From Candidatus Berkelbacteria bacterium RIFCSPLOWO2_01_FULL_50_28 (GTDB taxonomy: Bacteria > Patescibacteriota > UBA1384 > 2-12-FULL-50-11): a stretch of DNA of 64,000 nucleotides. The DNA lies in contig MEZX01000002.1 of NCBI GenBank assembly GCA_001774395.1, forward strand, positions 302,101 through 366,100, in the 5' to 3' direction. Made by a program: the position numbers and the translations under genes. Positions 1 through 64,000 of the stretch are shown here, one piece after another; the stretch's first letter is position 1; each line of letters starts with the position of its first letter. Under the pieces are notes generated by a model. The model was not told the origin of the DNA. It made no database searches and saw nothing but the letters and a program-made list of their open reading frames with translations.

Positions 1-18
1 GCAGCGTCATTTTGCTGG

Positions 19-897
19 TTAAGCGTCAACTAGAGCGATATTGGCTTCTTGAAGGGCTTCGATCATCGGCCCGATGGCGCCGTCCATAATAGCGTCGATA
101 TTGTGCCAGGATTTATTGATGCGGTGATCAGTGATACGGCTCTGGGGGAAATTGTAAGTCCGGATTTTGTCGCTGCGGTCGCCGGATTTAATCATCGCGC
201 GGCGGGTATCTCCGATATCTTGGTCCTGTACGGAGCGCGCTGCCTCCCAGAGTTTACTGCGCAAGACCGCCATCGCTTTAGTCTTGTTTTTCAATTGGGA
301 TCGCTCGTCTTGACAGGCAACGACGATATTCGTGGGAATATGGGTTATTCGAACAGCCGAGTCGGTGGTGTTGACGGACTGGCCGCCAGCGCCGCCGGAG
401 TGATAGACATCGATCCTCAGATCGTTTGGATTAATATGAACATCCACATCCTCGGCTTCTGGCATGACTACGACTGACGCGGCCGAGGTATGGATACGGC
501 CGGATTTTTCAGTCTTGGGAACGCGCTGGACTCGATGGACGCCGCCTTCGAACCGCAAGGTGGCATAAGCCCGAGGTGACTTAACTAACATCGTTGCCGA
601 TTTAACCCCGCCAATAGAACTGTTACTTTTGTCGACTAATTCAACATTCCAGCCCTGTTGCTCGCTGTAACGCTGATACATTCGTAGTAATTCACCGGCG
701 AAAAGTTCGGCTTCATCGCCACCGGACCCAGCACGGATCTCTACAATGGCGTTACGTTGGTTCTCCGGGCTCAATAAATCAACCTGCGTGCGCAATCTTA
801 AAATCTCTTCGCGAGCCAATTCCTTAATGTCTTTGTCTTCGGTCTGCTCAAAAAGCGTTTCGGCCTCTTTGAGCTGACGCAAGATTTCCTTATCCAT
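19..897 (-). CDS. prfA: peptide chain release factor 1 (short N-terminal domain)
   Basis: 292-aa ORF with the GGQ motif (SGGAGGQSVN). Has the RF1-type PxT tripeptide region (RVQRVPKTEKSGRIHTSA). TAA stop at 19-21. Confidence 0.9.
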   Translation of the reverse strand: MDKEILRQLKEAETLFEQTEDKDIKELAREEILRLRTQVDLLSPENQRNAIVEIRAGSGGDEAELFAGELLRMYQRYSEQQGWNVELVDKSNSSIGGVKSATMLVKSPRAYATLRFEGGVHRVQRVPKTEKSGRIHTSAASVVVMPEAEDVDVHINPNDLRIDVYHSGGAGGQSVNTTDSAVRITHIPTNIVVACQDERSQLKNKTKAMAVLRSKLWEAARSVQDQDIGDTRRAMIKSGDRSDKIRTYNFPQSRITDHRINKSWHNIDAIMDGAIGPMIEALQEANIALVDA

Positions 898-989
898 GTT
901 TACTCAAGAAGTTTAACAGAAAGAAGCCTTCTATTCTAACTTTGAACTCTTGAAGGGATATCCCAGGTTTGCTACAATAATCATCAGTC

Positions 990-1223
990 ATGAAAAAAGA
1001 AATCCACCCCCAGTACTTTCCCAACTGCAAGGTAACTTGCGCTTGTGGCAATACATTCACGCTCGGCGCAACTGTGTCCGAACTACGGGTTGAAATCTGC
1101 TCCAACTGCCACCCAATCTATACGGGCAAAGTAAAATACATCGATACGGCCGGACGGTTGGATAAGTTCAAGACGAGAATGGAAAAATCGCGCTCAATTA
1201 AGGAAGGAACAGCCAAGAAATGA
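990..1223 (+). CDS. rpmE: 50S ribosomal protein L31
   Basis: 77 aa starting MKKEIHPQY. Contains CxCG...CSNCHP zinc-ribbon motifs typical of L31. Confidence 0.85.
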
Positions 1224-1323
1224 GTTACCAGTTACCAGTTACCAAGTTTGAAAATTGTTTTATTGAAAATTTATTGAAAATTGAAAACTGTGAATTGAAA
1301 ACTGCTCAAGACGGAGGCTTGAG

Positions 1324-2202
1324 ATGATGCCAACGATAGTCGAGCTAGCCGAGGCTGGAGCGCATTTTGGTCACCGCCGATCACTCGTTTCGCCAAGGTC
1401 TAAATCTTTCATATTTGCTATAAAAAATTCTGTCGCCTTAATTAACCTCGAAGAAACGCAGCGCTATCTATCGCAAGCTCAGAAGGTTATAGCCAAGTAC
1501 CGAGCCGAAAATAAAGCGATTCTATTTGTTGGTACGAAGCGCGCCGCTCGCAACATTGTGAAGACATCTGCCGAATCGATCGGTGCGGCCTATATCAACG
1601 AACGTTGGTTCGGCGGATTTTTAACTAACTTTTCTGGAATCTTGGAAAACATTCGTCGCATTGACGAGCGAGAGGAATATTTGGCTAGCGATGAATCCAA
1701 AAATTTGAGCAAAGCGGAGAGATTGCGGGAACAGAACAAGTTGAATAAGTCGTTACGGTTTCTGCAAGGAGTTCGCTCCCTGAAGGCAGCGCCGGACTTG
1801 CTTGTTTTGGCTAGTGCTAGCGAAGACGCTGTAGCGATCAAAGAGGCAAATCAGCTAAACGTGCCAATTATTGCAATCGTCGACACTGACATTGATCCAC
1901 AAAAAATTACCTATCCGATCCCTGCTAATGATGATGCGCCGGCGGCTGTTGAGCTCATTCTGCGATCTTTGGTAAGTAAAACCGAAGAAACCGTTAAACC
2001 GAAGACCCCAGCCGTGAAGCTAGAGCTCGCTGAAGTTGAAGCAAAGCCAGTGAAGAAAACTCCCGTTAAGAAAGCAGCCAAACCGAAGCTGGAAAAGAGC
2101 GCCACTGTCAAACCAAAGGTAGCCGTCAATAAGGTCGCAGCCAAAAAAGCCGTTCCAAAAGCTAAATCAGCTCCCGTAAAGACACTAAACAAGGGGAAAT
2201 AA
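1324..2202 (+). CDS. rpsB: 30S ribosomal protein S2 with Lys/Ala/Pro-rich C-terminal tail
   Basis: Conserved S2 blocks: AGAHFGHRRS, ILFVGTKRAA, WFGGFLTNF, AIVDTDIDP. The C-terminal ~90 aa are a low-complexity KPKxAVKK tail. Confidence 0.9.
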   Translation: MMPTIVELAEAGAHFGHRRSLVSPRSKSFIFAIKNSVALINLEETQRYLSQAQKVIAKYRAENKAILFVGTKRAARNIVKTSAESIGAAYINERWFGGFLTNFSGILENIRRIDEREEYLASDESKNLSKAERLREQNKLNKSLRFLQGVRSLKAAPDLLVLASASEDAVAIKEANQLNVPIIAIVDTDIDPQKITYPIPANDDAPAAVELILRSLVSKTEETVKPKTPAVKLELAEVEAKPVKKTPVKKAAKPKLEKSATVKPKVAVNKVAAKKAVPKAKSAPVKTLNKGK

Positions 2203-2218
2203 TGCTCTCGTGTATCTT

Positions 2219-2241
2219 GAAAATTGTAAATTGTAAATTGA
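2219..2241 (+). repeat. AT-rich motif GAAAATTGTAAATTGTAAATTGA
   Basis: Identical 21-mers on the minus strand at 43467..43488 and 47682..47703, where it encodes KIVNCKL at gene starts. Partial copy at 3515..3535 before rseP. Related TGAAAATTGAAAACTG at 1260..1300. Confidence 0.8.
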
Positions 2242-2293
2242 TAGCGGCCGAGGTAAATGAGGGAGCTATGGAGGCGAAAGCCGACAAAATTGT
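2241..2293. repeat. 53-bp inverted-repeat arm (left), partner at 3371..3423
   Basis: GATAGCGGCCGAGGTAAATGAGGGAGCTATGGAGGCGAAAGCCGACAAAATTG. Its reverse complement recurs with one mismatch after frr, so the pair brackets tsf-frr. Confidence 0.85.
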
Positions 2294-2314
2294 TCAAACC
2301 GGAGGTTTGAAGTA

Positions 2315-2767
2315 ATGGCCAACGTCGAACTTATAAAAAAGCTACGCGCTCAAACTGGTTTGGGCATGCATGATATTAAGAAAGCATTGGATGAGTCCAA
2401 TGATAACGAGGCCAACGCGCTGGTGCTGTTGAAGGAGTGGGGGCTATCAACCGTCGCCAAAAAATCTGACCGTGCCACTTCTCAGGGTTTGGTTGAATCG
2501 TACGTTCACGGCGGACGGCTTGGAGCGATTGTCGAAGTTAACTGCGAGACCGATTTTGTCGCCCGTAACGATGAGTTTAAAGCTTTTGTTAAAGATATCG
2601 CCATGCAAGTGGCTTCGATGAACCCGCAAGATGTTGAAGAACTTTTGAAACAAGATTACTTCCGTGACCCTTCCAAGACTATTGAAGAGCTGTTGACTGA
2701 GGTCATCTCCAAGATTGGCGAGAACGTCCGAATTAGCCGCTTTCAGCGCTTTGAATTGGGCGTATAG
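2315..2767 (+). CDS. tsf: elongation factor Ts (short form, 150 aa)
   Basis: N-terminal UBA-like LRAQTGLGMHDIKKAL. Core block VEVNCETDFVARNDEF. Immediately downstream of rpsB, as in the canonical operon. Confidence 0.85.
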   Translation: MANVELIKKLRAQTGLGMHDIKKALDESNDNEANALVLLKEWGLSTVAKKSDRATSQGLVESYVHGGRLGAIVEVNCETDFVARNDEFKAFVKDIAMQVASMNPQDVEELLKQDYFRDPSKTIEELLTEVISKIGENVRISRFQRFELGV

Positions 2768-2815
2768 CGTCGTGCCGCTGTATTTTTCCGCTTCTTCTGC
2801 TAAATTTATTCTGTA

Positions 2816-3367
2816 ATGTCGGCAATTCTTTCCGTAAAAACAGAGATGAGTAGAGTCCTCCAGGTTCTGGAGGAGGATTTACGAACCCTGCGACCCGGCC
2901 GCGCATCCGCCGAACTTGTTACCAGCCTACCGGTGGACGTTTACGGTCAAAAAATGTCTATCCAACAGCTGGCTTCCATCTCTAACGACGAGCAGGGCAA
3001 CCTCATCTTGCAGCCGTGGGACAAGTCGACAATTGGTGCCGTAGAACAAGCAGTCCGAGTCAGCCAGCTTGGTTTCTCCGTCGTGAATATCGGGGACAGC
3101 CTAAAGCTGACGGTACCGCCGCTCTCGCAGGAACGTCGGCTGGAAATGGTAAAACTGGTTGGTCAAAAAGGAGAAGCGGCTCGAATCCAGTTGCGTCAGA
3201 TTCGGGGTGATGCTCACCAGGCGGCCACCAAAGAAAAAACCAACGGAACGATGCGCGAGGATGAGCTAAGTCGATATACCAAAGAGCTTAACGATAAAAT
3301 TGACGAGAATAATAAGCAGATAAAAGAGCTAGTAGAGCGGAAAGAAAAAGAGCTAATGACAGTATGA
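2816..3367 (+). CDS. frr: ribosome recycling factor
   Basis: 183 aa with the RPGRAS motif, VPPLSQERRLEMVK, and a C-terminal coiled-coil KEKELM. Follows tsf directly; pyrH is absent between them. Confidence 0.85.
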   Translation: MSAILSVKTEMSRVLQVLEEDLRTLRPGRASAELVTSLPVDVYGQKMSIQQLASISNDEQGNLILQPWDKSTIGAVEQAVRVSQLGFSVVNIGDSLKLTVPPLSQERRLEMVKLVGQKGEAARIQLRQIRGDAHQAATKEKTNGTMREDELSRYTKELNDKIDENNKQIKELVERKEKELMTV

Positions 3368-3369
3368 GA

Positions 3370-3475
3370 GGCAATTTTGTCGGCTTTCGCCTCCATAGCT
3401 CCCTCATTTACCTCGGTCGCTATCAGTTTTCAGTTTTGCAATTTTCAATAAATATCCAATGCTTCAATTTTCAAA
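3370..3475. repeat. ~100-bp intergenic repeat element (full copy)
   Basis: Contains the right IR arm plus GCTATCAGTTTTCAGTTTTGCAATTTTCAATAAATATCCAATGCTTCAATTTTCAA. Homologous to 59655..59750. Confidence 0.8.
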
Positions 3476-3553
3476 CATTAAAACACTGGAAACTGTAAAT
3501 TCAATGAAAATTAGAAATTGTAAATTGATAATTCTCAAAACAGCCAAAATAAA

Positions 3554-4645
3554 ATGGCTGTAACCTTGTTAGTCTTCCTGGCTGTTTTGGGCGTTATGGT
3601 CTTTGTCCACGAGCTGGGGCATTTCCTGGTGGCCAAACGTAGCGGCGTAAGAGTGGAAGAATTTGCTTTTGGCTTTCGACCGCGTCTTTGGAGTAAGACC
3701 GTCGGTGAAACGACCTACGCGATAAATCTGATCCCGCTTGGGGGTTACGTTAAAATGTTCGGCGAAGCTGATGGCCAGACTGGGCCGCGATCATTCAAAG
3801 CTAAAAAACCATCCACCCGGCTAGCAATTCTAGTGGCCGGTGCAACGATGAACTTGCTGATGGCCTGGGTGATCCTGACGATGCTATTTATTACCGGGTT
3901 CCAGCCTTTCACTCCTAACGCTTCCAAGAACCCCTTTATCGTCGAAAAACCATCAGTAGCGGTTGCTAGTGTTATAGCTAAAAGTCCAGCCGAGAAGAGC
4001 GGCTTTAAGGTAGAAGATATAATTTTAGCCGTCAACGGACAGTCGCTAGACGGCGGATTAGACTTCATCAATCAGATTCGGGCGCTCAACGGCCAAACAG
4101 CTATCGTTACGGTTACGCGCTCTGGGCAGGAGCTGAAGTTATTAGTTACCCCTCGAGTCAACCCACCGCCCGGGCAAGGAGCAATTGGGGTAGCCATCGG
4201 TCAAATTGGCCAAGTCAGGTCTACTTGGTTCAAAGCACCAGTCGCCGCCGTTTATGAAACTGGCCGAGTTATCGGTATCTCGGCAGTGGGCTTTGCCGAC
4301 TTCGTAAAAAATCTCGTTGTACGGCAGGAAGTCTCCGACGACGTTACGGGTATTGTTGGAGTTGGGCAGCTGACGGGTATCGCCAGACGAATGGGCTTCG
4401 AGTACCTGGCACAATTAGTGGCTCTGATTTCCATTGGCTTAGGGGTGATCAATCTGATGCCGATCCTGCCGCTCGATGGTGGTCATATCGCGATTATCGG
4501 CTATGAAAGAATTGCCCGTCGACCGCTAACTGAGCGACAGTTCTCTATATTTGCCAGCTTTGGGCTAGCATTCATTCTACTTATGTTTCTGGTGGTGACG
4601 TTCAAAGACTTTGTTCGCTTTGATGTAATTGGTAGAATCTTCTAA
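3554..4645 (+). CDS. rseP: RIP zinc metalloprotease RseP/RasP (site-2 protease)
   Basis: HELGHF zinc motif in the first TM segment. Central PDZ domain. C-terminal NLMPILPLDGGH motif. Confidence 0.85.
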   Translation: MAVTLLVFLAVLGVMVFVHELGHFLVAKRSGVRVEEFAFGFRPRLWSKTVGETTYAINLIPLGGYVKMFGEADGQTGPRSFKAKKPSTRLAILVAGATMNLLMAWVILTMLFITGFQPFTPNASKNPFIVEKPSVAVASVIAKSPAEKSGFKVEDIILAVNGQSLDGGLDFINQIRALNGQTAIVTVTRSGQELKLLVTPRVNPPPGQGAIGVAIGQIGQVRSTWFKAPVAAVYETGRVIGISAVGFADFVKNLVVRQEVSDDVTGIVGVGQLTGIARRMGFEYLAQLVALISIGLGVINLMPILPLDGGHIAIIGYERIARRPLTERQFSIFASFGLAFILLMFLVVTFKDFVRFDVIGRIF

Positions 4646-5868
4646 TGAAGCTTAGTCAGTTTTATATCAAAACCCGTCGGTCGATGGCCGCGCAAGAATC
4701 GATTAATTCTTATTTGCTCGAAAAAGCGGGTTTTATTAGCCAAGTGGCCGCTGGAGTTTACGCTTACTTGCCATTGGCGACGCGATCGCTGCGTAAAATT
4801 GAGCAGATTATCCGCGAAGAAATGAACAGTATCGGCGCTTCGGAAGTGGTATTTTCAACTCTGCAGCCCAAGAGTATCTGGGAGGCTTCTGGACGGTGGG
4901 ATGACAAGAACTTCCGAGAGATCGTTTATATCGACAAAGAATCTGATATGACCCTTGGGCCGACTCACGAGGAACCTATGGTAATTGCGACGCGGCAATT
5001 CATCCGTTCTTATCGCGATCTGCCGGTCAACCTGTATCAGTTCCAAACGAAATTCCGTAAGGAACTGAGGGCGAAATCTGGACTGCTGCGTGGGAGGGAG
5101 TTTAGAATGAAAGATCTCTACAGTTTTCATCCCGACGAGAAAGCGCACGATGAATTCTATGAACAGTGCGCTGAAGCCTACACCAAAGTTTTTGGTCGGC
5201 TTGGGCTAACCAGTTATCGTGTTAAAGCAACTGGTGGGGTCTTTAGCAACGAGTACTCGGATGAGTATCAGGTGATCTGCCCGACCGGCGAAGATGAGAT
5301 ATTAGTCGATCATAAGAGTCGAACTGGTTTTAATAAAGAAGTTGAAGACCAACTCAAGGAGTCTGAAAAAAAGAAACTGGAACGGGTCCGAGCGATCGAA
5401 GTGGGCAATATTTTTCACCTAGGTACCAAATATACTGATGCCTTTGACGTTAAATACGCGGATCCCAGTGGTAAATTGCGGTCAATCTATATGGGTTGTT
5501 ACGGCATCGGTATCAGCCGGTTGCTTGGAACTCTAGCCGAGCTTTACAACGATGGAAATGGGTTAAAGCTCCCCAAACAGGTGGCGCCGTTTGAAGTGGT
5601 AGTCATCGACCTAACCAGCACTAAAACCGGTTTAAAACTTCACAACGAGCTCGAAGAATTAGGGGTTGAGGTGCTATTCGATGATCGCGACGAGCCAGCG
5701 GGGACTAAGTTGGTTGACGCCGATCTAGTTGGTTACCCAATTCGCTTAGTTTACAGCACGAAAACCGCCCAAGACGGCAAGATCGAAATCAAAGAGCGCG
5801 CTAATGGCAAGGTAACGCTGGTTAATCTAGAGGACACCGTAAAAAGCGTTCAGAAATTGCTTGGTTAA
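4645..5868 (+). CDS. proS: proline--tRNA ligase (short type, no INS editing domain)
   Basis: Class II aaRS motifs (REFRMKDLYSFH, GCYGIGISRL) and an anticodon-binding C-terminus. Start ATG overlaps the rseP stop (TAATG). Order rseP-proS matches Bacillus. Confidence 0.9.
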   Translation: MKLSQFYIKTRRSMAAQESINSYLLEKAGFISQVAAGVYAYLPLATRSLRKIEQIIREEMNSIGASEVVFSTLQPKSIWEASGRWDDKNFREIVYIDKESDMTLGPTHEEPMVIATRQFIRSYRDLPVNLYQFQTKFRKELRAKSGLLRGREFRMKDLYSFHPDEKAHDEFYEQCAEAYTKVFGRLGLTSYRVKATGGVFSNEYSDEYQVICPTGEDEILVDHKSRTGFNKEVEDQLKESEKKKLERVRAIEVGNIFHLGTKYTDAFDVKYADPSGKLRSIYMGCYGIGISRLLGTLAELYNDGNGLKLPKQVAPFEVVVIDLTSTKTGLKLHNELEELGVEVLFDDRDEPAGTKLVDADLVGYPIRLVYSTKTAQDGKIEIKERANGKVTLVNLEDTVKSVQKLLG

Positions 5869-5956
5869 AGTTTGAAATAGTTTTTTGGGGCTTGCCCCGC
5901 ACCTCGAAACCTGATTGCAAATTTCTGACATCAGAATATTGCAAGAGGTTGAGCTG

Positions 5957-5970
5957 GTGCGGGGTTGACA
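5957..5970 (+). promoter_or_regulatory. GTGCGGGGTTGACA motif copy upstream of the small acidic ORF, with an inverted partner CCCCGCAC at 5895..5902
   Basis: The two sites are the arms of a ~75-nt imperfect hairpin (5895..5970). TTGACA-N17-TTACTC follows. Confidence 0.4.
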
Positions 5971-6056
5971 GGCTTGCTACCCTGTTGTTACTCTGAAGTA
6001 AGTAAGTGCCCTTTGCGGGCGGCAGATTTTTTCTGCTTAAACACAAGGAGGTTCAG

Positions 6057-6182
6057 ATGAATGATTTGAACACCGCTGTACCGGCGGCCGAGGGTGAAGA
6101 AAAACCCGAGGAAGAAACCGATACAGACAAACCCGTAGAAGGCGCTCCAGTCGAAGAGACAACACCAGAGCAGCCGCTGTAA
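6057..6182 (+). CDS. small acidic protein (41 aa, Glu/Pro/Thr-rich), possible leader or small protein
   Basis: Perfect SD AAGGAGG at 6044-6050, 6 nt before the ATG. The ORF MNDLNTAVPAAEGEEKPEEETDTDKPVEGAPVEETTPEQPL is followed by an intrinsic terminator. Not in the ORF track because it is under 60 aa. Confidence 0.4.
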   Translation: MNDLNTAVPAAEGEEKPEEETDTDKPVEGAPVEETTPEQPL

Positions 6183-6205
6183 ACTTCCCTTCTTGGGAAT
6201 ACAGA

Positions 6206-6233
6206 GAACCCGCTAAGCGCGGGTTTTTTGTTT
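6206..6233 (+). terminator. rho-independent terminator
   Basis: GC stem AACCCGC/GCGGGTT with a 5-nt loop, followed by TTTTTTGTTT. Confidence 0.6.
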
Positions 6234-6260
6234 AAGGTGAAACTTTGGTAGGCTGGTAGT

Positions 6261-7040
6261 ATGAGTAGACGATTGATCGTCGGTAACTGGAAGATGTATC
6301 CCACTCTTAGTGATGCGCTGGTACTGACCAGCTCGCTTAAGACGGCCCTAGAAGGTGTTAAGGGGGTTGAGATAGCGCTGGCCCCGCCGACGCCCTGGTT
6401 GGTCCCGGTAGTTGAGTCTTGGCATCACAAACTAGAGAACGTCCACTTTGCCGCGCAAGATATCTGGCCTCACGATCAAGGGGCTTACACCGGACAAGCC
6501 TCAGCATTTCTACTAAAGAACCTGGTCAGTTACGCTATCGTCGGCCATTCGGAGCGCCGAAGTTACGTTGGCGAAGACAATGATCTGATAAACGACAAAG
6601 TGCACGCCTGTTTACGTTGGGGTATCAAACCGATTCTCTGTGTCGGGGAAACCAAGCGCCTACTCGACGCAGACGGCAATACTGATTCTTACCAGTGGAG
6701 CCGTCTATCTATCCAGCTAATGGAAGGGTTATCTGGCATAAAAGAAGAGGACCTGGCAAAAGTCTCAGTTGCTTATGAACCTGTTTGGGCGGTTGGTACT
6801 AAGCGTCCGGCGACTCCCGAATACGCCTTGGAAGTTATCGGGAGACTGCGTGAGAAGCTAAGTGAAAAGTACCCGCGTAGAGCACTTGGCGAGCTGCGGA
6901 TCCTCTACGGGGGGGACGTCGACGTACAGAATGCAGCCGGCTTTATGAAATACCCGGAGATCGACGGCTTTTTGCTTGGTAGGGAAGCGGTTCACGCAAG
7001 AAACTTTGCCAAAGTCTGCTCGACCGCGGCCAGCTTGTAA
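6261..7040 (+). CDS. tpiA: triosephosphate isomerase
   Basis: Motifs GNWKM, GHSERR, YEPVWAVGT and CVGE. Confidence 0.9.
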   Translation: MSRRLIVGNWKMYPTLSDALVLTSSLKTALEGVKGVEIALAPPTPWLVPVVESWHHKLENVHFAAQDIWPHDQGAYTGQASAFLLKNLVSYAIVGHSERRSYVGEDNDLINDKVHACLRWGIKPILCVGETKRLLDADGNTDSYQWSRLSIQLMEGLSGIKEEDLAKVSVAYEPVWAVGTKRPATPEYALEVIGRLREKLSEKYPRRALGELRILYGGDVDVQNAAGFMKYPEIDGFLLGREAVHARNFAKVCSTAASL

Positions 7041-7043
7041 CAA

Positions 7044-8000
7044 ATGTCTCAACGAATACTAATTGTTGGTGACTCGCCGCTGTCGTACTTCATCGCTCGC
7101 TTAATCGACGCCGAGCTGTCGCGCTTGGCCCACATGCAAGTGACCCACATTACAACAGACACGGATTTGGTTTATTTTCCGACAATCTCAACTGTTCTAG
7201 GCCCAGCGGTTTTTAGGCGCAAAAAGCTGGAGAATGTCGTTCTCAAGAAGGAGACAGTGATGTCAATTAACCTTAAGGCCAAGAGAGTTGTTACAAATCG
7301 AGAAGTTTATTCGTACGATTATCTGATTCTCGACCTAATGCCGGTGATTACCGTTCAGGAGTTCTTGGCGATTCAGCGTAGCGCCAAGGAAGTTGTGGTT
7401 CATCTCCAGGCCGCCCTGAAACAGAACGAAAAGCTTAACGCTACTGTCAATTTCGCCGGCGACATTTTTGGTTGCCAGTTAGCGCTTGCCCTGGCTAGGG
7501 ACAGGACAAAATTAAGTTCCCGAACTATGCGAAAGTTAGCTATCAACGTCACAAAAACTAACAGCACATTTTTGGATAGTTTCCTAGCTTCGAACGATAT
7601 CTCTCTAGGGTGCAGCAAATCCCCGGGTTTTAATGTTGGCCAAGCCAGGGCTCAACTGTCCTGGAAGAAAATAAAGGGCTTAACTGTTGATGGAGCCGGA
7701 CATGCCCTGACCTTACCGTCTTTGAACCTGGAGAAATTTCAAGAGGTTTTTGTGCTTGACGCAGTGAATTTGCTTTCTTCTCTCTGGCGCTCGCAGTGGG
7801 TAGTGGCAAAACAGGTAGAGAAAAATATTGTAAGTACATTGGAACGCAAACCGCTCCGGGTGATCGATGGTATGCCGGCGCCAAAATATCTTACTGGGGA
7901 TAACGGGCAGATCTTACTTTGGGGCGGTATTGAAAGTCGGCGTTTGCGTGCTAGCGCAGTCGGGGCGCTCGATCGGGCGTTTGTTCGCCGGATTAGCTAA
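7044..8000 (+). CDS. hypothetical protein with degenerate Rossmann-like N-terminus
   Basis: 318-aa ORF 4 nt after tpiA. N-terminus RILIVGDSPLSYFIARLI and a later YDYLILDL resemble FAD/NAD(P) oxidoreductase folds but lack GxGxxG. No recognisable catalytic motifs. Confidence 0.45.
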   Translation: MSQRILIVGDSPLSYFIARLIDAELSRLAHMQVTHITTDTDLVYFPTISTVLGPAVFRRKKLENVVLKKETVMSINLKAKRVVTNREVYSYDYLILDLMPVITVQEFLAIQRSAKEVVVHLQAALKQNEKLNATVNFAGDIFGCQLALALARDRTKLSSRTMRKLAINVTKTNSTFLDSFLASNDISLGCSKSPGFNVGQARAQLSWKKIKGLTVDGAGHALTLPSLNLEKFQEVFVLDAVNLLSSLWRSQWVVAKQVEKNIVSTLERKPLRVIDGMPAPKYLTGDNGQILLWGGIESRRLRASAVGALDRAFVRRIS

Positions 8001-8964
8001 GTTTTACTGAAGCGGCAGCTTCGGGTTTCGATTTGTGTCGGTAGATAATTGCTAGTAACAGAGACGTCACTCCAACAATCAGCATTATCACGCTAATGTT
8101 GCCGAGGGTCGACTTAAATATTTCCAAAATCCCCGCGGAAAGGTCGATTGCTACTGGTGCAAGTTGGGATTCGCTGCCGTTAGTAAAGTTCTCGCTTATC
8201 AGTCTCCCAAGCCAGTCCCAAGCGATGAGACCAAAGCCAACCTCGAAGATCCCAACCAGGATAAACGACCAAGCTAGCGTTACGAATGCTCGCGAGCGGC
8301 TGATGAGCAGGAAAAGCCCAACTACGAGTAAGGTCACAAGCCATACGCCCTTGATAATCGATAAAGCCAACACGACTGACGGCTGCCACTGTCGGACTGA
8401 CCTGGGGGCTTCCACGACCTTCAGCTGGTTTGGAACCATCTGCGAAATCTGTTGCGATAAGTTGGCCAGGTTGCGGTTGGTATCTGTTTGACTTTCGTTT
8501 GACAGGCGACAGTTGGGTAGAGTACTTGATATCTCCCAGGTGCTTAGTTGGTTGGCCTGGCAGATCGGAAGGGCGTTATACTTCTTCTGGAGTCTTACCG
8601 TTAGCTCGTCGGCAAGTTTACTCCTGACCGGACGCAAATCGTAGGAATAGGTGAGTTTATCGGTTCGTCCGGTTAAGTAATCAAGGTAAGCGTTCGTTAC
8701 AAGCTCGGAGAAATCATAGAAGCGTTTGCCGTCCACTGTCTTTTTCACGACTTCTACAAGCTCTTTATTTGTTAACGGCAGTTCTGAGCCTACGTTCATC
8801 TCTTTCAGCACCGGTTCCAGGTTCTTGATTAGACGTTCGTACATTTTCTCCTCCCGCGCTTGCGTGACGATAAAGGACGGTGTCTGCAATTGGAAGAACA
8901 CATAGCCAAGACTGCTTAGGAAAAGCAGTAAAGTTAGAATCAGCCCAACAAAACCTCGCCACAT
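7993..8964 (-). CDS. polytopic membrane protein, unknown function
   Basis: Start chosen at the internal ATG (MWRGFVGLILTLLLF...). The longer ORF to 9189 would overlap the pgk start by 150 bp on the opposite strand. Several predicted TM helices at both ends. Confidence 0.45.
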   Translation of the reverse strand: MWRGFVGLILTLLLFLSSLGYVFFQLQTPSFIVTQAREEKMYERLIKNLEPVLKEMNVGSELPLTNKELVEVVKKTVDGKRFYDFSELVTNAYLDYLTGRTDKLTYSYDLRPVRSKLADELTVRLQKKYNALPICQANQLSTWEISSTLPNCRLSNESQTDTNRNLANLSQQISQMVPNQLKVVEAPRSVRQWQPSVVLALSIIKGVWLVTLLVVGLFLLISRSRAFVTLAWSFILVGIFEVGFGLIAWDWLGRLISENFTNGSESQLAPVAIDLSAGILEIFKSTLGNISVIMLIVGVTSLLLAIIYRHKSKPEAAASVKLS

Positions 8965-9037
8965 AAGACCACAGTATCTTGAATAAGCAGTTTCGAAAAG
9001 ATGCGCTAATCCGTCGTTTGTTTTATGATTAACCTCT

Positions 9038-10162
9038 ATGAAGTTTCTAGAAGACGGTAATTTTGTTGGTAAGAAGATTCTTGTACGGATCGATGCCGAC
9101 GTGCCGTTGAAAGCGGTGGATGGCGAGATCGTGGTGGCCGACGATTTTCGATTGCGTAAACTCTTGCCCACGCTGAACTTCTTACTCAACCGTCAGGCAT
9201 CAATTGTCTTAATCGGGCATTTGGCACGTCCGGCCGGCACCCCAGACCCCGAGCTAAGCCTACGACCGGTCTACCTGCATCTTTCGGCACTTCTAAAAAA
9301 ACCGATCCTGTTCGCCCCGAACCTCTTCTCTGTTGCTACCAAGAAAACCGTTGCTGAGTTGAAGGAAAAACAGATAGTTGGTCTGGAGAACTTACGCTTC
9401 GACCCAGGTGAAGACAACAACTCCCGAACTTATGCCAGACGACTGGCCGAGTACGGCGAGGTTTACGTCAATGAAGCTTTCGGTTCACATCACGTGGCTG
9501 CTTCGACAGTGGCAATAACTGAGTTCCTACCGTCCTATGCGGGACTTCATCTGGAGCAAGAGCTAAAAACCCTGGGTTCATTGATGAAAGCGCCAGCTCA
9601 TCCGTTTGTGGCAGTGATCGGCGGTGCAAAGATCGAAGATAAATTACCGGTAATTAAGGGGTTACTAGAGAATGTCGATCGAGTGTTAGTCGGTGGTCGG
9701 GTCGCTAACAACTTTATGGTTGCTTCGGGGATAGACGTCCAGGGCTCAACAATCCAGGCTGATATGGTCGAAGAGGCAAGAAAGCTGTTGAAGCGATCCC
9801 ACGGTAAAATAATCCTACCGGTTGATTTCATCTGGGAGGATGGACATATTCTTGATCTTGGGCCGAAGACAATCGAGCTGTTTTGCCATCACATCTGCCA
9901 TGCTAGAACCGTGCTTTGGAGCGGACCGCTTGGCAAGGTTGAAGAACCTCGTTTCTGTCGCGCTTCAACAGAAGTTGCTAAGTGCATTATTGCGTCTGGT
10001 GCTACGAGTATCATCGGTGGCGGTGACACAACTGGGTTCCTGGATAGTACGGGCATGGCACAGAAATTCAGCTTCATCTCTTCTGGTGGTGGGGCAACGC
10101 TACAACTACTATCTGGCGCTCCGCTCCCGACAATTAAGGCGCTGGATAACGCGTCGGAGTAG
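9038..10162 (+). CDS. pgk: phosphoglycerate kinase
   Basis: 374 aa with conserved PGK blocks: RxDxNVP-like N-terminus, GGGAKIEDKL, SGGGATL. Confidence 0.9.
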   Translation: MKFLEDGNFVGKKILVRIDADVPLKAVDGEIVVADDFRLRKLLPTLNFLLNRQASIVLIGHLARPAGTPDPELSLRPVYLHLSALLKKPILFAPNLFSVATKKTVAELKEKQIVGLENLRFDPGEDNNSRTYARRLAEYGEVYVNEAFGSHHVAASTVAITEFLPSYAGLHLEQELKTLGSLMKAPAHPFVAVIGGAKIEDKLPVIKGLLENVDRVLVGGRVANNFMVASGIDVQGSTIQADMVEEARKLLKRSHGKIILPVDFIWEDGHILDLGPKTIELFCHHICHARTVLWSGPLGKVEEPRFCRASTEVAKCIIASGATSIIGGGDTTGFLDSTGMAQKFSFISSGGGATLQLLSGAPLPTIKALDNASE

Positions 10163-10167
10163 GGTCT

Positions 10168-11001
10168 CTAACTTACTGGCGGTGGTTGGGTTGCGGCGTC
10201 TATTTTGTTCTCTATGGTCTTCTCTTCGACGGCAATTGCGGTTTCTTTCGTGTCAATTTGTTTCTCGAGCTGGAGAATACGTTCGAGGAGCTGTTTTTCT
10301 TTCTCCTGATCTTTTTCCCCAGCCTCAAGGATAACTCTTAATCGGCGGCTTTGTGACAGAAACACCGCCAAAAGAATTGGCCAAGCGATTATGAAGATAA
10401 AGACTATAAGAAAAAGCCAGAAAGGTATGCTTACTGATACTTTTGTGTTGACGAGCTTATCGCCGGGCTGTCCCTGTCCGGGGGGTTCAGCGGTGAAGAG
10501 AGGAACATTCAGAGGGTCTCTTCCCGGGAGAAGTGGCGGGACGGTAATAGTAATGCTAACAACATTAGAGATCGGCAACGGTGTAAAAGTTACTACTGGC
10601 TTGTCGTTGATTGTCACGGTATCAACCACTGCGGTGAAAGTTGCCTCTCCCGGGGCAGTGGAGGACGCTACGCAGCGCGCAACCCCGTCAGTATCAGTTG
10701 TAGCGGTATTGTCATTCGTTAGGCTGCTACCGTCGTAGCATCTAATCTTCTCGATTTCACCACGATTCGAGCTAACTTCAGCCGATTTGTTCGGGAGTGG
10801 CGTGCCAAATTTGTTTTTAGTCGTTAGTGTGAGAACCACCAGCGACGTCCCGTCGGCGGGCAGAGACGATAAGTCGCTCACAAATGTCGAAATACTCGGG
10901 CTAACTGACGAGACGACAGTGGCGCTGATCGTTGAGCTTTGAGCCAAGGCGATTGTTGGGGCGAATATAAAAAAGGAGAGGAGCGCTAGTTTGAGCTTCA
11001 T
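10168..11001 (-). CDS. secreted Ig-like-domain surface protein with C-terminal TM anchor and coiled-coil tail
   Basis: Signal peptide (MKLKLALLSFFIFAPTIALA). Thr/Ser-rich Big-like beta domain. TM segment FWLFLIVFIFIIAWPILLAVFL followed by a basic/coiled-coil tail. ATG at 11001, 1 nt after the upstream stop. Confidence 0.55.
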   Translation of the reverse strand: MKLKLALLSFFIFAPTIALAQSSTISATVVSSVSPSISTFVSDLSSLPADGTSLVVLTLTTKNKFGTPLPNKSAEVSSNRGEIEKIRCYDGSSLTNDNTATTDTDGVARCVASSTAPGEATFTAVVDTVTINDKPVVTFTPLPISNVVSITITVPPLLPGRDPLNVPLFTAEPPGQGQPGDKLVNTKVSVSIPFWLFLIVFIFIIAWPILLAVFLSQSRRLRVILEAGEKDQEKEKQLLERILQLEKQIDTKETAIAVEEKTIENKIDAATQPPPVS

Positions 11002-11003
11002 CA

Positions 11004-11972
11004 CTAGCGCATAACAATTTTTGGTGGCATCGGTTTTGGAGTAGCAGGCGGTATAACAGCTTGCCTCTTCCGTCGTTTCTTGAAAATCCCAAAAGCAATT
11101 CGCAAGACTACCAGCCCAAAGGCGACGATAAACCAGATTGGAATGATAATAAAGCTACGGGTGACAATCATTTGCTTCTCCTCGGTACCGTAGTAGAGAG
11201 CGGTAGTAGCGGTGTATTTCCCGAATGCTTTCCAGTCGAAGCCCCAGCTGGTTTCAAAACGTCGCTTGCTGTCGGGCAGAACATTGCCTTCACCTTCGTT
11301 AATCTTAATGGCGGCGGAAGTATCACCAAACCAGTTTCTAATCTTCAGTTCACCTGCAGGCCGAAGATGAATATTGCCGGTATTAGAAAATAGAACCGAA
11401 AAATTAGCTGGAGGTGAAATTAATATTCTAGGAGCAATGAATTCGTCCATTGTTAGTCTTTCTAAAATCTCTCCCGGGACTTTCGCTAGTAATAACGTTC
11501 CTACCAGGCCTACTACTCCAACCTGGCTAACGTTCTCGTCTAATTTTGGCGCTTCCGTGGAAAACAGCACGGCGGCGTAATGGCCGCCTGGATCGGCATT
11601 CTCAGGGACGGTTATGGTGACATCGAATTTCTCGTCCTCGCCGGGAGTTACGCGTATAAATGGCTTGGAAAAAGTAATCCACTGGGACATCGTCCAGCGA
11701 GACGTTTTGTCTTTGGGGGTAAAAAAGTTTGGTTGACCCTTGTCGTTGTCGGTATGAAAGTCTAACACTCTCGGGTAGAGGGTAATCACTTTGGCCACGG
11801 GGTTAATCACCCTAAGCGTCCGGGTTGTTATCTTGCCGGGTATAACATTAAAGATGTCAGTTACTGGGGTGACAGTAATTCCGGCGGCGTCTTGCGCCCT
11901 AAGACTTGATTGGGGCAAAATCAAAACAGCCGCTAAGACTCCTAAGAGTAACAACCGACTAAAAACCATCAT
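11004..11972 (-). CDS. DUF916/DUF3324-like cell-surface protein (CscA-like architecture), copy A1
   Basis: Signal peptide, beta-rich domain with TITVPENADPGGHYAAVLF, C-terminal TM (IIIPIWFIVAFGLVVL) and a basic tail KKRRKRQ. Paralogous to 42517..43491 and 46771..47721. Confidence 0.55.
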   Translation of the reverse strand: MMVFSRLLLLGVLAAVLILPQSSLRAQDAAGITVTPVTDIFNVIPGKITTRTLRVINPVAKVITLYPRVLDFHTDNDKGQPNFFTPKDKTSRWTMSQWITFSKPFIRVTPGEDEKFDVTITVPENADPGGHYAAVLFSTEAPKLDENVSQVGVVGLVGTLLLAKVPGEILERLTMDEFIAPRILISPPANFSVLFSNTGNIHLRPAGELKIRNWFGDTSAAIKINEGEGNVLPDSKRRFETSWGFDWKAFGKYTATTALYYGTEEKQMIVTRSFIIIPIWFIVAFGLVVLRIAFGIFKKRRKRQAVIPPATPKPMPPKIVMR

Positions 11973-11973
11973 G

Positions 11974-13146
11974 CTAATAGGTCGCTGTGCAGACGTAAGT
12001 AATCGTGTCGGTATACGATCCGGCTGGTGCCAAACCAGAAACAGCCGCTTTATGGACGATGGTCAGAATTCTGCTGGCTAAGGCACCGCTAGCGGCAGCG
12101 ATGGATATTGCCGCACCAGCGCCGACCTCTAAACCTCCCATTTCGTTAGCACCACCGGAAGCATCGAACCGCCCGTCGACCGTTAAGGCCGCACCCGAAC
12201 CACCGCCACTGGAAGCGGATACTCCAAAACCGTCAGTCGCCGCTGCTAGGGTGACGATGTTACCATAAGCTCCATCGGCTGAACCAATTAAGTATGTTGT
12301 GCCAGCTGACTTATACAGTCCTGGGTTGACCGCATTACCAGCATCGTAAACAATAATATTTAAACCACCCTGGCCGTTGGAGCTGGCAGTGATGGTAGTG
12401 CTGGTATCAGATGTTGAGATTGCACCAGTTGTCAAAGAAGAAAAAGTTGTTGTCATGCCAGTAAAAGTACAGGTAATAGAAGGGTCAACGGTGGCGTTAA
12501 CCGTCACATCGTTGTCGGCGATGACTTCTAGAGCCAGTGTGCCAGTGTCAGTGAAACCACCGCCACCGGCCAGGGTAACTTTCGCGTCAGTCACATTTTC
12601 GGCCGCCGTTTGGTTGGTGATTTGGTCGTTACCAGCGGCGCCGCTAGTAGCGTTGGTGCCGATTTCAATCGTGACGATCGATCCAGCCGCGATGGTCGCA
12701 TCAGTTGCACAACGAGTGAAGGTGAAACCGATCGGATCAACAATATCAGCCGTAGTAATTTCGATTTCAATGGCCGCTCCCGAGCAGCCACCGCTAGCGA
12801 CCATGGTTTGATCAACACCGTCGTCAGTGACATCGAAATCTTCCGGTTCACTATTCAGAAAACCCGCTCCCGTAAATCCGGCCGGAAAAGCCAGCGCCAA
12901 GGTCTCACCGGCCGCCCAGCCATCAGTAATGGTAAAGGTAAAAGTATGGTTTGCCACGACAGACTCCTTCATCGTCGACAGAACGTCAGAAAACGATGTA
13001 ACTGGAGCGGCAAAAGCCGAAGGCGTATAAGGTAGAAGTAGACTAAGTATCGCGACCGAGACTATCAGTCGTGCTAATCTAACCCGCAAACCCTCTTTTC
13101 CCTCTCGTCGCATTCTTAGTTTAGCTTCTCTCGCTTTGTAATACAT
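11974..13146 (-). CDS. secreted ~390-aa protein sharing the C-terminal domain of the giant proteins (WxL-like?), copy B1
   Basis: Starts MYYKAREAKLR..., like 43995..45182. Has a TM/signal anchor and a Thr/Gly/Ala-rich beta body. C-terminus ...YTDTITYVCTATY. Start is 10 nt after the giant-gene stop. Confidence 0.55.
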   Translation of the reverse strand: MYYKAREAKLRMRREGKEGLRVRLARLIVSVAILSLLLPYTPSAFAAPVTSFSDVLSTMKESVVANHTFTFTITDGWAAGETLALAFPAGFTGAGFLNSEPEDFDVTDDGVDQTMVASGGCSGAAIEIEITTADIVDPIGFTFTRCATDATIAAGSIVTIEIGTNATSGAAGNDQITNQTAAENVTDAKVTLAGGGGFTDTGTLALEVIADNDVTVNATVDPSITCTFTGMTTTFSSLTTGAISTSDTSTTITASSNGQGGLNIIVYDAGNAVNPGLYKSAGTTYLIGSADGAYGNIVTLAAATDGFGVSASSGGGSGAALTVDGRFDASGGANEMGGLEVGAGAAISIAAASGALASRILTIVHKAAVSGLAPAGSYTDTITYVCTATY

Positions 13147-13156
13147 GTCAAGCCAA

Positions 13157-16100
13157 TCAAAAGGTTCCCGTCAATATATACAGCACCTCGGTTGTGTAAG
13201 GGTTGGCTTCTTGAAGCTCGCTAACGGAGACTTTGTGCGTAATGGTAAACGCTTCGTTGGTAACTGGGCCGCTCGTGCCGTCAACGGCCGTCGTGTGATC
13301 GGCGACAATATCCCCGAATTCAGTCAATCTCAAAGGCGCATAAAGCGTGCCGCCGCTAAAAATGTTGACGCCTTGAATTGTCGTGTCGTCGGAGGTGTAG
13401 CCGTAACCGCAATTGGTGCTCGGGGTACAAGTGCCACCTGGCCAAGCCCCGGGGGAAGCGTACGAGCCGCCCTCAAACATCGGGATGGTTTTAATGCCCT
13501 TGGTTAGGAGTGAGCTGGCGTACTGGCGGATAACATAACCGCCATAAGCATTAGTGCTGGAGGTCAGAGTAAGAGTCTTGGAGTCGGTTCGGTTATTACC
13601 GTTGTTAAGATTTGCAAAAGTTATCGTGACAGCGCCGAGCGACAAGCTAATCGTTGGTAGAACCGATTGGCCGTTGGAGGAAGTGACGCCCGAAGTGTTA
13701 GTAGCGTTATCAACCGCTCGGACATTGAAGAAGTAATTCTGGTTGGTTCGCAATATTAAACTAGTTGAGGTGACCGATTCGGTTGTTGAATTATCGGTCC
13801 AGGTTTTAATATCGGTCCCACCGGCTGTGGTACCAATTGAATATTGATACTTATTTAGTCCCGAGGCATCGCAGGTGTAAGCATCCCAGTTAGCCGAGAC
13901 GGAAGTGAGGGAGCCGTCATTATACGATGCGTCAACATCCTCAACCGTGCCGTCGTAAATGCTAGAACCGTAAGTGCAAGCGGTGGTGTCGACACCAAAA
14001 TCCCGATCAGCCGGGTTGGTTGGTGGGTTTTCAGTGTTACCGCCGTAACCGGTCCAGCTGGAGTAGGCCGTGGCGGCGTCTTTCACCTGGGCTTGCCAGT
14101 GATATTGGGTACCATCAACCAAACCGCTAATAGTTACGGTTACCGTGACTGGCGTACCAGTGTAGGCAACTCCCGAACCGCATAAGTCCCCGCCGTCAAC
14201 TGAAGATAGGGCAGTAGCGACGGGATCTTTTTCAACACAAAGATAGAGTGTGTCAGCGGCGTCAGGGTCGGAAGCCAGAGCGGTAAATTTGACTGAAGCT
14301 TCGTTGGTCCAATCGCCAGTAGCTAAGACTGTATCGTCGGTTTTCATTTGAACTAAACTTGATGGGGCAATTGGTGCGCTTGTCCAGTGCAGGAAACCGA
14401 GAGTATCGCTGCCACCGTCACCAGTGTCGGAATCGGACGCCTCGCAGGATGCCCAGCCGGTACAAGTGGCCGGATAGAGAACCCAGTAGTTACCAGCGGC
14501 CGGAGCCCCAGTGGCGATTTGAGTGACGGAGTATTCTGGCACATTGTCTGAAGCTTCGAGGAAGATCATGTTGTCCCAGGTCTTGGCTGGAGCACCGGTC
14601 CCGATTAACGATCCGTGAACCTTCATATATGTATCGGTGGCTCCAACATTCTGGAAGTTGTCGAACTGACCGTCATCAAGATTAGTGAGGGTTGCTCCAC
14701 TTTGAAGATCCAGGCCGGTACCGCCGCTGGTGCCACCGAGGTAACTGAATTTGTAGTACTGGGCGTCGATGGTTCCCGCCACATCGAAGTGATATCCACC
14801 ACTAGCGCCACGAGTAACAGTAGAGAGATTTGTCGAAGTAGTTTGACCCTTCATCTCCAGGGTTTTGCCACTGCCAACCGTGAAGATGTCACCGTCTTGC
14901 ATCATCGTCATCGGTTTGATGACTGAAGTAGAGTTGTCAGCATCAAAGGCGGTAAAGGTGTAAGTGGCATTCAAGGCATACGGAGTGGCGCCGCAATCAA
15001 CAGTGAATTTGGTGTTAACAGCCCCGGTACTGTCGGTAAACAGAGTGCCCGTTGTTAGGTCACCAACATCGGTACCGTTGCGGTAAACATCCATTACCGC
15101 TTGGCTTGTTACACAACTAGCGCCGACGCCAGCGGTTTTGGTGACGAGTTTGTAAGCGTACGGGCCTCCAGACAGATCGGCCGGAGCGGACAGGTCGTAA
15201 GCGAGGTTAGTGTCTTCGGTGCCGGTCCCAGAATACCCGTGAGCGGTAACAGATTTCTCCCAAAGATTATTGGCGTAGTTAAACTTGTCAGTCGATTCCA
15301 CTTGCGGACTCTCGGCCGTATCGGCCGGAATGGCATATTCGCCCCAAATCTTCGTTGCGCCAGCCGAGGTGTCGTGCTTACGGGAGACGATGTACGCCCC
15401 AGCGACAGTCACCCCAGTCACTTCGGTGGAGGAAGAGAGGGTAGTGTTGTAGAGCGAGAGGGTGTGAGCGCCAGCACCAGCGAAAAGAACATCTGCCGAG
15501 GTGTTAGGAGCAGTGCCGTAAACATCACTAATCACCACATTGCCGGTGGCGGTGGTATTATCAACAGCTAAGCCATACGACTGCCCACCACTCTGATTGC
15601 CGGTAAAAGTGTTGTTGGAGACGCCGTAAATAAGGATGCCGTAGGTACCGTTGTCATTGGTGGTGTTGGAAGTGAAGGTATTTCTGCTAGCGCTGGTAGT
15701 AAGTGCGATACCATATGTCCCGTTACCGGTAACGGTATTAGATGTAAAGGAGTTATTAGTGACATTGTTGACATTGAAACCGTAGCCACTATTACCAAGG
15801 GCGGAGTTAGAAGTGAAGGTGTTGCTGTTGGCGCTGTTTTGCGTTAAAAAGCCACCGCTAGCATTACCAATAGCGGAGTTGGAAGTGAGGGTGTTATTGG
15901 TACTGGAGGAGAGGAGGTAGAAGCCGTAACTAGTATTACCGGTGGAGACATTGGAAGTCAGGGTGTTATTGGCAGAGCTGGCGTTGAAATAGAAACCATA
16001 GCCAGCGTTACCGGTGGTAGTGTTGGAAGTGAAGGTGTTGCTGTTGGCGGTGGAATTGAGGAAGAAGCCACTTGCAAGGTTACTGCTGACTGCGTTAGAG

Positions 16101-19100
16101 GTGAAGGTGTTGCTGTTGGCGCTGTTGAGGAGTTGAAAGCCATAGCTAAGGTTGCTGGTAGACGAGCTATTGGTGATGCCCTTGCTGTTACCCGTGTTGT
16201 TGTTGGTGGCGCCGTTCAAGTAAGTACCGTAGTAGTTACTGCGCAGGCGCGATCGATCAATCGTCACGCCTTCACTGGCGTTAGTGCCGTTAACAGTATC
16301 GAACTGCACTCCATACTTACTGGTGGCATTTCGTCCTAAATTACAGACATCGGCGTAATTCATAGCTGTTTCCGAACCAGCAATGGCGCGGATGTAGCTT
16401 TCGCCGGCTTCATTGGCAGTCGCCGTGCAGGCGACACCATCTTCGGCGGTGACATTGGCGTAGTCATAAATTTCAAACTGATCGCCGGGGCGGACACCAT
16501 CACTGATGTCGACTGTGTCGCCAGCGGTGAAACCAGAGAATGCATCGGGGGAAGCAATAACTTTTAGATAGTCGTTAGTACCACTACACCCTGCATAGTC
16601 GTTGACCGAATCGGTAATTTGGAAGTAACCCTTAGTGCCGGTGAAATCGCGCATATACGAACCGATCTTTTGGTTGTCGGCGGTGATCGAATCAGGAATA
16701 CATACAGTCATAATTGTGTTTCCGACGGAAATAGCTTTGCTAGCGCTAACGACGGAGGCGGTTGAGGTGTCGGCGCGGGTGATGGAGTCGTGGGTAGAGG
16801 TGTCACATTGGGCATCGTCAACAGTCGTGTCGGTAATGGGATAAATCTGCCCGATCGCTAATCCAGAAGTAGCTCGGACATTCAAACTATTGTATTGGTC
16901 GGTTGTAAATGTCGCGTTAGCACAGATCTTTGTTTCGCGGATGTCGTAGTCGGTAATGGCGGTCGAGGTGGTAGCGGCCAGCGACAGCGCTCCGATGACA
17001 TTGAGCTTACCGGTCGAGGCGACTTCGACACCGGTATCTGATGCAGTCGCAGAAGATTTGGGAATCAGCTTGAGAATGCCGTTTTCATTGATGGTTAGTG
17101 TCCCTTGACCGCTTCCTGACGACGCTCCAACATCAACAATACAGTTGGCGCATTGAGTCGAGGTGTCTTTGTTGACTTGCAGAGTAATGGTTGACCCTTC
17201 AGCCAGAGCATCCATTGTTTGGAGAATGCCGGTTTCATTGGCATTAACGGCAATGTCTATCCCACCGTAAACGAGTAAGTTATCAGCACTACCATCGCCA
17301 ATTGTTACTGTCCCGTTGCCGATCACCAAGGCATCGGCCGCCGGTGTGCCGGAAGTAGTATCCACTAGCAGCCTGTTTTGGCTAGTCCAACCGCCTCCAC
17401 CGGAAGCGTTATGGAATTTAAGTTTGTAGAACGCGGGGTCGGATTGGATGGTTTTACCGGAAGCTGTTGAGTTCATGGTGACGGTGCCGGAGTTAGGGGC
17501 GAAGTTAGAAACATTAGTTAAGTTACCACCGACTGTCAGAGCGTAATTGGAAGCCGTGACATCGAGACTACCCGTCCGCACTCCGAGGTTATTAGTAACG
17601 GTGGTGTCGGCTTCTAAGACATATGTTTCGTAAGTAGGATGGTTACCAGCATCCATGTCTGTTCTTTCAGTTGTCCCTAGAACTCGATTATAGACTCGAA
17701 CATCATCAATCTTGCCTTCGAAGTAGTAATTAGGTGATCCTTCTGTAGCGCCTGCTCCAATTCTTAAGTCTCTCACGGTATTTTGAGTCAATGTACTAGC
17801 AGTCGGTCCGTATGAGGTTCCGTCAACAAATAAGTACATATTTACTCCGTCGTATGTTGCAATCAGGTGATACCAAACGTTATCAGTAATAGTCGGGCCA
17901 GTGACAACCTTCCATGTTCCGGCACCTGTCCAAAACTGCCACTTGTTATCTGAACCGGCATAAATTATATATCCCGCCGGAGTGCTGTCTCTGCTCGTAA
18001 TAACAGATCTCCAAGTACCAGCACCACCCTCAACCCTCGCCCAAGCAGATATTGTAAATGCACTAGGATTAAGGGCTGCATTATATGAACCTTGAATGTA
18101 TTGAGACGAGGCTACCGAAAAATCTAAGCCGTACGGATCAGAGCCGCTGCCACCGTAATAGTTATTGTTATTGACTGCAGTTGTCCATGTCGGTGAATTA
18201 TAGAGTGTCCCAGTTGCTCCGGTTCCAGAAATGTCGGCCGTCGTTGATGTCCCTGTTCCCTCGTCCATCTTCCAGTATCCAACTAGGCCGTCGTTAACTT
18301 CCAGATTGTAGTACGACCCTGATGTGGATTGGATCGTTGTGTTGCCACCAGCGTTGTTACCGGTGTATTTGAAAGTTGAGGTGGCGCCGGTCAGTACGCC
18401 TAATGGAGAGGCGAGTATCTGGAACGGATCGCCAGCCGTGCCAGACAGAGTCCAAGTTCGGTTACCAGCGTTCAGAACAGTGATATATGTGTCACCACTT
18501 TTACCAACTCTAAGAACTCCACTAACCGTGATACCGCCCGTAGCACCTGTTTGGGTGGTGACTGTATTCTGGGGATTGCATATTGAAGTACATGAATTAG
18601 AGAAAGTTAAATCACTAAATGTCCAAGCTGTTGAACCGCTTGTGGTCCCGAAATTCTTGTCGGCAATCACCCTTTGTTCGAAAGTCCCCCCAGTCAAAGA
18701 AATGATCCCAGCCGTACCAGCAACACTGCCGTTAACAGTGACATTCTGCGTACCCGAAAGAGTTCCTGCGGTCATTGTCAAGTCGTTGGTAGCAACAAGA
18801 GCATCTTGGGGAGTCCAAGCACCACCAGAACCGTTGAAGGTGAGATTGTAGAAAGAATCACCGGCCGAAGTAATAGTCTTGCCAGTGGTTGTAGAAGTGA
18901 AATTGACTGTCGATGTGTTAGCCGTAAAAACAGCTCCAGCAACATTTGTAAAGTTTCCACCAACATTTAATGTTGCCGCACCCATAGTCAGAATTGCGGT
19001 AGTAGTGTTGAAAGTAACATTACCACTAACCGTGACTGTTTGACCGCTGAGGTCGAATTCAGAAGCGCGACTACAGCAACCGATTGATAGGTTGCCATTT

Positions 19101-22100
19101 ATTATTGTTGTACCCTGGAAAGTAGTTTTTGAGCCGGTGCTTTGATTCGTCTGAACGCTGGAGTTGTAGGTGAACGCTGGCAGATTGTAATTGGTAGTAG
19201 GGTTAGAATCATTAAAAACATAAAGAGTCCCACTACTTGTTCCCCATGTGCCAGCTGGATTGAGAGAGAATGGAGTTGTGATTAATGAGTCAATTTGCAT
19301 TGAAAAAGTATTTAGGTCGAAGGTTCCCGTACCCAATGATATTGTCCCATTCATCCCTGTATTTGAGAGTAGCTGTGTGGTGTTACCGCTCTGGCCTACA
19401 TTCAAATTGTAAAACCGAGCAAGCCAAGTGCTGGTAGCACCGGTTTTAAGAGTTTTTGTACCAGTCCCGTTCATCACCACGGTTGAGGTGCCCTCGACGA
19501 TCGAGGTGCTATCAGTCGCCACGGCCGAGGTATCCCAGTTACCGGAAACTGTAATCGTTGAGGCCCGTTCAGTCAGAGTCCAGGTGCCGGCGTTACCGGT
19601 TAGGTTGCCACCAATGGTCAGGGCGTAGTTGAAGGTTGTGTTGGTGTCGAAGGTGCCGTTGGTGATACTGAAGTTATTGGTGACGCTCATTGCATCTTGT
19701 AGTGTCCAGCCGCCGCCAACACCATTGAAGACTAAATTGTAGAAACTCTGGGCGTTGGAAGTGATGGTTTTACCGGTGGCAACGGCGCTCATCGTAAGAG
19801 TGGATGTACCAGGGGTTACCGCAATGGTGCCGGTACCGTTAACGAATGTTACATTTCCCTTAACATCAACGGTTGAGGTTTGCATATTAAGTGTGTGGGT
19901 GCCGCCGTTGCTGGCGACCTGAAGATCACTAGTAAGGGTAATCACGCTAGATCCGAAACTTGCGGCGAAAGCACCCGTAGCAACATAACCAAAAGTAAAG
20001 TTTGCTGCATTAATGGCGTAGTTTTGGGTACTAAAAGTATTGCCTGTTCCACTGTTTGGTGCTCGCAGTCTGAAGCTTGAAGTAGTTGTCAGATCTCCAC
20101 CAAGGATATATGCCGTATTGTTAGTGTTGGAGTTTGTAGATACTTGCCATGAACCATAATTACCTCCAGCAATAGTCATATTAAAACTTCCAGCGTCAGC
20201 TTCGTAATAAACGGTCATTGTGCCGGTTAGGGAGGTTGGCGATGCAAAGACAAACGGTGTGCAAGTTGCCACACAGTGAATGACGACAAAGTTACCACCT
20301 CCGGCGACCGTACCACCATTAACCGTCATTGTGCCCCCGCTCGTTATTCCGAAAGTAGTATTTGGCAATGTTGTCGTGAACCCTGAATATCCAATCGAAA
20401 GATTGTAAAACAGGAGATACGCAAATGCCATTGTTCCCGTTCCGTTCAAAGCCACTGTTGATGTCCCGGATACAAACTTTGCTCCGCTATCGGTCCAGTG
20501 GCGGCTGACGGTAATAGTCGAACTTCCCGCTGTGTAGCTGACCCCAGAAGTATTGGCCAAGGTAAAGTCGCGGGTGACGGTCAGGGCTAAGTTGTTGGCC
20601 GTGACGGCGCCGTTAGTAACCGTATAGTCGTTAGTTGCCGCAACGGCGTTACTGTATGTCCAACCCCCAGCGACACCATCAAAGACAAGATTGTAAAAAC
20701 TTGATGCTCCCGTCATGGTGCCGGCTAAGGTATTACCCGTAGCCGTGTCGGTGAAGGTGGTGGTGTTACTGCCGGAGGTAAAGGTGCCGGAGTTGGAGTA
20801 ATTACCGCCGATGGAGAGGGCATTACCAGCCATGTCTAAGACGGAGGAAGCGTCAATCCCGACTTGACCTTGGTAGGAAGAGCCACCAGCGGGGGAGGTG
20901 GTGATGGTGCCGCCAGGAGCAAAGGTATTGTTCGTGACTTTCAGCTTCCAGTCACTGTCGACTACTAAGTTACTGGTGGTAACGGTGGCATGGATGTCGG
21001 TGTCGTTACCTTTGTCCCAGTTGTCGATATTGGCATTAGTCAGGGAACAGGTATTGTCACACCTGGTGGTTAAGCGGCTCTGGTAGATATGGATATTTGA
21101 TAGAGCTGAACCAGTCGCTTTAGTAACAGTCAGGCCGCCGATACCACCAGCCGTGTCCAGGTAGATGGAAAGGACATCGTTAGCATTAGCGCCAGTGGTG
21201 AAAGTAAAGACGCCGGAACCGTTGGCAACGGCAGTTTCGGTGGTTGTGCCGTTAATATACATCCGAACGGTTGGGCCAGTGGCCACAGCGGTTGTTTCAT
21301 CAGTCCCGTAAACCGTTCCCGTGACCGTGCCGCTAAAGGTCCAATTAGTGTTGTTTTGAGCGTTGAAGTTAGTGCCGTCCGAAGCAACGATGGCACTACC
21401 AGAGGAAGCGTCCGAACGGGAGACATTAACATACGAGACGGCGGTTTGAATGCCGGAAACATTCAGGAGCCAAGTACCGGTGATGGCACTGTTTCTAAAG
21501 TAAATTCTGGTGCCGATGGCGGCACCGTTCCAGTTGATATTAGCAATGGTGTAAGTTGAACCGGAGTTGTACTCGACCCGGACATTGGCGGTCGTGATGA
21601 CATAGTTATTAGTCACCGTCGCCGAGGCATTGAAGTCTATCCCTGCTACCCAACCAGTCCTCTCATTGTCAGAAGGCGAAGTGCCAGAAGAGTTGGTGAG
21701 GGTGAGATTGTAGAAAGCCGAGGTAGTGGTCATTGTGCCGGAGAGGGTTTGGGTGGCCGAACCGTCCAGAGTGACTGTGCCCGAGTTAGCCGTAAATGTA
21801 CCGGAGTTGGAGTAGTTACCACCGATCGTCAGAGTTGTAGACGGAGCAGTCACGGTGCCGTTGGTGATGGTCAGGTCATTGGCAAATGTGACGGCATTTG
21901 CGCCAAAACTCCAATCTCCGGCCACACCATCGAAAGTTAGATCGTAGAACGCCGAAGCGCCGGTCATGGTGCCGCCGAGGGTATTACCGGTATCAGTGGC
22001 GCTCATTATCACGGAAGCTGAGTTGTGGGTAAAGGTGCCGGAGTTGGAGTAAGAGCCGCCAATCTTTAAGCCGTAGAAGGACGAGGTGACGGTGCCGTTG

Positions 22101-25100
22101 GTAATCGTTAAATCGTTACTGATAAACATTGGACCGTCGTTGCCTAATTCCCAAGCGCCACCAACACCGTTAAAGGTAAGATTGTAGAAAGGTGTGTTAT
22201 AGATTCCCTGACCGCCCAGGGTTTTGCCGGTACTCGTCGAGTCGAAAGTTACCGTCCCGGTACCGGCGGTGAGAGTACCGTCGTTGATATACGAACTACC
22301 GATAGTGAACGAGGCGGTTGATGATGCTTGCAAGACGCCGAAGCCAGTAATCGTCACATCGCCGTCGGCGTCGATGATTCGATCGTTCGTTTCGTTGTCT
22401 AAGGTGGTGCTGAAGGAGTCAGTGGCTTTACCGATCGTTAGAGTCCCACTGGTGATGATTGAGCCAGTATTAGTGCCGTTAGTGGTAACGGTTTTAGTGG
22501 CGCCAGATGCATTTTCAAATTTCAAATCCTGGAGAGTCCAACCATTGGAACCAGCGCCGGAATTGCCGAAAGTCTTAGAAGCGGCAATGACTCGCTGGAT
22601 TAAAATTGAGCCGGTTGTCATGGAATAGGTGCCATTACTGCCGTTAACACTGCCGGTGACGGTTAAGTCGTTGTAACCACCGGAGATCGTGCCGCTGTTA
22701 GTTAGGTCAAAGCTCATCGAAGCCGGGGTCAGCACGGCCAGAGTGGAGCGATTAGAAACTCCGCCGTCAAACTGCATTGTCCCACCAGATGGCACAGTAA
22801 TAATATCGCCGTCTTGCTGAACAGTAACAGTTTTGGTGGCGGTTGAAGTTGAGTTATCGGCGTCAAAGGCGGTAAAGGTGTAGGTAGCGTTCAAGGCATA
22901 CGGAGTAGCACCGCAATCGACAGTGAACTTGGTGTTAACAGCACCAGTGGAATCGGTAAACAAAGTTCCAGTCGTTAAGTCACCGACATCAGTACCATTA
23001 CGGTAGACATCCATCACTGCTTGGGAGGTGACACAGCTGGCGCCGACCCCAGCGGTCTTGGTAACTAAACGATACGCGTACGGGCCGGCCGACAAGTCGG
23101 CCGGAGCCGTCAGGTCATAGCTCAAATTGGTGTCTTCGGTACCGGTCCCAGAATACCTGTGAGCAGTAACAGATTTCTCCCACAAATTGTTGGCGTAATT
23201 GAACTTGTCGGTGTCTTCGTCCTGCGGCGTCTCGGCAGTGTCAGAAGGAATGGCGTACTCGCCCCAAATCTTGGTTGATCCCGCTACACCATCGTGCTTA
23301 CGAGAGACAATATACGATGCGGCAAGAGTCACCCCCGTTACTTCGGTACTGGAGGAGAGGGTGGTGTTGTAAAGCGAAAGGGTATGAGCGCCAACATTAC
23401 CAAAAACAATGTCAGCGACAGTGTTGGGGCTAGTACCATAAACATCGTCAATCACCACATTGCCAGTAGAGACTGTGCCCTCAACAGCTAAACCACGTGA
23501 TTGGCCTCCGCTTTGATTGCTGGTTAGGATGTTGTTGTTTGAGCCGTCGTAAAGACGGAAGCCATAATTAGTGTTATTGGTTGCGGTATTGGATTTAAAA
23601 GTGTTGTTATTGGAACTTAGATAGATAAAGAATCCCTCATCGGTGTTACTGGTGGAAGAATTGGAGCTCAAGTAATTATTAGAGGCGGAGACCAAGATAA
23701 TTCCATCGCTGCTGTTAGCGATGGCGCTGTTACTTGTCAGGGTGTTGTTGTAGGCATTAATGAGCTGAATGCCAACATCAACATTGCCGATGGCGGTATT
23801 GCTTGTCAGGGTGTTGTTGTATGAGCTGGTTTCAATAAGGATTCCTTTGGAAATATTACCGACAGCGCTATTACTCGTTAGGGTATTGTTGGAGCTGGTA
23901 GTGAGATTGATGCCACGCTGAGTATTATTATTAGCCGTATTGCTCGTCAAGATATTGCTGTTGCTGGAGTCGAGACGGATACCATAGAGAGTGTTATTGC
24001 TGGCCGTATTGCTCGTCAAAGTATTGCTGTTGGCACCTGAGATGAGACGAAAACCGTAATCAGCGTTGCCAGTGGCCGAACTGTTGGTGATACCCTTGGA
24101 ATTGCCAGTGTTATTGTTGGTAGTGGCGGACAGGTAAGCACCGTCGTAACCGTTACGCAAGCGCGACCGGTCGATCGTGATTCCTTCATTGGCGTTAGTG
24201 CCGTTGAGAGTGTAAAGCGATACCCCGTTTTTACTGAAAGTATTGCGACCTAAATTACAGATATCAGCATAAGTCATAGCTATTTCCGAGCCGGCGATGG
24301 CGTAGATATAGCTTTCGCCAGCTTCGTTGACTGCTGCTGTGCAGGCGACACCGTCTTCAGCTGTGACATTAGCGTAGTCGTAGATTTCAAACTGATCGCC
24401 GGGTCGGACACCATCAGAGATATCTACTGTGTCGCCGGAGGTAAACCCAGAGAAGACATCGGGTGACTCGATCACTTTGAGTAAATCGTCGGTACCAGTA
24501 CAGCTGGCGGAATCGTTGGCGGAGTCAACAATTTGGAAGTAGCCCTTAGTGCCGGTGAAATCTCGCATATACGAACCGATCTTTTGGTCGTTAGCGGTGA
24601 TGGAGTCGGGAATGCAGACAGCCATAATTGTGTTATTGAGGGAGAGAGTTCTGCTGGCGGAAACAACACTAGCAGTGGATGTATCTGCTCTGGTTATCGA
24701 GTCGTCGGTGGCGGTGTCGCATTGGGCATCGTTAACGGTGGTGGCAGTAATCGGGTAGATCTGGCCGATGGCTAGACCAGTCGTGGCTCGGACATGTTTA
24801 CTGGTATATCCGGCCGAGAAGTCAGCCGTCGCACAGAGCTTTGTTTCCCGGTTGTCGTAGTCGGTAATGGCAGTCGAGGTGGTCGCGGCCAGCGAAAGAG
24901 CGCCGGTGACATTGAGTTTGCCAGTCGAGGCAACTTCCACACCGGTATCTGATGCTGTCGCGGAAGATTTGGGAATCAGCTTAAGAATACCGTTTTCGTT
25001 AATAGTCAGCGTTCCTTGTCCGGAACCGGAAGACGCTCCAACATCAACAATACAGTTAGCACATTGAGTTGAAGTATCTTTGTTGACCTGCAGGGTGATG

Positions 25101-28100
25101 GTACTGCCTTCAGCCAGAGCATCCATTGTTTGGAGAATGCCGGTTTCGTTAGCATTAACGGCGATATCGATTCCGCCGTATACAAGGAGGTTATCCGCAT
25201 TACCATCACCGATTGTTACTGTCCCATTCCCAATTACTAAGGCATCGGCCGCCGGAGTGCCGGAAGTGGTATCTACCAGCAGCCGGTTTTGACTTGTCCA
25301 GCCCCCGCCGCCAGAGGCGTTATGGAATTTAAGTTTGTAAAATGCTGGGTCGGATTGGATGGTTTTACCGGAAGCAGTGGAATTCATAGTGACTGTGCCA
25401 GAATTAGGGGCGAAGTTAGAAACATTAGTTAAGTTACCACCGACAGTCAAGGCGAAATTAGAAGCGGTCACATCTAAAGCCCCCGTTCGAACGCCGAGGT
25501 TATTGGTAACAGTGGTATCTGCTTCCAATACATATGTTTCGTAAGTGGGGTGGTTACCAGCGGCTAGAGCGGAGGCTTCGGTCGAACTTAGTAGTCGGTT
25601 GTAAATACGGACATCATTAAAGGATCCTGCCGTTGCCTGACCAGCATCCAACCCGCCACAGACCGAGTCTTGTTCTTGACCAATCTCCAAGCAACCACCG
25701 CCAAGAATAACTGCACTAGCAGCAAAAGTGTTGGAGTAGCCAGATACACCATCCTTATAAACATCTAGCTGGCCATCGCTTGATCTCCAAGTAACAACGA
25801 CATGATGCCAAGCGTTATCATTAATATCTACCCCTGTTGCTCGCGATGAACCGTTGATGTAGACAGTAATGTTATTACTGTCAAATAGGAGGAAGGCGTT
25901 ATCTGACCCACTTGAAGCGTAAGAAATCATCCCATTACTCGTATCAGAGGTTTTTATCCAGAACGCCGCCGAGATTACAGTAGTTGGAAATCCACTATAA
26001 CTACTTTTTTCCATCTTATCGTCGTTACCGTCAAGGGTTACTCCATATGGGTCTGAGCCACTACCACCGTAATGATTGTTGCTACTTACCGATGTTGTCC
26101 AGGTGGGCAATCCGCCCGTTGCTCCTCCCAAGGTTCCGTCGTTACCGTTTCCAGACACATCAACCGCATTCGTACCCGTTCCTTCGTCCATTTTCCAATA
26201 TCCTTGCAGGCCATCATTGATTTCCAGATTGTAGTATGATCCTGAAGTAGATTGAATTGTGGTATTGCCACCAGCGTTGTTACCGGTGTATTTGAAGGTT
26301 GAAGTGGCGCCGGTCAGAACACCTAACGGCGAAGCTAAGATTTGGAACGGATCGCCACCGGTACCAGAGAGAGTCCAAGTTCTGTTTCCAGCATCGAGCG
26401 TGGTCGTTGCTCCGGCCGAGTCGCCAGACTTGCCGACTTTCAGGATATCCGAAACGGTAATGCCGCCCGTTCCACCAGTTTGGGTGGTAACGGTGAAAGG
26501 TGACGAGCCGTGAGAATTGGAGAATGTCAGGTCGTAAAAGGTCCAAGCCGCACTACCGGAAGTCGTCCCAAAGTTTTTGGCCGCCCCGACTCGTTGTTCG
26601 AAAGTTCCACCCGTCAATGATATTATCCCCGCTGTCCCTGCCACGGCCCCGTTAACAGTCACATTCTGCGTACCATTCAAAGTCCCGGCGGTCATCGTTA
26701 GGTCGTTGGCGACGATCACAGCAGCGTCGGGCGTAACTGTTCCGCCACTGCCGTTAAGAGTGATGTTGTAAAGCAATTGCCCATTCGGAGAATAAGTCTT
26801 AGTTCCGGAGGTGTTAGTCCAAGTGAGAGTGGAAGTACTAGCAGTAACCGCAATTGTGCCCGTGCCGTTAACGAATTTAACATTTCCTTTCACATCTATG
26901 TTCGCACTACCCATATTGAGAGTATGGGCACCGCAGTTACTTTCGACATATAACCCATCGCCAGTACCGCTCAAGGTGATCGTACTCGAACCCCAGTTGG
27001 CGGCTGTGCTTAGACAGCTACTGCCTGTCTGACCGAATTGATAAGTGGGTGAGGTAATATTGTAATTCTGAGTGTTGAAAATCGAATCTCCACCAGATGA
27101 ATTAGCTTGTCGGAAGTAGAAGGAGGTAGTGAGATTGCCTCCAAGCTGGAAAGTAACGCCAGTGTTGGCACCGTACAGGTTGATACCCCACGAACCGTAG
27201 TTACCTCCAGCAACAGTGACAGTATACGGTCCTGCCGAGTTTGAATTGATGCCGATTGAGTTAATACCCGTAATAGTTGTAGGGCTAGCAAAAACTACAG
27301 GAGTATTATTAGTGCCGTTTACCCTGATATGAAACCAAGTTCCACCGCCACCATTAGTAACCGTTCCACCGTTGAAGGTAAGCTGACCCATCATTTGCCA
27401 GCCACCAGACCCAGAAGGAAATGTTGTGGTGAAAGTGGAGTACCCAACAGATAAGTGATTAAAGGATGCTGCGGCAGCAACAGCAATAGTACCAGTGCCA
27501 TTCAACGCCACAGTCGAAGTGCCGTAGACAAACTTCGTGCCGGTATCGTTCCAATGCCTTGATACCGTTATTGTTGAGCTTCCAGCCGTATAACTAACCC
27601 CAGCGGTATTGGCCAGAGTGAAGTCGCGGGTGACGGTCAGGGCGAGGTTGTTAGCAGTGACCGCTCCGTTAGTAACCGTAAAGTCGTTAGTGGCGATAGT
27701 CGCATCCTGGAAAGTCCAACCGCCACCGACACCGTTAAAGACGAGATTGTAAAAACTCTGCCCGTTGGAGGTGATCGTTTTGCCGGTGGTAGTGGCTGTC
27801 ATATTGACCGTCGAGGTGCCGGGTGATAAAATTAATGACCCTGTTCCATTTAAGTTCTGCCAGTTACCGCCAACATTTACGGTAGATGTATTCAGGTTCA
27901 CTGTGTGATTTCCTGCACTTGCATCGGCGTAAAAATTACCGGTCACATTTATAGTGCTTGACCCGAAGTTAGCTGTGGTATTTTGCAGCAACCACCCCGC
28001 AGAGCCAAATGTAAATGCGCCAACATTCAAAGTGTAATTCTGAGTATTAAACACTAAGCCAGTATTGTTACTGTCCAACCTAAAGGTTCCGGTGGTTGTT

Positions 28101-31100
28101 ACGGTGCCCCCTAATTGATAGGTTGCACTATTAGTATAAGAAGTGGTATTGAGATTCCAGTTTCCGTAATCACCGGCGGCAATGGTTTTCGTTGGGGTTG
28201 TTCCACCAGCTTGTTGATAAAAAGTCCCCCCTCCGGTCATTGCAGTCGGAGCGGCAAACACCATCGGTGTACAGCTACCACTACATTGAAGGTTTATCCA
28301 GACCGAGCCCGACTTGGTTAGTGTCCCACCGTTAACGGTAAAAGTATTACTTACCCGGATTTGGCTAGCGACAGTCGAAGTGAAAGTGGTATAAGCTAGC
28401 GAAATGTTATAGAACAACGAGCTATTGTTTAGTGCCGTTAATGTTCCCGTTCCGTTTAGTATCAGCGTCGAGGTTCCGTAGGCATATTTATATCCTGTGT
28501 CAGTGAAATGCCGGCTGACGGTGAGTGTTGATGAGCCGGCGATGTAGCTAACCCCTGAAGTATTGGCCAGCGTAAAGTCGCGGGTGACGGTTAGGGCGAG
28601 GTTGTTGGCCGTTACTGCACCGTTGGTAACGGTAAAGTCGTTGGTGGCGGCGACGGCGCTACTGTATGTCCAGCCGCCAGCCACACCATCAAAGACAAGA
28701 TTGTAGAAACTGGAGGCGCCGGTCATCGTGCCAGCTAAAGTGTTACCCGTCGCGGTGTCGGTGAACGAGGTGGTATTAGAGCCGGAGGTGAAAGTACCGG
28801 AGTTGGAGTAGTTGCCGCCGATGGAGAGGGCGAAGCCAGCCATATCCAAGACAGATGAGGCATCAATCCCCACTTGGCCTTGGTACGATGAGCCACCAGC
28901 GGGGGAGGTGGTGATTGTACCACCAGGCGCGAAGGTATTGTTGGTAACTTTTAGTTTCCAGTCGTTGTCGACAACGAGGTTACTGGTGGTAACGGTGGCG
29001 TGGATGTCGGTGTCGTTACCTTTGTCCCAGGAGTCGATATTAGTGTTAGTCAGTGAGCAGGTATTGTCGCATCTGGTAGTGAGACGATCTTGGTAGATGT
29101 GGATATTAGACAAAGCCGAACCAGTCGCTTTAGTAACAGTTGATCCAGTAATACCGCCAGCCGTGTCAAGGTAGATGGACAGAACATCGTTAGCGTTAGT
29201 GCCAGTGGTGAAAGTAAAGACGCCGGAACCGTTGGCGGTGGTAGTTTCTGTGGTCGTGCCGTTGATATACATGCGAACGGTTGGGCCGCTTACGACAGCA
29301 GTAGATTCGTCAGTCCCGTAAACAGTTCCCGTGACCGTGCCACTAAATGTCCAGTTAGTGTTGTTTTGAGCGTTGAAGTTCGTGCCGTCACTGGCAACGA
29401 TGGCGCTACCAGATGAAGCGTCCGAACGAGAAACATTGACATACGAGACAGCGATTTGAATGCCGGAAACATTCAGGAGCCAAGTACCGGTGATGGCACT
29501 GTTTCTAAAGTAAATTCTGGTGCCGATGGCGGCACCGTTCCAGTTGATATTAGCAACAGTGTAAGTGGCGGCTGATTCGTATTCCACCCGAACATTAGCA
29601 GTGGTGATGACATAGTTATTTGTCACCGTGGCCGCGGCATTGAAGTCTATCCCTGCTACCCAACCCGTTCGTTCGTTGTCAGAAGGAGAGGTACCAGAGC
29701 TGTTGGTGAGGGTGAGATTGTAGAAAGCCGAGGTAGTGGTCATTGTGCCGGAGAGGGTTTGGGTGGCCGAACCGTTCAAAGTGACAGTTCCGGTCCGGGC
29801 CGTAAATGTACCTGAATTACTGTAATTGCCACCGATCGTTAAGGCATACGGGGCGGCACTGACATCAAATGTTCCGGAAGTAATTGTAAAGTTGTTGGTA
29901 AAAATGGCCGCGCCGCCAAGAGTTAAACTGTTAGCTCCGGCCGCGATATTGCCGTTATAGAGCGAGAAGCCAGCTGGGGTGTAAGTCCGGGTCGAGTTGC
30001 TATTGAAATTAACGGTCGATGATCCACCGTCTAGGACCGCAATCTGGGCATGAGCGCTAGCAGTAAAGTCAACATTGGTCGTGAAGTTGAGTGTGGAAGA
30101 TTCTAAATTGAGAGTCCAACTTTCCAGGCCAGCACCCGCCGAGGTGATTAAGAAGCTACCAGAATTAACCGTACTGGCACCAAAGTTGACCGTCGCACTA
30201 CCAGTTGATCCTCTCGCACCCAGTGAAATGCCGGCAGTTGCAGTGACGGTGTTGCCGTTAGTATTGTAAACTCCGCCGGTGTAGGCATATGTTCCAAAGC
30301 TCCACCACTGAGAGGTGATAGTGGCGCCGGTTTGAGTGTAGGTCTGGTTGTTATTAGTGAAAGCAAAGTTCATCGACCAGTTGCCGTAGTCCCCAGCAGG
30401 AATAGTCATAATAGCTGAAGCACCAACGGGCCAGAAGTAAAACACGCCACCACCGTTAATTGTCGTCGCAGAGTTGAAGACGATCGGTGTACAAGTGCCG
30501 GTGCAGCCAGTGTTGACATAGCTTGCTCCGTAAGTCATCGTCCCACCGTTAAGTGCTAGCTGATTGGTAGTGCTGTTGCCGCCATTAATGCCCGAGCTAG
30601 TCGTAACAAATCCGGTGTACGCGACGCCCAAGTTGTAAAAACCGCTAGCACTTGCCAGTGTGCCAGTGCCGGTCATATTGACGGTTGAAGTGCCTTCAAC
30701 AAATTTATCGCCGTTATTAGTGAAGTGCCTCGAAACCGTAATCGTGCTACTTCCCGCCGTATACGAAACGCCGGAAGTATTGGCTAGCGTAAAGTCTCTC
30801 GTTACAGTCAGGGCGAGATTGTTAGCTGTGACAGCACCGTTGATGACCGTAAAGTCGTTGGTAGCGGCGACGGCGTTACTATAAGTCCAGCCACCAGCCA
30901 CCCCATCGAAAACAAGGTTGAAGAAGGCTGAACCGCCGGTCATGGTGCCGGCGAGTGTATTGCCGGTATCAGTGGCGTTGAAAGTAACGGTGCCAGATTG
31001 AGCAGTGAATGTGCCACCAGCGTTCGAGTAGTTATTACCAATTGTCAGGGCGAAGTTACCGGCTGTGACATCAAGCGTTCCGAGAGTGATGGTGAGATTG

Positions 31101-34100
31101 TTAGTAACAACGGTTGCTTCTTCAAGTACAAAGGCGTCGTCGGCGTTAATTTCAAGGTCGTAATACGAACCAGAGGTAGATTGGATGGTGGTATTGCCGG
31201 CGCCGTTAGCACCGGTGTAATAAAACTTCGATGTTCCGCCTGCCAGAACGCCGAGCGGAGAGGCTAGCAGTTGGAACGGATCGCCGGCAGTGCCACTCAA
31301 TGTCCAAATGCGATTACCGGCGTTGAGAGTTGTTGTTGCGCCAGCGGCGTCACCACTTTTACCAACCCTCAAGATACTACTAACGGTTATCCCCCCGCTT
31401 CCGCCAGTTTGGGTGGTGATCACAAATGGGGAGGATCCGTGAGAGTTAGAGAAAGTTAGCTCGTAAAAAGTCCAGGCATTTGAGCCAGACGATGTGCCAA
31501 AGTTTTTATTCGCCGCCACCCTGTTTTCAAAGGTACCACCTGTTAGAGTAATTATCCCTGCGGTACCTGCCGCAGTACCGTTAACGGTAACATTCTGGGT
31601 GCCGAGCAAAGTTCCGGCGGTCATGGTTAGATCGTTAACTACTTCGACGGCGGCGTTCGGCGTCCATTCGCCACTGGAACCGTTGAAGATTAAATTATTG
31701 AATTTACCGGTCGAACCGCTAAGCGTGCCTTGAATCGTGTTGCCGGTATCGGTGGCATTAAAGGTGACGGTGCCTGAATTGTGAGTAAATGTACCGGAAT
31801 TGGAATAGTTACCGCCAACAGTCAGGGCACCGCTAGTACTGGTAAGCTTGGCGCTGGCACTAATGGTTAGATCGCCCTGGGCATTAATAGTCGGGTTGTG
31901 TGTTGAACCGATACCGTGACCATCAACGGTTAGAGTGCCAGTGGCAGTAATGGTTTGGCTACTACCGGTGCCGATCGGGGTTTGAGAGAGACCGAGGCGA
32001 ACTTTTATAACTTTCCCAGGAGTGGTAAGCGTTCCGAAATAAGCCAAACCATTCGGTTGGTCGATTACGGCACTTATTGCACCCAATTCACCGCTATCAA
32101 ACGTGATCGCTCCGACGCGCGTAAAATCACTTAACTGGACTTTTACGACTCTGCCAGCGGTTTGACTTAGATCGTCGTAGGTTCCGAAGTAGGTCAGACC
32201 GTTAGGTTGGTCGATTACAGCGGAGTAAACCCTACTTTCCCCGGCACTGAAGGTTATCGCTCCGACGCGCGTAAAATCACTTAACTGGACTTTTACGACT
32301 ATGCCAGTGGTAGTAGCAGTGCCGAAGTAAGCAAAGCCGTTCGGCTGGTCTATAACTGCGCCAAATTGGAGATTATCTTCCCCGGCACTGAAGGTTATCG
32401 CTCCGACGCGCGTAAAATCACTTAACTGGACTTTTACGACTCTGCCAGCGGTTGTGTAGGTTCCAAAATAAGCGAAGCCGTTCGGCTGATCGATGACGGC
32501 GCTACGAATGCTGTTCTCACCAGTGTCGAGGGTTATGGCTCCAACGCGAGTAAAATTACTCAAGTTTATCTTTACTATTTTCGCGGGACTATCGTTAGTG
32601 CCGAAGTAGATAAAACCATTGGGCTGGTCAATGACACCTGGGGCGTAAATACTGCCCTCACCAGAGTTAAGAATAATTGATCCGACTCGCGTAAAGTCGC
32701 TTAAACGATACTTTATGATTCGTGAGGGGCTGTCGTTGGTGGCGTAGTAGGCGAAGCCATTAGGCTGGTCGATAACGGCGCCGAAATTATTGGTTTCACC
32801 GCTATTATTATTCAGCCCAGCAGCCCGAGCTAGGCCGTTGTTACCGCCGATTTTTAGTTGATTGTAATTAATGGACGGCGCTACAGCCCCTTCACCGGCG
32901 TAAACTACTGTTGATGTATCAGCCTGGAAAGTACCCTTGCTGGTTACATTTAACGGTGTAGTTGAGGGCGATCCAGATAAAGTGAGCGTGGTACTGCTGG
33001 CGGCAAAAGTATCGCTGACACTGGAAGAAGCGTTGCCGATTGTTAATTTCTGTTGAACGGTCGAGTTACCAACGGCCGTAAAGGTGGTAGCGTTACCGTC
33101 AGCGTTATTGCCAACAAGCAAGTTGTAATAAGTGGCGGCGGTAACATTTGTCGCACTGGTGCCGGCGTAGGAAACAGATGAGGTGCTGGGAGTGAAGGTA
33201 CCTGTCACAGTAAGCGGCGTCCCGCTGGCGGTTAAGGTGACGATTGAGCTACCGGCCGTCAGAGTACCGCCAGTAACAATGTTTAAGTTACCAGTGGATA
33301 GGTTGTAATTAGTCCAACCTGGAGCCAAAACCAGATTAGCGGTGTTGCTAGTAGTCCTGGTTATAGTTGTAGTTTTTCCAGATGCGACCGTTAAATTACC
33401 ACTGACATTGGCCGTCAAAACCGACGATCCCGAAGCAATAGTAGGATTGATCGTTAGATCACCGTTAACTGTTAGGCCAGGCGAGGCGGCATGATCAGTC
33501 CAGGTAATTAAATCAGTAGATTCCCAAACAACAGCGTCAGCAACCTGGTTGGTGGCGTCATGTCTTCCCCCAACAACATATTTTGCGCCATCATAGATTA
33601 TTGAATATGCCCATTGTTGTTCTACTCCAGCGGAAACGATCCGTGGCGTCCAGGTAATTAAATCAGTCGATTCCCAAGCAAAAGCATCCAAGGTCCCCAT
33701 AATATTGTCATAGCCTGTGGCAACGTATTTAGAACCTCCATAGATAACTGAATATAAAACCTGACCGCTCGTACCAGAAGCGACAGTTCGTGGTGTCCAG
33801 GTAATCAAGTCACTTGATTCCCAGACCAGACCGTCGCCGCTTCCAACACCTAAATCGTACCCAGCGACAACATATTTTGCGCCGTCGTAGATAATAGACA
33901 GTATATCTTCGGACCCTGCGCTATTTGCGACAGTCCGTCGCGTCCAGGAAATCAAGTCGGTCGATTCCCAAATATAAGCGTCGCAATTACCGAATCCACA
34001 AAAACCAGGAGTGACGGAGCTATCAGTACCGGCGGCAACGTACTTAGATCCGCCATAGGTGAAGGCATTTATTACTTGATGATTCGCGCCATTTGCGACA

Positions 34101-37100
34101 GTTCGTGGCGTCCAGGAAATCAAGTCGGTTGACTCCCAAACGACAGCGTCGTTAGTTCCAGAGGCGTCATCATTTCCTGCGACGATGTATTTTGAACCTG
34201 TGTAGATGATCGAAACTAGATTTTGACCTCCGGCGCCAGAAGCGACAGTTCGTGGTGTCCAGGAAATTAAATCCGTCGATTCCCAAACATAAGCGTCGTA
34301 AGTTCCAGAGGCAGCGTCCCCACCAGCAGCGACATATTTTGTGCCATCGTAGATCAGGGAAGATATAGTCTGGTTACCTGTGCCACCGGCCACGGTTCGC
34401 GGTGTCCACGAAACCAAGTCAGTCGATTCCCAAATAACAGCGTCAAAAGTCCCGGAGGCGTCGTCAAATCCCATGGCAATGTATTTGGAGTTTGCGTACA
34501 CAAATGAATTCACTCTCTGATTAGATGAACCGAGAGTATAGGTTCGGTTGGCAGTCAGAGTAGGCGTAATCTGGAGGTTACCGTAAACTGGTGCCTGAGA
34601 AACGGTTTGGGCAACATCAGAAAGATAACGCGTAGTCGAGGCGGAATTGAAAGCGTAGGTCTGGAAAGTAGGCATATTTCGAGTAGTAGTTTGAGTGGCA
34701 CCGGAATTGCAGGTGGCGTTAGTTGAGCCAGTTGTACCGCCAAGACAAAGCGTTGCGCCCGAAGCGATTGTTAGAGTACCGTTGGTCGCACCCGGACCGG
34801 TGATATTATTAGCATCAACATTGAAAACTCCAGCAGTGATAGTTAGGGCAGCTCCGGAAACATTATTTATCGTAACTGCCCCGCTCATATTAATAACGGT
34901 AGCGGTCGAATTGATTGTTAATTTATGAAAAGTGGTGGCGCCGGAAAGGAAAGTCGGTGTTCCGGAAGCGCTAGTAACTTTTACTTCTGATGTACCAACG
35001 GTGAAAGTACCAGCGCGAGTGAATAATGTACCAGAGATGCTCGTGAGGGTGATAACTGAAGACGCACTGGCGGCGTCAAGTGTTCCACCGGTAGCAATAT
35101 TAAGTCGACCGGTTGTGAGATTATAATCGGTTGAGCTTGGACGTACATCGATCTTAGAAGTGGCGGTGCCGGTTCGGGTGATAGTGGTCGCTTTAGTTGC
35201 GGCGACCGTGATATTGGCGCCCATGTTAACCGTTAGTAACTGGGTCCCGCTGGGCGAGATAGTAAAATTCCCGTTTATAGTTAGGGCGCTAGTACCGAAG
35301 GTGTATGTTCGCCCCGAAGTGGAAATGGCTGGGCTCAAAGTGAGGTTATAAAAAGTAATTGGGTTGTTGGAGGTGATTCCTCCAGAGGCATCTTTGTTCA
35401 TAACGACCGTTGAGGTGCCGGCATTAAAAGTACCAGTTTGAGTCCAGGAGCTTGCTGTTGAAGTGATAGTGGAGTTATTAGCAGTTAGCGTTCCTCCCGA
35501 TCCTGTGTTATCTATGTCCATCGTTCCAACCGATAGTGCGTAACTATTAGAGGCAGTTGTATTAACAACTGAAGCTCCGGTGCCGGTGCCAGTGATAGTT
35601 AAGGTTCTATTGGCCGCAATAGTAGTGGTACCGCCCAAATTGACGGTGAGAGTTTTAGTTGTCGAGCTGGCGGTGGGGTTAACTTGCATGCCACCGTTGA
35701 CGGTCAATGTACCGGTAGTGAGGGTGTAGGTTCGGTCGGCGGTGATAGTTGGAGTAATATAGAGGTCGGTGTAAGTGGTGTGTTGAATATCAGCAGTGCC
35801 ATCGCCGCTAAATACGGTCGTCGCCGGTGAAGTGAAGGTGCCTCCATCAATGTAAAGCGGTCGAGCGGTACCAGTGCCTGACTCATTTAGTGTTAGAGTT
35901 GCCGAGAAATCTCCGGGGATGCCTGTATAGGTACCCTTGATATGGAGCTTGGGCGTAGTTACTGACCCGCCGGGAGCAAAGGCTTTACTAGTTGGGATGT
36001 GCAGTTCGATACCCGACTCAAGAATCAAAGTGTCAGTGGCGGCATTTTCGGCGTCGTAAAGCATATCGGTATTGTTCTGGTCAGAGTCGTAATCAGTGAG
36101 GTTATCTATGACAATCGAGGAGCCAGTGGTGTAAGTAACTGATACTCGGTTTTCATAGAGATCTATACTGTAGGCGCCGTTGCTCTGAGCGACTAAAACA
36201 GTATTGGCTTTCATCGTTGAAGTCAGATATATCGTGACGCGGTCGCCGGAATTGACGGTTAGGCCGGTGAAGCTGAAAACAGCGGTAGTGTTACTGCAAG
36301 AGGCCGTGTTCTCGGCACCACCGTTGACGCGCAGACTAACATTTGTCGCCGCACCATCGCACGGCCCGCCATTACCGGATGTGCCGATAGTGGTTTCGTT
36401 GGCCATGTAAACCGTACCGGTAATAACGGCGGTAAAGCTCCAATTGGTATTGTTATTACCATCGTAGTTAGTTCCATTACCGGCGCTGATCGTACTACCT
36501 GAGGAAGCGTCTGAGCGTGAAACATTGACATAAGCTACATTGGTTTGAGTGCCGGAAACATTTAAAAGCCACGAACCACTAGCGGCCGAGTTTCTAAAGA
36601 AAATCCTCGTACCAACAGCCGCACCGTTCCAGTTAATATTGGTCATGGTGTAGGTCGAGCCGGTGTTGTATTCGACTCGTACCGATGCGACTGCGATAGT
36701 GTAGTTGTTGGTAACAGTGGCTGAAGCAGCAAAATCTATTCCGGCGACAAAATTTGTTCTTTCATCATCAGTTGCATCAGCCCCAGAAGCGTTAGTCAGA
36801 GTTAAATTGTAAAACGCCGAGGTGGTTGTCATCGTACCGGACAGGGTTTGGGCGGCCGCGCCGTTCAAAGTTACGGTACTGGTGCTAGCGGTGAAAGTGC
36901 CGTTGTTAGTGTAATTTCCCCCGACATTATAAGTAGTAGCACCACCCGAAGTGAGTGTGCCGTTAACTGTTAAGTTTAGGGTGGTTAGAGTTTCACTGCC
37001 ACCAACAGTCAAACTATTACTAGATAAAATGTCTAAGGTTTCGTCGGCATAACTACTAGTGGCATCAACCGAAATAGTGTTAGAGATCGCCTTGTACATA

Positions 37101-40100
37101 ACATCTTCATCAGCATCGTTATCGTATAGAGTCAACTCCGAATAAGTTTTGGTTTGGTTATCGGCCGACCCCACCGAAAAAGTATGGGCGGTCAGCACCA
37201 TGCCCGTGATGTTACCGCTCCCATCGTAGTTGGTAATACCGGTAGACTCGTTGGCGTCACTGGCGCCGTCGTGCCAAACTATCACCACTCGCCCCTTACC
37301 GACAAAAACCGAAGAGATCGTCCAAGCTGAGGAGGCAACCGTGGCGTTTTTATTCACTTGCAAAACCCCATCCACCGCTACGGCGACGGTCGCGGCGTCA
37401 ACCGATGACGACCCAGATATATCGATCGTTGAGCCGATCTCAATCCACTGAATGCTGGCCATGGCAAAATCCCAGACGACTGTTACATCACCGGCCGCAC
37501 TTCCTGGTGTGGTGGGACGAAGACGAAGGTTCATCTTGTTATTGGCGGTATCAATTAGGTCTTCGGGGTTGATCTGCTGGCCGTAGACTGATATCGACAG
37601 ATTGCTTATAGAGTCAGCGTAAGCTAGCGTGGCGGAGTTAGAAGTGGGGTTGAGTTGAAGCCAACCACCAGTGGCCTGGTTGAAGCCGCTATAGTCTTTG
37701 AAACCAAATTGAGCGGTCAGCGCCGTTGCACCACAAGGATTCCCGAAAGCCCCGCAACCGGAAAATCTGGTCGCAAAATGTTGGCCGACAATCGAGCTAT
37801 TAGACGGTTGGGTAACGGGGAAGGAGATATTAGAACTTGCTCCTTCTTCAACGGTGGTGTCAGGTGTCGACTCGTTATCAAGGGCGTAGAAAGCGTTAGC
37901 ATCGCCAGTGCCCATGGTAGTGGACTCATCTTCGGTTTCGACGTCAAAGGTGTTTGGTGAGGCAGGGCCGACTAGATTTCTGGTGTTGGCACAGTCTGAA
38001 GCAGTGCCGGAGCCAAACGAAATCTGGCAGTCGCTACTGTCGGTATTCGTTGAACCGACAACCAGATAGGCAAAGTCGAGCCGAAGAGTAGTGGTGCTGT
38101 TTAGATCGCCGTAAAAGCGAATTCTCGTCTCACCCCCATTAATATAATCGGTGGGTGAGATATTATTCTTTGCCCAGGCGTTGGTGGCATCAGCCGTCGC
38201 ACAGGCAATGGCAGCGGAGTTAAGGTTCTCCCATGATGTTGTTGTAAAGTTATAAATCGCAAATTGGTGATCGAGTCCGGCCGTGGCCGCCGAGCAATTG
38301 TAGTCTGCCTTGAAGTAGAAGGTATTCATACCGGCATATGTTTTGATGTTTTTAAAACTTAAATAGTAGTCGGCAATTGAACCAGCGGTGCCAGCTCCAG
38401 CGAGATAAACACCGTCGGCTGTGGTTGTCGATTGTTGGCCACTAGCCGAGTTACCAACCACGTGAGTATTGGCATAGGTGCCGGCTAGAGCACCGCCACT
38501 ACCATTCAGGTTTGTGACTCCAGCAGGATGGTAAACTGTGTCAATGATTGGCTGAATTCTAAGAAAATCAACATCGATGGCAGTGGCTGTTTGAACGGTA
38601 TTATACAAACGGATCTTAACGCCGTTACTGGCGTGAAAGAAATTTGTTAACGGTGTTGAAATGGCTGTTCCACCGGTGGTTCCAGTCGTAAAGTAGCCAT
38701 CGAAAATTTGCCATTGAAGTGAGATTACGCCATTTGTCGTAAAATCAACGTCAACGTTTGAGGCGTTTTGCGAGTTTACCGAGCGCCAGCCGCCCGTGGT
38801 ACAGTCGCCGTCAGCCGCCACATCGACCGAGGTTGACGAAACCCAGTCGCAGATTTGAACCTTTACTGCCAAAGCGGCATCGGTATCGAACTCAGTTTGA
38901 ATGAGTAATTTATTGGCGCCATTTTGTTTGGCGGAAGTGAAATTTAACTGCATATTGTGATTCGTGCCCACAACATTAGCGCCGTTAATCGACCAGTGGT
39001 AGTTATCATCACCGAGCGTTCCTTGCCAACCACCAGTGTTGACGCCGGTGTTAACGGCGGCGGTTTGACCGAGCCTGGCAATTTCGGTTCCGGCGCCCAG
39101 AGTGTCGCCAGTGGGTGCAAATTGGTAGTTACGAGTTGGATGCGAACTATCTACCACCCAAGAGATGCTGACCATGGCGAAATCCCAGTTGGTGACAGCG
39201 TTATTGCTGGTTAAGCCGGAGGCAGTTGTGCGCAGGCGAACATTCATCACATTATTATTGGTATCGATATGGTCGTCAGGGTTTGTTTGGTTGCCGTATG
39301 TACCGATGGCTAATGCGGTAATCGAATCTGTATAGGCTTGGGTAGCAGTAGCCGACGTAGCACCGACTGCCGTCCAGCCCCCGGTTGCCGCCGTGCTGGT
39401 TGGTGTACCGGAATAATCGCGCAAGCCCATTTGTACCGTCAGGGCAGTGGTGGTGCAGACGCTACAGCCGGAGAATCGTCCAGCATAATGGTTGGCGACC
39501 ACTTGGGCGTCAGAGGGGACTGTCACGGGAAAGTTAATGTTGGCGGCTGTCGCTTCCTCGAGAGTGGCGTCACCGTCATTATCAAGAGCATAATAATCGT
39601 TATTAACAGTGTTAGATTCGTCCTCGGCGGTATTGGCGAAGGCGACTGCCGTAGCTGGTCCAATTAAATCTCGAGCGTTGGTGCAGTCAGTCGCCGTACC
39701 CGTGCCCCAAGTAATCTCACACTGAGCACTATCGGAATTGGTTGAGCCGACCATCAAATAGGCGAAATCTTGACGAAGGGTGACGGTGGAGTTTGCGCTA
39801 CCGTACATCCTGATTCTAACTTCATCACCAGAAGCTTCGTCAATATAATCAGCGGGAGTAATGTTGTTTTTGGACCAGGCATTAGTGGCCGCTGATCCAG
39901 AACAGGCGATAGAAGCAGAGGTTAAGTTCTCCCAAGTTCCGGCGGTAAAATTACGAATAGCATAGTCAAAGTTTATCCCCGTGGTACTGCAGTAGTACTC
40001 AGATTTAAAGTAAAAGGCATTCATACCAGTGTAGGTTTTGACATTCTTGAAGGTTAAGTAAGAATCAGAGATTGACCCAGCGGTGCCGGCAACATCGATC

Positions 40101-41050
40101 GAAACTCCGTCAGCACTCGTCACATTCTGCTGACCGGTGGCGGTATTACCGACGATGTGAGTATTGGCATATATACCAGTGACTGTGCCAACTCCAAGGT
40201 TGGTAAAGCTCGAGGCTTGATATACCGGATCAACCAAGGCATTAGCTCGCAAAAAGTCGACAGCGACATCAGCAGAGCCAACAACATCGCTATCCGACCA
40301 GTAACGAACACGAATTGGTTGGGTATCGCTAGAGGTAAAGTTGGTTAAGGGAGTTGATATGGCCGTTCCGCCGCCAGTACCACTTGAGAAGTAGCCATCA
40401 TATATATGCCACTGGAAAGCGGCTGGACTCGTTAGGGCTATATCGACATCGACGTTGGAAGCATTTTGACTCATCAACGATCGCCAACCACCGCCGGTAC
40501 ACTGGCCGTCCGTGGTCGCATCGACCGAAGTCGACGAAACCCAATCGCAAATTTGAATCTTCAAAACTCGACTAGCCGAATCAAGGTCAACTTCTGTTTG
40601 AATGATGAGTTTATTAGCCCCTGCCAGTTTAGCGATTCCTAAATCAAGCTGCATATTGAGGTTCGGCGTCGCGGCATCGGCCGCTGTTACCTGCCAGTGA
40701 AAGTTGTCGTCGGACAGAGTTCCTTTCCAGGAACCGGTGTTAACGCCTTCGGTGGCTCCTGCCAACAGTGAGTTGGCATTTTGCCCTGTCCCGACTACTA
40801 GATTTCCGGAAGTTGGGACAAACTGATAGGTGCTGGCCAATGCCTTTGGGGGATTTTGGTTAATTGAAGATCTGGGGTTAATAAGCCAACTGGCTGAGCT
40901 GGTTACGGTGAGGAGGATCAAGATCATTAAGATCGGGATTCGGAACGGGTTATTTTTCCAGGTATCCCAAACTAGAGTCACGCTCTGGCGGTAGAGATTA
41001 CGATAGATACCGTCCAGGCGTTTTTTGGCTTTTTCAACCCGCGCGGTCAT
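13157..41050 (-). CDS. giant membrane-anchored modular surface protein (~9,297 aa)
   Basis: Single uninterrupted 27.9-kb ORF. ATG at 41050 is preceded by GGGAG; the track's first 'M' at 41068 is a TTG. N-terminal cytoplasmic motif KKRLDGIYR plus a TM helix. Internal domains listed as separate features. TGA stop at 13157-13159. Confidence 0.7.
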   Translation of the reverse strand: MTARVEKAKKRLDGIYRNLYRQSVTLVWDTWKNNPFRIPILMILILLTVTSSASWLINPRSSINQNPPKALASTYQFVPTSGNLVVGTGQNANSLLAGATEGVNTGSWKGTLSDDNFHWQVTAADAATPNLNMQLDLGIAKLAGANKLIIQTEVDLDSASRVLKIQICDWVSSTSVDATTDGQCTGGGWRSLMSQNASNVDVDIALTSPAAFQWHIYDGYFSSGTGGGTAISTPLTNFTSSDTQPIRVRYWSDSDVVGSADVAVDFLRANALVDPVYQASSFTNLGVGTVTGIYANTHIVGNTATGQQNVTSADGVSIDVAGTAGSISDSYLTFKNVKTYTGMNAFYFKSEYYCSTTGINFDYAIRNFTAGTWENLTSASIACSGSAATNAWSKNNITPADYIDEASGDEVRIRMYGSANSTVTLRQDFAYLMVGSTNSDSAQCEITWGTGTATDCTNARDLIGPATAVAFANTAEDESNTVNNDYYALDNDGDATLEEATAANINFPVTVPSDAQVVANHYAGRFSGCSVCTTTALTVQMGLRDYSGTPTSTAATGGWTAVGATSATATQAYTDSITALAIGTYGNQTNPDDHIDTNNNVMNVRLRTTASGLTSNNAVTNWDFAMVSISWVVDSSHPTRNYQFAPTGDTLGAGTEIARLGQTAAVNTGVNTGGWQGTLGDDNYHWSINGANVVGTNHNMQLNFTSAKQNGANKLLIQTEFDTDAALAVKVQICDWVSSTSVDVAADGDCTTGGWRSVNSQNASNVDVDFTTNGVISLQWQIFDGYFTTGTTGGTAISTPLTNFFHASNGVKIRLYNTVQTATAIDVDFLRIQPIIDTVYHPAGVTNLNGSGGALAGTYANTHVVGNSASGQQSTTTADGVYLAGAGTAGSIADYYLSFKNIKTYAGMNTFYFKADYNCSAATAGLDHQFAIYNFTTTSWENLNSAAIACATADATNAWAKNNISPTDYINGGETRIRFYGDLNSTTTLRLDFAYLVVGSTNTDSSDCQISFGSGTASDCANTRNLVGPASPNTFDVETEDESTTMGTGDANAFYALDNESTPDTTVEEGASSNISFPVTQPSNSSIVGQHFATRFSGCGAFGNPCGATALTAQFGFKDYSGFNQATGGWLQLNPTSNSATLAYADSISNLSISVYGQQINPEDLIDTANNKMNLRLRPTTPGSAAGDVTVVWDFAMASIQWIEIGSTIDISGSSSVDAATVAVAVDGVLQVNKNATVASSAWTISSVFVGKGRVVIVWHDGASDANESTGITNYDGSGNITGMVLTAHTFSVGSADNQTKTYSELTLYDNDADEDVMYKAISNTISVDATSSYADETLDILSSNSLTVGGSETLTTLNLTVNGTLTSGGATTYNVGGNYTNNGTFTASTSTVTLNGAAAQTLSGTMTTTSAFYNLTLTNASGADATDDERTNFVAGIDFAASATVTNNYTIAVASVRVEYNTGSTYTMTNINWNGAAVGTRIFFRNSAASGSWLLNVSGTQTNVAYVNVSRSDASSGSTISAGNGTNYDGNNNTNWSFTAVITGTVYMANETTIGTSGNGGPCDGAATNVSLRVNGGAENTASCSNTTAVFSFTGLTVNSGDRVTIYLTSTMKANTVLVAQSNGAYSIDLYENRVSVTYTTGSSIVIDNLTDYDSDQNNTDMLYDAENAATDTLILESGIELHIPTSKAFAPGGSVTTPKLHIKGTYTGIPGDFSATLTLNESGTGTARPLYIDGGTFTSPATTVFSGDGTADIQHTTYTDLYITPTITADRTYTLTTGTLTVNGGMQVNPTASSTTKTLTVNLGGTTTIAANRTLTITGTGTGASVVNTTASNSYALSVGTMDIDNTGSGGTLTANNSTITSTASSWTQTGTFNAGTSTVVMNKDASGGITSNNPITFYNLTLSPAISTSGRTYTFGTSALTINGNFTISPSGTQLLTVNMGANITVAATKATTITRTGTATSKIDVRPSSTDYNLTTGRLNIATGGTLDAASASSVITLTSISGTLFTRAGTFTVGTSEVKVTSASGTPTFLSGATTFHKLTINSTATVINMSGAVTINNVSGAALTITAGVFNVDANNITGPGATNGTLTIASGATLCLGGTTGSTNATCNSGATQTTTRNMPTFQTYAFNSASTTRYLSDVAQTVSQAPVYGNLQITPTLTANRTYTLGSSNQRVNSFVYANSKYIAMGFDDASGTFDAVIWESTDLVSWTPRTVAGGTGNQTISSLIYDGTKYVAAGGDAASGTYDAYVWESTDLISWTPRTVASGAGGQNLVSIIYTGSKYIVAGNDDASGTNDAVVWESTDLISWTPRTVANGANHQVINAFTYGGSKYVAAGTDSSVTPGFCGFGNCDAYIWESTDLISWTRRTVANSAGSEDILSIIYDGAKYVVAGYDLGVGSGDGLVWESSDLITWTPRTVASGTSGQVLYSVIYGGSKYVATGYDNIMGTLDAFAWESTDLITWTPRIVSAGVEQQWAYSIIYDGAKYVVGGRHDATNQVADAVVWESTDLITWTDHAASPGLTVNGDLTINPTIASGSSVLTANVSGNLTVASGKTTTITRTTSNTANLVLAPGWTNYNLSTGNLNIVTGGTLTAGSSIVTLTASGTPLTVTGTFTPSTSSVSYAGTSATNVTAATYYNLLVGNNADGNATTFTAVGNSTVQQKLTIGNASSSVSDTFAASSTTLTLSGSPSTTPLNVTSKGTFQADTSTVVYAGEGAVAPSINYNQLKIGGNNGLARAAGLNNNSGETNNFGAVIDQPNGFAYYATNDSPSRIIKYRLSDFTRVGSIILNSGEGSIYAPGVIDQPNGFIYFGTNDSPAKIVKINLSNFTRVGAITLDTGENSIRSAVIDQPNGFAYFGTYTTAGRVVKVQLSDFTRVGAITFSAGEDNLQFGAVIDQPNGFAYFGTATTTGIVVKVQLSDFTRVGAITFSAGESRVYSAVIDQPNGLTYFGTYDDLSQTAGRVVKVQLSDFTRVGAITFDSGELGAISAVIDQPNGLAYFGTLTTPGKVIKVRLGLSQTPIGTGSSQTITATGTLTVDGHGIGSTHNPTINAQGDLTISASAKLTSTSGALTVGGNYSNSGTFTHNSGTVTFNATDTGNTIQGTLSGSTGKFNNLIFNGSSGEWTPNAAVEVVNDLTMTAGTLLGTQNVTVNGTAAGTAGIITLTGGTFENRVAANKNFGTSSGSNAWTFYELTFSNSHGSSPFVITTQTGGSGGITVSSILRVGKSGDAAGATTTLNAGNRIWTLSGTAGDPFQLLASPLGVLAGGTSKFYYTGANGAGNTTIQSTSGSYYDLEINADDAFVLEEATVVTNNLTITLGTLDVTAGNFALTIGNNYSNAGGTFTAQSGTVTFNATDTGNTLAGTMTGGSAFFNLVFDGVAGGWTYSNAVAATNDFTVINGAVTANNLALTVTRDFTLANTSGVSYTAGSSTITVSRHFTNNGDKFVEGTSTVNMTGTGTLASASGFYNLGVAYTGFVTTSSGINGGNSTTNQLALNGGTMTYGASYVNTGCTGTCTPIVFNSATTINGGGVFYFWPVGASAIMTIPAGDYGNWSMNFAFTNNNQTYTQTGATITSQWWSFGTYAYTGGVYNTNGNTVTATAGISLGARGSTGSATVNFGASTVNSGSFLITSAGAGLESWTLNLESSTLNFTTNVDFTASAHAQIAVLDGGSSTVNFNSNSTRTYTPAGFSLYNGNIAAGANSLTLGGAAIFTNNFTITSGTFDVSAAPYALTIGGNYSNSGTFTARTGTVTLNGSATQTLSGTMTTTSAFYNLTLTNSSGTSPSDNERTGWVAGIDFNAAATVTNNYVITTANVRVEYESAATYTVANINWNGAAIGTRIYFRNSAITGTWLLNVSGIQIAVSYVNVSRSDASSGSAIVASDGTNFNAQNNTNWTFSGTVTGTVYGTDESTAVVSGPTVRMYINGTTTETTTANGSGVFTFTTGTNANDVLSIYLDTAGGITGSTVTKATGSALSNIHIYQDRLTTRCDNTCSLTNTNIDSWDKGNDTDIHATVTTSNLVVDNDWKLKVTNNTFAPGGTITTSPAGGSSYQGQVGIDASSVLDMAGFALSIGGNYSNSGTFTSGSNTTSFTDTATGNTLAGTMTGASSFYNLVFDGVAGGWTYSSAVAATNDFTVTNGAVTANNLALTVTRDFTLANTSGVSYIAGSSTLTVSRHFTDTGYKYAYGTSTLILNGTGTLTALNNSSLFYNISLAYTTFTSTVASQIRVSNTFTVNGGTLTKSGSVWINLQCSGSCTPMVFAAPTAMTGGGTFYQQAGGTTPTKTIAAGDYGNWNLNTTSYTNSATYQLGGTVTTTGTFRLDSNNTGLVFNTQNYTLNVGAFTFGSAGWLLQNTTANFGSSTINVTGNFYADASAGNHTVNLNTSTVNVGGNWQNLNGTGSLILSPGTSTVNMTATTTGKTITSNGQSFYNLVFNGVGGGWTFQDATIATNDFTVTNGAVTANNLALTVTRDFTLANTAGVSYTAGSSTITVSRHWNDTGTKFVYGTSTVALNGTGTIAVAAAASFNHLSVGYSTFTTTFPSGSGGWQMMGQLTFNGGTVTNGGGGTWFHIRVNGTNNTPVVFASPTTITGINSIGINSNSAGPYTVTVAGGNYGSWGINLYGANTGVTFQLGGNLTTSFYFRQANSSGGDSIFNTQNYNITSPTYQFGQTGSSCLSTAANWGSSTITLSGTGDGLYVESNCGAHTLNMGSANIDVKGNVKFVNGTGTIAVTASTSTLTWTNTSGTKTYSPNGQLLYNITLNGSGGTVTPDAAVIVANDLTMTAGTLNGTQNVTVNGAVAGTAGIISLTGGTFEQRVGAAKNFGTTSGSAAWTFYDLTFSNSHGSSPFTVTTQTGGTGGITVSDILKVGKSGDSAGATTTLDAGNRTWTLSGTGGDPFQILASPLGVLTGATSTFKYTGNNAGGNTTIQSTSGSYYNLEINDGLQGYWKMDEGTGTNAVDVSGNGNDGTLGGATGGLPTWTTSVSSNNHYGGSGSDPYGVTLDGNDDKMEKSSYSGFPTTVISAAFWIKTSDTSNGMISYASSGSDNAFLLFDSNNITVYINGSSRATGVDINDNAWHHVVVTWRSSDGQLDVYKDGVSGYSNTFAASAVILGGGCLEIGQEQDSVCGGLDAGQATAGSFNDVRIYNRLLSSTEASALAAGNHPTYETYVLEADTTVTNNLGVRTGALDVTASNFALTVGGNLTNVSNFAPNSGTVTMNSTASGKTIQSDPAFYKLKFHNASGGGGWTSQNRLLVDTTSGTPAADALVIGNGTVTIGDGNADNLLVYGGIDIAVNANETGILQTMDALAEGSTITLQVNKDTSTQCANCIVDVGASSGSGQGTLTINENGILKLIPKSSATASDTGVEVASTGKLNVTGALSLAATTSTAITDYDNRETKLCATADFSAGYTSKHVRATTGLAIGQIYPITATTVNDAQCDTATDDSITRADTSTASVVSASRTLSLNNTIMAVCIPDSITANDQKIGSYMRDFTGTKGYFQIVDSANDSASCTGTDDLLKVIESPDVFSGFTSGDTVDISDGVRPGDQFEIYDYANVTAEDGVACTAAVNEAGESYIYAIAGSEIAMTYADICNLGRNTFSKNGVSLYTLNGTNANEGITIDRSRLRNGYDGAYLSATTNNNTGNSKGITNSSATGNADYGFRLISGANSNTLTSNTASNNTLYGIRLDSSNSNILTSNTANNNTQRGINLTTSSNNTLTSNSAVGNISKGILIETSSYNNTLTSNTAIGNVDVGIQLINAYNNTLTSNSAIANSSDGIILVSASNNYLSSNSSTSNTDEGFFIYLSSNNNTFKSNTATNNTNYGFRLYDGSNNNILTSNQSGGQSRGLAVEGTVSTGNVVIDDVYGTSPNTVADIVFGNVGAHTLSLYNTTLSSSTEVTGVTLAASYIVSRKHDGVAGSTKIWGEYAIPSDTAETPQDEDTDKFNYANNLWEKSVTAHRYSGTGTEDTNLSYDLTAPADLSAGPYAYRLVTKTAGVGASCVTSQAVMDVYRNGTDVGDLTTGTLFTDSTGAVNTKFTVDCGATPYALNATYTFTAFDADNSTSTATKTVTVQQDGDIITVPSGGTMQFDGGVSNRSTLAVLTPASMSFDLTNSGTISGGYNDLTVTGSVNGSNGTYSMTTGSILIQRVIAASKTFGNSGAGSNGWTLQDLKFENASGATKTVTTNGTNTGSIITSGTLTIGKATDSFSTTLDNETNDRIIDADGDVTITGFGVLQASSTASFTIGSSYINDGTLTAGTGTVTFDSTSTGKTLGGQGIYNTPFYNLTFNGVGGAWELGNDGPMFISNDLTITNGTVTSSFYGLKIGGSYSNSGTFTHNSASVIMSATDTGNTLGGTMTGASAFYDLTFDGVAGDWSFGANAVTFANDLTITNGTVTAPSTTLTIGGNYSNSGTFTANSGTVTLDGSATQTLSGTMTTTSAFYNLTLTNSSGTSPSDNERTGWVAGIDFNASATVTNNYVITTANVRVEYNSGSTYTIANINWNGAAIGTRIYFRNSAITGTWLLNVSGIQTAVSYVNVSRSDASSGSAIVASDGTNFNAQNNTNWTFSGTVTGTVYGTDETTAVATGPTVRMYINGTTTETAVANGSGVFTFTTGANANDVLSIYLDTAGGIGGLTVTKATGSALSNIHIYQSRLTTRCDNTCSLTNANIDNWDKGNDTDIHATVTTSNLVVDSDWKLKVTNNTFAPGGTITTSPAGGSSYQGQVGIDASSVLDMAGNALSIGGNYSNSGTFTSGSNTTTFTDTATGNTLAGTMTGASSFYNLVFDGVAGGWTYSNAVAATNDYTVTNGAVTANNLALTVTRDFTLANTSGVSYTAGSSTITVSRHWTDSGAKFVSGTSTVALNGTGTMAFAYLLFYNLSIGYSGFTTTLPNTTFGITSGGTMTVNGGTVAGGGNFVVIHCVATCTPFVFASPTSLTGTMTVYYEADAGSFNMTIAGGNYGSWQVSTNSNTNNTAYILGGDLTTTSSFRLRAPNSGTGNTFSTQNYAINAANFTFGYVATGAFAASFGSSVITLTSDLQVASNGGTHTLNMQTSTVDVKGNVTFVNGTGTIAVTPGTSTLTMSAVATGKTITSNAQSFYNLVFNGVGGGWTLQDAMSVTNNFSITNGTFDTNTTFNYALTIGGNLTGNAGTWTLTERASTITVSGNWDTSAVATDSTSIVEGTSTVVMNGTGTKTLKTGATSTWLARFYNLNVGQSGNTTQLLSNTGMNGTISLGTGTFDLNTFSMQIDSLITTPFSLNPAGTWGTSSGTLYVFNDSNPTTNYNLPAFTYNSSVQTNQSTGSKTTFQGTTIINGNLSIGCCSRASEFDLSGQTVTVSGNVTFNTTTAILTMGAATLNVGGNFTNVAGAVFTANTSTVNFTSTTTGKTITSAGDSFYNLTFNGSGGAWTPQDALVATNDLTMTAGTLSGTQNVTVNGSVAGTAGIISLTGGTFEQRVIADKNFGTTSGSTAWTFSDLTFSNSCTSICNPQNTVTTQTGATGGITVSGVLRVGKSGDTYITVLNAGNRTWTLSGTAGDPFQILASPLGVLTGATSTFKYTGNNAGGNTTIQSTSGSYYNLEVNDGLVGYWKMDEGTGTSTTADISGTGATGTLYNSPTWTTAVNNNNYYGGSGSDPYGLDFSVASSQYIQGSYNAALNPSAFTISAWARVEGGAGTWRSVITSRDSTPAGYIIYAGSDNKWQFWTGAGTWKVVTGPTITDNVWYHLIATYDGVNMYLFVDGTSYGPTASTLTQNTVRDLRIGAGATEGSPNYYFEGKIDDVRVYNRVLGTTERTDMDAGNHPTYETYVLEADTTVTNNLGVRTGSLDVTASNYALTVGGNLTNVSNFAPNSGTVTMNSTASGKTIQSDPAFYKLKFHNASGGGGWTSQNRLLVDTTSGTPAADALVIGNGTVTIGDGSADNLLVYGGIDIAVNANETGILQTMDALAEGSTITLQVNKDTSTQCANCIVDVGASSGSGQGTLTINENGILKLIPKSSATASDTGVEVASTGKLNVIGALSLAATTSTAITDYDIRETKICANATFTTDQYNSLNVRATSGLAIGQIYPITDTTVDDAQCDTSTHDSITRADTSTASVVSASKAISVGNTIMTVCIPDSITADNQKIGSYMRDFTGTKGYFQITDSVNDYAGCSGTNDYLKVIASPDAFSGFTAGDTVDISDGVRPGDQFEIYDYANVTAEDGVACTATANEAGESYIRAIAGSETAMNYADVCNLGRNATSKYGVQFDTVNGTNASEGVTIDRSRLRSNYYGTYLNGATNNNTGNSKGITNSSSTSNLSYGFQLLNSANSNTFTSNAVSSNLASGFFLNSTANSNTFTSNTTTGNAGYGFYFNASSANNTLTSNVSTGNTSYGFYLLSSSTNNTLTSNSAIGNASGGFLTQNSANSNTFTSNSALGNSGYGFNVNNVTNNSFTSNTVTGNGTYGIALTTSASRNTFTSNTTNDNGTYGILIYGVSNNTFTGNQSGGQSYGLAVDNTTATGNVVISDVYGTAPNTSADVLFAGAGAHTLSLYNTTLSSSTEVTGVTVAGAYIVSRKHDTSAGATKIWGEYAIPADTAESPQVESTDKFNYANNLWEKSVTAHGYSGTGTEDTNLAYDLSAPADLSGGPYAYKLVTKTAGVGASCVTSQAVMDVYRNGTDVGDLTTGTLFTDSTGAVNTKFTVDCGATPYALNATYTFTAFDADNSTSVIKPMTMMQDGDIFTVGSGKTLEMKGQTTSTNLSTVTRGASGGYHFDVAGTIDAQYYKFSYLGGTSGGTGLDLQSGATLTNLDDGQFDNFQNVGATDTYMKVHGSLIGTGAPAKTWDNMIFLEASDNVPEYSVTQIATGAPAAGNYWVLYPATCTGWASCEASDSDTGDGGSDTLGFLHWTSAPIAPSSLVQMKTDDTVLATGDWTNEASVKFTALASDPDAADTLYLCVEKDPVATALSSVDGGDLCGSGVAYTGTPVTVTVTISGLVDGTQYHWQAQVKDAATAYSSWTGYGGNTENPPTNPADRDFGVDTTACTYGSSIYDGTVEDVDASYNDGSLTSVSANWDAYTCDASGLNKYQYSIGTTAGGTDIKTWTDNSTTESVTSTSLILRTNQNYFFNVRAVDNATNTSGVTSSNGQSVLPTISLSLGAVTITFANLNNGNNRTDSKTLTLTSSTNAYGGYVIRQYASSLLTKGIKTIPMFEGGSYASPGAWPGGTCTPSTNCGYGYTSDDTTIQGVNIFSGGTLYAPLRLTEFGDIVADHTTAVDGTSGPVTNEAFTITHKVSVSELQEANPYTTEVLYILTGTF
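13160..13700 (-). other. C-terminal ~180-aa domain shared by both giant proteins and the three ~400-aa secreted proteins; ends YILTGTF
   Basis: Shared pattern W..G.C....GYGY..DDTT ... RL ... Y....Y(I/V).T(G/A)TF at the extreme C-terminus of 5 proteins. Confidence 0.5.
15580..16275 (-). other. parallel beta-helix (PbH1/NosD-like) repeat array, copy 2
   Basis: GVTIDRSRLRSNYYG followed by ~10 TSNxxxGN(A/T)xYGFxL repeats. Confidence 0.6.
17660..18290 (-). other. LamG-like jelly-roll domain, copy 2
   Basis: GLVGYWKMDEGTGT...ISAWARV...WYHLIATYDGVNMYLFVDG...DDVRVYNRVL. Confidence 0.65.
23490..24190 (-). other. right-handed parallel beta-helix (PbH1/NosD-like) repeat array, copy 1
   Basis: About 10 consecutive 22-aa repeats of the form TSNTAxxNTxYGIxL, beginning GITIDRSRLRNGYDG. 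Confidence 0.6.
25600..26215 (-). other. LamG-like (concanavalin A-like lectin/glucanase) jelly-roll domain, copy 1
   Basis: Signature GLQGYWKMDEGTGTNAVDVSGNGNDGTL ... FWIK ... WHHVVVTW ... LDVYKDG ... NDVRIYNRLL. Matches the Laminin_G_3 pattern. Confidence 0.65.
31990..32810 (-). other. second propeller-like array: 7 repeats of ~41-47 aa (AVIDQPNGFAYFGT...VVKVQLSDFTRVGAITF)
   Basis: Highly regular protein repeats. DNA copies include 45-bp perfectly identical cores. Confidence 0.5.
32105..32440. repeat. tandem DNA repeat, 3 perfect 45-bp cores (ATCGCTCCGACGCGCGTAAAATCACTTAACTGGACTTTTACGACT) at 140-150 bp period
   Basis: Cores start at 32105, 32255 and 32395. Coding, inside the giant gene. 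Confidence 0.85.
33460..34520 (-). other. propeller-like array of ~9 repeats of ~47 aa (consensus WESTDLISWTPRTV...KYVAAG.D.ASG)
   Basis: Read directly from the translated repeats. Reminiscent of BNR/Ycf48-type beta-propeller blades. Confidence 0.45.
37400..40835 (-). other. two tandem ~570-aa N-terminal modules of the giant protein (internal duplication)
   Basis: Protein blocks YQFVPTSGN...ICDWVSSTSVD...GGWRS... recur as YQFAPTGDT...ICDWVSSTSVD...GGWRS. Corresponding DNA is ~75% identical. Confidence 0.6.
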
Positions 41051-41061
41051 CGTCTTACAAT

Positions 41062-41121
41062 CTCCCAATTACCCAATATCAAATGACTCAATTGTGGAAT
41101 TGGATATTGGGATATTGAGTA
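41062..41121. promoter_or_regulatory. ~60-bp imperfect palindrome overlapping the giant-gene RBS/start (CCCAATT-ACCCAATATC...CAATTG...GATATTGGGATATTG)
   Basis: Nested inverted repeats centred on CAATTG at ~41091. The SD GGGAG (complement of 41062-41066) lies in the left arm. Confidence 0.35.
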
Positions 41122-41174
41122 ATTCACCGTGGTTTTCTCCCATTCGGAGCTTGACAAGTTAAAGCTATTTGTTA

Positions 41175-41837
41175 TCATTTCTTTACACGCCCGGTACCTT
41201 TTGTACCGGGCATTGTTATATTCTTAATCTCAATAGCTAGGCGTCTGACGATTACTTTATTGGAGAGAAAAGAGAATTTTGATAAGACCTTTTGCTTGAA
41301 ATGGTCATCGAGATCGAAAAGCAAACTACTTTGAGATTTTAGAGCGATTGTTAAGGGTAAGCGCGAGCTAAGCGAAACTAGATGAACCTTCTTGTTGAAT
41401 CTCTGAGCGGTCTCGATAGCGTAGAGTAAGTCAGCGTCACCGGTGATAATTAATGCTTCGTCGTAACTATCAGTAGCCGCACCTACTGCCATATCAATCG
41501 CGAGGTGCACATCAACGCCCTTCTCTTTGCCTGTGGTCTTGGAGAAGTGTCCTTGGTAAAAAATGGTTTTGTGGTTTTTCTTGACGCTGTCGAAAAACTT
41601 CCTTTGGGTTAGCGCTAAGGTTCGCTTGGCCTTGGAATCAGTTGAGAGGTGACGCATATAGGTTCCGTAAAAGTAAATTTTCTCTAGTGAAAAATCTTGC
41701 TCCAATTGCCCGACAAAGTCAGAAAAGTTAAAGTATTGACCAGAATTCAACATCTCGGCCATCCCACCGAAAAGATTGGAGCCGTCAACGAAGGCGACGA
41801 CTCGCCCGCTATCTGATTTAGCTTTGGCACCAGCCAT
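41175..41837 (-). CDS. NYN/LabA-like (PIN-like) domain protein
   Basis: VAFVDGSNLFGG, GVDVHLAIDM and ITGDADL motifs typical of the NYN (DUF88) domain. Confidence 0.7.
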   Translation of the reverse strand: MAGAKAKSDSGRVVAFVDGSNLFGGMAEMLNSGQYFNFSDFVGQLEQDFSLEKIYFYGTYMRHLSTDSKAKRTLALTQRKFFDSVKKNHKTIFYQGHFSKTTGKEKGVDVHLAIDMAVGAATDSYDEALIITGDADLLYAIETAQRFNKKVHLVSLSSRLPLTIALKSQSSLLFDLDDHFKQKVLSKFSFLSNKVIVRRLAIEIKNITMPGTKGTGRVKK

Positions 41838-41844
41838 ACTCTAA

Positions 41845-41889
41845 AACTCCCCCTCTCCCCTGTAAGTGGATAAAAAGTAACCCTCCATG
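41845..41889 (-). promoter_or_regulatory. conserved 45-nt leader/promoter-proximal element, copy upstream of the NYN gene
   Basis: ACTCCCCCTCTCCCCTGTAAGTGGATA...AACCCTCCATGT (plus strand). Near-identical to 60990..61034. On the coding strand it gives a purine-rich GGGGAGAGGGGGAG tract just 5' of the ATG. Confidence 0.5.
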
Positions 41890-42038
41890 TGATTTCAATA
41901 TGAAATATTAACAGTTAAATGTCAAAGAGTACCGAACCTGGGGAAAATGGCAAAAATTAAGACTAAGAGTCAGAGATAATTTAATCTTATGTAAATAAAG
42001 TAACTTTTAGTTGAGGCACAGTAGATCAGCTCAAAGAG

Positions 42039-42410
42039 TCAACGACGGTTTTTGAGAGTAAGAACGCTTGCACCAAGGATATTTGCAATTTCTTTGAGTT
42101 CAATTGCTAAAGATGCGATTTGTTCCTTGTATTCCACGGTAGTTTGATCGATGATAATTAACCAGTAGTCTGTCTCGTTGGCTGACTTGAGGGCGATTTG
42201 AAAAAAGCGAAGATAATCCCGCCTTGAGCTTGAAGACTTTGCTTCGTGAACGTTGGCTCCTATCGAAGTAGCGCTCCGTAGTAGTTGGTCGGCAATCGAT
42301 CGAAGATATGGCTTCCGGTTAATCAACTCACATAACTTTACAGTTCTAACGGAAAAAGCAATCAATCTCTTATAAAACTGCTCTTTAAATTTTTGTTTAT
42401 CATTTTCCAT
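42039..42410 (-). CDS. four-helix-bundle protein (TIGR02436 / 23S rRNA intervening-sequence protein family, Avd-like)
   Basis: 123 aa with LLRSATSIGANVHEA...RRDYLRFFQIALKSANETDYWL, the hallmark motif of this family. Confidence 0.75.
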   Translation of the reverse strand: MENDKQKFKEQFYKRLIAFSVRTVKLCELINRKPYLRSIADQLLRSATSIGANVHEAKSSSSRRDYLRFFQIALKSANETDYWLIIIDQTTVEYKEQIASLAIELKEIANILGASVLTLKNRR

Positions 42411-42441
42411 TTTCGTATTTACATTTTAATTTTACCACTAG

Positions 42442-42468
42442 GTCGTCAAGAAAATTAACAGGTTCAAA
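42442..42468 (-). promoter_or_regulatory. shared upstream box TTTGAACCTGTTAA-N6-TTGACGAC (coding-strand view), copy before the four-helix-bundle gene
   Basis: Same box at 61062..61089 upstream of the 13-kb giant gene. Contains a -35-like TTGACG. Confidence 0.4.
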
Positions 42469-42516
42469 TCGCTTTGAGGTTTTACGAGATCCTACCGGAA
42501 GAAAACGATCAAGTGT

Positions 42517-43491
42517 CTAACCCATTCTCCGGATAGATCGGGGGGCTTTGGCGGCTCGGAGGAGTTTGGCGAATTTGCGTTTCTGACGCTTGCGGTAGAT
42601 GAATAAGAGGACAAACAGGATTAGTAGTGCGATGCAAAGAATAATTAGCCACATCGGGAAGACATAGAAAACTAACTCCGAGCTCAGCTGGTCGCCTTTT
42701 TCGCCGTAGAGGATATTTAGGGTGGCGACATAACGACCGATCTTCAACGGCTGATCGTAGGATTGAGTAATTAAACGATCGGCCTTCGGAAAAATGTTTT
42801 TCTGATCGAAATCGATGCTGGCGGTCTTACGGCCGAAGATGTTAGTCAGGGTGATAAAGCCTTTTGGTTTGATATGGACAGAACCGTTGTTGTGGATTCG
42901 GGAATTGAACGTGATAGGTGAGTGTTCAAAACGTATTTTATCGACTTTAAATTCTTTAACATAAGCCGAGTAGCTGATATCACCAGCCACAGCTACCAGA
43001 ATTAAGCTACCAACCTTTGTTCTCGTAACGGCACCCGTGCCGCTAACTTTGTCGTTGTTTGCTAAATAGGCCAGAATTGAGCCGTATTGACCGCCTGGTT
43101 CAGCGTTGACGGGGATAGTGATAACGAACTTAACGACTTGTGTCTGTAAGGGGGTTAGGGTGAACTTCGACGGCGTAATCTTCGTCCAGTTTTTTAGGAA
43201 ATAAATTGAGTCATCTTCCGCGACGATTTTAGCTTGTCCGAGTTCGTTGCCAACGAACGGCTGGATTCCCATCTGATATTTTTGGACAATCCCGCTGGTG
43301 TTAACAACTTTCATTGAGCTCTTTATGGTATCGCCGGGCTTGGCAGAGAGCTCAAAGAGCGGTGGAGAAATGGAAACTTTTGCTTGGTCTACAGTCGCTT
43401 CCTGAGCCCGGATATTGGCTGGCAAGACAGAAAAAACTAATACCAAGACCACCAGCGCTAAAATTCTCAATTTACAATTTACAATTTTCAT
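42517..43491 (-). CDS. DUF916/DUF3324-like cell-surface protein, copy A'
   Basis: Signal peptide MKIVNCKLRILALVVLVLVF. Block ITIPVNAEPGGQYGSILAYL. C-terminal TM plus tail RKRQKRK. The first 7 codons are the intergenic-type AAAATTGTAAATTGTAAATTG motif. Confidence 0.55.
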   Translation of the reverse strand: MKIVNCKLRILALVVLVLVFSVLPANIRAQEATVDQAKVSISPPLFELSAKPGDTIKSSMKVVNTSGIVQKYQMGIQPFVGNELGQAKIVAEDDSIYFLKNWTKITPSKFTLTPLQTQVVKFVITIPVNAEPGGQYGSILAYLANNDKVSGTGAVTRTKVGSLILVAVAGDISYSAYVKEFKVDKIRFEHSPITFNSRIHNNGSVHIKPKGFITLTNIFGRKTASIDFDQKNIFPKADRLITQSYDQPLKIGRYVATLNILYGEKGDQLSSELVFYVFPMWLIILCIALLILFVLLFIYRKRQKRKFAKLLRAAKAPRSIRRMG

Positions 43492-43886
43492 TAAATTTTC
43501 AATTTATCAATTTTCAGTGTACCCGTATTTTGGCGTAAGCTCGATGTTATTTTCTGAAAGATTAGGGTTAACTCCTGACATTCGCTGACGATGGGCTCAG
43601 GTGGTTCAGCCAATGATGGCAGTGCTGTCCTAAGCATTCGGAGCCAATGTCTAGTTTCTTGAGCCTCTTTTTTACAGATGAAGATCTTATTACTAAAGTC
43701 TTTGCGCGAGCTAGCAGCGTTGGCTTCAGAGTAGTTTGCCCCGATGCTGGTTGCAGAGCGAATCAGCTGATTAATAATAGGGCTACAAATAGAGTCCTGC
43801 TTAATCGTTCGGCACAAAATAATCACCGATTCGCCAAACTGCGCCGTTCTTTCCTCTAAATCATATTTGCTTGATGGTTGTGTCAT
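43491..43886 (-). CDS. four-helix-bundle protein (TIGR02436 family, Avd-like), second copy
   Basis: LIRSATSIGANYSEANAASSRKDF...AQETRHWL. Confidence 0.7.
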   Translation of the reverse strand: MTQPSSKYDLEERTAQFGESVIILCRTIKQDSICSPIINQLIRSATSIGANYSEANAASSRKDFSNKIFICKKEAQETRHWLRMLRTALPSLAEPPEPIVSECQELTLIFQKITSSLRQNTGTLKIDKLKI

Positions 43887-43994
43887 CCAATTGATAATTA
43901 GCTCATTGTAAATTTATTGTAAATTGCAAAATTGAGAACTGAAAATTATTACCCATTTTCAAACTATACACCCCAGTTGTCTCAACTCAACACG

Positions 43995-45182
43995 CTAAAA
44001 CGTTCCGGTCGTAATATAGTCGGCGGTACCAGTATAGGCACCAGCGGCCTGAGTAGCGTCAGCCGAAAGCCGCCAACCGGCATAGGCGACATCACTTGAG
44101 ACACCAACGATGCTCGACATAATAGTTGACGGAGCTTCAGATGCGCCTATATCGGCAACAAGCTCAAATTTTTGAGTGCCACCGCCGCATTGCTCGGCCG
44201 CCGTATCCCAGCCAGCGTTAGCTGTGGCTGCGGCATCCCCGGTGGTGTCGTCCATACAGACAGCATAACCGTTGTTAGTAGCTGTAGCCCAGGCATTTGG
44301 GGTTGTTAGGTTACATGCTCCGTCACAGGTACCAACCGCAAAAGCATTGGCGCCACTGTCTAAGCCCGCTACTGTGTAGACTGTTACTGTGTAACCGGTG
44401 CCAGCGTTGGTTACCACGGTCAGTTGTTGGCAGATATCGTAAAAAGCTTCTGTCGAGATTACTGCGTAGGGAATTGTTGTGGAGGTTGAAGTAATTTTTG
44501 TTCCGCCGGTAGTTGTACAAGAACCGGACGTAACAGCGGCAACAGCAAGAGTTAAAACCTCGTCAAGAGCGGCCGAAACGGCTATGGCCGCGGTTACGAC
44601 AATGATTGTGTCTTGGGAATCTTCGTCGGTGGAATCTACCGCTAGATTGTAAGTGGCGGCTGTTGAGTTAACAATTTGCGTATTACCGGTGCCACCGCTG
44701 GTGGCGTGCGTTCCGATTTCGATGACGATTACAACACCCGCCGCCTCACCTGCATAAGTCCCACAAGCAGTAAAAGTGAAAACATCTGCGGCCACAGTGG
44801 TAATCTCGATCGTGTCGCCAGCGCAAGCGTCGGACGAATCTACAATCGTCTCTTCAACAGCGTTAACGGTGATGTCGTAATCAAGCGCATCAGTACTGGC
44901 AAAGCCAGATGTGTCAAAGCCTGAAGCAAAGGTGAGAACGAGCGTATCGCCGGCGCTAAAATCACCGCCGGTGGCTTGGTCTAAGGTGATGGTGTGGTTT
45001 GCGGCAGTCGAAGGGCGAGAATCGGTAATGACATCCTTTAGGCTGTCTGGTCGGGCGGCAAAGGCTTTTGGCACAGAGAAGCCAGACAACACGATGGCGA
45101 CGATGGCCAAAAATATTAACCCCCGCTCAAGCTTTACCCTCTGCGAGGTGAACACCTGAACTGATTTTGCTAAATAATACAT
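43995..45182 (-). CDS. secreted ~395-aa protein with shared C-terminal domain (WxL-like?), copy B'
   Basis: Start set at the internal MYYLAKSVQ..., parallel to the MYYKA start of 11974..13146. Signal peptide ...KAFA/ARP. C-terminus AGWRLSADATQAAGAYTGTADYITTGTF. ATG is 4 nt after the upstream gene's stop. Confidence 0.55.
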   Translation of the reverse strand: MYYLAKSVQVFTSQRVKLERGLIFLAIVAIVLSGFSVPKAFAARPDSLKDVITDSRPSTAANHTITLDQATGGDFSAGDTLVLTFASGFDTSGFASTDALDYDITVNAVEETIVDSSDACAGDTIEITTVAADVFTFTACGTYAGEAAGVVIVIEIGTHATSGGTGNTQIVNSTAATYNLAVDSTDEDSQDTIIVVTAAIAVSAALDEVLTLAVAAVTSGSCTTTGGTKITSTSTTIPYAVISTEAFYDICQQLTVVTNAGTGYTVTVYTVAGLDSGANAFAVGTCDGACNLTTPNAWATATNNGYAVCMDDTTGDAAATANAGWDTAAEQCGGGTQKFELVADIGASEAPSTIMSSIVGVSSDVAYAGWRLSADATQAAGAYTGTADYITTGTF

Positions 45183-45186
45183 GTCT

Positions 45187-46350
45187 TTAGAATGTCCCCG
45201 TTGTAATATAGTCGGCAGTACCGGTGTAGGCACCAGCTGCCTGGGCACCGTCAGCCGATAATCTCCAGCCTATCTTGGAGATATCCGTTACCCCAACGGC
45301 ACTCTGCATAATCGTTGAGGGCGTTTGAGGACCAGATAGATCGGCAACTAGTTCGAACTGCTGAGTACCTCCGCCGCACTGCCCAGCCGCTGCCCAGTCG
45401 GCGTTAGCAGTTTCAGCAGCGTTTCCGGTCGTGTCGTCCATACAGATAGCGTACCCATTAAAGGTGGCAGTTCCCCACGGAGCAGGATCGGTTAAAGTAC
45501 AAGCGCCATCGCAGGAACCAACTGCAAATGGATTAGCACCAGCATCCAAACCAGTGACAGTGTAAACGGTGACTGTATAACCCGTACCGGCATTGGTAGC
45601 TACGGTCAGTTGTTGGCAGATATCGTAAAATGTTTCTGTGGATATTGTCCCGTAAGGAATTGTTGTTGCCGTACTCGCAGCGGGTTTCGTGCCACCGGTG
45701 GTTGTGCAGTTTGCATCCGCGGCCAGACCGGCCACTGTTAGGGTCAAAACTTCATCGATTGTGGCCGAAATTGCTACACCTGCTGTTAGAACCAAGACAG
45801 TATCCTGAGAGTCATCGCCGTAACTGCCGGCCACATTCAATTGAGAGGTGCCCGCTGTGGTGTTGACAATCCGGGTGGTCCCGCCAGCGGCGTTGGAACC
45901 GAACTTCATGGTGATGGCCGTACTGGCCGCCTCAGCGGTGTAGCCACTACAGGCCGTGAAAGTCACCACCTGGGAAGCAAGCACATACTCGACACTATCC
46001 GTTGCGGTACAAGAAGCTATTAGTGTTTCGCTAGTGGCGCCGTTCACAAAGTCAACATCAGTCAATGTTAAGGTCGTCAAGTTGTACCCAGCCGGGAAGG
46101 TAACAATTACAGTTTCACCAGCAATGAAAGTAGTGCTTCCAGAGAGATCGAGAACTATCTCGTGGTTAGACGCAGTCGAAGGGCGAGAGTCACTCAATGT
46201 ATCCTTCAAACTGGTTGGGCGAACGGCAAAAGCGGATTGAATCCCGAAGGGCTGGGCAATTATAGCAATTAAGCTTAACACCGCTAAAACAACGCGGTAG
46301 CGATTAGCTAATTGCTTAGTTTTAGGGGCTACAAGGTAACCACGAACCAT
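45187..46350 (-). CDS. secreted ~387-aa protein with shared C-terminal domain, copy B2
   Basis: Paralogous to B'; N-terminal SLKDTLSDSRPSTASNHEI, C-terminal IGWRLSADGAQAAGAYTGTADYITTGTF. Start ambiguous between GTG at 46395 and ATG at 46350; ATG preferred. Confidence 0.5.
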   Translation of the reverse strand: MVRGYLVAPKTKQLANRYRVVLAVLSLIAIIAQPFGIQSAFAVRPTSLKDTLSDSRPSTASNHEIVLDLSGSTTFIAGETVIVTFPAGYNLTTLTLTDVDFVNGATSETLIASCTATDSVEYVLASQVVTFTACSGYTAEAASTAITMKFGSNAAGGTTRIVNTTAGTSQLNVAGSYGDDSQDTVLVLTAGVAISATIDEVLTLTVAGLAADANCTTTGGTKPAASTATTIPYGTISTETFYDICQQLTVATNAGTGYTVTVYTVTGLDAGANPFAVGSCDGACTLTDPAPWGTATFNGYAICMDDTTGNAAETANADWAAAGQCGGGTQQFELVADLSGPQTPSTIMQSAVGVTDISKIGWRLSADGAQAAGAYTGTADYITTGTF

Positions 46351-46431
46351 TAGAGCGACCTGATTTAACAATGATTTTATTTTTCCCCCTCGCACATACT
46401 ATATATACATTGAAGCGTATCCAACAGATGT

Positions 46432-46444
46432 GTCAACCCCGCAC
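46432..46444 (-). promoter_or_regulatory. GTGCGGGGTTGAC motif copy (minus orientation), just downstream of the GIY-YIG gene and upstream of the B2 gene
   Basis: Plus strand reads GTCAACCCCGCAC. Contains a -35-like TTGACA. A TATATA lies 23 nt downstream on the coding strand. Confidence 0.4.
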
Positions 46445-46447
46445 TTT

Positions 46448-46705
46448 TCAACCGTCTTGAAGGCAATGCCCAATACGCTTTTTCAACCTTGCGTAAGACT
46501 GACCAAATTGTTTGAGCTTCTTCTCTCGATCGAGCGCATCTAGTCTCGAGGCATAACCTTCAAGGTAGACAATCTTCCACGGTCGGTAAGGTTTTGTCGC
46601 AACTGACTTACCTTCGTTGTGATCGAGTAGTCTTTTCCGCAAGTTGTTCGTCTGCCCGAAGTAAAGTCGCTGTTCTTTTCCGAGTAGTACATACACCCAA
46701 TGCAT
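46448..46705 (-). CDS. GIY-YIG nuclease-family small protein (YhbQ/UPF0213-like, ~85 aa)
   Basis: MHWVYVLLGKEQRLYFGQTNNLRKRLLDHNEG...RPWKIVYLEGYASRLDALDREKKLK. Start trimmed to the family-typical M-x-W-V-Y-V-L. Confidence 0.7.
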   Translation of the reverse strand: MHWVYVLLGKEQRLYFGQTNNLRKRLLDHNEGKSVATKPYRPWKIVYLEGYASRLDALDREKKLKQFGQSYARLKKRIGHCLQDG

Positions 46706-46738
46706 AAGTTGATTGTAGCAACTTGCGACGGTTGAATA

Positions 46739-46758
46739 GTGCGGGGTCAACCCCACAC
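46739..46758 (-). promoter_or_regulatory. GTGYGGGGTTGACCCCGCAC palindromic copy of the motif, upstream of the GIY-YIG gene
   Basis: Near-perfect inverted repeat GTGTGGGG-TTGA-CCCCGCAC in the coding-strand view. Confidence 0.4.
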
Positions 46759-46770
46759 TAATTTTTCCGA

Positions 46771-47721
46771 TCATCTGCTCATAGCTCGCAAAAGTTTAGC
46801 TCGACGCCGGCGGAAGTACACGGTTGAACCAACCGCCAGAATTGCCAATAGCAGGACTATAATAATGAAGGGCCAGGGGATGGAGACAAATCGAGAACTG
46901 GCCACTAAGATTTTTCCGTCTTGCTTAAGAGTGAATTTGGCGTCGTAGACCCCGGGCCAGATTGTGCCGGTATAGGCGCTGATATATTGCCTCGAAGACT
47001 CGGGCATTAGGACCGAGCTCGCTAACTGGGTGACCATCTTTTGCTCACCCCAGGTTGGCGTTAAAGTCAGATCGCCATCAGCGAAAAAGAAAAATCCGGT
47101 CGGGTTACTAATTTCGGCCAGGAACGGTACCGGTGTGCTAACAACTATTTTCGGTGTCTGGAACGAGCTGATGCTCAAGCTTTCAATGGTTGGCTTCGTG
47201 GTCGAATCGACCGAAAGCAAAAACGAGGTGCTTAATGCTGGAATAATTCGGGTATTGGCGTTTTCGTCAAAATAATTTGCTGGTAGGCGAGCCTGGAAAA
47301 TCAGGGCGGCGCTGTAACCACCCGGGACAGTACCCTTGGGCGCTAGGATGGTTACCTGAACTTCTTTACTGCCTTGGGCGTCCAAAATGAGGTCTGGACT
47401 GTCGAGCGTTAGCCATTCAACACCTGAGTGTGGCCTTGGCTCGGCCGTAAATTCGGGTGATCCGAGGTTGTTAATGCCACTAATACTAAATTTAGAAGCG
47501 GACAATGGGATTGGTTCCTTCCCAAGATTGGTAACTTTAATCTTCACGATCGTTTTCTCGCCTGGTTTAACGGTCTGCTGAACTAAGCCAGGGCTAATTG
47601 ACAGTGTCGGGCTAATGGCGCCTTGGCCTGACGCTGACAAGGTGAATGCAAATACCGACATTAAGATTGCCAGCGTTAGAATTTTCAATTTACAATTTAC
47701 AATTTTATCGCGTTCGCTCAT
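46771..47721 (-). CDS. DUF916/DUF3324-like cell-surface protein, copy A2
   Basis: Start set at MSERDKIVNCKLKILTLAILMSVFAFTLSASG (signal peptide). Upstream ORF extension is AT-rich repeat sequence. Block VTILAPKGTVPGGYSAALIF. C-terminal TM plus tail RRRRAK. Confidence 0.5.
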   Translation of the reverse strand: MSERDKIVNCKLKILTLAILMSVFAFTLSASGQGAISPTLSISPGLVQQTVKPGEKTIVKIKVTNLGKEPIPLSASKFSISGINNLGSPEFTAEPRPHSGVEWLTLDSPDLILDAQGSKEVQVTILAPKGTVPGGYSAALIFQARLPANYFDENANTRIIPALSTSFLLSVDSTTKPTIESLSISSFQTPKIVVSTPVPFLAEISNPTGFFFFADGDLTLTPTWGEQKMVTQLASSVLMPESSRQYISAYTGTIWPGVYDAKFTLKQDGKILVASSRFVSIPWPFIIIVLLLAILAVGSTVYFRRRRAKLLRAMSR

Positions 47722-47892
47722 TTTTCGTTCTGGCGAACTCAAAATCATTGAATTTTCAATCATCAAATTTTAATTTATCGGTTTTACCACATTCTGTCAT
47801 TTGAAATTCAATCGAAATTTGAAATTCGCCTCTCGACTCCGCTCGAGGCGACCTGAGCACCGTCGAATGGTCGAAATTTGAAATTACTTTTC

Positions 47893-50800
47893 TCATGGAA
47901 AAGTTGCTGTTATCACATAAACGACGTCAGCTGTGTAATCGCCGTTAGCTTGGGTGTTCGATGGGTAGAGGCGGTAAGTAATATCGTTGGTGGCGCCTGT
48001 GGCCGGTGCGGTTCGGTCGGCAACTGGGTCGCCCGGGCCGGTGTGAGAAAAGCCAGCAAATTTAGCCCCGCCGTTGGTAAAACGATCAGCCGTGCCGCCG
48101 GTTAACGATGAGTCGTCGGTTGAATAGCCAAAGCCGTAAGACCCAGCACTGAAGGTTGTCGGAGTCGCGTTCGTACCCGTCCAATCGGCTAGTGTCACCC
48201 CACCGAAGCGGACATTAGTCATCGCTTGGGTTGACCAAGCGTAAACGACATAGCCGTTCAAGGCATTACTAGAAGCGGTCAGCGTCGATGTTTGATCACT
48301 GGGGTTGGAGCCGGGGTTAATGGTACCGAAGTCTTTCGAAGTGGAGTCCAGGCCTAGGGTTAGTGTCTGACCAAAAATCCAGTTAACGGTGTTACCGCAG
48401 TCGGTGTTGGTGCCGTCGCTAGCGATAATTGTTGATCCGCCAGAGGCATCAGATCGAGAGACATTAACATACGAGGTTTTTATTTGGTCGTTACCAACGG
48501 CAGCGACATTTAGGAGCCAACTACCGGTAATGGCGGAGTTTCTGAAGTATAGTCTCGTTCCAACCGCTTGCCCGTTCCAGTTCATATTGTTAATCGTATA
48601 GGTGGCGCCGGATTCGTATTCTACTTTCACACTAGCTGTGGTGATGGTGTAGTTGTTGGTGACGGTTGCGGCGGCGTTAAAGTCGACTCCTGCCACCCAG
48701 CCCGTTCGTTCACAGTCGGATGCAATCGTGCCGGAGCTGTTAGTAATGGTCAGGTCGTAAAACGCGTTGGTTGTCAGCATCCCACCAGACAAGGTTTGGG
48801 TACTGGTGCCACTCAAAGTGGTCGTGCCGGTATTAGCGGTAAAGGTACCCGAGTTAGCGTAGTTGCCTTTAATTGCAAATGTTGCGGCTGAGGAAGCTTG
48901 GTAAGTTTGATTAGCTCCGATAGTAAGGTTGCCGGTAACGGTGATGGCAGGATCACTCGTTTCAGCATTAACAACGGCTGATCCAGCGCCAGTCAGGGTG
49001 AAATTGCCTAAAACTTCAGTTCCAGCACATGCGTTATGTACTAAGTAGCTATTAGCATAGAAAAGGTTGTAGGTGTCAACTTCGATATCGTATACAGTTA
49101 CGGTCTCACTCACTTTTTGGATACTTGTAATAGGTTCCGTTCCAGAATAGGTGGCAAGCAGATCGCCAACCCGCAGTTCCTCAACAGCTTTTGAGCTGTG
49201 GTCAGCCATAATAAAGACGTGATTTGCTGTGGCCTGCACCTGGTTGTTAATGATGTAGTACGCATCTTTAGTCCCAATAACTGTTCCAACAACTGGAGAT
49301 ATGACTACTTGGTTACTACTGAGGTCGTAGGATTTGACAAGGTCACCTTCTTTAAGCTCTTCAATTGGCGTACTTCCCGTGGGGGTAAGTACTTGGGTCC
49401 CAGCAAGGAAGGACGTGGCCGAAGTGGTCATTGTGTAGGTCGGTGTACCAGAGGCCGGGCTGGTTTGGAGGTTGTAATAAGCTCTCGTGCCACAACCACT
49501 AGTGATGTTGGCGCTAGTGGTATTCTCGTAGCTAATCGTGGAAGCGTTGGCTGTAAATAACCCGGTCTTTGAGAAAGGAGTACCGCTACCAGTTAAGTGG
49601 TAAGTGCGATTGCCACCATCAAAGGTGGTGGCGGCCGAAGAAATACTCATGACGCTACTAACCGTAATATCTCCGGTTCCACCAGTTTGAGTGGTAATGG
49701 TAGCGGCGGGAGAAGCGGTAAACGTAAGGCTACTAAACGTCCAAGCGGTTGAGCCAGAAGTGGTGCCAAAGTTTTTAGCGCCTGCCACACTTTGGGTGAA
49801 TGTGCCGCCGGTGAGGTTGATGATACCTGCAGTTCCGGCGACGTTACCATTGACAGTAATATTCTGAGTACCGAGCAGCGATCCGGCAGTCATCGTCAGG
49901 TCGTTGGTAACAACCAAGGCGTCCTGAGGTGCCCAGCCACCGCCCGAACCGCTGAAAGTTAGGTTGTAGAATGAGTCACCAGCAGATTGGATAGTCTTAC
50001 TAGTGGCGGTTGCGTTAAAGATAAAAGTAGATGTCCCAGCGTTAAACACCGCATTACTTTCATTCGTAAAATTTGTTCCGACATAGACTGTTGAGGATCC
50101 GGCGGTAAAAATCGGTGCCCCGGTATTACCAGCTACTATAAAAGTCCCGACAGTAAGAGTTTGGTTGGCGGTGTCAAACTCACTATTTCGAGAGTTTCCC
50201 CAGCCAAACCGTAACGATCCGGTGATGGTAGTTGTTCCTGCCAAGGAGATTTTATAGCCGGTGCTGATATTGTCTGTAATGGTGGTATTGTAGGTAAACG
50301 CCGGGAGGGTGAAGTTGGCAGATCCGCTGAAGTCGATGCTTCCATTACCGAGTCCAAAAGTTCCAGCAGGGTCAAGACTGAAACTCCCCCCAGTTTTGTT
50401 CATACCTTTTGAATTAAAGTCAAAGGTTCCTGTCCCGAGAGTGAATGTGCCGTTATGGGCAGCACCGTTGTTTGTTATCAGTTGTGTGGTGTTGCCACTT
50501 TGGCCAACGGTCAAGTTGTAAAATCTGGGCTCCCAAGCATTTGTCGAGCCATTTTTGATAGTTTTTGTACCCGTCCCATTCATCACAACCGTTGAGGTAC
50601 CTTCGACGATACTGACACTGTCTTGAGCAACTGCACTAGTATCCCAATTACCGGAAACCGTAATAATTGAAGCCCGTTCTGTGAGAGACCAGGTGCCGGC
50701 GTTACCTGTCAGGTTGCCGCCAATAGTTAGAGCGTAGTTAAAGGTAGTATTGGTATCAAAAGTGCCGTTAGTAATATCGAAATTGTTAGTGACGCTCATC

Positions 50801-53800
50801 GCGTCTTGGAGCGTCCAGCCCCCACCCGAACCGTTGAAAATAATATTATATAATGCTGAGCCGCCAGTCATGGTTCCAGTGAGGGTTCGGCCGGTACTCG
50901 TTGAGCTGAAGGTCACTGTCCCTGTGCGAGCGGTAAAGGTACCGGAATTTGACCAGTTACCCCCAACTGTTAAGGCATAAGGAGTGGCCGTCACATCAAA
51001 CTCACCCGCGGTGATAGTGAGATTACCACCATTATCTGTAAGGGTTGCTTCCTCTAGCACATAAACCTCGGAACCGTTATTAACGGTTAGGTGGTGGTAG
51101 GTAGCGGACTGAACGGTTGAGTTGCCACCAGCGTTGTTGCCGGTGTAGGCGAAAGTGGAGGTAGCGGCAGTTAAGGCTCCAGCCGGGGAGGCGAGCAGTT
51201 GGAATGAGTCACCGGTTGTGCCACTTAAAGTCCAGGTGCGGTTACCAGCATCTAACGTTGTGGTGGCTCCAGAAGAATCACCGGATTTTCCAACCCTCAA
51301 AATGTCACTGACGGTTATTCCACCACTTCCACCTGTTTGGGTGGTAATAGTTCTTCCTGCTGCTGGGGCACCGAGCGAGTTAGAAAAAGTTAGATCATAA
51401 AATGTCCAAGCAGTACTGCCACTTGTTGTGCCAAAGTTTTTATTAACCCCTACCCGCTGTTCAAACGTCCCCCCAGTTAAGCTGATAACCCCTGAGGTTC
51501 CAGCGACATTGCCGTTGACGGTGATGTTTTGGGTACCGTTCAAGGTGCCAGCGGTCATCGTGAGGTCGTTAGCAATTGCCACGGCTGCATCAGGTTGGAC
51601 GGTTGCGGCTCCGTTCACGATCACGTTGTAAAGGGTCTGGCTGTTAGGAGAGTATGTCGAGGTACCAGTCGACGGGGCAAAGGTGAATGTTGAAGTGCCG
51701 TCATCGACCGCTAATGTTCCGGTGCCGTTGACGAACTTAACATGGCCGGTTGCTGAGATGAAAGCGGTTTGGAAATTGGCAGTATGAGTTCCGCCATTGG
51801 AGTTGACGTAAAAAGTGTCGGTAGCACTCGCGCGATTGAAGGTGGCGGTGCTTGATCCCCAATTCGAACTCGTGGCGCCATTGTCGGTTGAGTCGCCCTG
51901 GACCCATTTATCTGCGTTAATGGTGTAGTTTTGGGTATTAAAGGTTGCCGTTCCCGTAGCGTCTGCTTTTACCTGCGTGTATCCGCTGGTAGTAATATTA
52001 CCCCCGACATTAAAAGTCACCAGTCCCGCGACATCGCTGTGCATCAGGATACTCCAGGTGCCGTAGTTGGTGGCACCAGTGACGGTAACAGTCGCGGCGC
52101 TTAGTTTACGCAACTGGAAGGTGGCATTAGAACCAGATAGGGTTGCTCCTGTTCCTAATACTAAGTCGGCTCCAGCTGTTCTAAACAGTTCAAATTCACA
52201 GGTGACCGAACACGTCATCGTGCCGCCACTGGCATCACCGATGGTTAAAATGCCAAAGACATCGGTTCGGGCTCTGGTCATCGTGGTTGTTTTGGTGTTG
52301 TAGGCAACGGTCAGGTTTTCAAACTGGGTCGTACCCGTACCTGCGATATTGCCGTCACCATTAAGCTGAACGGTTGAGCTGTCGCGGGTGAAGACACCGT
52401 TTAGGTCCACCGTCCAGTGGCGACTGACGGTGATTGTTGAAGTCCGGGCTCGGAAAACAGCACTAGCACTACCAGCGATTGCGACATCACGGGTAACGTT
52501 AACGGCGTGGTTACTAGTAGTGGTGTCAAATGTTCCGAGAGTAATAGTAAGATCGTTAGTGATGATGACCGCGCCACTAGGTGTTACTGTTCCCCCAGAG
52601 CCGTTCAAGATCACGTTATATAGAGATTGACCATTCGGAGCGTAAGTCTTAGAACCGGAAGTATGGACCCAGGTAATTGTCGAAGTTCCAGGGGTTACCG
52701 TTATAGCGGGAGTGCCGTTAATAAACAGAACGGCGCCGGAAACCGTCACTGACGAGCTACCAAGATTAAGGGTACTGCTTGTTCCGCCGTAGGTAGCGTG
52801 AGGAAGGATGGAGTTGGTTGTACTACTCAAAGTAACGGTGCTAGAGCCGAAGCCAACAGCAACCGGGCCATCACGCCCAGCATTGCCATCACCGAACTGC
52901 AAAGTAGCCGCGGTTAGAGCGAAGTTTTGGGTGTTGACAGTTGTTCCAGTTACAGCCGTATTGGCCGCAACATAGACACTTCCGGTAGTTGTAATATCAC
53001 CAGCGAAATTATAAATGCTGTTATTAGCAGTTGCGTACGGTTCAATGGCCCAGTTCCCGTAATTGCCACCGGCCATTGTGAAAGTGGAGCCAGCCCCTCC
53101 GTTAATAAGGAAGCTCATTACAGAGCCACCAGTGAGCGTGGTAGCGGCGCCAAAGACGAGAGGAGTTTTGCTAATACTACCAGCGAGGTTAATGTACGAG
53201 GCGGCCTGACTGACCGTTCCCCCATTCAGGGTCATCACTCCATTAACTTGGTTCATACTGGTGCCGACGGTAATCGTTTTACCCGAGCCGGCCAACTGAA
53301 GGTTGTACATCTGGCTAGCAGAGTTGAGGGTACCGGTGTTGTCAGCCGTACCAGTCATATTAACCGTTGAGGCAGTGCCTTCGGTGAATTTGTTGCCAGT
53401 ATCGTTAAAATCGTTACCAACAGTAATTGTTGAACCGTTACCAATCAGAACAACGCCGGCAGTGTTAGCTAGCGTCAGGTCTCGAGCGACGTTAACGGCG
53501 TAGTTTGAGCCGGTCGTATCAAGCGATCCGTTGGTAACTGTCAGGTCTCGGCCGGTGCCGGTTGTACCTTCAAGGACGAAGGTTTCGGAGGAGTTGTTGG
53601 GGATTAGGTCGTAGTAAGTTGCCGACTGAATAGTTGTACTGCCAGCACCGTTATTGCCGGTGTAGGTGAAGGTTGAGCTGGCGGCGGTTAGTGATCCGGC
53701 GGGGGAAGCAAGTATTTGGAAAGAGTCACCAGTAGTACCAGACAGAGTCCAAGTGCGATTGCCGGCATCGAAGTAAGTGCCACAACCGTCAGCGGCCTTA

Positions 53801-56800
53801 CCTATTCTCATAACATCGCTAACTGTTATTCCCCCTGATCCGCCGGTTTGAGTCGTGATGAAAAATGCGGCACAGATTGGGGAGTTAGGATTCGAAAATG
53901 TCAGATCGTAGAATGTCCAAGCGGTTGAGCCGCTCGTTGTCCCGAAGTTCTTGGCCGCCCCAACTCTTTGCTCAAAAGTCCCACCCGTCATAGTAATCGT
54001 TCCTGCGGTGCCAGCAACGTTACCACTAACAGTTACATTTTGTGTTCCATTCAAGTCACCAGCCGTAATAGTAAGATCATTAGTAACGGTTAGAGCGTCA
54101 ACAATAGTGATATCGTCGCCAGTATCGTCAATAATAAGGTTGTAAAAACTCTGGCCGGCAGAGGTCATGTCGCCATCGGCAGTTGCGTTACCCATTGTTA
54201 CAGTTGATGTCCCAGGGGTGATCACGGCGGTATCGAGATTTTCCCAGTTACTACCTATGGCGTAGCTCGCCGAGCCCAAACTCATTGCAACTGTGCCGGC
54301 AGTGGATGTAAAACGGAAAAGTGCTGTCACGATCCAGGCAGTATTGTTGACGGTATTATCAATTGTTAGTGCACCGGTAATATTATTAGTAGTTACAAAT
54401 GTATAAACATTCATTGTTCCGGCTCCGATTGTGTAGGTTTGAGTTCCAGACGCTGGGCGGAAGTAGAGGTTACCAGCATAAGTATAGGCAGGGATGGTGG
54501 TGCTGCCAGTCATGGAATAATAGAAGTTGGGGACACTAATTGTGCCAGTGTATGAATAGGTAGGAGTTGCATTAGTAACATGGAAGCAACCTCCACTGCC
54601 GCCAATAGTACCCGCAATTGTTAATGTGGTGCCGGTACCGCCGTCGTAATAAATCGCTTGGGCGCAGCCGGCAACGCTGTTGAGCGTTCCTTGGATGTTG
54701 AGATCACTGATGACATGGATATCTGTTGCTGTCTGTGTGTAAATAGCTCCACCAGAAATAGTTAATTTGTTAAAGTGAGTGCCCGAACCGCCGTTGGTGG
54801 TAATCGTCTTAGTTGTTCCCGAAAGGACGACTATTGAAGTCCCATAGCCAGTGGCCTGAGTTGTCCAAGTTGAGTTGCTTTGCGTCCAGTTGCCGCTAAC
54901 AGTAATAGTTGAGGCCTGGGCTTTATAGGTAGTGCCGGAGGAAAATGTTAGATCGCCTGCAACCGTTAGGGCGTAGTTACCAGTTGAATCGGCATCTACC
55001 GTGCCATTAGTTAAGTTGAAATTACTGGCAGTCTCAACTGCTGCGCCGTACGTCCAGCCACCACCGACGCCGTTGAAAGTGAGAACATAAAACTTGCCTG
55101 TTGCACCAGTCATTGTCCCAGTGAGAGTTTTACCGGTAGTAGTGGCGTTGAAAGTGACGGTTCCAGAATTAGCTAAGAATGTTCCAGAGTTAGAGTAACT
55201 ACCGCCGATGGTTAAGGCGAAGTTGCCGGCAGTCACGTCTAATGTACCGGCCGTAATAGTTAGGTTGTTCGAAGTGATTGTTGCGGCTTCTAGGACGTAG
55301 ATCTCAGAGCCGTTGTTCGGAGTTAGATTGTAGTAAGTGGTTGATTGAATGATTGTGTTGCCAGCGCCGTTATTGCCAGTGAAGGTAAAAGTGGATGTAG
55401 TGGCCGTAAACGTTGGACTGGCGGTGAACACAAAAGGATTACCGTTGGTTCCCGAAAGAGTGTATGTTTTTGCGTCAGCGTCAAATGAAAGCGTATCGGC
55501 GGTGGCGTCAAGCGTAAAAATACCTGAAACGGTAATCCCGCCACTTCCGGTCGCTGCGATTGCTGTTCCTGCTGAGTACGAAGCAGTTAGGGAAAGGTTG
55601 TTGAAAGTCCAAGCAGTGTTGCCCCCAAATAAAACGGCTCCTGATCCACCAAGAGTAAGAGTTCCGCCGGTTAAATTGATCGTCCCGTTACCTGTTAGGT
55701 CGGGATCGGCACCACCGTCGCCGACGCTAAGGTCTTGGGTCCCCAGTAACGATCCCGCCGTCATGGTTAAATCGTTGGTAGCCGTAACCGCCGCGCTTGG
55801 TGTCCACTCGCCGCCCGAACCGTTAAATGTAAGGTTGTAGAAAGCCGAAGCACTGGTCATGGTCCCCGCTAGAGTATTGCCAGTATCGGTCGCGTTGAAT
55901 GTTATGGTACCGGATTGAGCGGTAAAAGTGCCGGAGTTAGAATAATTGTTGCCGATCGTCAGGGCGTAGTTAGAAACTGTCACATCAAGAATGGCACTAG
56001 CGTGAGTGATGGTGAGATTATTTGTTACAACAGTGTCTCCTTCCAAAACGAAGGTATCAGCGGCGTTTAGCTCCAGGTCATAATACGAGCTGGTCATTGA
56101 TTGGATGGTCGTATTCCCTCCAGCATTAGCTCCGGTGTAATAGAGTTTAGAAGTACCACCTGTTAAAGCTCCGGCGGGGGAAGCCAAAAGTTGGAACGGA
56201 TCACCGCCAGTACCAGATAGGGTCCAAATTCTATTGCCGGCGTCCAAGGTTGCCGTACCTGCGTCACCGCTCACACCAACTTTCAAAATCCCACTAACTG
56301 TAATCCCGCCAGAGCCGCCTGTTTGAGTAGTAAAGGTAATTCCTGACACACCGGTGTTGGAAAAAGACAGACTACTAAACGTCCAGGCCGTAGAGCCCGA
56401 CGTGGTACCAAAGTTTTTAGAGGCAGCCGCAGTTTGAAGAAATGTTCCACCAGTTAAGCTAAAAGCTCCGGCTGTGCCAGCGACGTTACTATTAGCCGTG
56501 ACGTTTTGAGTTCCAAGGAGCGTTCCGGCCGTCATCGTTATATCGCCATTTATGTTAACGGCCGCGCTTGGTGTCCACTCACCGGCAGCGCCGTTAAAGA
56601 TGAGGTTGTAGAAAGACGACGAACCGCTCAGAGTTCCTCCGAGCGTATTGCCCGTATCTGTGGCGTTGAAGGTGACGGTGCCACTACGAGCCGTGAAGGT
56701 GCCGGAGTTAAGGTAATTGCCGCCGATTGTGAGGCCCCAGTTGGAGCCACTAACCGCATCCAAAATAGCAGATGCCTGAATGGTTAAGTTTCCAGTTGCT

Positions 56801-59800
56801 GTAGTAGCTTCCTCTAAAACATAGGTGTCGAAGGAACAGATCGCGGAGCAGCCTATATCAAGATTGAAATATGAGCCAGCCCCGCCTCTTTCTATAGTTG
56901 TATTTCCCGCCCCGTTCTCACCCCGATAAGCAAAGGTTGATGTCGAACCAGTTAACGACCCTGCTGGAGAAGCCAGGACTTGGAAGGGATCACCAGCAGC
57001 GCCGCTTAATGTCCAAGTACGGTTACCGGCATTGAGAGTTGTTGTCGCTCCGGCGGCGTCGCCGGACGCACCGACTCGAAGAATTGAAGAGACGGTGATA
57101 CCGCCAGAACCACCGGTCTGGGTGGTTACAGTAAACGGACTGGAAGCGTGAGAATTAGAGAAGGTCAGACTAACAAAAGTCCAGGCACTGGAACCGGAAG
57201 TCGTACCAAAATTCTCCGCTGCCGCTACCCTTTGCGTAAAGGTACTTGAGCCGCTCATGGTAATTGCTCCAACTCCAGTGGCGCTACCGTTTACTGTCAC
57301 ATCAACCGAACCGCTCATCGTCCCGCCAGTATTGGAAAGATCATTGGCAACCTGAACAGCATTAGTGCTTAGCGAGAGCGTACTGGCGCCAGAATGAGTG
57401 AGGTTATAGAATTGCTTCGTACTGCCGGTACCGCCGGAAATGATCGTTTGGGTACCGCTGGTGGCGGCAAAATCAACTGTGCCGGTGTCAGCGTTAAAGG
57501 TGCCACCGATACTATTTGTCCAGCTACCTTTGACGGTTAAATTGGCGGCGCCCATCGTCAGTATCCCCTGGGATTGTGAAAACGTGACACTGCCGTTGAA
57601 CGTGACAGTTTGGCCGTTAAGATTGGTAATATTGGCTCGACTACAGCAGTCGCTTACCGTCAGATTGCCGGTAAAGGTTGTAGTCCCTTGGAAAATAAGA
57701 CTATAGGTATTTGGGAGGGAGTTAACCAGGCCGGAGTTATAGGTATAGGCGAGTAGGTTAACGTTGGCAGAGCCGCCGTGGAAGTAGAGCGAGCCGTTAC
57801 CAGTTCCCCAAGTTCCCGCAAGAGAAAGTGGATTTGTCGGCGGAGAAGCCATAAAGAAGGTTTTTGAATTCAGGTCAAAGGTACCGGCCCCTAAGGTCAG
57901 CACGTTTTCAACAGCGAACGATTGTTGCATCTGGGTTGTTTTACCGACGGCCTGACCGACGTTCAAGTTCCAAAAACGGCCTTCCCACGTATTAGTTGCC
58001 CCTGTCGTTATCGTCTTCGTTCCGGTTCCGTCCATGATAACCGTCGAGCCACCCTCAACAATATTGACGCTATCTTGGGCAATCGCTGATGTATTCCAGT
58101 TCCCTGAAACAGTGATAGTCGAGTTACGCTCATTGAGTGTCCATGTTCCTGAGTTACCGGTAAAATTGCCGCCGACAGTTAGGGCATAGTTAAAAGTACT
58201 GTTAGTGTCGAGGGTCCCATTAGTAATATCGAAGTTGTTAGTGACACTCATCGCATCTTGGAGGGTCCAACCACCACCAGAGCCGTTGAAGATGATGTTG
58301 TAAAAAGATTGGGCGTTGGAGGTAATGGTTTTGCCGGTGGCGACGGCATTGAATGTGACAGTGGAAGTTCCAGGCGTAACGGTTATTACCCCGGTGCCGT
58401 CTTTGTATTTTAGGTTGCCTGCTATCGAGACCGATGAAGATCCCAAGTTCAAGGTATGTGTGCCACAGTTCGGACCAACATAAAGTGCGTCGGTAGTGCT
58501 TGTTAGCGATACTACAGATGCATTGAAACTAACTGCCCACGAGCCGGTTCTCGTTGGTGCACAGTCAGCGATAGAAAAAAGGAGAGCAGTAATAGAGTAG
58601 TTACTAGCAGTTGTTGTAAAAGCACTTCCCGTTACACCGTTAGCCGCTTGGAGTTTCATTACCCCCGTCGTGGTAACGTTTCCGCCAAGTTGCCAAGTAT
58701 TGCTGTTGGATGCCGTGTAAGTGTCAACACCCCAGGATCCGTAGTTTCCTCCGGGGATCGTTATCGTCAAGCTAGCAGCATCCGGTCGGAAATACAGATC
58801 TCGATTACCTGTAAGTGTCGTTGCTGAGGCAAAGACTACCGGCGTGCAAGAAATAGTGCAATGAAGATTCAACCAAGACGAGCCTCCTTCGGCGACTGTT
58901 CCGCCATTGAAAGTTAAAACATTATAAACATCGAAGCTGTTGGTTGAGATAGTTGTTGTGAAACCCGATGACCCCCACTGGAGATTATAATACTGACTAC
59001 CACTTGCAGATGTGAACGTCCCGGTACCGGACATAATTACTGTTGAAGTATCGTGGGCAAACTTGTCGCCCGTATCATTGTAATGTCGGGCGATATTGAG
59101 TGTCGAGCTACCAGCGGTGTAAGAAACTCCAGCCGTGTTAGCGAGTGTAAAGTCACGAGTAACAGTTAGATTTTGGTTGCCGGCCGTGATAGCGCCGTTG
59201 GTGCCATTAAAATCATTGGCCACCTCGACAGCGTTACTGAATGTCCAGCCACCAGCGGCGCCATTAAATGTTAGGTTGTAGAATTTGCCAGTCGCGCCGG
59301 TCATCGTGCCGCCGAGGGTTTTGCCGGTGGCAGTGGAGGAGAAAGTTACCGTGCCGCTGGCGGCGGTGAAAGTGCCGGAATTGCTCCAGTTGCCGGAAAC
59401 GGTGATGGCGTTGGTGGTGGAGACGGTCAAAGTGCCGCCGTTATCAATGGTGACCCCAGCGACCGTGACCGAAGCGGTGTCCTCGGTGATATTGTGGGTG
59501 TTAAGAATTTGAACCGTATCGCCCGCTTGAGGCGTAGTGAACCCACAGTTCGTCCAGGAAAGGGCGTCGCTCCAGTTACCGGTGGCGGCTGATTGACAGG
59601 CGTTGTCGGAGGCGATTAACCACGACCTGGGTTCCACCCACTTCGTGGAATTTTCAATTTTCGAATTTTGTCGGACTTCGCCTCCATAGCTTCTTCGCTG
59701 CGCTTCGTCGCTATCAGTTTTCAATGAATTTTCAATGCTTGAATTTTCAATTTCCGCGGGCTTGCCCGCCGTAGTTGCCTCCTTCGCCGAAGTGGCTACG

Positions 59801-60981
59801 GAAGCCGAGTCAACGGAGGCGGGGCCGAGTTCAAATAAAAACGGTGAGATGTTAGGGGTTTTGAAGGAATAAGTGAGGGAGTAAGTTTGACCGGCCTTGG
59901 CATCGATTGTCCAGTGTAGTTTAGTTGGGCTATCTGCGGTCTTTGTTACCTTCGCTTCTGTATCTTTAATCTCAAAATTATTTGGTACAAATTCATCCAA
60001 ACCGTAACTGCCGTCTTTGGTGGCTTCGAAATTGAGGGTGTAGTCGTAATCGACGGGTGGATAGGTTCGGGTGGCGCCGACGCGTTGGAGATAGAAATCT
60101 TGATTGGCTTTGACGCTAAACTGGTCGTGGAGGGTGCGAGTGCCTTCTCCGGCCTTAGCAATGATTTTAACTTTGTAGTTGCCCTCAGCTTTTGGTTGAT
60201 AGTTGGCCTCGTAGTCGGGGCGATCAGTTTTACCGTAAACTTCACAGTCTTTATTGACTCGAACGGTGCCGTTGGCAGTGTCGAGGGTGGTGATTTTGCC
60301 GTTTGGGTCAGTGACCTCAACGGTCATTGCGGCCGTACAAACCATTTTGCCCCTATCGTCGAGCACGGCCAGGCTAAAGAAAGCCTCTTTGCCAACTGGA
60401 TAGACGGCGTAGTCAGGGTTGAAAGCTAACACGCCCCAGAGAACTTTTTGGTCGTTGACCACTTGATCGGTATTTTTCTTGAGGGTTTTGATATCGTAGG
60501 CGCCGGGTGAAAGCTGCTGATTGTTGTCGCTAATCTTTATTTCATCTGGGCTAGCAGTGTCAATCTTGACTTGGTCAGTGATTGTCTCGCCACCAACAGC
60601 TTTAGTTAGAGAGATTTCGGTTTCGCCGACGGCTGTCTTCGGTTGCTCTAATTTAACAGTGTCTTCGGCCGAAACAACTTCGTAATTACCCTTGAAATAC
60701 TCGTTGGGTTGGCTACTACGAGCGGCGACCTCCGCAACGGGAATAAACTGCGGATCAAGTTGGATAGTCTCGGCAACCGTGGTCTGGCTGACGTTGTTAG
60801 AATTAACAACTTCGTTAAGTTGGGCGCGAATTGGTCCAAAGAAGGCCAGCACCCCCAAACCGATGACGAGGGCGAACAGAAAAGAGAAAAACCTGACCGG
60901 TCGAAGGGCATATTCAGACAACACAGTTGCCCGCGTCTGTCGGAATATTCCGTCAAGTCGAGTTTTTCCTGGTATTGGCAT
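47893..60981 (-). CDS. giant membrane-anchored modular surface protein (4,362 aa), paralog of the 27.9-kb gene
   Basis: ATG at 60981, preceded by GGGGAGAGGGGGAG. N-terminal KTRLDGIFR motif plus TM. Same beta-helix-like repeat vocabulary as the larger giant (GGNYSNSGTFTA..., LTGGTFEQRVGAAKNFGTTSGS...). Shared C-terminal domain ending YVITATFP. Confidence 0.7.
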   Translation of the reverse strand: MPIPGKTRLDGIFRQTRATVLSEYALRPVRFFSFLFALVIGLGVLAFFGPIRAQLNEVVNSNNVSQTTVAETIQLDPQFIPVAEVAARSSQPNEYFKGNYEVVSAEDTVKLEQPKTAVGETEISLTKAVGGETITDQVKIDTASPDEIKISDNNQQLSPGAYDIKTLKKNTDQVVNDQKVLWGVLAFNPDYAVYPVGKEAFFSLAVLDDRGKMVCTAAMTVEVTDPNGKITTLDTANGTVRVNKDCEVYGKTDRPDYEANYQPKAEGNYKVKIIAKAGEGTRTLHDQFSVKANQDFYLQRVGATRTYPPVDYDYTLNFEATKDGSYGLDEFVPNNFEIKDTEAKVTKTADSPTKLHWTIDAKAGQTYSLTYSFKTPNISPFLFELGPASVDSASVATSAKEATTAGKPAEIENSSIENSLKTDSDEAQRRSYGGEVRQNSKIENSTKWVEPRSWLIASDNACQSAATGNWSDALSWTNCGFTTPQAGDTVQILNTHNITEDTASVTVAGVTIDNGGTLTVSTTNAITVSGNWSNSGTFTAASGTVTFSSTATGKTLGGTMTGATGKFYNLTFNGAAGGWTFSNAVEVANDFNGTNGAITAGNQNLTVTRDFTLANTAGVSYTAGSSTLNIARHYNDTGDKFAHDTSTVIMSGTGTFTSASGSQYYNLQWGSSGFTTTISTNSFDVYNVLTFNGGTVAEGGSSWLNLHCTISCTPVVFASATTLTGNRDLYFRPDAASLTITIPGGNYGSWGVDTYTASNSNTWQLGGNVTTTGVMKLQAANGVTGSAFTTTASNYSITALLFSIADCAPTRTGSWAVSFNASVVSLTSTTDALYVGPNCGTHTLNLGSSSVSIAGNLKYKDGTGVITVTPGTSTVTFNAVATGKTITSNAQSFYNIIFNGSGGGWTLQDAMSVTNNFDITNGTLDTNSTFNYALTVGGNFTGNSGTWTLNERNSTITVSGNWNTSAIAQDSVNIVEGGSTVIMDGTGTKTITTGATNTWEGRFWNLNVGQAVGKTTQMQQSFAVENVLTLGAGTFDLNSKTFFMASPPTNPLSLAGTWGTGNGSLYFHGGSANVNLLAYTYNSGLVNSLPNTYSLIFQGTTTFTGNLTVSDCCSRANITNLNGQTVTFNGSVTFSQSQGILTMGAANLTVKGSWTNSIGGTFNADTGTVDFAATSGTQTIISGGTGSTKQFYNLTHSGASTLSLSTNAVQVANDLSNTGGTMSGSVDVTVNGSATGVGAITMSGSSTFTQRVAAAENFGTTSGSSAWTFVSLTFSNSHASSPFTVTTQTGGSGGITVSSILRVGASGDAAGATTTLNAGNRTWTLSGAAGDPFQVLASPAGSLTGSTSTFAYRGENGAGNTTIERGGAGSYFNLDIGCSAICSFDTYVLEEATTATGNLTIQASAILDAVSGSNWGLTIGGNYLNSGTFTARSGTVTFNATDTGNTLGGTLSGSSSFYNLIFNGAAGEWTPSAAVNINGDITMTAGTLLGTQNVTANSNVAGTAGAFSLTGGTFLQTAAASKNFGTTSGSTAWTFSSLSFSNTGVSGITFTTQTGGSGGITVSGILKVGVSGDAGTATLDAGNRIWTLSGTGGDPFQLLASPAGALTGGTSKLYYTGANAGGNTTIQSMTSSYYDLELNAADTFVLEGDTVVTNNLTITHASAILDVTVSNYALTIGNNYSNSGTFTAQSGTITFNATDTGNTLAGTMTSASAFYNLTFNGSGGEWTPSAAVTATNDLTMTAGSLLGTQDLSVGDGGADPDLTGNGTINLTGGTLTLGGSGAVLFGGNTAWTFNNLSLTASYSAGTAIAATGSGGITVSGIFTLDATADTLSFDADAKTYTLSGTNGNPFVFTASPTFTATTSTFTFTGNNGAGNTIIQSTTYYNLTPNNGSEIYVLEAATITSNNLTITAGTLDVTAGNFALTIGGSYSNSGTFLANSGTVTFNATTTGKTLTGTMTGATGKFYVLTFNGVGGGWTYGAAVETASNFNLTNGTVDADSTGNYALTVAGDLTFSSGTTYKAQASTITVSGNWTQSNSTWTTQATGYGTSIVVLSGTTKTITTNGGSGTHFNKLTISGGAIYTQTATDIHVISDLNIQGTLNSVAGCAQAIYYDGGTGTTLTIAGTIGGSGGCFHVTNATPTYSYTGTISVPNFYYSMTGSTTIPAYTYAGNLYFRPASGTQTYTIGAGTMNVYTFVTTNNITGALTIDNTVNNTAWIVTALFRFTSTAGTVAMSLGSASYAIGSNWENLDTAVITPGTSTVTMGNATADGDMTSAGQSFYNLIIDDTGDDITIVDALTVTNDLTITAGDLNGTQNVTVSGNVAGTAGTITMTGGTFEQRVGAAKNFGTTSGSTAWTFYDLTFSNPNSPICAAFFITTQTGGSGGITVSDVMRIGKAADGCGTYFDAGNRTWTLSGTTGDSFQILASPAGSLTAASSTFTYTGNNGAGSTTIQSATYYDLIPNNSSETFVLEGTTGTGRDLTVTNGSLDTTGSNYAVNVARDLTLANTAGVVLIGNGSTITVGNDFNDTGNKFTEGTASTVNMTGTADNTGTLNSASQMYNLQLAGSGKTITVGTSMNQVNGVMTLNGGTVSQAASYINLAGSISKTPLVFGAATTLTGGSVMSFLINGGAGSTFTMAGGNYGNWAIEPYATANNSIYNFAGDITTTGSVYVAANTAVTGTTVNTQNFALTAATLQFGDGNAGRDGPVAVGFGSSTVTLSSTTNSILPHATYGGTSSTLNLGSSSVTVSGAVLFINGTPAITVTPGTSTITWVHTSGSKTYAPNGQSLYNVILNGSGGTVTPSGAVIITNDLTITLGTFDTTTSNHAVNVTRDVAIAGSASAVFRARTSTITVSRHWTVDLNGVFTRDSSTVQLNGDGNIAGTGTTQFENLTVAYNTKTTTMTRARTDVFGILTIGDASGGTMTCSVTCEFELFRTAGADLVLGTGATLSGSNATFQLRKLSAATVTVTGATNYGTWSILMHSDVAGLVTFNVGGNITTSGYTQVKADATGTATFNTQNYTINADKWVQGDSTDNGATSSNWGSSTATFNRASATDTFYVNSNGGTHTANFQTAFISATGHVKFVNGTGTLAVDDGTSTFTFAPSTGTSTYSPNSQTLYNVIVNGAATVQPDAAVAIANDLTMTAGTLNGTQNITVNGNVAGTSGVISLTGGTFEQRVGVNKNFGTTSGSTAWTFYDLTFSNSLGAPAAGRTITTQTGGSGGITVSDILRVGKSGDSSGATTTLDAGNRTWTLSGTTGDSFQLLASPAGALTAATSTFAYTGNNAGGNSTVQSATYHHLTVNNGSEVYVLEEATLTDNGGNLTITAGEFDVTATPYALTVGGNWSNSGTFTARTGTVTFSSTSTGRTLTGTMTGGSALYNIIFNGSGGGWTLQDAMSVTNNFDITNGTFDTNTTFNYALTIGGNLTGNAGTWSLTERASIITVSGNWDTSAVAQDSVSIVEGTSTVVMNGTGTKTIKNGSTNAWEPRFYNLTVGQSGNTTQLITNNGAAHNGTFTLGTGTFDFNSKGMNKTGGSFSLDPAGTFGLGNGSIDFSGSANFTLPAFTYNTTITDNISTGYKISLAGTTTITGSLRFGWGNSRNSEFDTANQTLTVGTFIVAGNTGAPIFTAGSSTVYVGTNFTNESNAVFNAGTSTFIFNATATSKTIQSAGDSFYNLTFSGSGGGWAPQDALVVTNDLTMTAGSLLGTQNITVNGNVAGTAGIINLTGGTFTQSVAGAKNFGTTSGSTAWTFSSLTFTASPAATITTQTGGTGDITVSSVMSISSAATTFDGGNRTYHLTGSGTPFSKTGLFTANASTISYENTTSANITSGCGTRAYYNLQTSPASGTPTYTMTTSATSFLAGTQVLTPTGSTPIEELKEGDLVKSYDLSSNQVVISPVVGTVIGTKDAYYIINNQVQATANHVFIMADHSSKAVEELRVGDLLATYSGTEPITSIQKVSETVTVYDIEVDTYNLFYANSYLVHNACAGTEVLGNFTLTGAGSAVVNAETSDPAITVTGNLTIGANQTYQASSAATFAIKGNYANSGTFTANTGTTTLSGTSTQTLSGGMLTTNAFYDLTITNSSGTIASDCERTGWVAGVDFNAAATVTNNYTITTASVKVEYESGATYTINNMNWNGQAVGTRLYFRNSAITGSWLLNVAAVGNDQIKTSYVNVSRSDASGGSTIIASDGTNTDCGNTVNWIFGQTLTLGLDSTSKDFGTINPGSNPSDQTSTLTASSNALNGYVVYAWSTQAMTNVRFGGVTLADWTGTNATPTTFSAGSYGFGYSTDDSSLTGGTADRFTNGGAKFAGFSHTGPGDPVADRTAPATGATNDITYRLYPSNTQANGDYTADVVYVITATFP
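49034..49413 (-). other. Hint (hedgehog/intein) domain embedded in the giant protein; bacterial intein-like (BIL) domain or mini-intein
   Basis: S-FLAGTQVLTPTG...IEELKEGDLV...VYDIEVDTYNLFYANSYLVHN, followed by A-C. About 128 aa. Interrupts the YYNL...TYT...LT(V/G) repeat unit. Local GC is visibly lower than the flanks. Confidence 0.6.
59655..59750. repeat. copy of the ~100-bp intergenic repeat element, lying in-frame inside the giant CDS
   Basis: AATTTTGTCGGACTTCGCCTCCATAGCTTCTTCGC...GCTATCAGTTTTCAATGAATTTTCAATGCTTGAATTTTCAAT aligns with 3370..3475. Encodes a low-complexity linker with three IENS units. Confidence 0.7.
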
Positions 60982-60989
60982 ACCCTAAT

Positions 60990-61034
60990 ACTCCCCCTCT
61001 CCCCTGTAAGTGGATATAAACAAACCCTCCATGT
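60990..61034 (-). promoter_or_regulatory. conserved 45-nt leader/promoter-proximal element, copy upstream of the 13-kb giant gene
   Basis: Near-identical to 41845..41889. Followed upstream by the TTTGAACCTGTTAA...TTGACGAC box at 61062..61089. Confidence 0.5.
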
Positions 61035-61061
61035 AGATTAACAATGCCTAATTTCTGTGGG

Positions 61062-61089
61062 GTCGTCAACCTGATTTAACAGGTTCAAA
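61062..61089 (-). promoter_or_regulatory. shared upstream box TTTGAACCTGTTAA-N6-TTGACGAC, copy before the giant gene
   Basis: Matches 42442..42468. A -35-like TTGACG lies 17 nt before CATTGT. Confidence 0.4.
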
Positions 61090-61146
61090 ATTAGTTGACG
61101 ATTGATCAAAAAAAAGCTGTCTGGTTGGGTCTTGAGAGTTGGCTAT

Positions 61147-61695
61147 TTACTTCTTTTCCACCCGGGTGTAGCTGGCGGTGAGTTTGGTTTTGGCAATCGA
61201 GTTGTCTTCGATTTCTTTCTTCGCTTCGGCCAGGCCGGCATCGGAAGTAATTGAGAGAGAATTATTTTCGATGGCGTAGAGGGTGAAGGTGTAATCGTGG
61301 GCTTCGCCTTCTGGCGGGCAAGGTCCGCCGTAAGCAAAGTTGCCAAAAATGTTACGACCGATCGTGCCAGGTGGACGAATACCTTGGGTAAATTTCGTGG
61401 TTCCGATCGGAATATTCCAAACCGTCATATGGGCTAGAAAAGGGGAGTCCTTGTACTGGTTCTTATCCAAGTCTTGGTCTTCGACGATAAAGGCTAAAGA
61501 CTTGGCTTTTTTGGGGATATTGCCGATAGTGAACTCCGGGCTAAGATTGTCACCGTCACAGGTAAACTGGGTGGGCAGTTGATCACCAGTTTTGAAAGAA
61601 GGGCTCCGGAGCTTGAAACTAGTCTCGGATCTGGCGACGCGCTGACTATTCCAAGCTAAGCCGGAGATTCCAATTATCACTAGCAAAATCAGCAT
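61147..61695 (-). CDS. YbhB/YbcL (PEBP/Raf-kinase-inhibitor-like) family protein with N-terminal TM anchor
   Basis: FTCDGDNLSPEF, AKSLAFIVEDQD, GRNIFGNFAYGGPCPPEG..HDYTFTLYAI. Start trimmed to MLILLVIIGISG; the longer ORF to 61851 is possible. Confidence 0.6.
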   Translation of the reverse strand: MLILLVIIGISGLAWNSQRVARSETSFKLRSPSFKTGDQLPTQFTCDGDNLSPEFTIGNIPKKAKSLAFIVEDQDLDKNQYKDSPFLAHMTVWNIPIGTTKFTQGIRPPGTIGRNIFGNFAYGGPCPPEGEAHDYTFTLYAIENNSLSITSDAGLAEAKKEIEDNSIAKTKLTASYTRVEKK

Positions 61696-61904
61696 GGCGA
61701 TGTTGTAAGGGTTCCGTAGAAAGTGCCCAATCCATCTCTGTGGTCGTCTGGGTCGCCAGGTCAAAAAAACGGTTAGGCGTGTAAGTCTCGGTAGCGTTAG
61801 TTTTGGAAGCCTTATTCTTGGCAACTGCATAACTTCAAGTAACCCGAACACGCAAAGAAGTTCAAGCTTTATGGTTGGAACATTTTCGGGTAAAATTAGG
61901 CGCG

Positions 61905-63095
61905 ATGAAACTTATGAGCCAAAGGTTGGCGAAAAGTCGCCTGAAGTTTGACGTAGAACTAACCGCCGAGGAAGTGGCGGTGCATTTTAAACACGCCCTT
62001 GAGCACTTAGCCACAACGGTCAAGGTCTCTGGTTTTCGTCCAGGCAAAGCGCCGGCCAATTTAGTTAAAGAACAGATTGACCCCTCTAAGTTACGTGAGG
62101 AAGCCTATAGCTTAGCGGTGCAGTCCGCCTGGCGCAAAATACTCGAAGATCTCAAAGAGCTTCCGATCCAGGACCCTGAAGTTGACTTGGTTGAGTTTGT
62201 GGAAGGGAAGAGCGCCAAACTTGCTTTGGAATTCGACATCCGCCCAGAGGTGAAAGTCGGAAATTACTCTAAAATAAAACTACCGAAAATTAAGGGTGAA
62301 GAGGCGAGTGACAAAGAGGTAGAGGTGCTGATGAACTCGTTGCGACGAGCGCACGCTAAAACTGTTGCCAAAATGGCGCCGGCAAGTTTGGGTGATAAGG
62401 TTCATGTGGACTTTGGGGGCTCTATAAAAGGGGTGCGCAAAGACAAGCTGACCAGTAAAAATTTCCCACTGGTTTTGGGCCACGCTAACACCATTCCCGG
62501 GTTTGACCAGCAGCTAGTGGGATTGAAAAAGGGTGACAAAAAAACTTTTACGCTCCACTTTCCAAAAGACCACTTCGATAAAGAGCTTGCTGGCCAAGCG
62601 GTAGATTTCAATGCGGAAATCCAGGAGGTATTTGACGTTATTCTACCAGAGATAGACACGGAGTTTGCCAAGAGCTTCGGCCATACAAAACCCGAACAGC
62701 TAACAAAAGCAATGCGTGAAGATATCACCCGAAGAAAGACCGAAGAAAACTTCACTCTCCAGAAGGCGAAGTGGCTCTCCGAATTTGAAAAGTTAGTGAA
62801 ATGCGAGCTACCAAAGACGTTAGTTGAGGCAGAAGTGGATCGTTCACGTGAGGCTTGGCAGAAGTTTCTAACAGATCGGCTTCTCAAACAGGATCAATGG
62901 CTTAAAGACAGGGGAATGACGCTGGAACAGCTGGAAACCGACTGGACCAAGGCAGCTCAAGCTTCAGTAAGAATTGGTTTGGGTCTGGCCGAAGCGGCGA
63001 AAGCGATGAAAAGAGAGCTCAAATCGAACGAAGAGTTCCAGGGCTTGCTCGATGAGTTAGTGAAGAAAGCAATTGACCCCGCACTAAACAGCTAA
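61905..63095 (+). CDS. tig: trigger factor
   Basis: GFRPGKAP motif ~43 aa from the chosen start MKLMSQ. PPIase-like middle and C-terminal domains. Followed by clpP. Confidence 0.8.
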   Translation: MKLMSQRLAKSRLKFDVELTAEEVAVHFKHALEHLATTVKVSGFRPGKAPANLVKEQIDPSKLREEAYSLAVQSAWRKILEDLKELPIQDPEVDLVEFVEGKSAKLALEFDIRPEVKVGNYSKIKLPKIKGEEASDKEVEVLMNSLRRAHAKTVAKMAPASLGDKVHVDFGGSIKGVRKDKLTSKNFPLVLGHANTIPGFDQQLVGLKKGDKKTFTLHFPKDHFDKELAGQAVDFNAEIQEVFDVILPEIDTEFAKSFGHTKPEQLTKAMREDITRRKTEENFTLQKAKWLSEFEKLVKCELPKTLVEAEVDRSREAWQKFLTDRLLKQDQWLKDRGMTLEQLETDWTKAAQASVRIGLGLAEAAKAMKRELKSNEEFQGLLDELVKKAIDPALNS

Positions 63096-63204
63096 ACTTT
63101 TGCCCCCAACTCTTAGCTAGCTCAGCGGACTTGGCTCCATTTCTGGAGATTCCATAGGAGTATCGTCTAAACAAAAGTAAGGGTGAAGAGTTGTTAGTTG
63201 TTAA

Positions 63205-63217
63205 GTGCGGGGTTGAC
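63205..63217 (+). promoter_or_regulatory. GTGCGGGGTTGAC motif copy ~30 nt upstream of clpP
   Basis: Exact 13-mer shared with 5957..5970. Contains a -35-like TTGACT. Confidence 0.4.
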
Positions 63218-63248
63218 TTCTGTAAAGGGAACTTTACAATTTCTGTAA

Positions 63249-63854
63249 ATGTCTAGAGAAATCCAGAACCAAATACTCGTACCCATGGTTATCGAGAAAA
63301 CGCCGTTTGGTGAACGGGCGTATGACATCTATTCGCGGTTGCTTAAAGACCGAATTATTTTTGTTGGCGGTGGTATCGATGATCACGTTGCGAACCTTAT
63401 TATGGCGCAGCTTCTCTTTTTGGAGAGCGAGAACGACAAGAAGGATATTCAGATTTACGTTAACAGTCACGGCGGCTCGGTGCCGGCAGGTTTGGCAATT
63501 TACGACACGATGCAGCATATCAAGCCAGATGTATCGACGATTTGTATCGGCATGGCCGCTTCGATGGGAGCGTTTCTGCTTGCCGGCGGCGCTAAGGGCA
63601 AGCGCTTTGCTTTGCCGAACGCTCGGATAATGACGCATCAGCTTATGGTTTCCGGCCTTGAGGGCCAGGCGAGTGATATAGAGATTGAAGCCCGCGAAGT
63701 GCTGCGAATGAAAAAACTCATGAACGAAATCCTGGCCAAAAACACCGGTCAAAAACTCGAGAAAATCGAAAAAGACACCGACCGAAACAACTGGATGAGC
63801 CCTGACGAAGCCAAATCCTACGGTTTGATCGACAAAGTTCTCCAGAGCCCTTGA
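63249..63854 (+). CDS. clpP: ATP-dependent Clp protease proteolytic subunit
   Basis: Ser-His-Asp triad context: [24 protein letters not shown]. Arranged as tig-clpP. Confidence 0.9.
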
Positions 63855-64000
63855 CGCCCGCCGTCGCGATCTATAGAATTAATATTACAATTTGTCTCTT
63901 TAACAACTGACACAACCGTCAGGTGAATATTTGGCGGTTGCAAGAATGCTACGGCGCGAGAGCGTCGTAGAGAGTTGACTCCACTGGGGTCAACTCAAGC

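Follow-up and report, generated by a model that had tools for sequence, protein, structure and literature searches.

A recurrent promoter-proximal box as the probable terminus of a small palindromic mobile element, one copy of which encodes a GIY-YIG nuclease

The question raised by this locus is why the short box GTGCGGGGTTGAC recurs in a 64-kb window (by which we mean the whole stretch of DNA that was analysed), on both sides of a small GIY-YIG nuclease gene and ahead of clpP and of a small acidic ORF. According to the original prediction, the box is present in at least four copies and represents either an extended -35 promoter class or the operator of a dimeric regulator. The recurrence is borne out: the box is found exactly three times (5957-5969 and 63205-63217 on the plus strand, 46432-46444 on the minus strand), and a copy with one mismatch, GTGTGGGGTTGAC, lies at 46746-46758 on the minus strand. 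The latter overlaps GTGCGGGGTCAAC at 46739-46751 on the plus strand and thereby generates the near-perfect palindrome claimed for 46739-46758, namely GTGTGGGG-TTGA-CCCCGCAC. With up to two mismatches, GTGCGGGGTTGAC has six matches in the window compared to 1.64 expected, a number reached in none of 100 dinucleotide shuffles, so that the suggested comparison of the motif frequency with chance comes out in favor of the motif; a two-mismatch match at 12318 is chance-like. For GGGGTTGAC there are four matches in the window compared to 0.58 expected. The proposed position of every copy 30-100 nt before a start codon agrees with the measured distance of 36-93 nt from TTGAC to the next start codon. 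The long hairpin reported at 5895-5970 does fold, with the two half-sites as its arms. A third inverted half-site, overlooked in the original prediction, is located at 63077-63084, and with its partner at 63205-63212 the half-sites occur as inverted pairs at all three sites of the window.

We conclude that GTGCGGGGTTGAC is a composite junction: GTGCGGGG forms an element's 3' terminal inverted repeat (TIR), and the gene downstream contributes TTGAC as its native -35. In our estimate there is a probability of about 0.8 that the window copies are a small palindromic mobile element, with the 5' arm CCCCGCAC and the 3' TIR GTGCGGGG, inserted at TTGA and presumably mobilized by the nuclease. The window contains three copies (Table 1), two of them ORF-less and placed before the promoters of the acidic ORF/tpiA and of clpP, and one of 310 bp with the nuclease gene. 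The core promoter remains intact on the 3' side of the element, because insertion at TTGA leaves TTGA on both sides.

Table 1. Coordinates of the element copies, their flanks and the adjoining promoters in the window.
Feature	Position	Strand	Details
Element A, 5' flank	5892-5894		TTG only; the A of TTGA is missing
Element A, 70-bp ORF-less palindromic element	5895-5964	+	5' arm CCCCGCAC 5895-5902; interior 54 nt, self-complementary; 3' arm GTGCGGGG 5957-5964; based on arms, fold, orthologous site without element in L281/L280
Native promoter of the small acidic ORF (6057-6182) and tpiA	5965-5994	+	-35 TTGACA 5965-5970, spacer 18 nt, -10 TACTCT 5989-5994; conserved in relatives
Cassette 3' flank	46431-46436	-	TTGACA (3' TTGA copy + CA)
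Element B, 310-bp GIY-YIG cassette	46437-46746	-	5' arm CCCCGCAC 46746-46739; 3' arm GTGCGGGG 46444-46437; arm spacing 294 nt; based on arms, same architecture in other loci
GIY-YIG nuclease ORF	46448-46705	-	85 aa (MHWVYVL...LQDG), stop included
Cassette 5' junction	46747-46758	-	solo 3'-type arm GTGTGGGG (46758-46751), then TTGA (46750-46747)
TTGA direct repeat, 5' copy, site C	63073-63076	+	within the last codons of tig
Element C, 136-bp ORF-less palindromic element	63077-63212	+	5' arm CCCCGCAC 63077-63084; interior 120 nt; 3' arm GTGCGGGG 63205-63212; based on arms, fold, tig comparison
Native clpP promoter	63213-63240	+	-35 TTGACT 63213-63218, spacer 16 nt, -10 TACAAT 63235-63240; ATG 63249; same promoter without element in L249, L250, L247

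The orthologous promoters of clpP (L249, L250 and L247) and of the acidic ORF (L281 and L280) retain one TTGAC, the spacer and the -10, and have no hairpin. Their conserved stretch begins at TTGAC and leaves GTGCGGGG outside, and the window elements abut this orthologous TTGAC directly on its 5' side. The organisms compared are only 69-77% identical in Tig and ProS, and for this reason the comparison reveals sites with and without the element rather than the exact pre-insertion sequence or a strict 4-bp duplication. At site A, the first four bases of the promoter -35 constitute the 3' copy of the target repeat; TTGAC...CCTGTTGTTACTCTG is kept in both relatives without the hairpin, which in the window has a minimum free energy (MFE) of -45.3 kcal/mol (z = -6.1). 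Element C folds with an MFE of -57.5 kcal/mol (z = -5.6), and its interior displays a weak relation to that of an ORF-less element in L249. In the window, tig takes its last codons (..PALNS) and its stop codon (63093-63095) from this copy; its orthologs end in ..VKKAIQ* and lack the hairpin. Gene ends can thus be rewritten by such elements, as with tig, whose final six codons and stop are element-associated sequence.

Element B has a TIR of about 20 bp (CCCCGCACTATTCAACCGTC / GACGGTTGAAAAGTGCGGGG), into which the ORF extends with its last codons; the same cassette architecture is found in L116, L117, L119, L121, L122, L249, L252 and L256. The 108-aa call of the nuclease from 46774 is probably too long, and 85 aa is also the length called for its homologs P0002 and P0003. 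A candidate internal extended -10, TGCTACAAT, can be read at 46720-46712, 6 nt before the GIY-YIG ATG, and could serve the cassette in this capacity. At the 5' junction, the slightly degenerate solo arm GTGTGGGG, TTGA and the 5' arm of the cassette together make up the palindrome described above. A complete version of this junction is present in L249, where an ORF-less element and the cassette stand in tandem with one cTTGA in common. On the other side, TTGACA precedes the ATG (46350) of a 387-aa ORF by 81-86 nt, and no canonical -10 is found 16-18 nt past it; hence not every target is a promoter. The earlier suggestion that the GIY-YIG gene inserted together with, or between, promoter copies was right about the insertion, but the flanking boxes are the cassette's own TIRs plus the duplicated TTGA.

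The encoded protein matches the Pfam GIY-YIG family with E = 3e-15 over residues 24-90 of the 108-aa call (1-67 of the 85 aa); no second domain was detected beside it in the 85-aa protein, the only Pfam match of the gene between the arms is GIY-YIG, and none of the NCBIfam models matches. A profile search of the PDB returned, as the best matches among solved structures, the UPF0213 proteins 1zg2 (8e-9) and 1ywl (3e-7), followed by SLX1 (1e-6 to 2e-4). Residues Y5, Y15, G17, R25 and E49, which we take to be the catalytic residues of the GIY-YIG domain, are invariant in the alignment of homologs. Judging from these comparisons, the protein appears to be a stand-alone, minimal Slx1/UPF0213-like nuclease. 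A putative basic helix, KKLKQFGQSYARLKKRI, is seen at its C-terminus. Homologs with 86-94% identity have the same arms in different contexts (a gap between histidine kinase and response regulator genes, groES, and elsewhere), and homologs down to about 47-50% identity have the same or co-varying arms (TCCCGCAC/GTGCGGGA; CCCGCCCTTTTGGC/GCCAAAAGGGCGGG), while around more distant GIY-YIG paralogs (37-46% identity) arms are absent. Between cassette copies (the L249 cassette being left out) dN/dS amounts to 0.04-0.11 at dS of 0.6-1.3; in codon terms, the ORF is thus under strong purifying selection in independently placed copies. The bacterial stand-alone Slx1-like family has been portrayed as a minimal nuclease whose role is unknown and whose inheritance is mostly vertical, and a tie to TIR-bounded mobile cassettes is not described there (PMC1564403).

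The family extends far beyond the window. A scan for CCCCGCAC-N40-70-GTGCGGGGTTGA with one genome per species yielded 121 matches in at least 119 loci. The 5' TTGA, which was not part of the search pattern, is present in 79 of the 121 (chance 1/256); the 35 matches with neither TTGA nor TTG are close to the approximately 34 chance matches calculated. There are at least 86 ORF-less copies across many CPR and other metagenome-assembled genomes (MAGs). Their TIR extends over about 12-20 bp (consensus CCCCGCACCTTT...AAAGGTGCGGGG), and an identical 8-12-mer with the TTGA flank repeat is shared by many CPR classes and by MAGs assigned to other phyla. Some of these assignments may be binning errors: the element and flanks of L172, labelled Bdellovibrionales, are almost the same as those of L191, labelled Patescibacteria. 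Paralogs within one genome share their interiors with 90-100% identity in reverse orientation or with 96% in the same orientation, and have flanks that are unrelated outside TTGA...TTGACA. An ORF starts on the same strand within 300 nt of the element in 70 of 86 copies (median 73 nt). The copies therefore combine TIRs, a flanking direct repeat, presence or absence between relatives and non-orthologous locations, which are the attributes of a TIR element or a MITE (a transposable element of the miniature inverted-repeat type). Among candidates discarded on the way, a CCCCGCAC-N55-GTGCGGGG pair at the start of a pilin-like ORF in L116 has no TTGA flanks and is due to chance or uncertain, and a scan of viral contigs with the bare 14-mer gave at least 99 single matches, which is the chance level. 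Phages as carriers returned only distant GIY-YIG matches (40% identity or less).

Cassettes, too, occur in both orientations, which at the orthologous groES -35 are opposite in L117 and L252. The flanks in L252 read TCAA..TCAA relative to the ORF, and hence the tetranucleotide belongs to the target; in L116 and L249, cTTGA is found on both sides of the cassette. In nine of ten contexts (counted by eye) the flanking TTGA and the cassette ORF point in the same direction, which simple insertion in random orientation does not predict. In the loci examined, no ORF other than the GIY-YIG nuclease was found between arms, and a search of about 1 Mb of loci for TTGA-flanked arm pairs 300-1500 bp apart, which would leave room for a larger transposase, found none.

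From this association we infer that the nuclease is the mobilizing enzyme. It would move the ORF-less copies in trans and recognize the arms, most likely in the form of an extruded hairpin or cruciform, in the manner of its structure-specific Slx1 relatives; a staggered cut of 4 nt at TTGA(C), followed by fill-in, would give the duplication. SLX1 cleaves branched and junction DNA, and by analogy cutting of this type is plausible on an extruded palindrome. The association with promoters would follow from the preference for a TTGAC target combined with selection against insertions into genes in compact genomes.

Several other interpretations have to be weighed against a mobile element inserted at TTGA. 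The embedded TTGAC had been taken for a -35, and rightly so at sites A and C, where it belongs to a sigma-70-type -35/-10 pair conserved in relatives, in contrast to site B; more generally, 64% of 70 element-adjacent TTGAC are followed, after a spacer of 15-19 nt, by a -10 with 5 or more of its 6 positions matching, compared to 8.6% of the other TTGAC pentamers in the same loci. Together with the arrangement of the half-sites as inverted repeats, this is what could be said for GTGCGGGGTTGAC as an extended -35 class, or for GTGCGGGG/CCCCGCAC as half-sites through which a dimeric regulator would control clpP, the acidic ORF and the neighbors of the GIY-YIG gene. We nonetheless find both versions barely credible. 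The promoters of relatives keep -35, spacer and -10 without GTGCGGGG; the half-sites are separated by 4, 54, 120 and 294 nt in the window and by 40-70 nt elsewhere, which does not fit a fixed dimer site; the DNA between the arms is unrelated from one copy to another and lies in both orientations; the identical arm sequence and TTGA repeat span many classes and lineages, and the same arms bracket a mobile ORF in unrelated contexts. Functions at the level of RNA, with the hairpins acting as REP-like mRNA stabilizers, RNase III sites or U-less terminators, or with the stem as an RNA-protein site and the ORF in its loop, are very improbable as well. The hairpins are indeed very stable and stand between co-directional genes, and folding favors the sense over the antisense strand in the three copies of the window. 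This advantage, however, comes from G.U pairs with the TTGA flanks, which arise because TTGA is a direct repeat. Over 86 copies, the interiors of which are strongly self-complementary (median z of -4.4), the asymmetry disappears (-35.5 kcal/mol for sense and -35.1 for antisense, with sense better in 40 of 86). Furthermore, interiors occur in both orientations with respect to the downstream gene, a U-tract after the stem is absent, and no Rfam family matches: across the whole window nothing reached the gathering score, and hits with E up to 1 were only noise (miRNA and CRISPR-DR models at 16-17 bits). Intrinsic terminators were dismissed also since the stem is followed by TTGAC and not by a T-run, and a terminator scan called neither site in the 41-48 kb region. 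The hairpins may still have a secondary effect on transcripts.

It could also be argued that we are dealing with ordinary MITEs, which owe their spread to recombination or to a conventional transposase (DDE or other) whose gene lies elsewhere in the genome, and that the GIY-YIG gene travels along as a passenger or is selfish in its own right, homing to palindromes. This scenario fits the 4-bp target duplication and the TIRs, a combination typical of DDE transposons; an 85-aa catalytic domain without a DNA-binding domain seems minimal for a transposase; the genomes examined are partial; and the ORF-less interiors of the window do not clearly derive from the cassette (as deletion derivatives, element A compared with the cassette ends gave p ~0.09, and element C compared with the interior was not significant). 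We consider this scenario unlikely all the same. Co-variation between the GIY-YIG subfamily and the arms persists over a wide divergence, between 94% and about 47% identity, and points to a coupling of long standing, not to a passenger by chance. Strong selection keeps the ORF in independent locations, no larger unit with the same arms appears in about 1 Mb of loci, and homing by homologous repair would not duplicate TTGA and would have a shared flank of only 4-5 nt at its disposal. A phage-type regulatory cassette was discarded, as the window is a CPR chromosome (rseP, proS, tpiA, tig, clpP, giant surface proteins). The same applies to an integron attC site (R''/R' of RYYYAAC / GTTRRRY, with an integrase): the ends are TTGACCCCGCAC / GTGCGGGGTTGAC, GTTGACA does not fit GTTRRRY, and the copies stand before housekeeping genes.

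Among known systems, the closest parallel in organization is provided by REP/REPIN sequences, which PMC3116915, PMC2817692 and PMC3337134 describe as short, GC-rich palindromes with many intergenic copies, accompanied by a RAYT gene bracketed by inverted arms. Both systems share non-autonomous units of two inverted arms with a spacer and a single arm-bracketed enzyme gene. However, RAYT is a Y1 HUH transposase, whereas the window gene encodes a minimal GIY-YIG nuclease; no Y1_Tnp gene was found at the cassettes, and membership in the REP/REPIN-RAYT group, defined by a Y1 (HUH) transposase of the IS200/IS605 type, was rejected. In contrast to REPs, the window family has the TTGA direct repeat and the location at -35, lacks a GTAG/CGTC head, and is not restricted to one genus but common to distant lineages. 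Bacterial MITEs such as the Correia element of Neisseria are likewise small, intergenic hairpins with TIRs and a short duplication near promoters (cf. the review PMC10969869). Elements of that type, however, insert at TA or carry parts of a promoter along, whereas here the -35 belongs to the target and already exists in relatives, and the only ORF-bearing version encodes a GIY-YIG nuclease instead of a DDE transposase. Free-standing GIY-YIG homing genes (seg of phage T4, I-TevI-type) are comparable as selfish intergenic nuclease genes in varied contexts. Their products have about 200-270 aa with a C-terminal DNA-binding domain and belong to the UvrC/HEase lineage, unlike the 85-aa Slx1/UPF0213 protein, in which the absence of such a domain (NUMOD or similar) led us to reject an assignment to the HEases. 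Homing, moreover, produces no TIRs, no target duplication and no ORF-less derivatives.

To our knowledge, no transposon uses a minimal nuclease of the GIY-YIG class on its own, and in the openly accessible literature consulted, no description of such a GIY-YIG palindromic element was found. We would give even odds to the broader proposal of an unrecognized class of transposable elements, with an Slx1-like GIY-YIG nuclease of about 85 aa as the sole protein, which would bind the hairpin-forming terminal repeats of its own element, with duplication of TTGA specifically at -35 hexamers and with abundant ORF-less palindromes moved in trans, distributed over CPR and several other phyla. If it is true, tiny mobile palindromes are widespread in ultra-small (CPR) and other uncultured bacteria and are aimed at -35 boxes without destroying promoters, and recurrent GC-rich hairpins beside promoters, otherwise misread as regulatory motifs, terminators or RNA genes, would be accounted for. 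At least a part of the large bacterial UPF0213/Slx1-like family would then have a role, and this subfamily a testable function. The combination of a short, sequence-defined integration site, TTGAC, with an 85-aa nuclease is attractive for biochemistry. The -35 would act as a safe harbor for the element, in which the promoter still works. One of the promoters so occupied in the window, that of clpP, also includes an inverted repeat within its region, TGTAAAG-N4-CTTTACA (63221-63238).

The recurrent box GTGCGGGGTTGAC of the window is, according to our analysis, the 3' terminal inverted repeat (TIR, or arm) of a palindromic mobile element joined to the -35 hexamer beside the insertion, with TTGA on both sides. 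Three exact copies and one with a single mismatch lie where the original prediction had placed them (see table). Chance does not account for the motif: at up to two mismatches the window contains six matches against 1.64 expected, a number reached in none of 100 shuffles. An inverted half-site pair had been noticed at one site and is indeed present there, but the pairing extends to every forward GTGCGGGG, each of which has an inverted CCCCGCAC on its upstream side as defined by the direction of the downstream gene. The regions around site A (upstream of a small acidic ORF and tpiA; 5885-5975) and site C (upstream of clpP; 63070-63219) fold with -45.3 kcal/mol (z = -6.1) and -57.5 kcal/mol (z = -5.6), respectively. 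In both cases the box forms the 3' base of the stem, i.e. it is one arm of a hairpin.

Features of the window (strand in brackets) and homologs of its GIY-YIG protein in loci from other genomes and metagenomes
Feature	Position or locus	Remarks
Box GTGCGGGGTTGAC, exact	5957-5969 (+), 63205-63217 (+), 46432-46444 (-)	
Box GTGCGGGGTTGAC, one mismatch	46746-46758 (-)	overlaps an inverted copy
Palindrome GTGTGGGG-TTGA-CCCCGCAC	46739-46758	formed by this overlap
Inverted CCCCGCAC, site A	5895	54 nt from its GTGCGGGG; 8-mer search
Inverted CCCCGCAC, site C	63077	120 nt from its GTGCGGGG; within the last codons of tig; 8-mer search
Inverted CCCCGCAC, site B	46739-46746	294 nt from its GTGCGGGG; GIY-YIG ORF between the arms; 8-mer search
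GIY-YIG homolog	L116	between a histidine kinase and its response regulator; 88% identity
GIY-YIG homolog	L117	upstream of groES; 86% identity
GIY-YIG homologs	L119, L121, L122	other contexts; 52%, 61%, 61% identity (over full ORF)
AT-rich heptamer-like repeats	1246-1301, 2217-2292, 3372-3535, 43462-43516, 43891-43942, 47678-47706	

The TTGAC next to the element is the native -35 of the downstream gene. Of the element-adjacent TTGAC sites, 64% are followed, after a spacer of 15-19 nt (mostly 16-17), by a -10 with 5 or more of its 6 positions matching, compared to 8.6% of the TTGAC pentamers elsewhere in these loci and 5% of random positions. Of 86 copies, 70 have a same-strand ORF whose start is no more than 300 nt away (median 73 nt). 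Empty sites are found in relatives, which are only 69-77% identical to the window in marker proteins: L249, L250 and L247 retain the PEBP-tig-clpP synteny and the clpP promoter TTGACttttgtaaagtaaactttacaat without the hairpin, where the window reads ...TTGA[136-bp element]TTGACttctgtaaagggaactttacaat, while L281 and L280 carry TTGAC...CCTGTTGTTACTCTG, again without a hairpin, upstream of the same small acidic ORF, where the window has a 70-bp element immediately 5' of the conserved TTGAC. Thus, the suggestion of a -35 was right, but that of an operator or an extended -35 class was not. At site C a housekeeping gene has acquired a new C-terminus through the insertion: tig ends with ...VKKAIDPALNS* in the window and with ...VKKAIQ* in the relatives, its six final codons (DPALNS) and its stop being supplied by the 5' TTGA together with the element's first bases (63073-63095).

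The GIY-YIG gene of site B is itself a mobile cassette with the same arms at its ends as the ORF-less elements. It most likely encodes 85 aa from the ATG at 46705, because the Pfam domain of the 108-aa ORF begins only at residue 24 and 85 aa is also the length called for close homologs. Homologs occur in unrelated genomic contexts, and in all five tabulated loci (T)TGA-CCCCGCAC...GTGCGGGG-(c)TTGA encloses the ORF, with a degenerate 3' arm, GCGTGGGG, in L122. The repeat extends over up to ~20 bp, its inner part varying by subfamily on both sides (TATTCAACCGTC/GACGGTTGAAAA, TTTCCAATTGCC/GGCAATTGGATA, CTTTTGTTTATT/..AACAAAAG). Further cassette loci were collected by a metagenome scan with an alignment of the protein. 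In L252 (94% identity) the cassette occupies a groES promoter in the orientation opposite to that in L117 and its flanks, relative to the ORF, read TCAA...TCAA; therefore the tetranucleotide belongs to the target and not to the element. The gene had been predicted to have inserted with, or between, promoter copies; it did insert, but the boxes on either side consist of its own ends and the duplicated target. L249 carries an ORF-less element and a cassette in tandem with one cTTGA junction in common, which explains the palindrome of the window as a solo 3' arm, TTGA and the 5' arm of the cassette. Selection maintains the protein, as dN/dS between independently located copies is 0.04-0.11 at dS of 0.6-1.3. 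Its closest solved structures are the UPF0213 proteins 1zg2 and 1ywl, followed by the structure-specific nuclease SLX1; the reference survey of the superfamily (PMC1564403) regards the stand-alone Slx1-like proteins of bacteria as minimal nucleases whose role is unknown.

A variant cassette in L263 (about 700-1159; arms CCCCGCCCTTTTGGC / GCCAAAAGGGCGGGG; flanks GGGGCGTG on the left and CGTGGCTCAG... on the right) lies at the extreme 5' end of an apparent tRNA gene, whose first bases are restored by the GGGG of the 3' arm. This insertion, too, appears to regenerate a functional target sequence, as at the -35 boxes.

ORF-less elements are common in other genomes: a scan for CCCCGCAC-N40-70-GTGCGGGGTTGA in one genome per species yielded at least 119 loci. 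Among the 121 matches listed, TTGA, which is not part of the pattern, directly precedes CCCCGCAC in 79 (chance 1 in 256); 35, mostly from GC-rich genomes, have neither TTGA nor TTG there, a number that agrees with the ~34 chance matches calculated for the pattern. In the profiled subset 47 of 54 elements have a C immediately after the 3' TTGA, and most interiors start with CTTT and finish with AAAG, being otherwise unrelated between families. Self-complementarity within the interiors is strong (86 copies; median z -4.4 relative to shuffled interiors). A strand-specific RNA, suspected from the better folding of the sense strand at the window sites, finds no asymmetry in these copies: sense and antisense fold alike (-35.5 and -35.1 kcal/mol; sense better in 40 of 86), and hence the ORF-less element is a DNA palindrome rather than such an RNA. 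Paralogs within one genome have interiors 90-100% identical in reversed orientation (L153/L193, L150/L179, L191/L200, L130/L134) or 96% identical in the same orientation (L162/L190); their flanks are unrelated outside TTGA...TTGACA and keep a constant orientation to the downstream gene. The matches listed come from many CPR classes and also from MAGs with other labels, among them Planctomycetota, Omnitrophota and Bdellovibrionales; some of the labels may be binning errors. Nested or tandem arrays, with several 5' arms ahead of one 3' arm in L162 (3374-3556) and with TCAA and TTGA flanks on opposite sides in L176 (1468-1572), suggest repeated insertion into or beside existing copies.

We propose that the Slx1-like nuclease would be the mobilising enzyme, acting on the hairpin-forming ends, and that TTGA(C) would be cut with a 4-nt stagger during integration; the preference for promoters may then reflect this target together with purifying selection, the genomes being compact. 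The main rival reading holds that the elements are moved by a different transposase, with the nuclease gene as a passenger or homing gene; it is disfavoured by the long range over which protein and arms co-vary, the arms drifting along with the protein at 47-60% identity (TCCCGCAC/GTGCGGGA; CCCGCCCTTTTGGC/GCCAAAAGGGCGGG), and by the finding of no larger unit bounded by the same arms in ~1 Mb of loci. Such arms are absent from GIY-YIG paralogs at 37-46% identity. In 9 of 10 contexts (counted by eye) the cassette ORF runs in the same direction as the promoter. Exceptions to the general pattern are TTG instead of TTGA on the 5' side of site A, cTTGA on both sides of some cassettes, and a 3' TTGACA without a canonical -10 at site B.

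The closest published analogue is REPIN/RAYT, which likewise combines inverted palindromic arms around an enzyme gene with many ORF-less copies, but differs in enzyme class, target duplication and -35 targeting. Searches of the full-text literature outside subscription-only sources found no description of these sequences, or of GIY-YIG with TIR, MITE, TSD or CPR. Small palindromic mobile elements are a kind already known, and there is a substantial chance that the present one represents a new transposon class.

The window comes from the chromosome of a CPR bacterium from groundwater (NCBI name Candidatus Berkelbacteria bacterium RIFCSPLOWO2_01_FULL_50_28) and carries rseP, proS, the small acidic ORF, tpiA, tig, clpP and the genes of two giant repetitive proteins. 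In the clpP promoter the inverted repeat TGTAAAG-N4-CTTTACA (63221-63238) lies between -35 and -10. Copies are also present in the clpP promoters of L249, L250 and, in degenerate form, L247, as well as in groES promoters of related organisms (L117, L252, L121). The repeat is a candidate operator for heat shock or proteostasis in this CPR lineage; the CIRCE and CtsR boxes differ from it. The acidic ORF (MNDLNTAVPAAEGEEKPEE..., 6057-6182) stays beside tpiA in relatives, and its 5' leader (5995-6056) contains two small hairpins, GCCC..GGGC and GCAGA-TTTTTT-TCTGC, nearly identical in L281, and may be a conserved leader structure.

In L247 a HicB-like insertion takes the place of the hairpin element in the tig-clpP spacer, the PEBP gene lies between two Y1_Tnp genes (IS200-like or RAYT-like), and there are several LAGLIDADG ORFs in the vicinity; these compact genomes host several other kinds of selfish elements. 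The giant ORFs of the window (13157-41068 and 47893-60981, minus strand; 9303 and 4362 aa) have many internal repeat modules in common, and similar giant beta-helix/NosD-type proteins occupy the same positions in relatives. The cluster at 41175-46395 (minus) comprises an NYN-domain protein, two 23S_rRNA_IVP-family (four-helix-bundle) genes around a 324-aa ORF with no Pfam match, and two paralogous ORFs of 387 and 395 aa (DNA identity ~71% over 300 nt); the 23S_rRNA_IVP family includes accessory proteins of diversity-generating retroelements. A second, AT-rich family of intergenic repeats is built of heptamer-like units (AATTGTA, AATTGAA, TGAAAAT), and a 65-nt inverted pair (2228-2292 / 3372-3436, 94% complementary) encloses tsf and frr.

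Follow-up and report, generated by a model that had tools for sequence, protein, structure and literature searches.

What does a Hint domain do inside a giant repeat protein, and is it a recent acquisition or an inherited part of its host? We addressed these questions for giant ORF A, which occupies 47893..60981 of the minus strand in the 64,000-nucleotide stretch of DNA analyzed here (the window). The ORF list and its translation give a protein of 4362 aa, rich in Thr, Gly, Ser, Ala and Asn and built of beta-helix-type repeats. Its N-terminal 54 residues (60820..60981, minus strand) include a hydrophobic run, FFSFLFALVIGLGVLAFFG, with PIRAQ after it, and probably act as a Sec signal peptide or signal anchor. 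The identical protein is carried by 12 independent contigs, including NCBI GCA_001776175.1 MEZW01000023.1, and the nearest orthologue (L005) shares 62% amino-acid identity with it. A first-pass annotation had described a Hint domain at 49034-49413 within this protein and had taken it for a recently acquired bacterial intein-like (BIL) domain or mini-intein.

Identity and fold of the Hint segment

The location given in the first-pass annotation is right, although the start was one base off: the domain, SFLAGTQV...SYLVHN, spans 49033..49413 on the minus strand and comprises 127 aa, residues 3857-3983 of giant ORF A. It lacks any cysteine and any endonuclease insert. The proposed Hint identity was borne out by profile searches, in which the segment exceeded the cut-offs of Pfam Hint_2 (39.8 versus 28.4 bits, E 7.5e-10) and TIGR01443 intein_Cterm (17.3 versus 15.6), fell just under that of Pfam Intein_splicing (35.1 versus 35.8 bits) and scored below those of the pretoxin HINT family PF07591 (23.9 versus 27.7 bits) and of Pfam Hint, PF01079 (18.8 versus 29.7). 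A HMMER search of 1.84 billion representative proteins returned 6787 matches at E<=1e-3, and in relatives retrieved with the domain profile the precomputed domain is PF07591; a word-index homologue search with the Hint segment alone as query gave no match. No further Hint copies were found in giant B, a paralogous giant protein, or in the rest of the window.

The best PDB sequence match, over the full length, was 2LWY, a 'bacterial intein-like domain' (E 8.7e-9) and the structure of Clostridium thermocellum BIL4 (Aranko et al. 2013). An AlphaFold2 model of the domain (mean pLDDT 88.3) had Tetrahymena BIL2 as its top Foldseek match in the PDB (6y75; E 1e-11, TM 0.83, 27% identity), with the C. 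thermocellum BIL (2lwy) also among the best matches and mini-inteins among the top ones. With 2LWY and BIL2 as best matches, the suggestion of a BIL kind of Hint inside a hypervariable secreted giant protein is well founded, and that the segment is a BIL-type Hint domain seems to us almost beyond doubt. It is a type-A BIL Hint domain, and the family to which it belongs overlaps with Pfam Hint_2, PT-HINT and Intein_splicing.

Knowledge of BIL domains dates back to 2003, and the type-A domains were reportedly described by Amitai and colleagues in 2003 and by Dassa and colleagues in 2004. Common to these and to the present segment are a Hint fold of ~130 aa, the lack of an endonuclease, a TxxH block B, a C-terminal His-Asn, the lack of a +1 nucleophile and a variable secreted or surface host; giant ORF A is a non-conserved, repeat-rich protein with a hydrophobic N-terminal signal and has homologues with and without the Hint. 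Described type-A BILs begin with Cys1, whereas the cysteine-free domain here begins with Ser1, and unlike them it lies at a fixed beta-helix repeat loop upstream of a pilin-like docking domain. Class 1 mini-inteins (gp41-1, Ssp/Npu DnaB, DnaE) share the fold and blocks A, B, F and G, and the VYDIEV block F resembles that of DnaE inteins; the sequence similarity to them is weaker than that to BILs. In Hedgehog/Hog proteins the Hint is followed by a sterol-recognition region at the protein C-terminus and has no terminal His-Asn, while here the Hint ends in His-Asn and 379 residues come after it.

Catalytic positions and junctions

The junctions read Thr(-1)|Ser1 ... His126-Asn127|Ala(+1)-Cys(+2), so that the translation agrees with the junction residues reported in the first-pass annotation (Ser first, Ala then Cys after HN). 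Residues at the catalytic positions were counted in 210 full-length related domains. Ser1 (codon TCC, 49411..49413; this and the following features are all on the minus strand) aligns with the Cys nucleophile of 199 of these domains, the others having Ser (9) or Phe (2) at position 1. Ser1 is a normal intein nucleophile. Alignment places block B at T62-A-N-H65 (TxxH; 49219..49230), with a T and an H that never vary in a giant-protein clade of 10 sequences and hardly do so across all 34 aligned domains, and block F Asp109 within VYDIEV (49087..49089), where Asp is invariant in the giant-protein clade and wider relatives have Asn or Asp. The C-terminal end of the Hint, block G His126-Asn127 (49033..49038), is invariant in alignment A1, and HN forms the last two residues in 208 of the 210 related domains. 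By translation, the +1 and +2 residues of the C-flank are Ala3984 and Cys3985 (49027..49032). Among the related domains the +1 residue is mostly Lys (161), with Ala in 15 and Cys or Ser in only 6. All class-1 intein catalytic positions (Ser1, T62-x-x-H65, D109, H126-N127) are therefore present except the +1 nucleophile, and this full set with Ala at +1 corresponds to the type-A BIL pattern. We also considered a boundary moved by one residue, with Cys3985 as +1, and rejected it because this would leave the domain with a terminal Ala, a residue that cannot cyclize, and because the Cys is not conserved in relatives. In block F the domain has Asn116 where most relatives have His, and this residue counts against our main reading, set out below; the position varies within the giant-protein clade.

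Substitutions of this kind could mean that the domain is an inactive relic, its Hint fold persisting as a structural bulge on the beta-helix that performs no processing. The Ser nucleophile instead of the family's usual Cys and the replacement of the block F His by Asn116 are both in line with such a loss, as is the fact that the paralogue giant B and the homologue P0006 function without a Hint. The pattern of conservation argues otherwise. The 10 sequences of the giant-protein clade have pairwise identities of 35-71% (average 49%), and only 26 of the 127 positions are invariant among them, yet these include T62, H65, D109, H126 and N127. Position 1 in this clade is Ser or Cys only, the two being possible nucleophiles, and Ser1 has been kept in seven independent sequences. 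We consider it unlikely, given this conservation, that the domain is inert.

Insertion site and age of the cassette

The N-flank, YYNLQTSPASGTPTYTMTTSAT (49414..49479, minus strand), is the first half of an interrupted repeat unit. The interruption proposed in the first-pass annotation, and the uninterrupted state of the paralogue, both hold: repeat units in giant B (13157-41068) run without a break, for example FYNLTLSPAISTSGRTYTFGTSALTINGNFTISPSG, and P0006 presents an empty site, with the N-flank motif and no Hint. In P0006 the N-flank is 47% and the C-flank 51% identical to the flanks in the window, and at the insertion site it has 2 residues versus 134 in the window protein. Sequence comparison with this homologue confirms the Hint as an insertion into a beta-helix repeat loop. 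Since giant B and P0006 do without it, the Hint is dispensable for the fibre as such, a point against our main reading.

The same Hint occurs at the same point of the 'YYNLQT(S/N)PASGTPTYT' repeat in at least 11 diverged giant proteins that are 39-62% identical. The site is occupied in P0001, P0020, P0024, P0084, P0010, P0011, P0064, L007 (Berkelbacteria), L012 and L013/14, and in relatives the N-flank motif is conserved along with the Hint. Ser1 as well as Cys1 versions are found among these same-site cassettes; at +1 they have A, F, V, W or I, with Ser in one case, and L013/L014 combine Cys1 with Ser at +1. The relatives were placed by a Berkelbacteria genome contig (L007) and by the label of P0004, 'Patescibacteria group bacterium'. 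Judged by these alignments, the Hint cassette is an inherited element of the giant secreted fibre proteins found in Patescibacteria, fixed within one beta-helix repeat loop ('YYNLQTSPASGTPTYT...|Hint|...GNFTLTG').

The DNA of the segment is indeed AT-richer than its surroundings, with a GC content of 44.4% versus 50.5% in the rest of the gene, a value in the lowest 0.12% of same-size windows. As a foreign signal this does not hold: the segment's own residues, written with the codon usage of the host gene, give an expected GC of 45.4%, so the low GC is almost entirely due to amino-acid content. The proposed comparison of GC and codon usage with the flanks pointed the same way, GC3 being 0.441 in the segment versus 0.507 +/- 0.055 (12th percentile), and on these two measures a foreign composition was ruled out. 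A search of the flanks for repeats that might represent insertion scars found short chance repeats only. Recent acquisition, as put forward in the first-pass annotation, is not supported, given the native composition, the lack of flanking repeats and the shared site in giants of 39-62% identity; as far as sequence can tell, the Hint is of old, inherited origin and belongs to a known family, and is neither a recent arrival nor a true intein.

A canonical mini-intein, possibly a recent acquisition by homing, would restore the repeat unit by precise self-splicing. The presence of blocks A, B, F and G, the near-normal repeat unit that is left when the Hint is removed, and the combination of Cys1 and +1 Ser in the same-site relative L013/L014 are all compatible with this. 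However, class 1 inteins have Cys, Ser or Thr at +1, where giant ORF A has Ala3984, and the +1 residue is non-nucleophilic in 10 of the 11 cassette members. The domain has no endonuclease in its 127 aa. Canonical class 1 inteins occupy a conserved site of a conserved protein, usually one of replication or repair, whereas this host is a hypervariable beta-helix repeat protein and not a conserved essential one. Native composition, the absence of insertion scars and the age of the cassette also speak against it. We therefore regard a canonical mini-intein as highly improbable and do not retain that term in its canonical sense. What these results bring to the annotation of the window is mainly a correction: the Hint domain exists, but not as a recent mobile insertion.

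The C-flank, its neighbors and possible outcomes of processing

The C-flank, or 'C-extein' (47896..49032, minus strand; 379 aa, 38.9 kDa), comprises the second half of the interrupted repeat, a final stretch of beta-helix, an end module that is conserved (...DCERTGWVAGVDF...NWNG...FRNS...SYVNVSRSDAS...) and a C-terminal domain. An AlphaFold2 model of the C-flank (pLDDT 52) was too poor for a fold search, no match was found in Pfam, toxin families included, and sequence and profile searches of the PDB with the C-flank and with its C-terminal domain returned nothing meaningful. The C-terminal ~150 aa (47899..48345, minus strand) resemble in sequence the donor-strand-accepting domain at the C-terminus of Pam pilus pilins, suggesting a Pam-pilin-like docking domain. 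NCBIfam NF058581 CPR_Pam_pilin_C matched the 379-aa C-flank with E 7.6e-7 (29.3 bits) and the isolated domain, over the full profile, with E 4.8e-8 (33 bits), both against a curated cut-off of 55. Related C-terminal domains, seven out of seven, also match NF058581 only, again below the cut-off, and giant B ends in a homologue of the domain (33% identity, E 1e-15). Scores of 29-33 bits against a cut-off of 55 weigh against the pilus context.

Each of the two giant genes is followed by pilin-like and chaperone-like genes. The ORF at 46771..47766 (minus strand) is chaperone-like, with a signal peptide, an Ig-like region, a transmembrane helix at the C-terminus and a basic tail, and is mutually homologous with paralogues at 42517-43491 and 11004-11972; WxLIP_PGBD and fn3_5 gave weak, sub-threshold matches to these ORFs. 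Two paralogous secreted ORFs of ~400 aa within 43995..46395 on the minus strand (45187-46395 and 43995-45248, 57.5% identical to each other) share the C-terminal motif of the giant and are pilin-like, with weak NF058581 matches in their C-terminal domains, and a third pilin-like ORF lies at 11974-13146, after giant B. What the locus may have in common with the Pam pilus of Candidate Phyla Radiation bacteria is this NF058581-like C-terminus, below the cut-off, together with neighbors that by sequence features and paralogy resemble two-domain pilins and membrane-anchored chaperones. The results sections of the Pam study (Troman et al., bioRxiv 10.64898/2026.03.03.709456) describe pilins of 39-55 kDa and neither a giant subunit nor a Hint domain, and the features of ORF 46771-47766 are like those described there for PamC/PamD. 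The pilin likeness of the C-terminus and the neighboring genes suggest that the Hint has a ~388-kDa fibre on one side and a pilus-docking module on the other.

The arrangement of a large secreted protein with a Hint N-terminal to a C-terminal module is shared with pretoxin HINT proteins (PF07591). In polymorphic toxins, the pretoxin HINT directly precedes a C-terminal toxin domain that has a cognate immunity gene. The module there is a toxin, whereas here it is a beta-helix end with a pilin-like domain; because no toxin family matches the C-flank and its end is pilin-like, we rejected a toxin reading. No obvious immunity gene follows giant ORF A, the downstream gene being chaperone-like.

The best overall explanation is, in our judgment, a type-A BIL Hint cassette that probably autoprocesses its host protein. 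All residues for an N-terminal acyl shift and Asn cyclization have been kept, and hence cleavage, perhaps with non-canonical splicing, is a reasonable expectation and the Hint is likely to be catalytically active. The domain would fold after Sec export; Ser1, helped by T62 and H65, would then carry out an N-O acyl shift that makes an oxyester of the Thr3856-Ser3857 peptide bond, and Asn127, helped by His126, would cyclize and break the Asn3983-Ala3984 bond. The branched intermediate of canonical splicing could not form, as there is no Cys, Ser or Thr at +1. The main outcome would be cleavage at one or both junctions, which we favor slightly over splicing and which would part the ~388-kDa fibre (residues ~55-3856) from a 38.9-kDa piece with the Pam-pilin-like docking domain. 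Type-A BILs, ending in His-Asn and lacking a +1 nucleophile, yield mainly cleavage products, and splicing is possible through attack by a free amino group (PMC4031507; PMC7664689). By such a minor route, the freed alpha-amine of Ala+1 could attack the ester, as proposed for type-A BILs. An oxyester, as formed at Ser1, reacts less readily with amines than does the thioester of characterized BILs, which counts against this explanation, and aminolysis is not favored by the bulky residues (F, W, V, I) that close relatives have at +1.

By analogy with Hedgehog or with Tetrahymena BUBL, the Hint might instead be an ester-transfer or release switch, in which an external nucleophile rather than water resolves the Ser1 ester; we think this decidedly unlikely. 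Equally doubtful is the further step in which an amine or hydroxyl of the host surface or cell wall would be the target, with the C-terminus of the fibre attached to it covalently and freed from the pilus-docking module. The two best structural matches are both BILs, and one of them, Tetrahymena BIL2, makes Lys isopeptide bonds to other proteins (PMC8616854). In this BUBL domain of Tetrahymena thermophila (6Y75/6TMM), the closest Foldseek match, the N-terminal thioester is resolved by an amine. The position of the Hint exactly between fibre and Pam-pilin-like module and the unconstrained +1 residue would also fit a transfer. BIL2 differs, however, in being eukaryotic, with ubiquitin-like flanks and Cys1, and in joining its upstream domain to lysines; for the Hint of giant ORF A transfer is pure analogy with no known acceptor, oxyesters are poor acyl donors to amines, and the fibre would lose its connection to the cell.

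A similarly long shot is a giant tip adhesin on a Pam-like pilus, with the Hint at its base acting as a programmed breakpoint or as a device for acyl transfer. If true, the Ser1 ester would enable the cell to release the ~388-kDa fibre from the pilus-docking domain or hand it covalently to a host-surface nucleophile, and a Hedgehog/BUBL-style reaction would operate in the attachment organelle of an epibiotic bacterium. The conserved BIL cassette lies at a defined structural position, a beta-helix rung loop between a very large fibre and a putative docking domain of the recently described Patescibacteria pilus, and offers a concrete setting for asking which role BILs play in nature, be it release, trimming, splicing or transfer. 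The short length of the segment makes work in E. coli practicable, and a cysteine-free Hint with Ser1 may be of interest in protein engineering, as a self-cleaving tag insensitive to oxidation.

The list of cysteine positions suggests one further feature of the junctions. Cys3830 (49492..49494, minus strand) lies 27 residues before the Hint; the cysteines of giant ORF A otherwise occur in close pairs, leaving Cys3830 as the sole unpaired partner for Cys3985. We infer a candidate disulfide across the Hint insertion, Cys3830-Cys3985, which could hold both cleavage pieces together. A comparable Cys pair is present in L013/L014, at -6 and +3.

Identity and setting of the Hint domain

Giant A is a 4362-aa protein (ORF 47893-60981, minus strand) rich in Thr (17.5%) and Gly (12.3%), and also high in Ser, Ala and Asn. 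Because an identical protein is encoded on 12 contigs from several assemblies, including NCBI GCA_001776175.1 (MEZW01000023.1), it is not an assembly artefact. Residues 3857-3983 (127 aa, SFLAGTQVLTPTG...VYDIEVDTYNLFYANSYLVHN; 49033-49413, minus strand) follow a ~388-kDa fibre and precede a 38.9-kDa C-terminal piece. The first-pass annotation had recognized a Hint domain here, and we found this to hold in every test run, the Hint HMM comparison included. The isolated segment scored 39.8 bits with Pfam Hint_2 (cut-off 28.4) and above the cut-off of NCBIfam intein_Cterm; Intein_splicing (35.1 bits, cut-off 35.8) and PT-HINT (23.9 bits, cut-off 27.7) fell below theirs. Among 1.84 billion representative proteins, an exhaustive HMMER search returned 6787 matches at E<=1e-3, 605 of them at E<=1e-10. 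The closest solved structure by sequence is 2LWY, a bacterial intein-like (BIL) domain of Clostridium thermocellum, with the match running over the full length (E 8.7e-9). An AlphaFold2 model built from a 62-sequence alignment is all-beta with a mean pLDDT of 88.3 and low confidence in the flanks only. Foldseek against the PDB placed Tetrahymena BIL2 first (6y75; E 1e-11, TM 0.83) and 2lwy second, followed by mini-inteins, with Hedgehog 1at0 far below.

The earlier observation that the domain interrupts a repeat left uninterrupted in the paralogue also proved correct. Giant B, the Hint-free paralogue (13157-41068, 9303 aa), and the homologous protein P0002 have the repeat unit without interruption, in the form FYNLTLSPAISTSGRTYTFGTSALTINGNFTISPSG. 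The homologue P0006 (...SYENTTSANVTSTTYGNLQFSPASGTPTYTLLSGALSTSGNFTLAGVGNGTINAESNDPSI...) offers the cleanest empty site; it is 47% identical to the giant A sequence before the Hint and 51% identical to that after it; only 2 residues separate the two flank blocks in P0006, as opposed to 134 in the window. As judged from these alignments, the Hint has been inserted into a loop of the giant A repeat.

Catalytic residues and predicted processing

Catalytic positions were read from an alignment of the segment with 33 relatives. Block B is T62-A-N-H65, block F is V107-Y-D109-I-E-V and block G is H126-N127; Ser1 occupies a column where almost all of the relatives have Cys. The junctions are Thr/Ser1 and Asn127/Ala-Cys. 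The catalytic residue set is complete and a nucleophile at +1, the first residue after Asn127, is absent. We also counted residues in 210 full-length domains from 158 proteins (the 150 best of the 6787 HMMER matches plus other homologues). At position 1, 199 of these domains have C, 9 have S and 2 have F; 208 of the 210 end in HN; and the +1 residue is most often K (161 domains), with A in 15 and C or S in only 6. Type-A BILs end in His-Asn without a +1 nucleophile, and therefore form no branched intermediate; they yield mainly cleavage products, with splicing possible when the freed amino group attacks the N-terminal thioester (PMC4031507; PMC7664689). The window's Hint likewise ends in His-Asn and has Ala at +1, a residue pattern that fits the literature definition of a type-A BIL.

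Following export, an oxyester would form between Ser1 and Thr3856, Asn127 would cyclise, and giant A would be cut at one or both Hint junctions. Ligation via the amine of Ala+1 would be possible but probably minor. A reaction of the Hedgehog or BUBL kind, in which the fibre is passed to an external nucleophile, would be an attractive though less probable alternative by analogy, given the precedent of isopeptide formation by Tetrahymena BIL2 (PMC8616854). If cleavage does occur, the two halves may stay together. Giant A has 22 cysteines, all in close pairs apart from Cys3830 (49492-49494; 27 residues before the Hint) and Cys3985 (49027-49029; 2 residues after it); these two may form a disulfide between neighbouring beta-helix rungs and hold the halves together. 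In the metagenome loci L013/L014 a pair of this kind is found at -6 and +3; since the pair is not conserved in other relatives, we consider the disulfide a lead only.

Ser1 is fairly common among full-length Hint domains recovered from metagenome loci (7 of 20). Ser1 Hints with unrelated flanks (SFIAGTQIL..., SLIAGSHVL...) occur at L008, L009, L018, L019 and L020, some on contigs binned as Gammaproteobacteria or Methanosarcinales; BIL-type domains that use Ser as nucleophile are therefore not limited to Patescibacteria giants.

Age of the cassette and its relatives

The first-pass annotation had described the segment as AT-richer than its flanks and recently acquired, possibly as a mini-intein. 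The composition difference is numerically real, with a Hint GC of 44.4% versus 50.5% elsewhere in the gene, below 99.9% of equal-sized windows of the gene. As a foreign signal it fails: the segment's amino acids with host-gene codon usage predict 45.4%, GC3 (0.441) is within ~1.2 standard deviations of the gene's windows, and the low GC arises because the Hint, unlike the fibre, is not Thr/Gly/Ala-rich. A search for direct repeats flanking the segment found none. The Hint's closest relatives occupy the corresponding position of this repeat in further giant proteins. The P0001 cassette (...YYNLQTNPASGTPTYTFKSSST/SFLAGTKV...NYLVHN/FGTTV) is 62% identical; same-site Hints are also present in P0020 (2382 aa), P0024 (4565 aa), P0084 (6009 aa), metagenome locus L012 and a Candidatus Berkelbacteria genome contig (L007), with Cys1 cousins in P0010, P0011, P0064/L015 and L013/L014. 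In ten same-site copies, with a mean pairwise identity of 49%, invariance is limited to 26 of 127 positions, T62, H65, D109, H126 and N127 among them; no residue but Ser or Cys occurs at position 1, and +1 is A, F, V, W or I. This conservation points to an old cassette under selection for catalysis. The invariant catalytic residues disfavour an inert relic lacking processing activity. Three points contradict a canonical, recently homed mini-intein: the Ala at +1, the native composition and the cassette's age. The last two, together with the missing direct repeats, also contradict the claim of recent acquisition.

At the same repeat site, L013:903-1532 and L014:1501-2130 read ...TYTLGTSYTCGGAQP/CFLAGTQIL...GYLVHN/SVCINEV.... 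With Cys1 and Ser at +1, in contrast to Ser1 and Ala in the window's copy, they have the full canonical-intein residue set and therefore look able to splice canonically. The cassette spans the BIL/intein border, with the window's copy on the BIL side. The nearest orthologue of the Hint cassette, P0001, lies on L005:2-7431, where the giant gene is split into three consecutive ORFs (109, 496 and 1899 aa), reflecting either frameshift errors or a decaying gene.

Among the HMMER matches listed, 128 related proteins have a full-length domain, and 59 of these contain 2-5 full-length Hint copies. In P0012-P0015, P0018 and others the array directly follows the signal peptide (...AFARGGGG/CFL...), each copy is C1...HN/K, and only Lys-Gly(1-5) linkers separate copies (KGGG 17 times, KG 15, KGGGG 8, KGG 7). 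If both junctions fire, tiny Lys-Gly peptides with a thioester and free amines would result; we know of no described role for such peptides.

C-terminal region and pilus-like neighbourhood

No Pfam family matches the 379-residue stretch that follows the Hint. The last ~150 residues of giant A match the whole NCBIfam profile NF058581 'CPR_Pam_pilin_C' (E 7.6e-7 on the 379-aa region, E 4.8e-8 for the isolated domain), at 29-33 bits, under the curated cut-off of 55. For each of seven related C-terminal domains (those of giants A and B, of P0002 and P0003, and of three ~400-aa ORFs downstream of the giants) it is the sole family matched; the seven share the ending G-x-Y-T-x-x-x-x-Y-x-x-T-A/G-T-F. 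The recently described Pam pilus is a Patescibacteria-specific filament; the C-terminal domain of its pilins is a truncated Ig-like fold that receives a donor strand, its tip subunit is that domain alone, and its chaperones bear a C-terminal transmembrane helix (bioRxiv 10.64898/2026.03.03.709456). Genes resembling such parts follow each giant gene (10168-13146 and 41175-47766), all with HMM support below cut-off: mutually homologous chaperone-like ORFs with a C-terminal transmembrane helix (46771-47766, 42517-43491, 11004-11972), secreted two-part ORFs with a pilin-like end (45187-46395, 43995-45248, 11974-13146) and an anchor-like invasin/Big_1 protein with a C-terminal helix (10168-11004). 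From these sub-threshold matches and gene order, we infer with moderate confidence that the giants are the tip subunits of two Pam-like operons, comparable to FimH/PapG, with a docking domain joined to a huge fibre in each. The Hint belongs to a known family, and its host is of the kind expected for that family. New are the conserved Ser1, cysteine-free version, the constant location within a beta-helix rung of the Patescibacteria giants and the probable link of the host protein to a Pam-like pilus.

Between the giants, on the minus strand, are also a GIY-YIG ORF (46448-46774), two 23S_rRNA_IVP-family ORFs (43491-43886, 42039-42410; these and the GIY-YIG coordinates converted from gene calls on contig L001) and an NYN-domain ORF (41175-41837). 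The small, free-standing GIY-YIG gene is ~2.3 kb from the Hint, and nothing connects the two. A conserved ~120-aa module without a family match (...SDCERTGWVAGVDFNAAATVTNNYTITTASVKVEY...NWNG...FRNS...SYVNVSRSDAS...DCGNN.NW.F) occurs once near the giant A C-terminus (~48400-48780) and at least three times in giant B (residues ~1365-1488, 3737-3851 and 6411-6521; 62-75% identity), and it also terminates several shorter homologues (P0002-P0004, P0007).

Follow-up and report, generated by a model that had tools for sequence, protein, structure and literature searches.

Two giant genes, designated A and B, lie within the 64,000-nucleotide stretch of Candidatus Berkelbacteria DNA analyzed here (hereafter the window). 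They probably are ancient paralogs encoding surface-fibre proteins whose modules have been kept by selection, each gene heading a cassette of genes for a common C-terminal domain (CTD) and for WxLIP-like proteins. In this ultra-small groundwater genome, A and B together make up about 41 kb, or 6.5% of the 629-kb longest contig carrying both. Members of the CPR/Patescibacteria are believed to lead a host-attached life, and, to our knowledge, few of the molecules serving this attachment are known. With their common tail and neighbouring genes, the giants make a candidate, open to testing, for a surface-anchoring or fibre system conserved among CPR bacteria, and they suggest a possible evolutionary link between the CPR cassette and the WxL clusters known from Gram-positive bacteria of the gut. 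Repetitive giant genes may look recombinogenic by eye; here, the repeats are old, diverged at synonymous sites and conserved as protein.

Layout of the two giant genes

The first-pass annotation described B as a modular paralog of A, and this description is borne out by shared modules, a shared leader motif with its helix and a shared CTD (Table 1). Both giants begin, as had been claimed, with RLDGI(Y/F)R and one helix, the motif occupying residues 8-14 of B (RLDGIFR) and 17-23 of A (RLDGIYR). A search of all six frames of the window with [RK]LDG[IVL][YF]R returned two matches only, one per giant. The RLDGIYR motif was not found in 14 other large CTD proteins, which rules it out as a general leader motif and indicates that it is specific to the A/B pair or its lineage. 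The sequence PIRA/Q following the helix of B forms a putative signal-peptidase site at which cleavage would be possible.

The claim of common repeat types was likewise upheld. When the proteins were compared as 120-aa tiles (BLASTP, E<=1e-5), 88% of B fell in tiles matching A and 60% of A matched B. The homologous segments share 30-80% amino acid identity, cover about 88% of B and include long collinear blocks, for example residues 524-1376 of B and 6749-7591 of A (57% over 864 aa). The two proteins end with the same domain, residues 4206-4361 of B and 9139-9303 of A being 33% identical (E 1e-13 to 2.5e-17). The stalks of both consist of repeats of a ~600-aa supermodule, present in at least four in-register copies in B, together with related modules; the supermodule models as a right-handed beta-helix, and A has lectin-like LamG/pentraxin domains as well. 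Module X of B has three copies in A (36419-36976, 29330-29860 and 21320-21895) with 60-71% amino acid identity to the B copy.

The N-terminal heads differ. That of B is without counterpart in A, and heads of its type are also found in large proteins of other Patescibacteria. The two halves of the A head are 50-62% identical to each other, and this head matches Saccharibacteria/WWE3 proteins of ~1,700 aa (L086, L091) at 33-42%. The A tail shares 44-55% identity with those of Patescibacteria proteins of 1,400-2,700 aa.

Residues 3857-3984 of B carry a Hint-fold signature, recognized from sequence by Pfam PF13403 Hint_2 (29.7 bits against a cutoff of 28.4) and by a match to PDB 2lwy (E 7e-9, residues 3-138 of 138). 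This domain, missing from A, has Ser at position 1 (SFLAGT...) and ends in LVHN, followed by Ala (LVHN-ACAG). Canonical self-splicing inteins have Cys, Ser or Thr both at position 1 and directly after the domain, which itself ends in His-Asn; an Ala after His-Asn makes canonical splicing unlikely. The domain fits a putative cleaving domain of the bacterial-intein-like (BIL) type better than a splicing intein.

The 46-nt leader of B has a near-identical copy at 41846-41891, upstream of the NYN gene preceding A; it showed no Rfam match and no stable fold. Neither tRNAs nor Rfam families were found across the window. An exact look-up of the 9,297-aa A protein, and of the PEBP gene with a GTG start, returned no record.

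Table 1. Coordinates of the giant genes, their parts and the neighbouring cassette genes, in positions of the window.
Feature	Position	Strand	Extent in protein or size	Remarks and source
Cassette downstream of A	10168..13146	(-)		s390, s322, s278
s278	10168-11004	(-)		Big_1/invasin-like with TM
s322	11004-11972	(-)		WxLIP-like with TM
s390	11974-13146	(-)		Small CTD protein
Giant gene A	13157..41068	(-)	9,303 aa from TTG 41068, or 9,297 aa from ATG 41050	
A tail	13160..14380	(-)	aa 8897-9303	CTD at 13160-13654
Copy 2 of ~7-kb A-internal duplication	14879..21901	(-)	aa 6390-8730	
Laminin_G_3 domain in copy 2	17669-18106	(-)		
Candidate gene-conversion patch in copy 2	21445..21765	(-)		Partner 29455-29775 in copy 1
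Copy 1 of ~7-kb A-internal duplication	22799..29902	(-)	aa 3723-6090	
Pfam Beta_helix/NosD region in copy 1	23699-24235	(-)		
LamG/pentraxin-like domain in copy 1	25529-25963	(-)		
141-bp (47-aa) tandem repeat in A	32106..32502	(-)	2.8 copies	TRF
A-specific doubled N-terminal head	37469..40891	(-)	aa ~60-630 and ~630-1200	
A N-terminal leader	40886..41020	(-)	Helix aa ~44-61	RLDGIYR at 41000-41020, one hydrophobic helix, then ...SSA/S
s324	42517..43491	(-)		DUF916/WxLIP-like with C-terminal TM helix; UniProt A0A1F5EBI5, 'DUF916 domain-containing protein'
s417	43995-45182/45248	(-)		Small secreted CTD protein
s402	45187-46350/46395	(-)		Small secreted CTD protein
s331	46771..47766	(-)		DUF916/WxLIP-like; next gene downstream of B; signal peptide, Ig-like domains, C-terminal TM helix
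Giant gene B	47893..60981	(-)	4,362 aa	ORF list; GenBank OGD62527.1/OGD64716.1, UniProt A0A1F5EBS4
B CTD	47896..48366	(-)	aa 4206-4362	Pilin-like beta-sandwich (modelled), terminus ...YTADVVYVITATFP
Module X of B	48358..48948	(-)	aa 4012-4208	
Hint/BIL-like domain of B	49030..49413	(-)	aa 3857-3984	Pfam Hint_2, PDB 2lwy
B stalk	49414..59691	(-)	aa ~431-3856	Modules homologous to A
B-specific N-terminal head	59692..60819	(-)	aa ~55-430	Weak Filamin/Ig match
B N-terminal leader	60835..60960	(-)	Helix aa 31-49 (60835-60891)	RLDGIFR at 60940-60960, hydrophobic helix; sequence reading, six-frame search
Purine-rich 46-nt leader	60990..61035	(-)	46 nt	Just upstream of B start

The cassette and the C-terminal domain

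The small proteins s402 and s417 are paralogous (57% identical) and have the CTD of the giants as their terminus (...YTGTADYITTGTF). At E<=1e-10 a CTD profile collected 1,298 representatives, of which many measure 1,000-3,500 aa and carry the domain at the extreme C-terminus, and in nearly all loci the CTD ends at most one codon from the stop. WxLIP-like genes adjoin CTD genes in 75 of 80 Patescibacteria loci and in 40 of the 41 loci that span 18 kb or more. The genes usually alternate (CTD gene, WxLIP-like gene, CTD gene, WxLIP-like gene), with a start-to-start distance between CTD gene and WxLIP-like gene of typically ~1 kb. The pairing is kept across Patescibacteria, recurring in Microgenomates, WWE3, Saccharibacteria and further CPR lineages. 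The cassette also contains two 23S_rRNA_IVP (Avd-like four-helix-bundle) genes.

PF06030 (WxLIP_PGBD) gave hits to s324, s322 and s331 in the same register (E 0.0012, 0.0058 and 0.1, respectively) that all fall below the 27.3-bit cutoff, and 21 of 47 s324 homologs are recorded with this family. Likely, these three proteins are homologous to DUF916 proteins; each has a C-terminal TM helix with a basic tail. DUF3324 gave no Pfam hit in them at E<=10, and the length of the WxLIP-like proteins makes a second Ig-like domain plausible. Pfam WxL matched neither the window proteins (E<=10) nor 116 members of the CTD family (E<=1; including A, B, s390, s402 and s417), and the conserved CTD columns contain no paired Trp-x-Leu motifs. 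On these grounds the CTD was rejected as a WxL domain by sequence.

We propose that A and B would be exported by Sec and that the CTD may be fixed to the cell surface through a beta-strand contributed by a WxLIP-like protein or by the small CTD proteins. This CTD/WxLIP-like link draws on gene adjacency and on analogy to the WxL/WxLIP proteins of Firmicutes and to donor-strand pili. The stalk would extend the head away from the cell so that it can attach, a host cell being a plausible target, and the BIL domain of B may self-cleave between stalk and anchor. The N-terminal helix could instead stay uncleaved and anchor the protein in the membrane permanently, in which case this topology model would change.

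An alternative arrangement, which we consider possible but rather doubtful, is that the small CTD proteins polymerize by donor-strand exchange into a pilus-like fibre, with the giants as its tip or cap and the WxLIP-like proteins as membrane chaperones or platforms. The ~160-aa CTD models as a pilin-like fold whose best structural neighbours are donor-strand-exchange fibre subunits (TLP-1b, CsuA/B, CfaB, TasA and the FimH/PapG pilin domains); the giants, like FimH/PapG, place this pilin-like domain C-terminally behind a large N-terminal part; and the small CTD proteins keep N-terminal beta-strand-like repeats, for example SSTNY-L...FG-GG. Against this arrangement, the fold match is modest (Foldseek E 1.5e-3 at best, TM-scores 0.3-0.5), no donor strand was identified, and the N-termini of s390, s402 and s417 are unlike those of the common ~360-aa family. 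Going beyond anchoring of the giants, we tentatively suggest, as a proposal more apt to fail than to hold, that the four-gene order represents an undescribed, chaperone-free fibre or anchoring system found throughout Patescibacteria, distantly akin to WxL, in which small CTD proteins and membrane-bound DUF916-like proteins would anchor or polymerize by strand complementation under very large beta-helical tips. The giants would then be its extreme members and the main host-attachment organelles, with the BIL domain providing regulated release.

Exchange between and within the giants

The initial reading of this locus was that conversion or module shuffling is ongoing between and within the giants and may generate surface variation; in its full form this would be frequent exchange, as in a contingency or antigenic-variation locus. 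Its near-identical A/B stretches of 50-170 bp do not exist. The longest exact match between the genes is 18 bp, and 44/50 is the best ungapped match among all 50-bp windows, so that no A/B stretch exceeds 88% over that length. The example offered, 36480-36650 against ~48430-48600, is at most 48.5% identical without gaps, its exact runs reaching 11 bp at most, although the pair does represent a genuine homologous module (residues 1365-1550 of A and 4018-4208 of B; 62% amino acid and 60-66% nucleotide identity). For all A/B module pairs dS is at least 1.5, saturated or not computable. In addition, copies of the supermodule do not group by gene, cross-gene pairs including B781 and A7005 (59%), B3348 and A7005 (64%) and A4336 and B2677 (52%), a pattern opposite to concerted evolution. 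The exact 4,362-aa B protein occurs on 12 contigs from various assemblies, samples and assemblers of one aquifer population, and the only other member of its cluster at 90% protein identity is a 935-aa fragment. Exchange between A and B as a continuing process is consequently unsupported and largely refuted. The similarity of their modules is, as judged from these divergences, the product of old duplications with the protein kept by purifying selection, not of continuing homogenization.

Within A, the pair 20432-21829 and 28442-29839 is real and contains long exact runs as had been noted, but its identity is 84-85% rather than ~90%. The runs measure 102 bp (21445-21546 and 29455-29556) and 74 bp (21692-21765 and 29702-29775). 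None of 20,000 codon-column shuffles reached this combination, the longest run averaging 36 bp and never exceeding 95 bp. The ~7-kb duplication overall has a dS of 0.7-1.2 (0.70-1.16) and a dN/dS of 0.02-0.15, values that mark it as old and under strong purifying selection, and the latter of which reflects conservation instead of diversification. Across residues ~3804-3983 and ~6474-6653, dS is lowered to 0.34-0.47 over ~180 codons, extending beyond the exact runs. Low dS together with such improbable runs fits a single limited conversion tract. Conversion within A was recovered as one candidate patch of a few hundred bp, the rest of the duplication being old.

Comparison among assemblies, which for A covered the gene outside its central 23-31 kb, showed structural polymorphism of one 141-bp unit in A and an invariant B. 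The unit at 32237-32377 is missing from contigs of ERZ4903072 and ERZ4903070, where the alignment has an exact 141-bp gap without SNPs, and from a contig of ERZ27254763, as judged by gene length only. With the start placed at ATG 41050 by gene callers, A is 9,297 aa long or, in the short-allele assemblies, 9,250 aa, and its length is otherwise constant in independent assemblies. This difference and the conversion-like patch, both in A, are the only two signs of recent DNA-level events. Other assemblies carry SNP clusters at 36967-36998 (L009) and 46234-46355 (L006/L015/L017), and s402 shows clustered allelic SNPs. The window holds no paralogous donor for the two clusters, so they were rejected as conversion products and are taken as ordinary alleles.

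Could both signs in A be short-read metagenome assembly or polishing artefacts, with no recent DNA exchange at all? All sequences do come from short-read metagenome assemblies, and 28442-29839 is covered only by the window source and by one further contig (L019) that is identical to the window and probably from the same assembly. The short allele, moreover, is confined to MEGAHIT (k141) contigs, for which reason the assembler could have collapsed the repeat and so produced the 141-bp difference. Yet the 15% divergence of the copies around the patch means that mis-joined reads would have to cross many mismatches; neither the exact repeats there (102 bp) nor those in the tandem array (64 bp) attain the length of typical reads or of k=141; the long allele stands in two assemblies (the window source and JGI 3300025317) and the short one in three; and the lowered dS reaches past the exact runs. 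We regard an artefactual origin as improbable.

Evidence for older rearrangement comes from related genomes. Contig L102 from the Hainich aquifer, a related aquifer community, encodes the 3' end of a giant gene with 95% protein identity to residues 6046-6250 of A and then 88% to residues 4080-4362 of B, the switch from A-type to B-type falling at module X, which both giants possess. This mosaic was returned by a metagenome scan with the A inter-copy junction, which yielded no second assembly of the same strain. Across Patescibacteria, B-type heads are combined with A-type tails. The mosaic and the varied head and tail combinations support module shuffling at shared modules over evolutionary time.

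Near-identical donor and acceptor sequences with many alleles, the marks of a gene-conversion antigenic-variation locus of the pilE/pilS, vlsE or msp2 type, were not found. Diversification of the DGR type, which the two Avd-like genes of the cassette brought into consideration, is unlikely: the window ORFs scanned against Pfam gave no reverse-transcriptase hit, and the self-comparison of the window gave no candidate template/variable repeat pair. Despite the patch, the repeat-unit polymorphism, the L102 mosaic and the s402 SNPs that can be cited in its favour, ongoing frequent exchange as a source of surface variation is very unlikely in light of the saturated A/B divergence, the uniformity of B, the donorless SNP clusters and the conservation of protein sequence.

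Comparison with known systems

The architecture of giants heading CTD/WxLIP-like cassettes closely recalls the WxL clusters of Lactobacillales and Bacillales, which combine large WxL proteins, small WxL proteins and a DUF916-DUF3324-TM 'WxLIP' protein (PMC9772566, PMC10599100). In these clusters, as defined by Hassan et al. together with a strand-insertion model for WxL and WxLIP (PMC9772566, PMC10599100), the predicted WxL fold is a beta-sandwich that stays incomplete until a WxLIP strand is added (PMC10599100, PMC9772566). The 2023 definition calls for one or more WxLIP proteins with DUF916 (PF06030, PGBD) followed by DUF3324 (HBD) and a C-terminal TM helix, and for two or more proteins with a WxL domain (PF13731, two Trp-x-Leu motifs). 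Both systems combine a large multi-domain surface protein, whose anchoring domain (a putative one in the giants) invariably sits at the C-terminus, with small secreted proteins ending in that domain and with neighbouring proteins, here probably homologous to DUF916, that have a signal peptide, Ig-like domains and a C-terminal TM helix; beta-helical adhesin domains occur in some large WxL proteins too. The systems differ in that the CTD lacks a Pfam WxL match and Trp-x-Leu motifs, DUF3324 was not detected, and no LPxTG partner is present, a Big_1 protein with a TM helix occurring instead. Furthermore, the giants belong to a CPR bacterium, WxL proteins being reported almost entirely from two Firmicutes orders, and the large members are 4-9 times longer than large WxL proteins (500-1,000 aa).

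The modelled stalk fold matches beta-helical fibrillar adhesins, both autotransporter passengers (Vag8, Hap, pertactin, TibA and Fap2) and two-partner-secretion adhesins (EtpA, HMW1 and FHA), with sequence identity to these structures of only 9-15%. Unlike these adhesins, the giants lack a beta-barrel translocator and a TPS domain and presumably need not traverse an outer membrane, so their export and anchoring must differ. Pfam autotransporter, TPS and POTRA families gave no hits in A, B or neighbouring genes. CPR bacteria are not known to have an outer membrane.

Donor-strand-exchange fibre subunits, which have an Ig-like pilin fold with a groove that takes up a strand of another subunit, are nearest to the CTD model (TLP-1a/b of PDB 9IKK; the chaperone-usher pilins CsuA/B, CfaB, FimA and the FimH/PapG pilin domains; TasA), and tip adhesins resemble the giants in their C-terminal pilin-like domain; TLP-1a/b are environmental fibrils obtained by CryoSeek (PDB 9IKK, PMC11494351). 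No neighbouring gene had a Pfam hit to a PapD-like chaperone or an usher. The Hint domain of B resembles the BIL/Hint domains of large secreted proteins, such as the Clostridium thermocellum BIL (PDB 2LWY), in its full-length match, Ser1 and C-terminal His-Asn; the Ala that follows and the restriction of the domain to B set it apart.

Finally, the giant genes of Omnitrophota (bioRxiv 10.1101/2023.11.21.568195) are also very large genes of ultra-small bacteria with a predicted extracellular beta-helix and a proposed role in attachment. The Omnitrophota proteins exceed 30,000 aa and have many TM helices and SecA-like domains (bioRxiv 10.1101/2023.11.21.568195), whereas each of the present giants has a single N-terminal helix, lacks a SecA-like domain, and is set apart by its conserved tail and its cassette.

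Paralogy of the giant genes A and B

The two giant minus-strand genes of the window, A and B, are surrounded by compact housekeeping genes (RF, S2, a 150-aa EF-Ts, RRF, RseP, ProRS, TIM, PGK and trigger factor). Together they occupy 41,001 bp, or 6.5% of the 629,280-bp contig, the longest one with these proteins. Exact protein look-ups traced the source to Candidatus Berkelbacteria from the Rifle aquifer (e.g. RIFCSPLOWO2_01_FULL_50_28), and contig MEZU01000012.1 of GCA_001776125.1 is 100% identical to window 1974-23146.

Coordinates of the giant genes, the Hint domain of B and the duplicated blocks of A, with Nei-Gojobori estimates of dS and dN/dS (numbers following A or B are residues)
Feature	Position	Strand	dS	dN/dS	Details
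Gene A	13157..41068	minus			9,303 aa from TTG, or 9,297 aa from ATG at 41050 (gene callers' start)
Gene B	47893..60981	minus			4,362 aa; OGD62527.1 / A0A1F5EBS4
Hint/bacterial intein-like (BIL) domain of B	49030-49413 (aa 3857-3984)				between stalk and final ~380 residues; full-length match to 2lwy, E 7e-9
Duplicated block of A	A3744-4209 / A6414-6879		0.70	0.087	0.02-0.17 by 60-codon sub-block
Duplicated block of A	A5170-6075 / A7807-8715		1.16	0.137	0.02-0.27 by 100-codon sub-block
Duplicated block of A	A4787-4966 / A7427-7607		2.2	0.061	

As the first-pass annotation had proposed, the proteins share an N-terminal motif (RLDGIFR at aa 8-14 of B, RLDGIYR at aa 17-23 of A; the sole two matches in the six-frame translation), and a single hydrophobic helix lies downstream of it in each. 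The common repeat types were borne out by BLASTP, in which 120-aa tiles matching A cover 88% of B at 30-81% identity and matches to B extend over 60% of A, and by collinear blocks pairing B524-1376 with A6749-7591 (57% over 864 aa) and B3255-3839 with A6994-7590 (54%). Three further copies of module X (B4012-4208) occur in A, 60-71% identical to that of B. The final ~160 residues, said to form the same terminal domain (CTD), are indeed homologous, with 33% identity and E values down to 2.5e-17. Judged from these protein comparisons, A and B are modular paralogs.

The accompanying claim of near-identical DNA between the genes, however, did not hold. Stretches of 50-170 bp of this kind are absent, the longest exact A/B match being 18 bp and the best ungapped 50-bp window 44/50. 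The cited example (36480-36650 versus ~48430-48600) reaches at most 48.5% ungapped identity, with a longest run of 11 bp; BLASTN of the surrounding module gives 66%, and the best A/B BLASTN alignment anywhere is 76% over 359 bp. The intragenic pair reported in A (20432-21829 versus 28442-29839) is real but only 84-85% identical, less than had been stated; it includes exact runs of 102 bp and 74 bp.

Age of the repeats and variation among assemblies

That intragenic pair marks one end of a far larger duplication, whose copies (aa 3723-6090 and 6390-8730) are offset by ~8 kb and agree at 72-85% DNA identity in pieces. Many blocks retain 93-100% protein identity, with agreement at only about half of the synonymous third positions. 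The internal duplication of A is thus old and under strong purifying selection. On the scale provided by cassette genes and their orthologs in a Hainich-aquifer relative (dS 0.78-0.92), it is about as old as the split from that relative. Within window 14879-29902, 100-codon blocks such as aa 5170-5369 versus 7807-8006 are 98-99% identical in protein and ~84-85% in DNA, with dN/dS of ~0.02-0.03. This conservation is unusually strong for a repeated surface-protein module; selection against long repeats of identical DNA may also contribute. An exception to the general divergence is the patch at aa ~3804-3983, with dS of 0.34-0.47, in which the 102- and 74-bp exact runs lie; the longest run in 20,000 codon-column shuffles averaged 36 bp and never exceeded 95 bp. 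The patch is most simply read as a short conversion tract.

Between the genes, dS was at least 1.5 or outside the range of the method in every pair tested. The ~600-aa supermodule, present in six in-register copies, shows no grouping by gene; its copies pair across genes (B781/A7005 59%, B3348/A7005 64%, A4336/B2677 52%), which is the opposite of concerted evolution.

Among assemblies of this aquifer from NCBI, JGI, ENA and Logan, exact-sequence look-ups returned 12 contigs with all 4,362 residues of B identical, and the sole other member of its 90% identity cluster is a 935-aa fragment. Contigs that extend ~10 kb into A match the window exactly or depart from it at a few SNPs. As the sole structural difference in A, two ENA contigs show an exact gap of 141 bp (32237-32377), equal to one unit of a 141-bp tandem repeat with 2.8 copies (32106-32502); the absent unit explains why A is called at 9,250 aa in three assemblies, compared with 9,297 aa in the window. 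Both the long and the short allele occur in at least two assemblies each, yet the short one is confined to MEGAHIT contigs and could therefore reflect collapse by the assembler. These 47 residues aside, the total length of A is constant across independent assemblies, which argues against variable counts of large modules.

The first-pass finding was half right. The modular paralogy stands, and A has a single small patch resembling conversion and a polymorphism of one repeat unit, but the near-identical stretches between the genes are absent. The data point to ancient modules maintained by selection and not to a system of active variation.

Several smaller differences and repeats were also recorded. 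Assemblies L006, L015 and L017 carry a second allele of s402, a small CTD gene, with 19-20 SNPs clustered in the signal-peptide region (46234-46355), for which the window holds no donor; elsewhere they are near-identical to the window (at most one further SNP, plus a small change at 61271-61275 in L015). A Rifle scaffold (L008) is identical from 39568 to ~46480, diverges by ~13% across the GIY-YIG gene (46448-46774) and continues into groES/groEL in place of s331 and B. Its junction is either a strain rearrangement at this homing-endonuclease-like gene or an assembly chimera via a repeated element. A 77-bp inverted repeat with 92% identical copies flanks the tsf-frr pair (2217-2292 and 3372-3448), with a weaker copy (78%) inside B (59664-59736), and a second short inverted pair (85%) joins 1249-1301, upstream of rpsB, to 43464-43516 in the s324/IVP intergenic region; both sets may be small dispersed intergenic elements. 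A purine-rich 46-nt minus-strand leader, CACATGGAGGGTT..TATCCACTTACAGGGGAGAGGGGGAGT, adjoins on the upstream side the start codons of B (60990-61035) and of the NYN gene preceding A (41846-41891), with one mismatch between copies and with neither an Rfam match nor a stable fold. Since synonymous sites of A and B are saturated and the leader is non-coding, its identity implies constraint or recent copying.

Module exchange over longer time

A metagenome scan that took as query the junction between the two copies in A recovered a 5.8-kb Hainich contig (L102). In the final 616 residues of its giant ORF, residues 1-205 match A6046-6250 at 95% identity and residues 333-615 match B4080-4362 at 88%. 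The change from A-type to B-type sequence falls at the start of module X, the Hint domain is absent from the 3' end of the ORF, and small genes like those of the B cluster follow in altered order. The final ~407 residues of A recur at 44-55% identity in 1,400-2,700-aa proteins of Saccharibacteria, WWE3 and others. The head of A (window 37469-40891; aa ~60-1200), a tandem duplication of a ~570-aa unit with copies 50-62% identical, recurs at 33-42% in ~1,700-aa Saccharibacteria/WWE3 proteins lacking the long stalk. Two of the proteins with the tail (L086, L091) also have the doubled head, so A resembles such a protein with ~7,700 stalk residues inserted. In several other proteins a B-type head is joined to an A-type tail. 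Lineages of this family did exchange modules, but historically.

A second contig from the same Hainich sample (L101) encodes a B ortholog (80% aa), orthologs of s331, s402, s417 and s324 (83-91% aa), and then a Big_1 gene and PGK; the NYN-A-s390-s322 block is missing between them and the cassette. Compared with window 42517-48755 and 9038-11004, its cassette proteins are 80-91% identical (dS 0.78-0.92), while PGK in the flank is 54% identical (dN 0.40, dS saturated) and the Big_1 product 45%. The much lower divergence of the cassette than of its housekeeping flank suggests that either the cassette was transferred laterally or its flank was replaced.

Predicted folds and the conserved cassette

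Pfam matches are sparse: a Hint domain in B, and Laminin_G_3/pentraxin and Beta_helix/NosD in A. The Hint domain has no counterpart in A. It starts with Ser and ends with His-Asn followed by Ala, making a cleaving BIL domain likelier than a splicing intein, and it may self-cleave B. The CTD was modeled with pLDDT >90, and its nearest solved structures are donor-strand-exchange fibre subunits (CsuA/B, FimH and PapG pilin domains, CfaB, CupE and TasA); at modest scores, the predicted likeness is one of fold and not of family membership. Its 111 sequence homologs are mainly ~360-aa Patescibacteria proteins in which the CTD has no Pfam domain. A profile search gave 1,298 cluster representatives at E<=1e-10, many of 1,000-3,500 aa with the CTD at the extreme C-terminus.

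The small genes downstream of the giants fall into two groups. Those for s402 and s417, which follow B, and for s390, which follows A, encode secreted proteins that end in the CTD. The others (s331 and s324 downstream of B, s322 downstream of A) encode proteins in which a signal peptide and Ig-like domains precede a C-terminal TM helix. The latter three match Pfam WxLIP_PGBD (DUF916) weakly and in the same register; PF06030 was found on 21 of the 47 s324 homologs, and UniProt names s324 a DUF916 protein. HMMs built for both families were searched against 80 CTD-gene loci from GTDB species representatives. WxLIP-like genes occurred in 75 of these loci (40 of the 41 of at least 18 kb), most commonly on one strand in the order CTD gene, WxLIP-like, CTD gene, WxLIP-like, and none of the ORFs in the 80 loci matched both models. 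This four-gene cassette recurs across Microgenomates, WWE3, Saccharibacteria and other Patescibacteria, with a first CTD gene that is small (~370 aa) or 1,700-2,700+ aa. Interspersed among the cassette genes are two 23S_rRNA_IVP genes (42039-42410 and 43491-43886; four-helix-bundle, Avd-like), a GIY-YIG gene and an NYN-domain gene (41175-41837); in L101, PemK and HicB genes occupy comparable positions, and Pfam scans of the submitted window ORFs gave no reverse transcriptase match.

Paralogy, repeat age, purifying selection on the repeats, predicted folds and cassette conservation form the established part of our account. Beyond these, A and B would be exported through Sec with the long leader as signal, and the CTD would be retained at the surface by beta-strand complementation with the WxLIP-like and/or small CTD proteins. 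The beta-helical stalk would project the head for attachment, plausibly to a host, with B possibly cleaving itself at its BIL domain.

The conserved cassette, headed by both giants, is the more interesting result. We did not file it as a WxL cluster because none of 116 CTD members has a Pfam WxL match and WxL motifs are missing; a text search of the literature gave no paper that connects DUF916/WxL with CPR. WxL clusters in Lactobacillales/Bacillales consist of WxL proteins, one large and others small, together with a WxLIP (PMC9772566, PMC10599100), and the gene make-up of the cassette parallels theirs.
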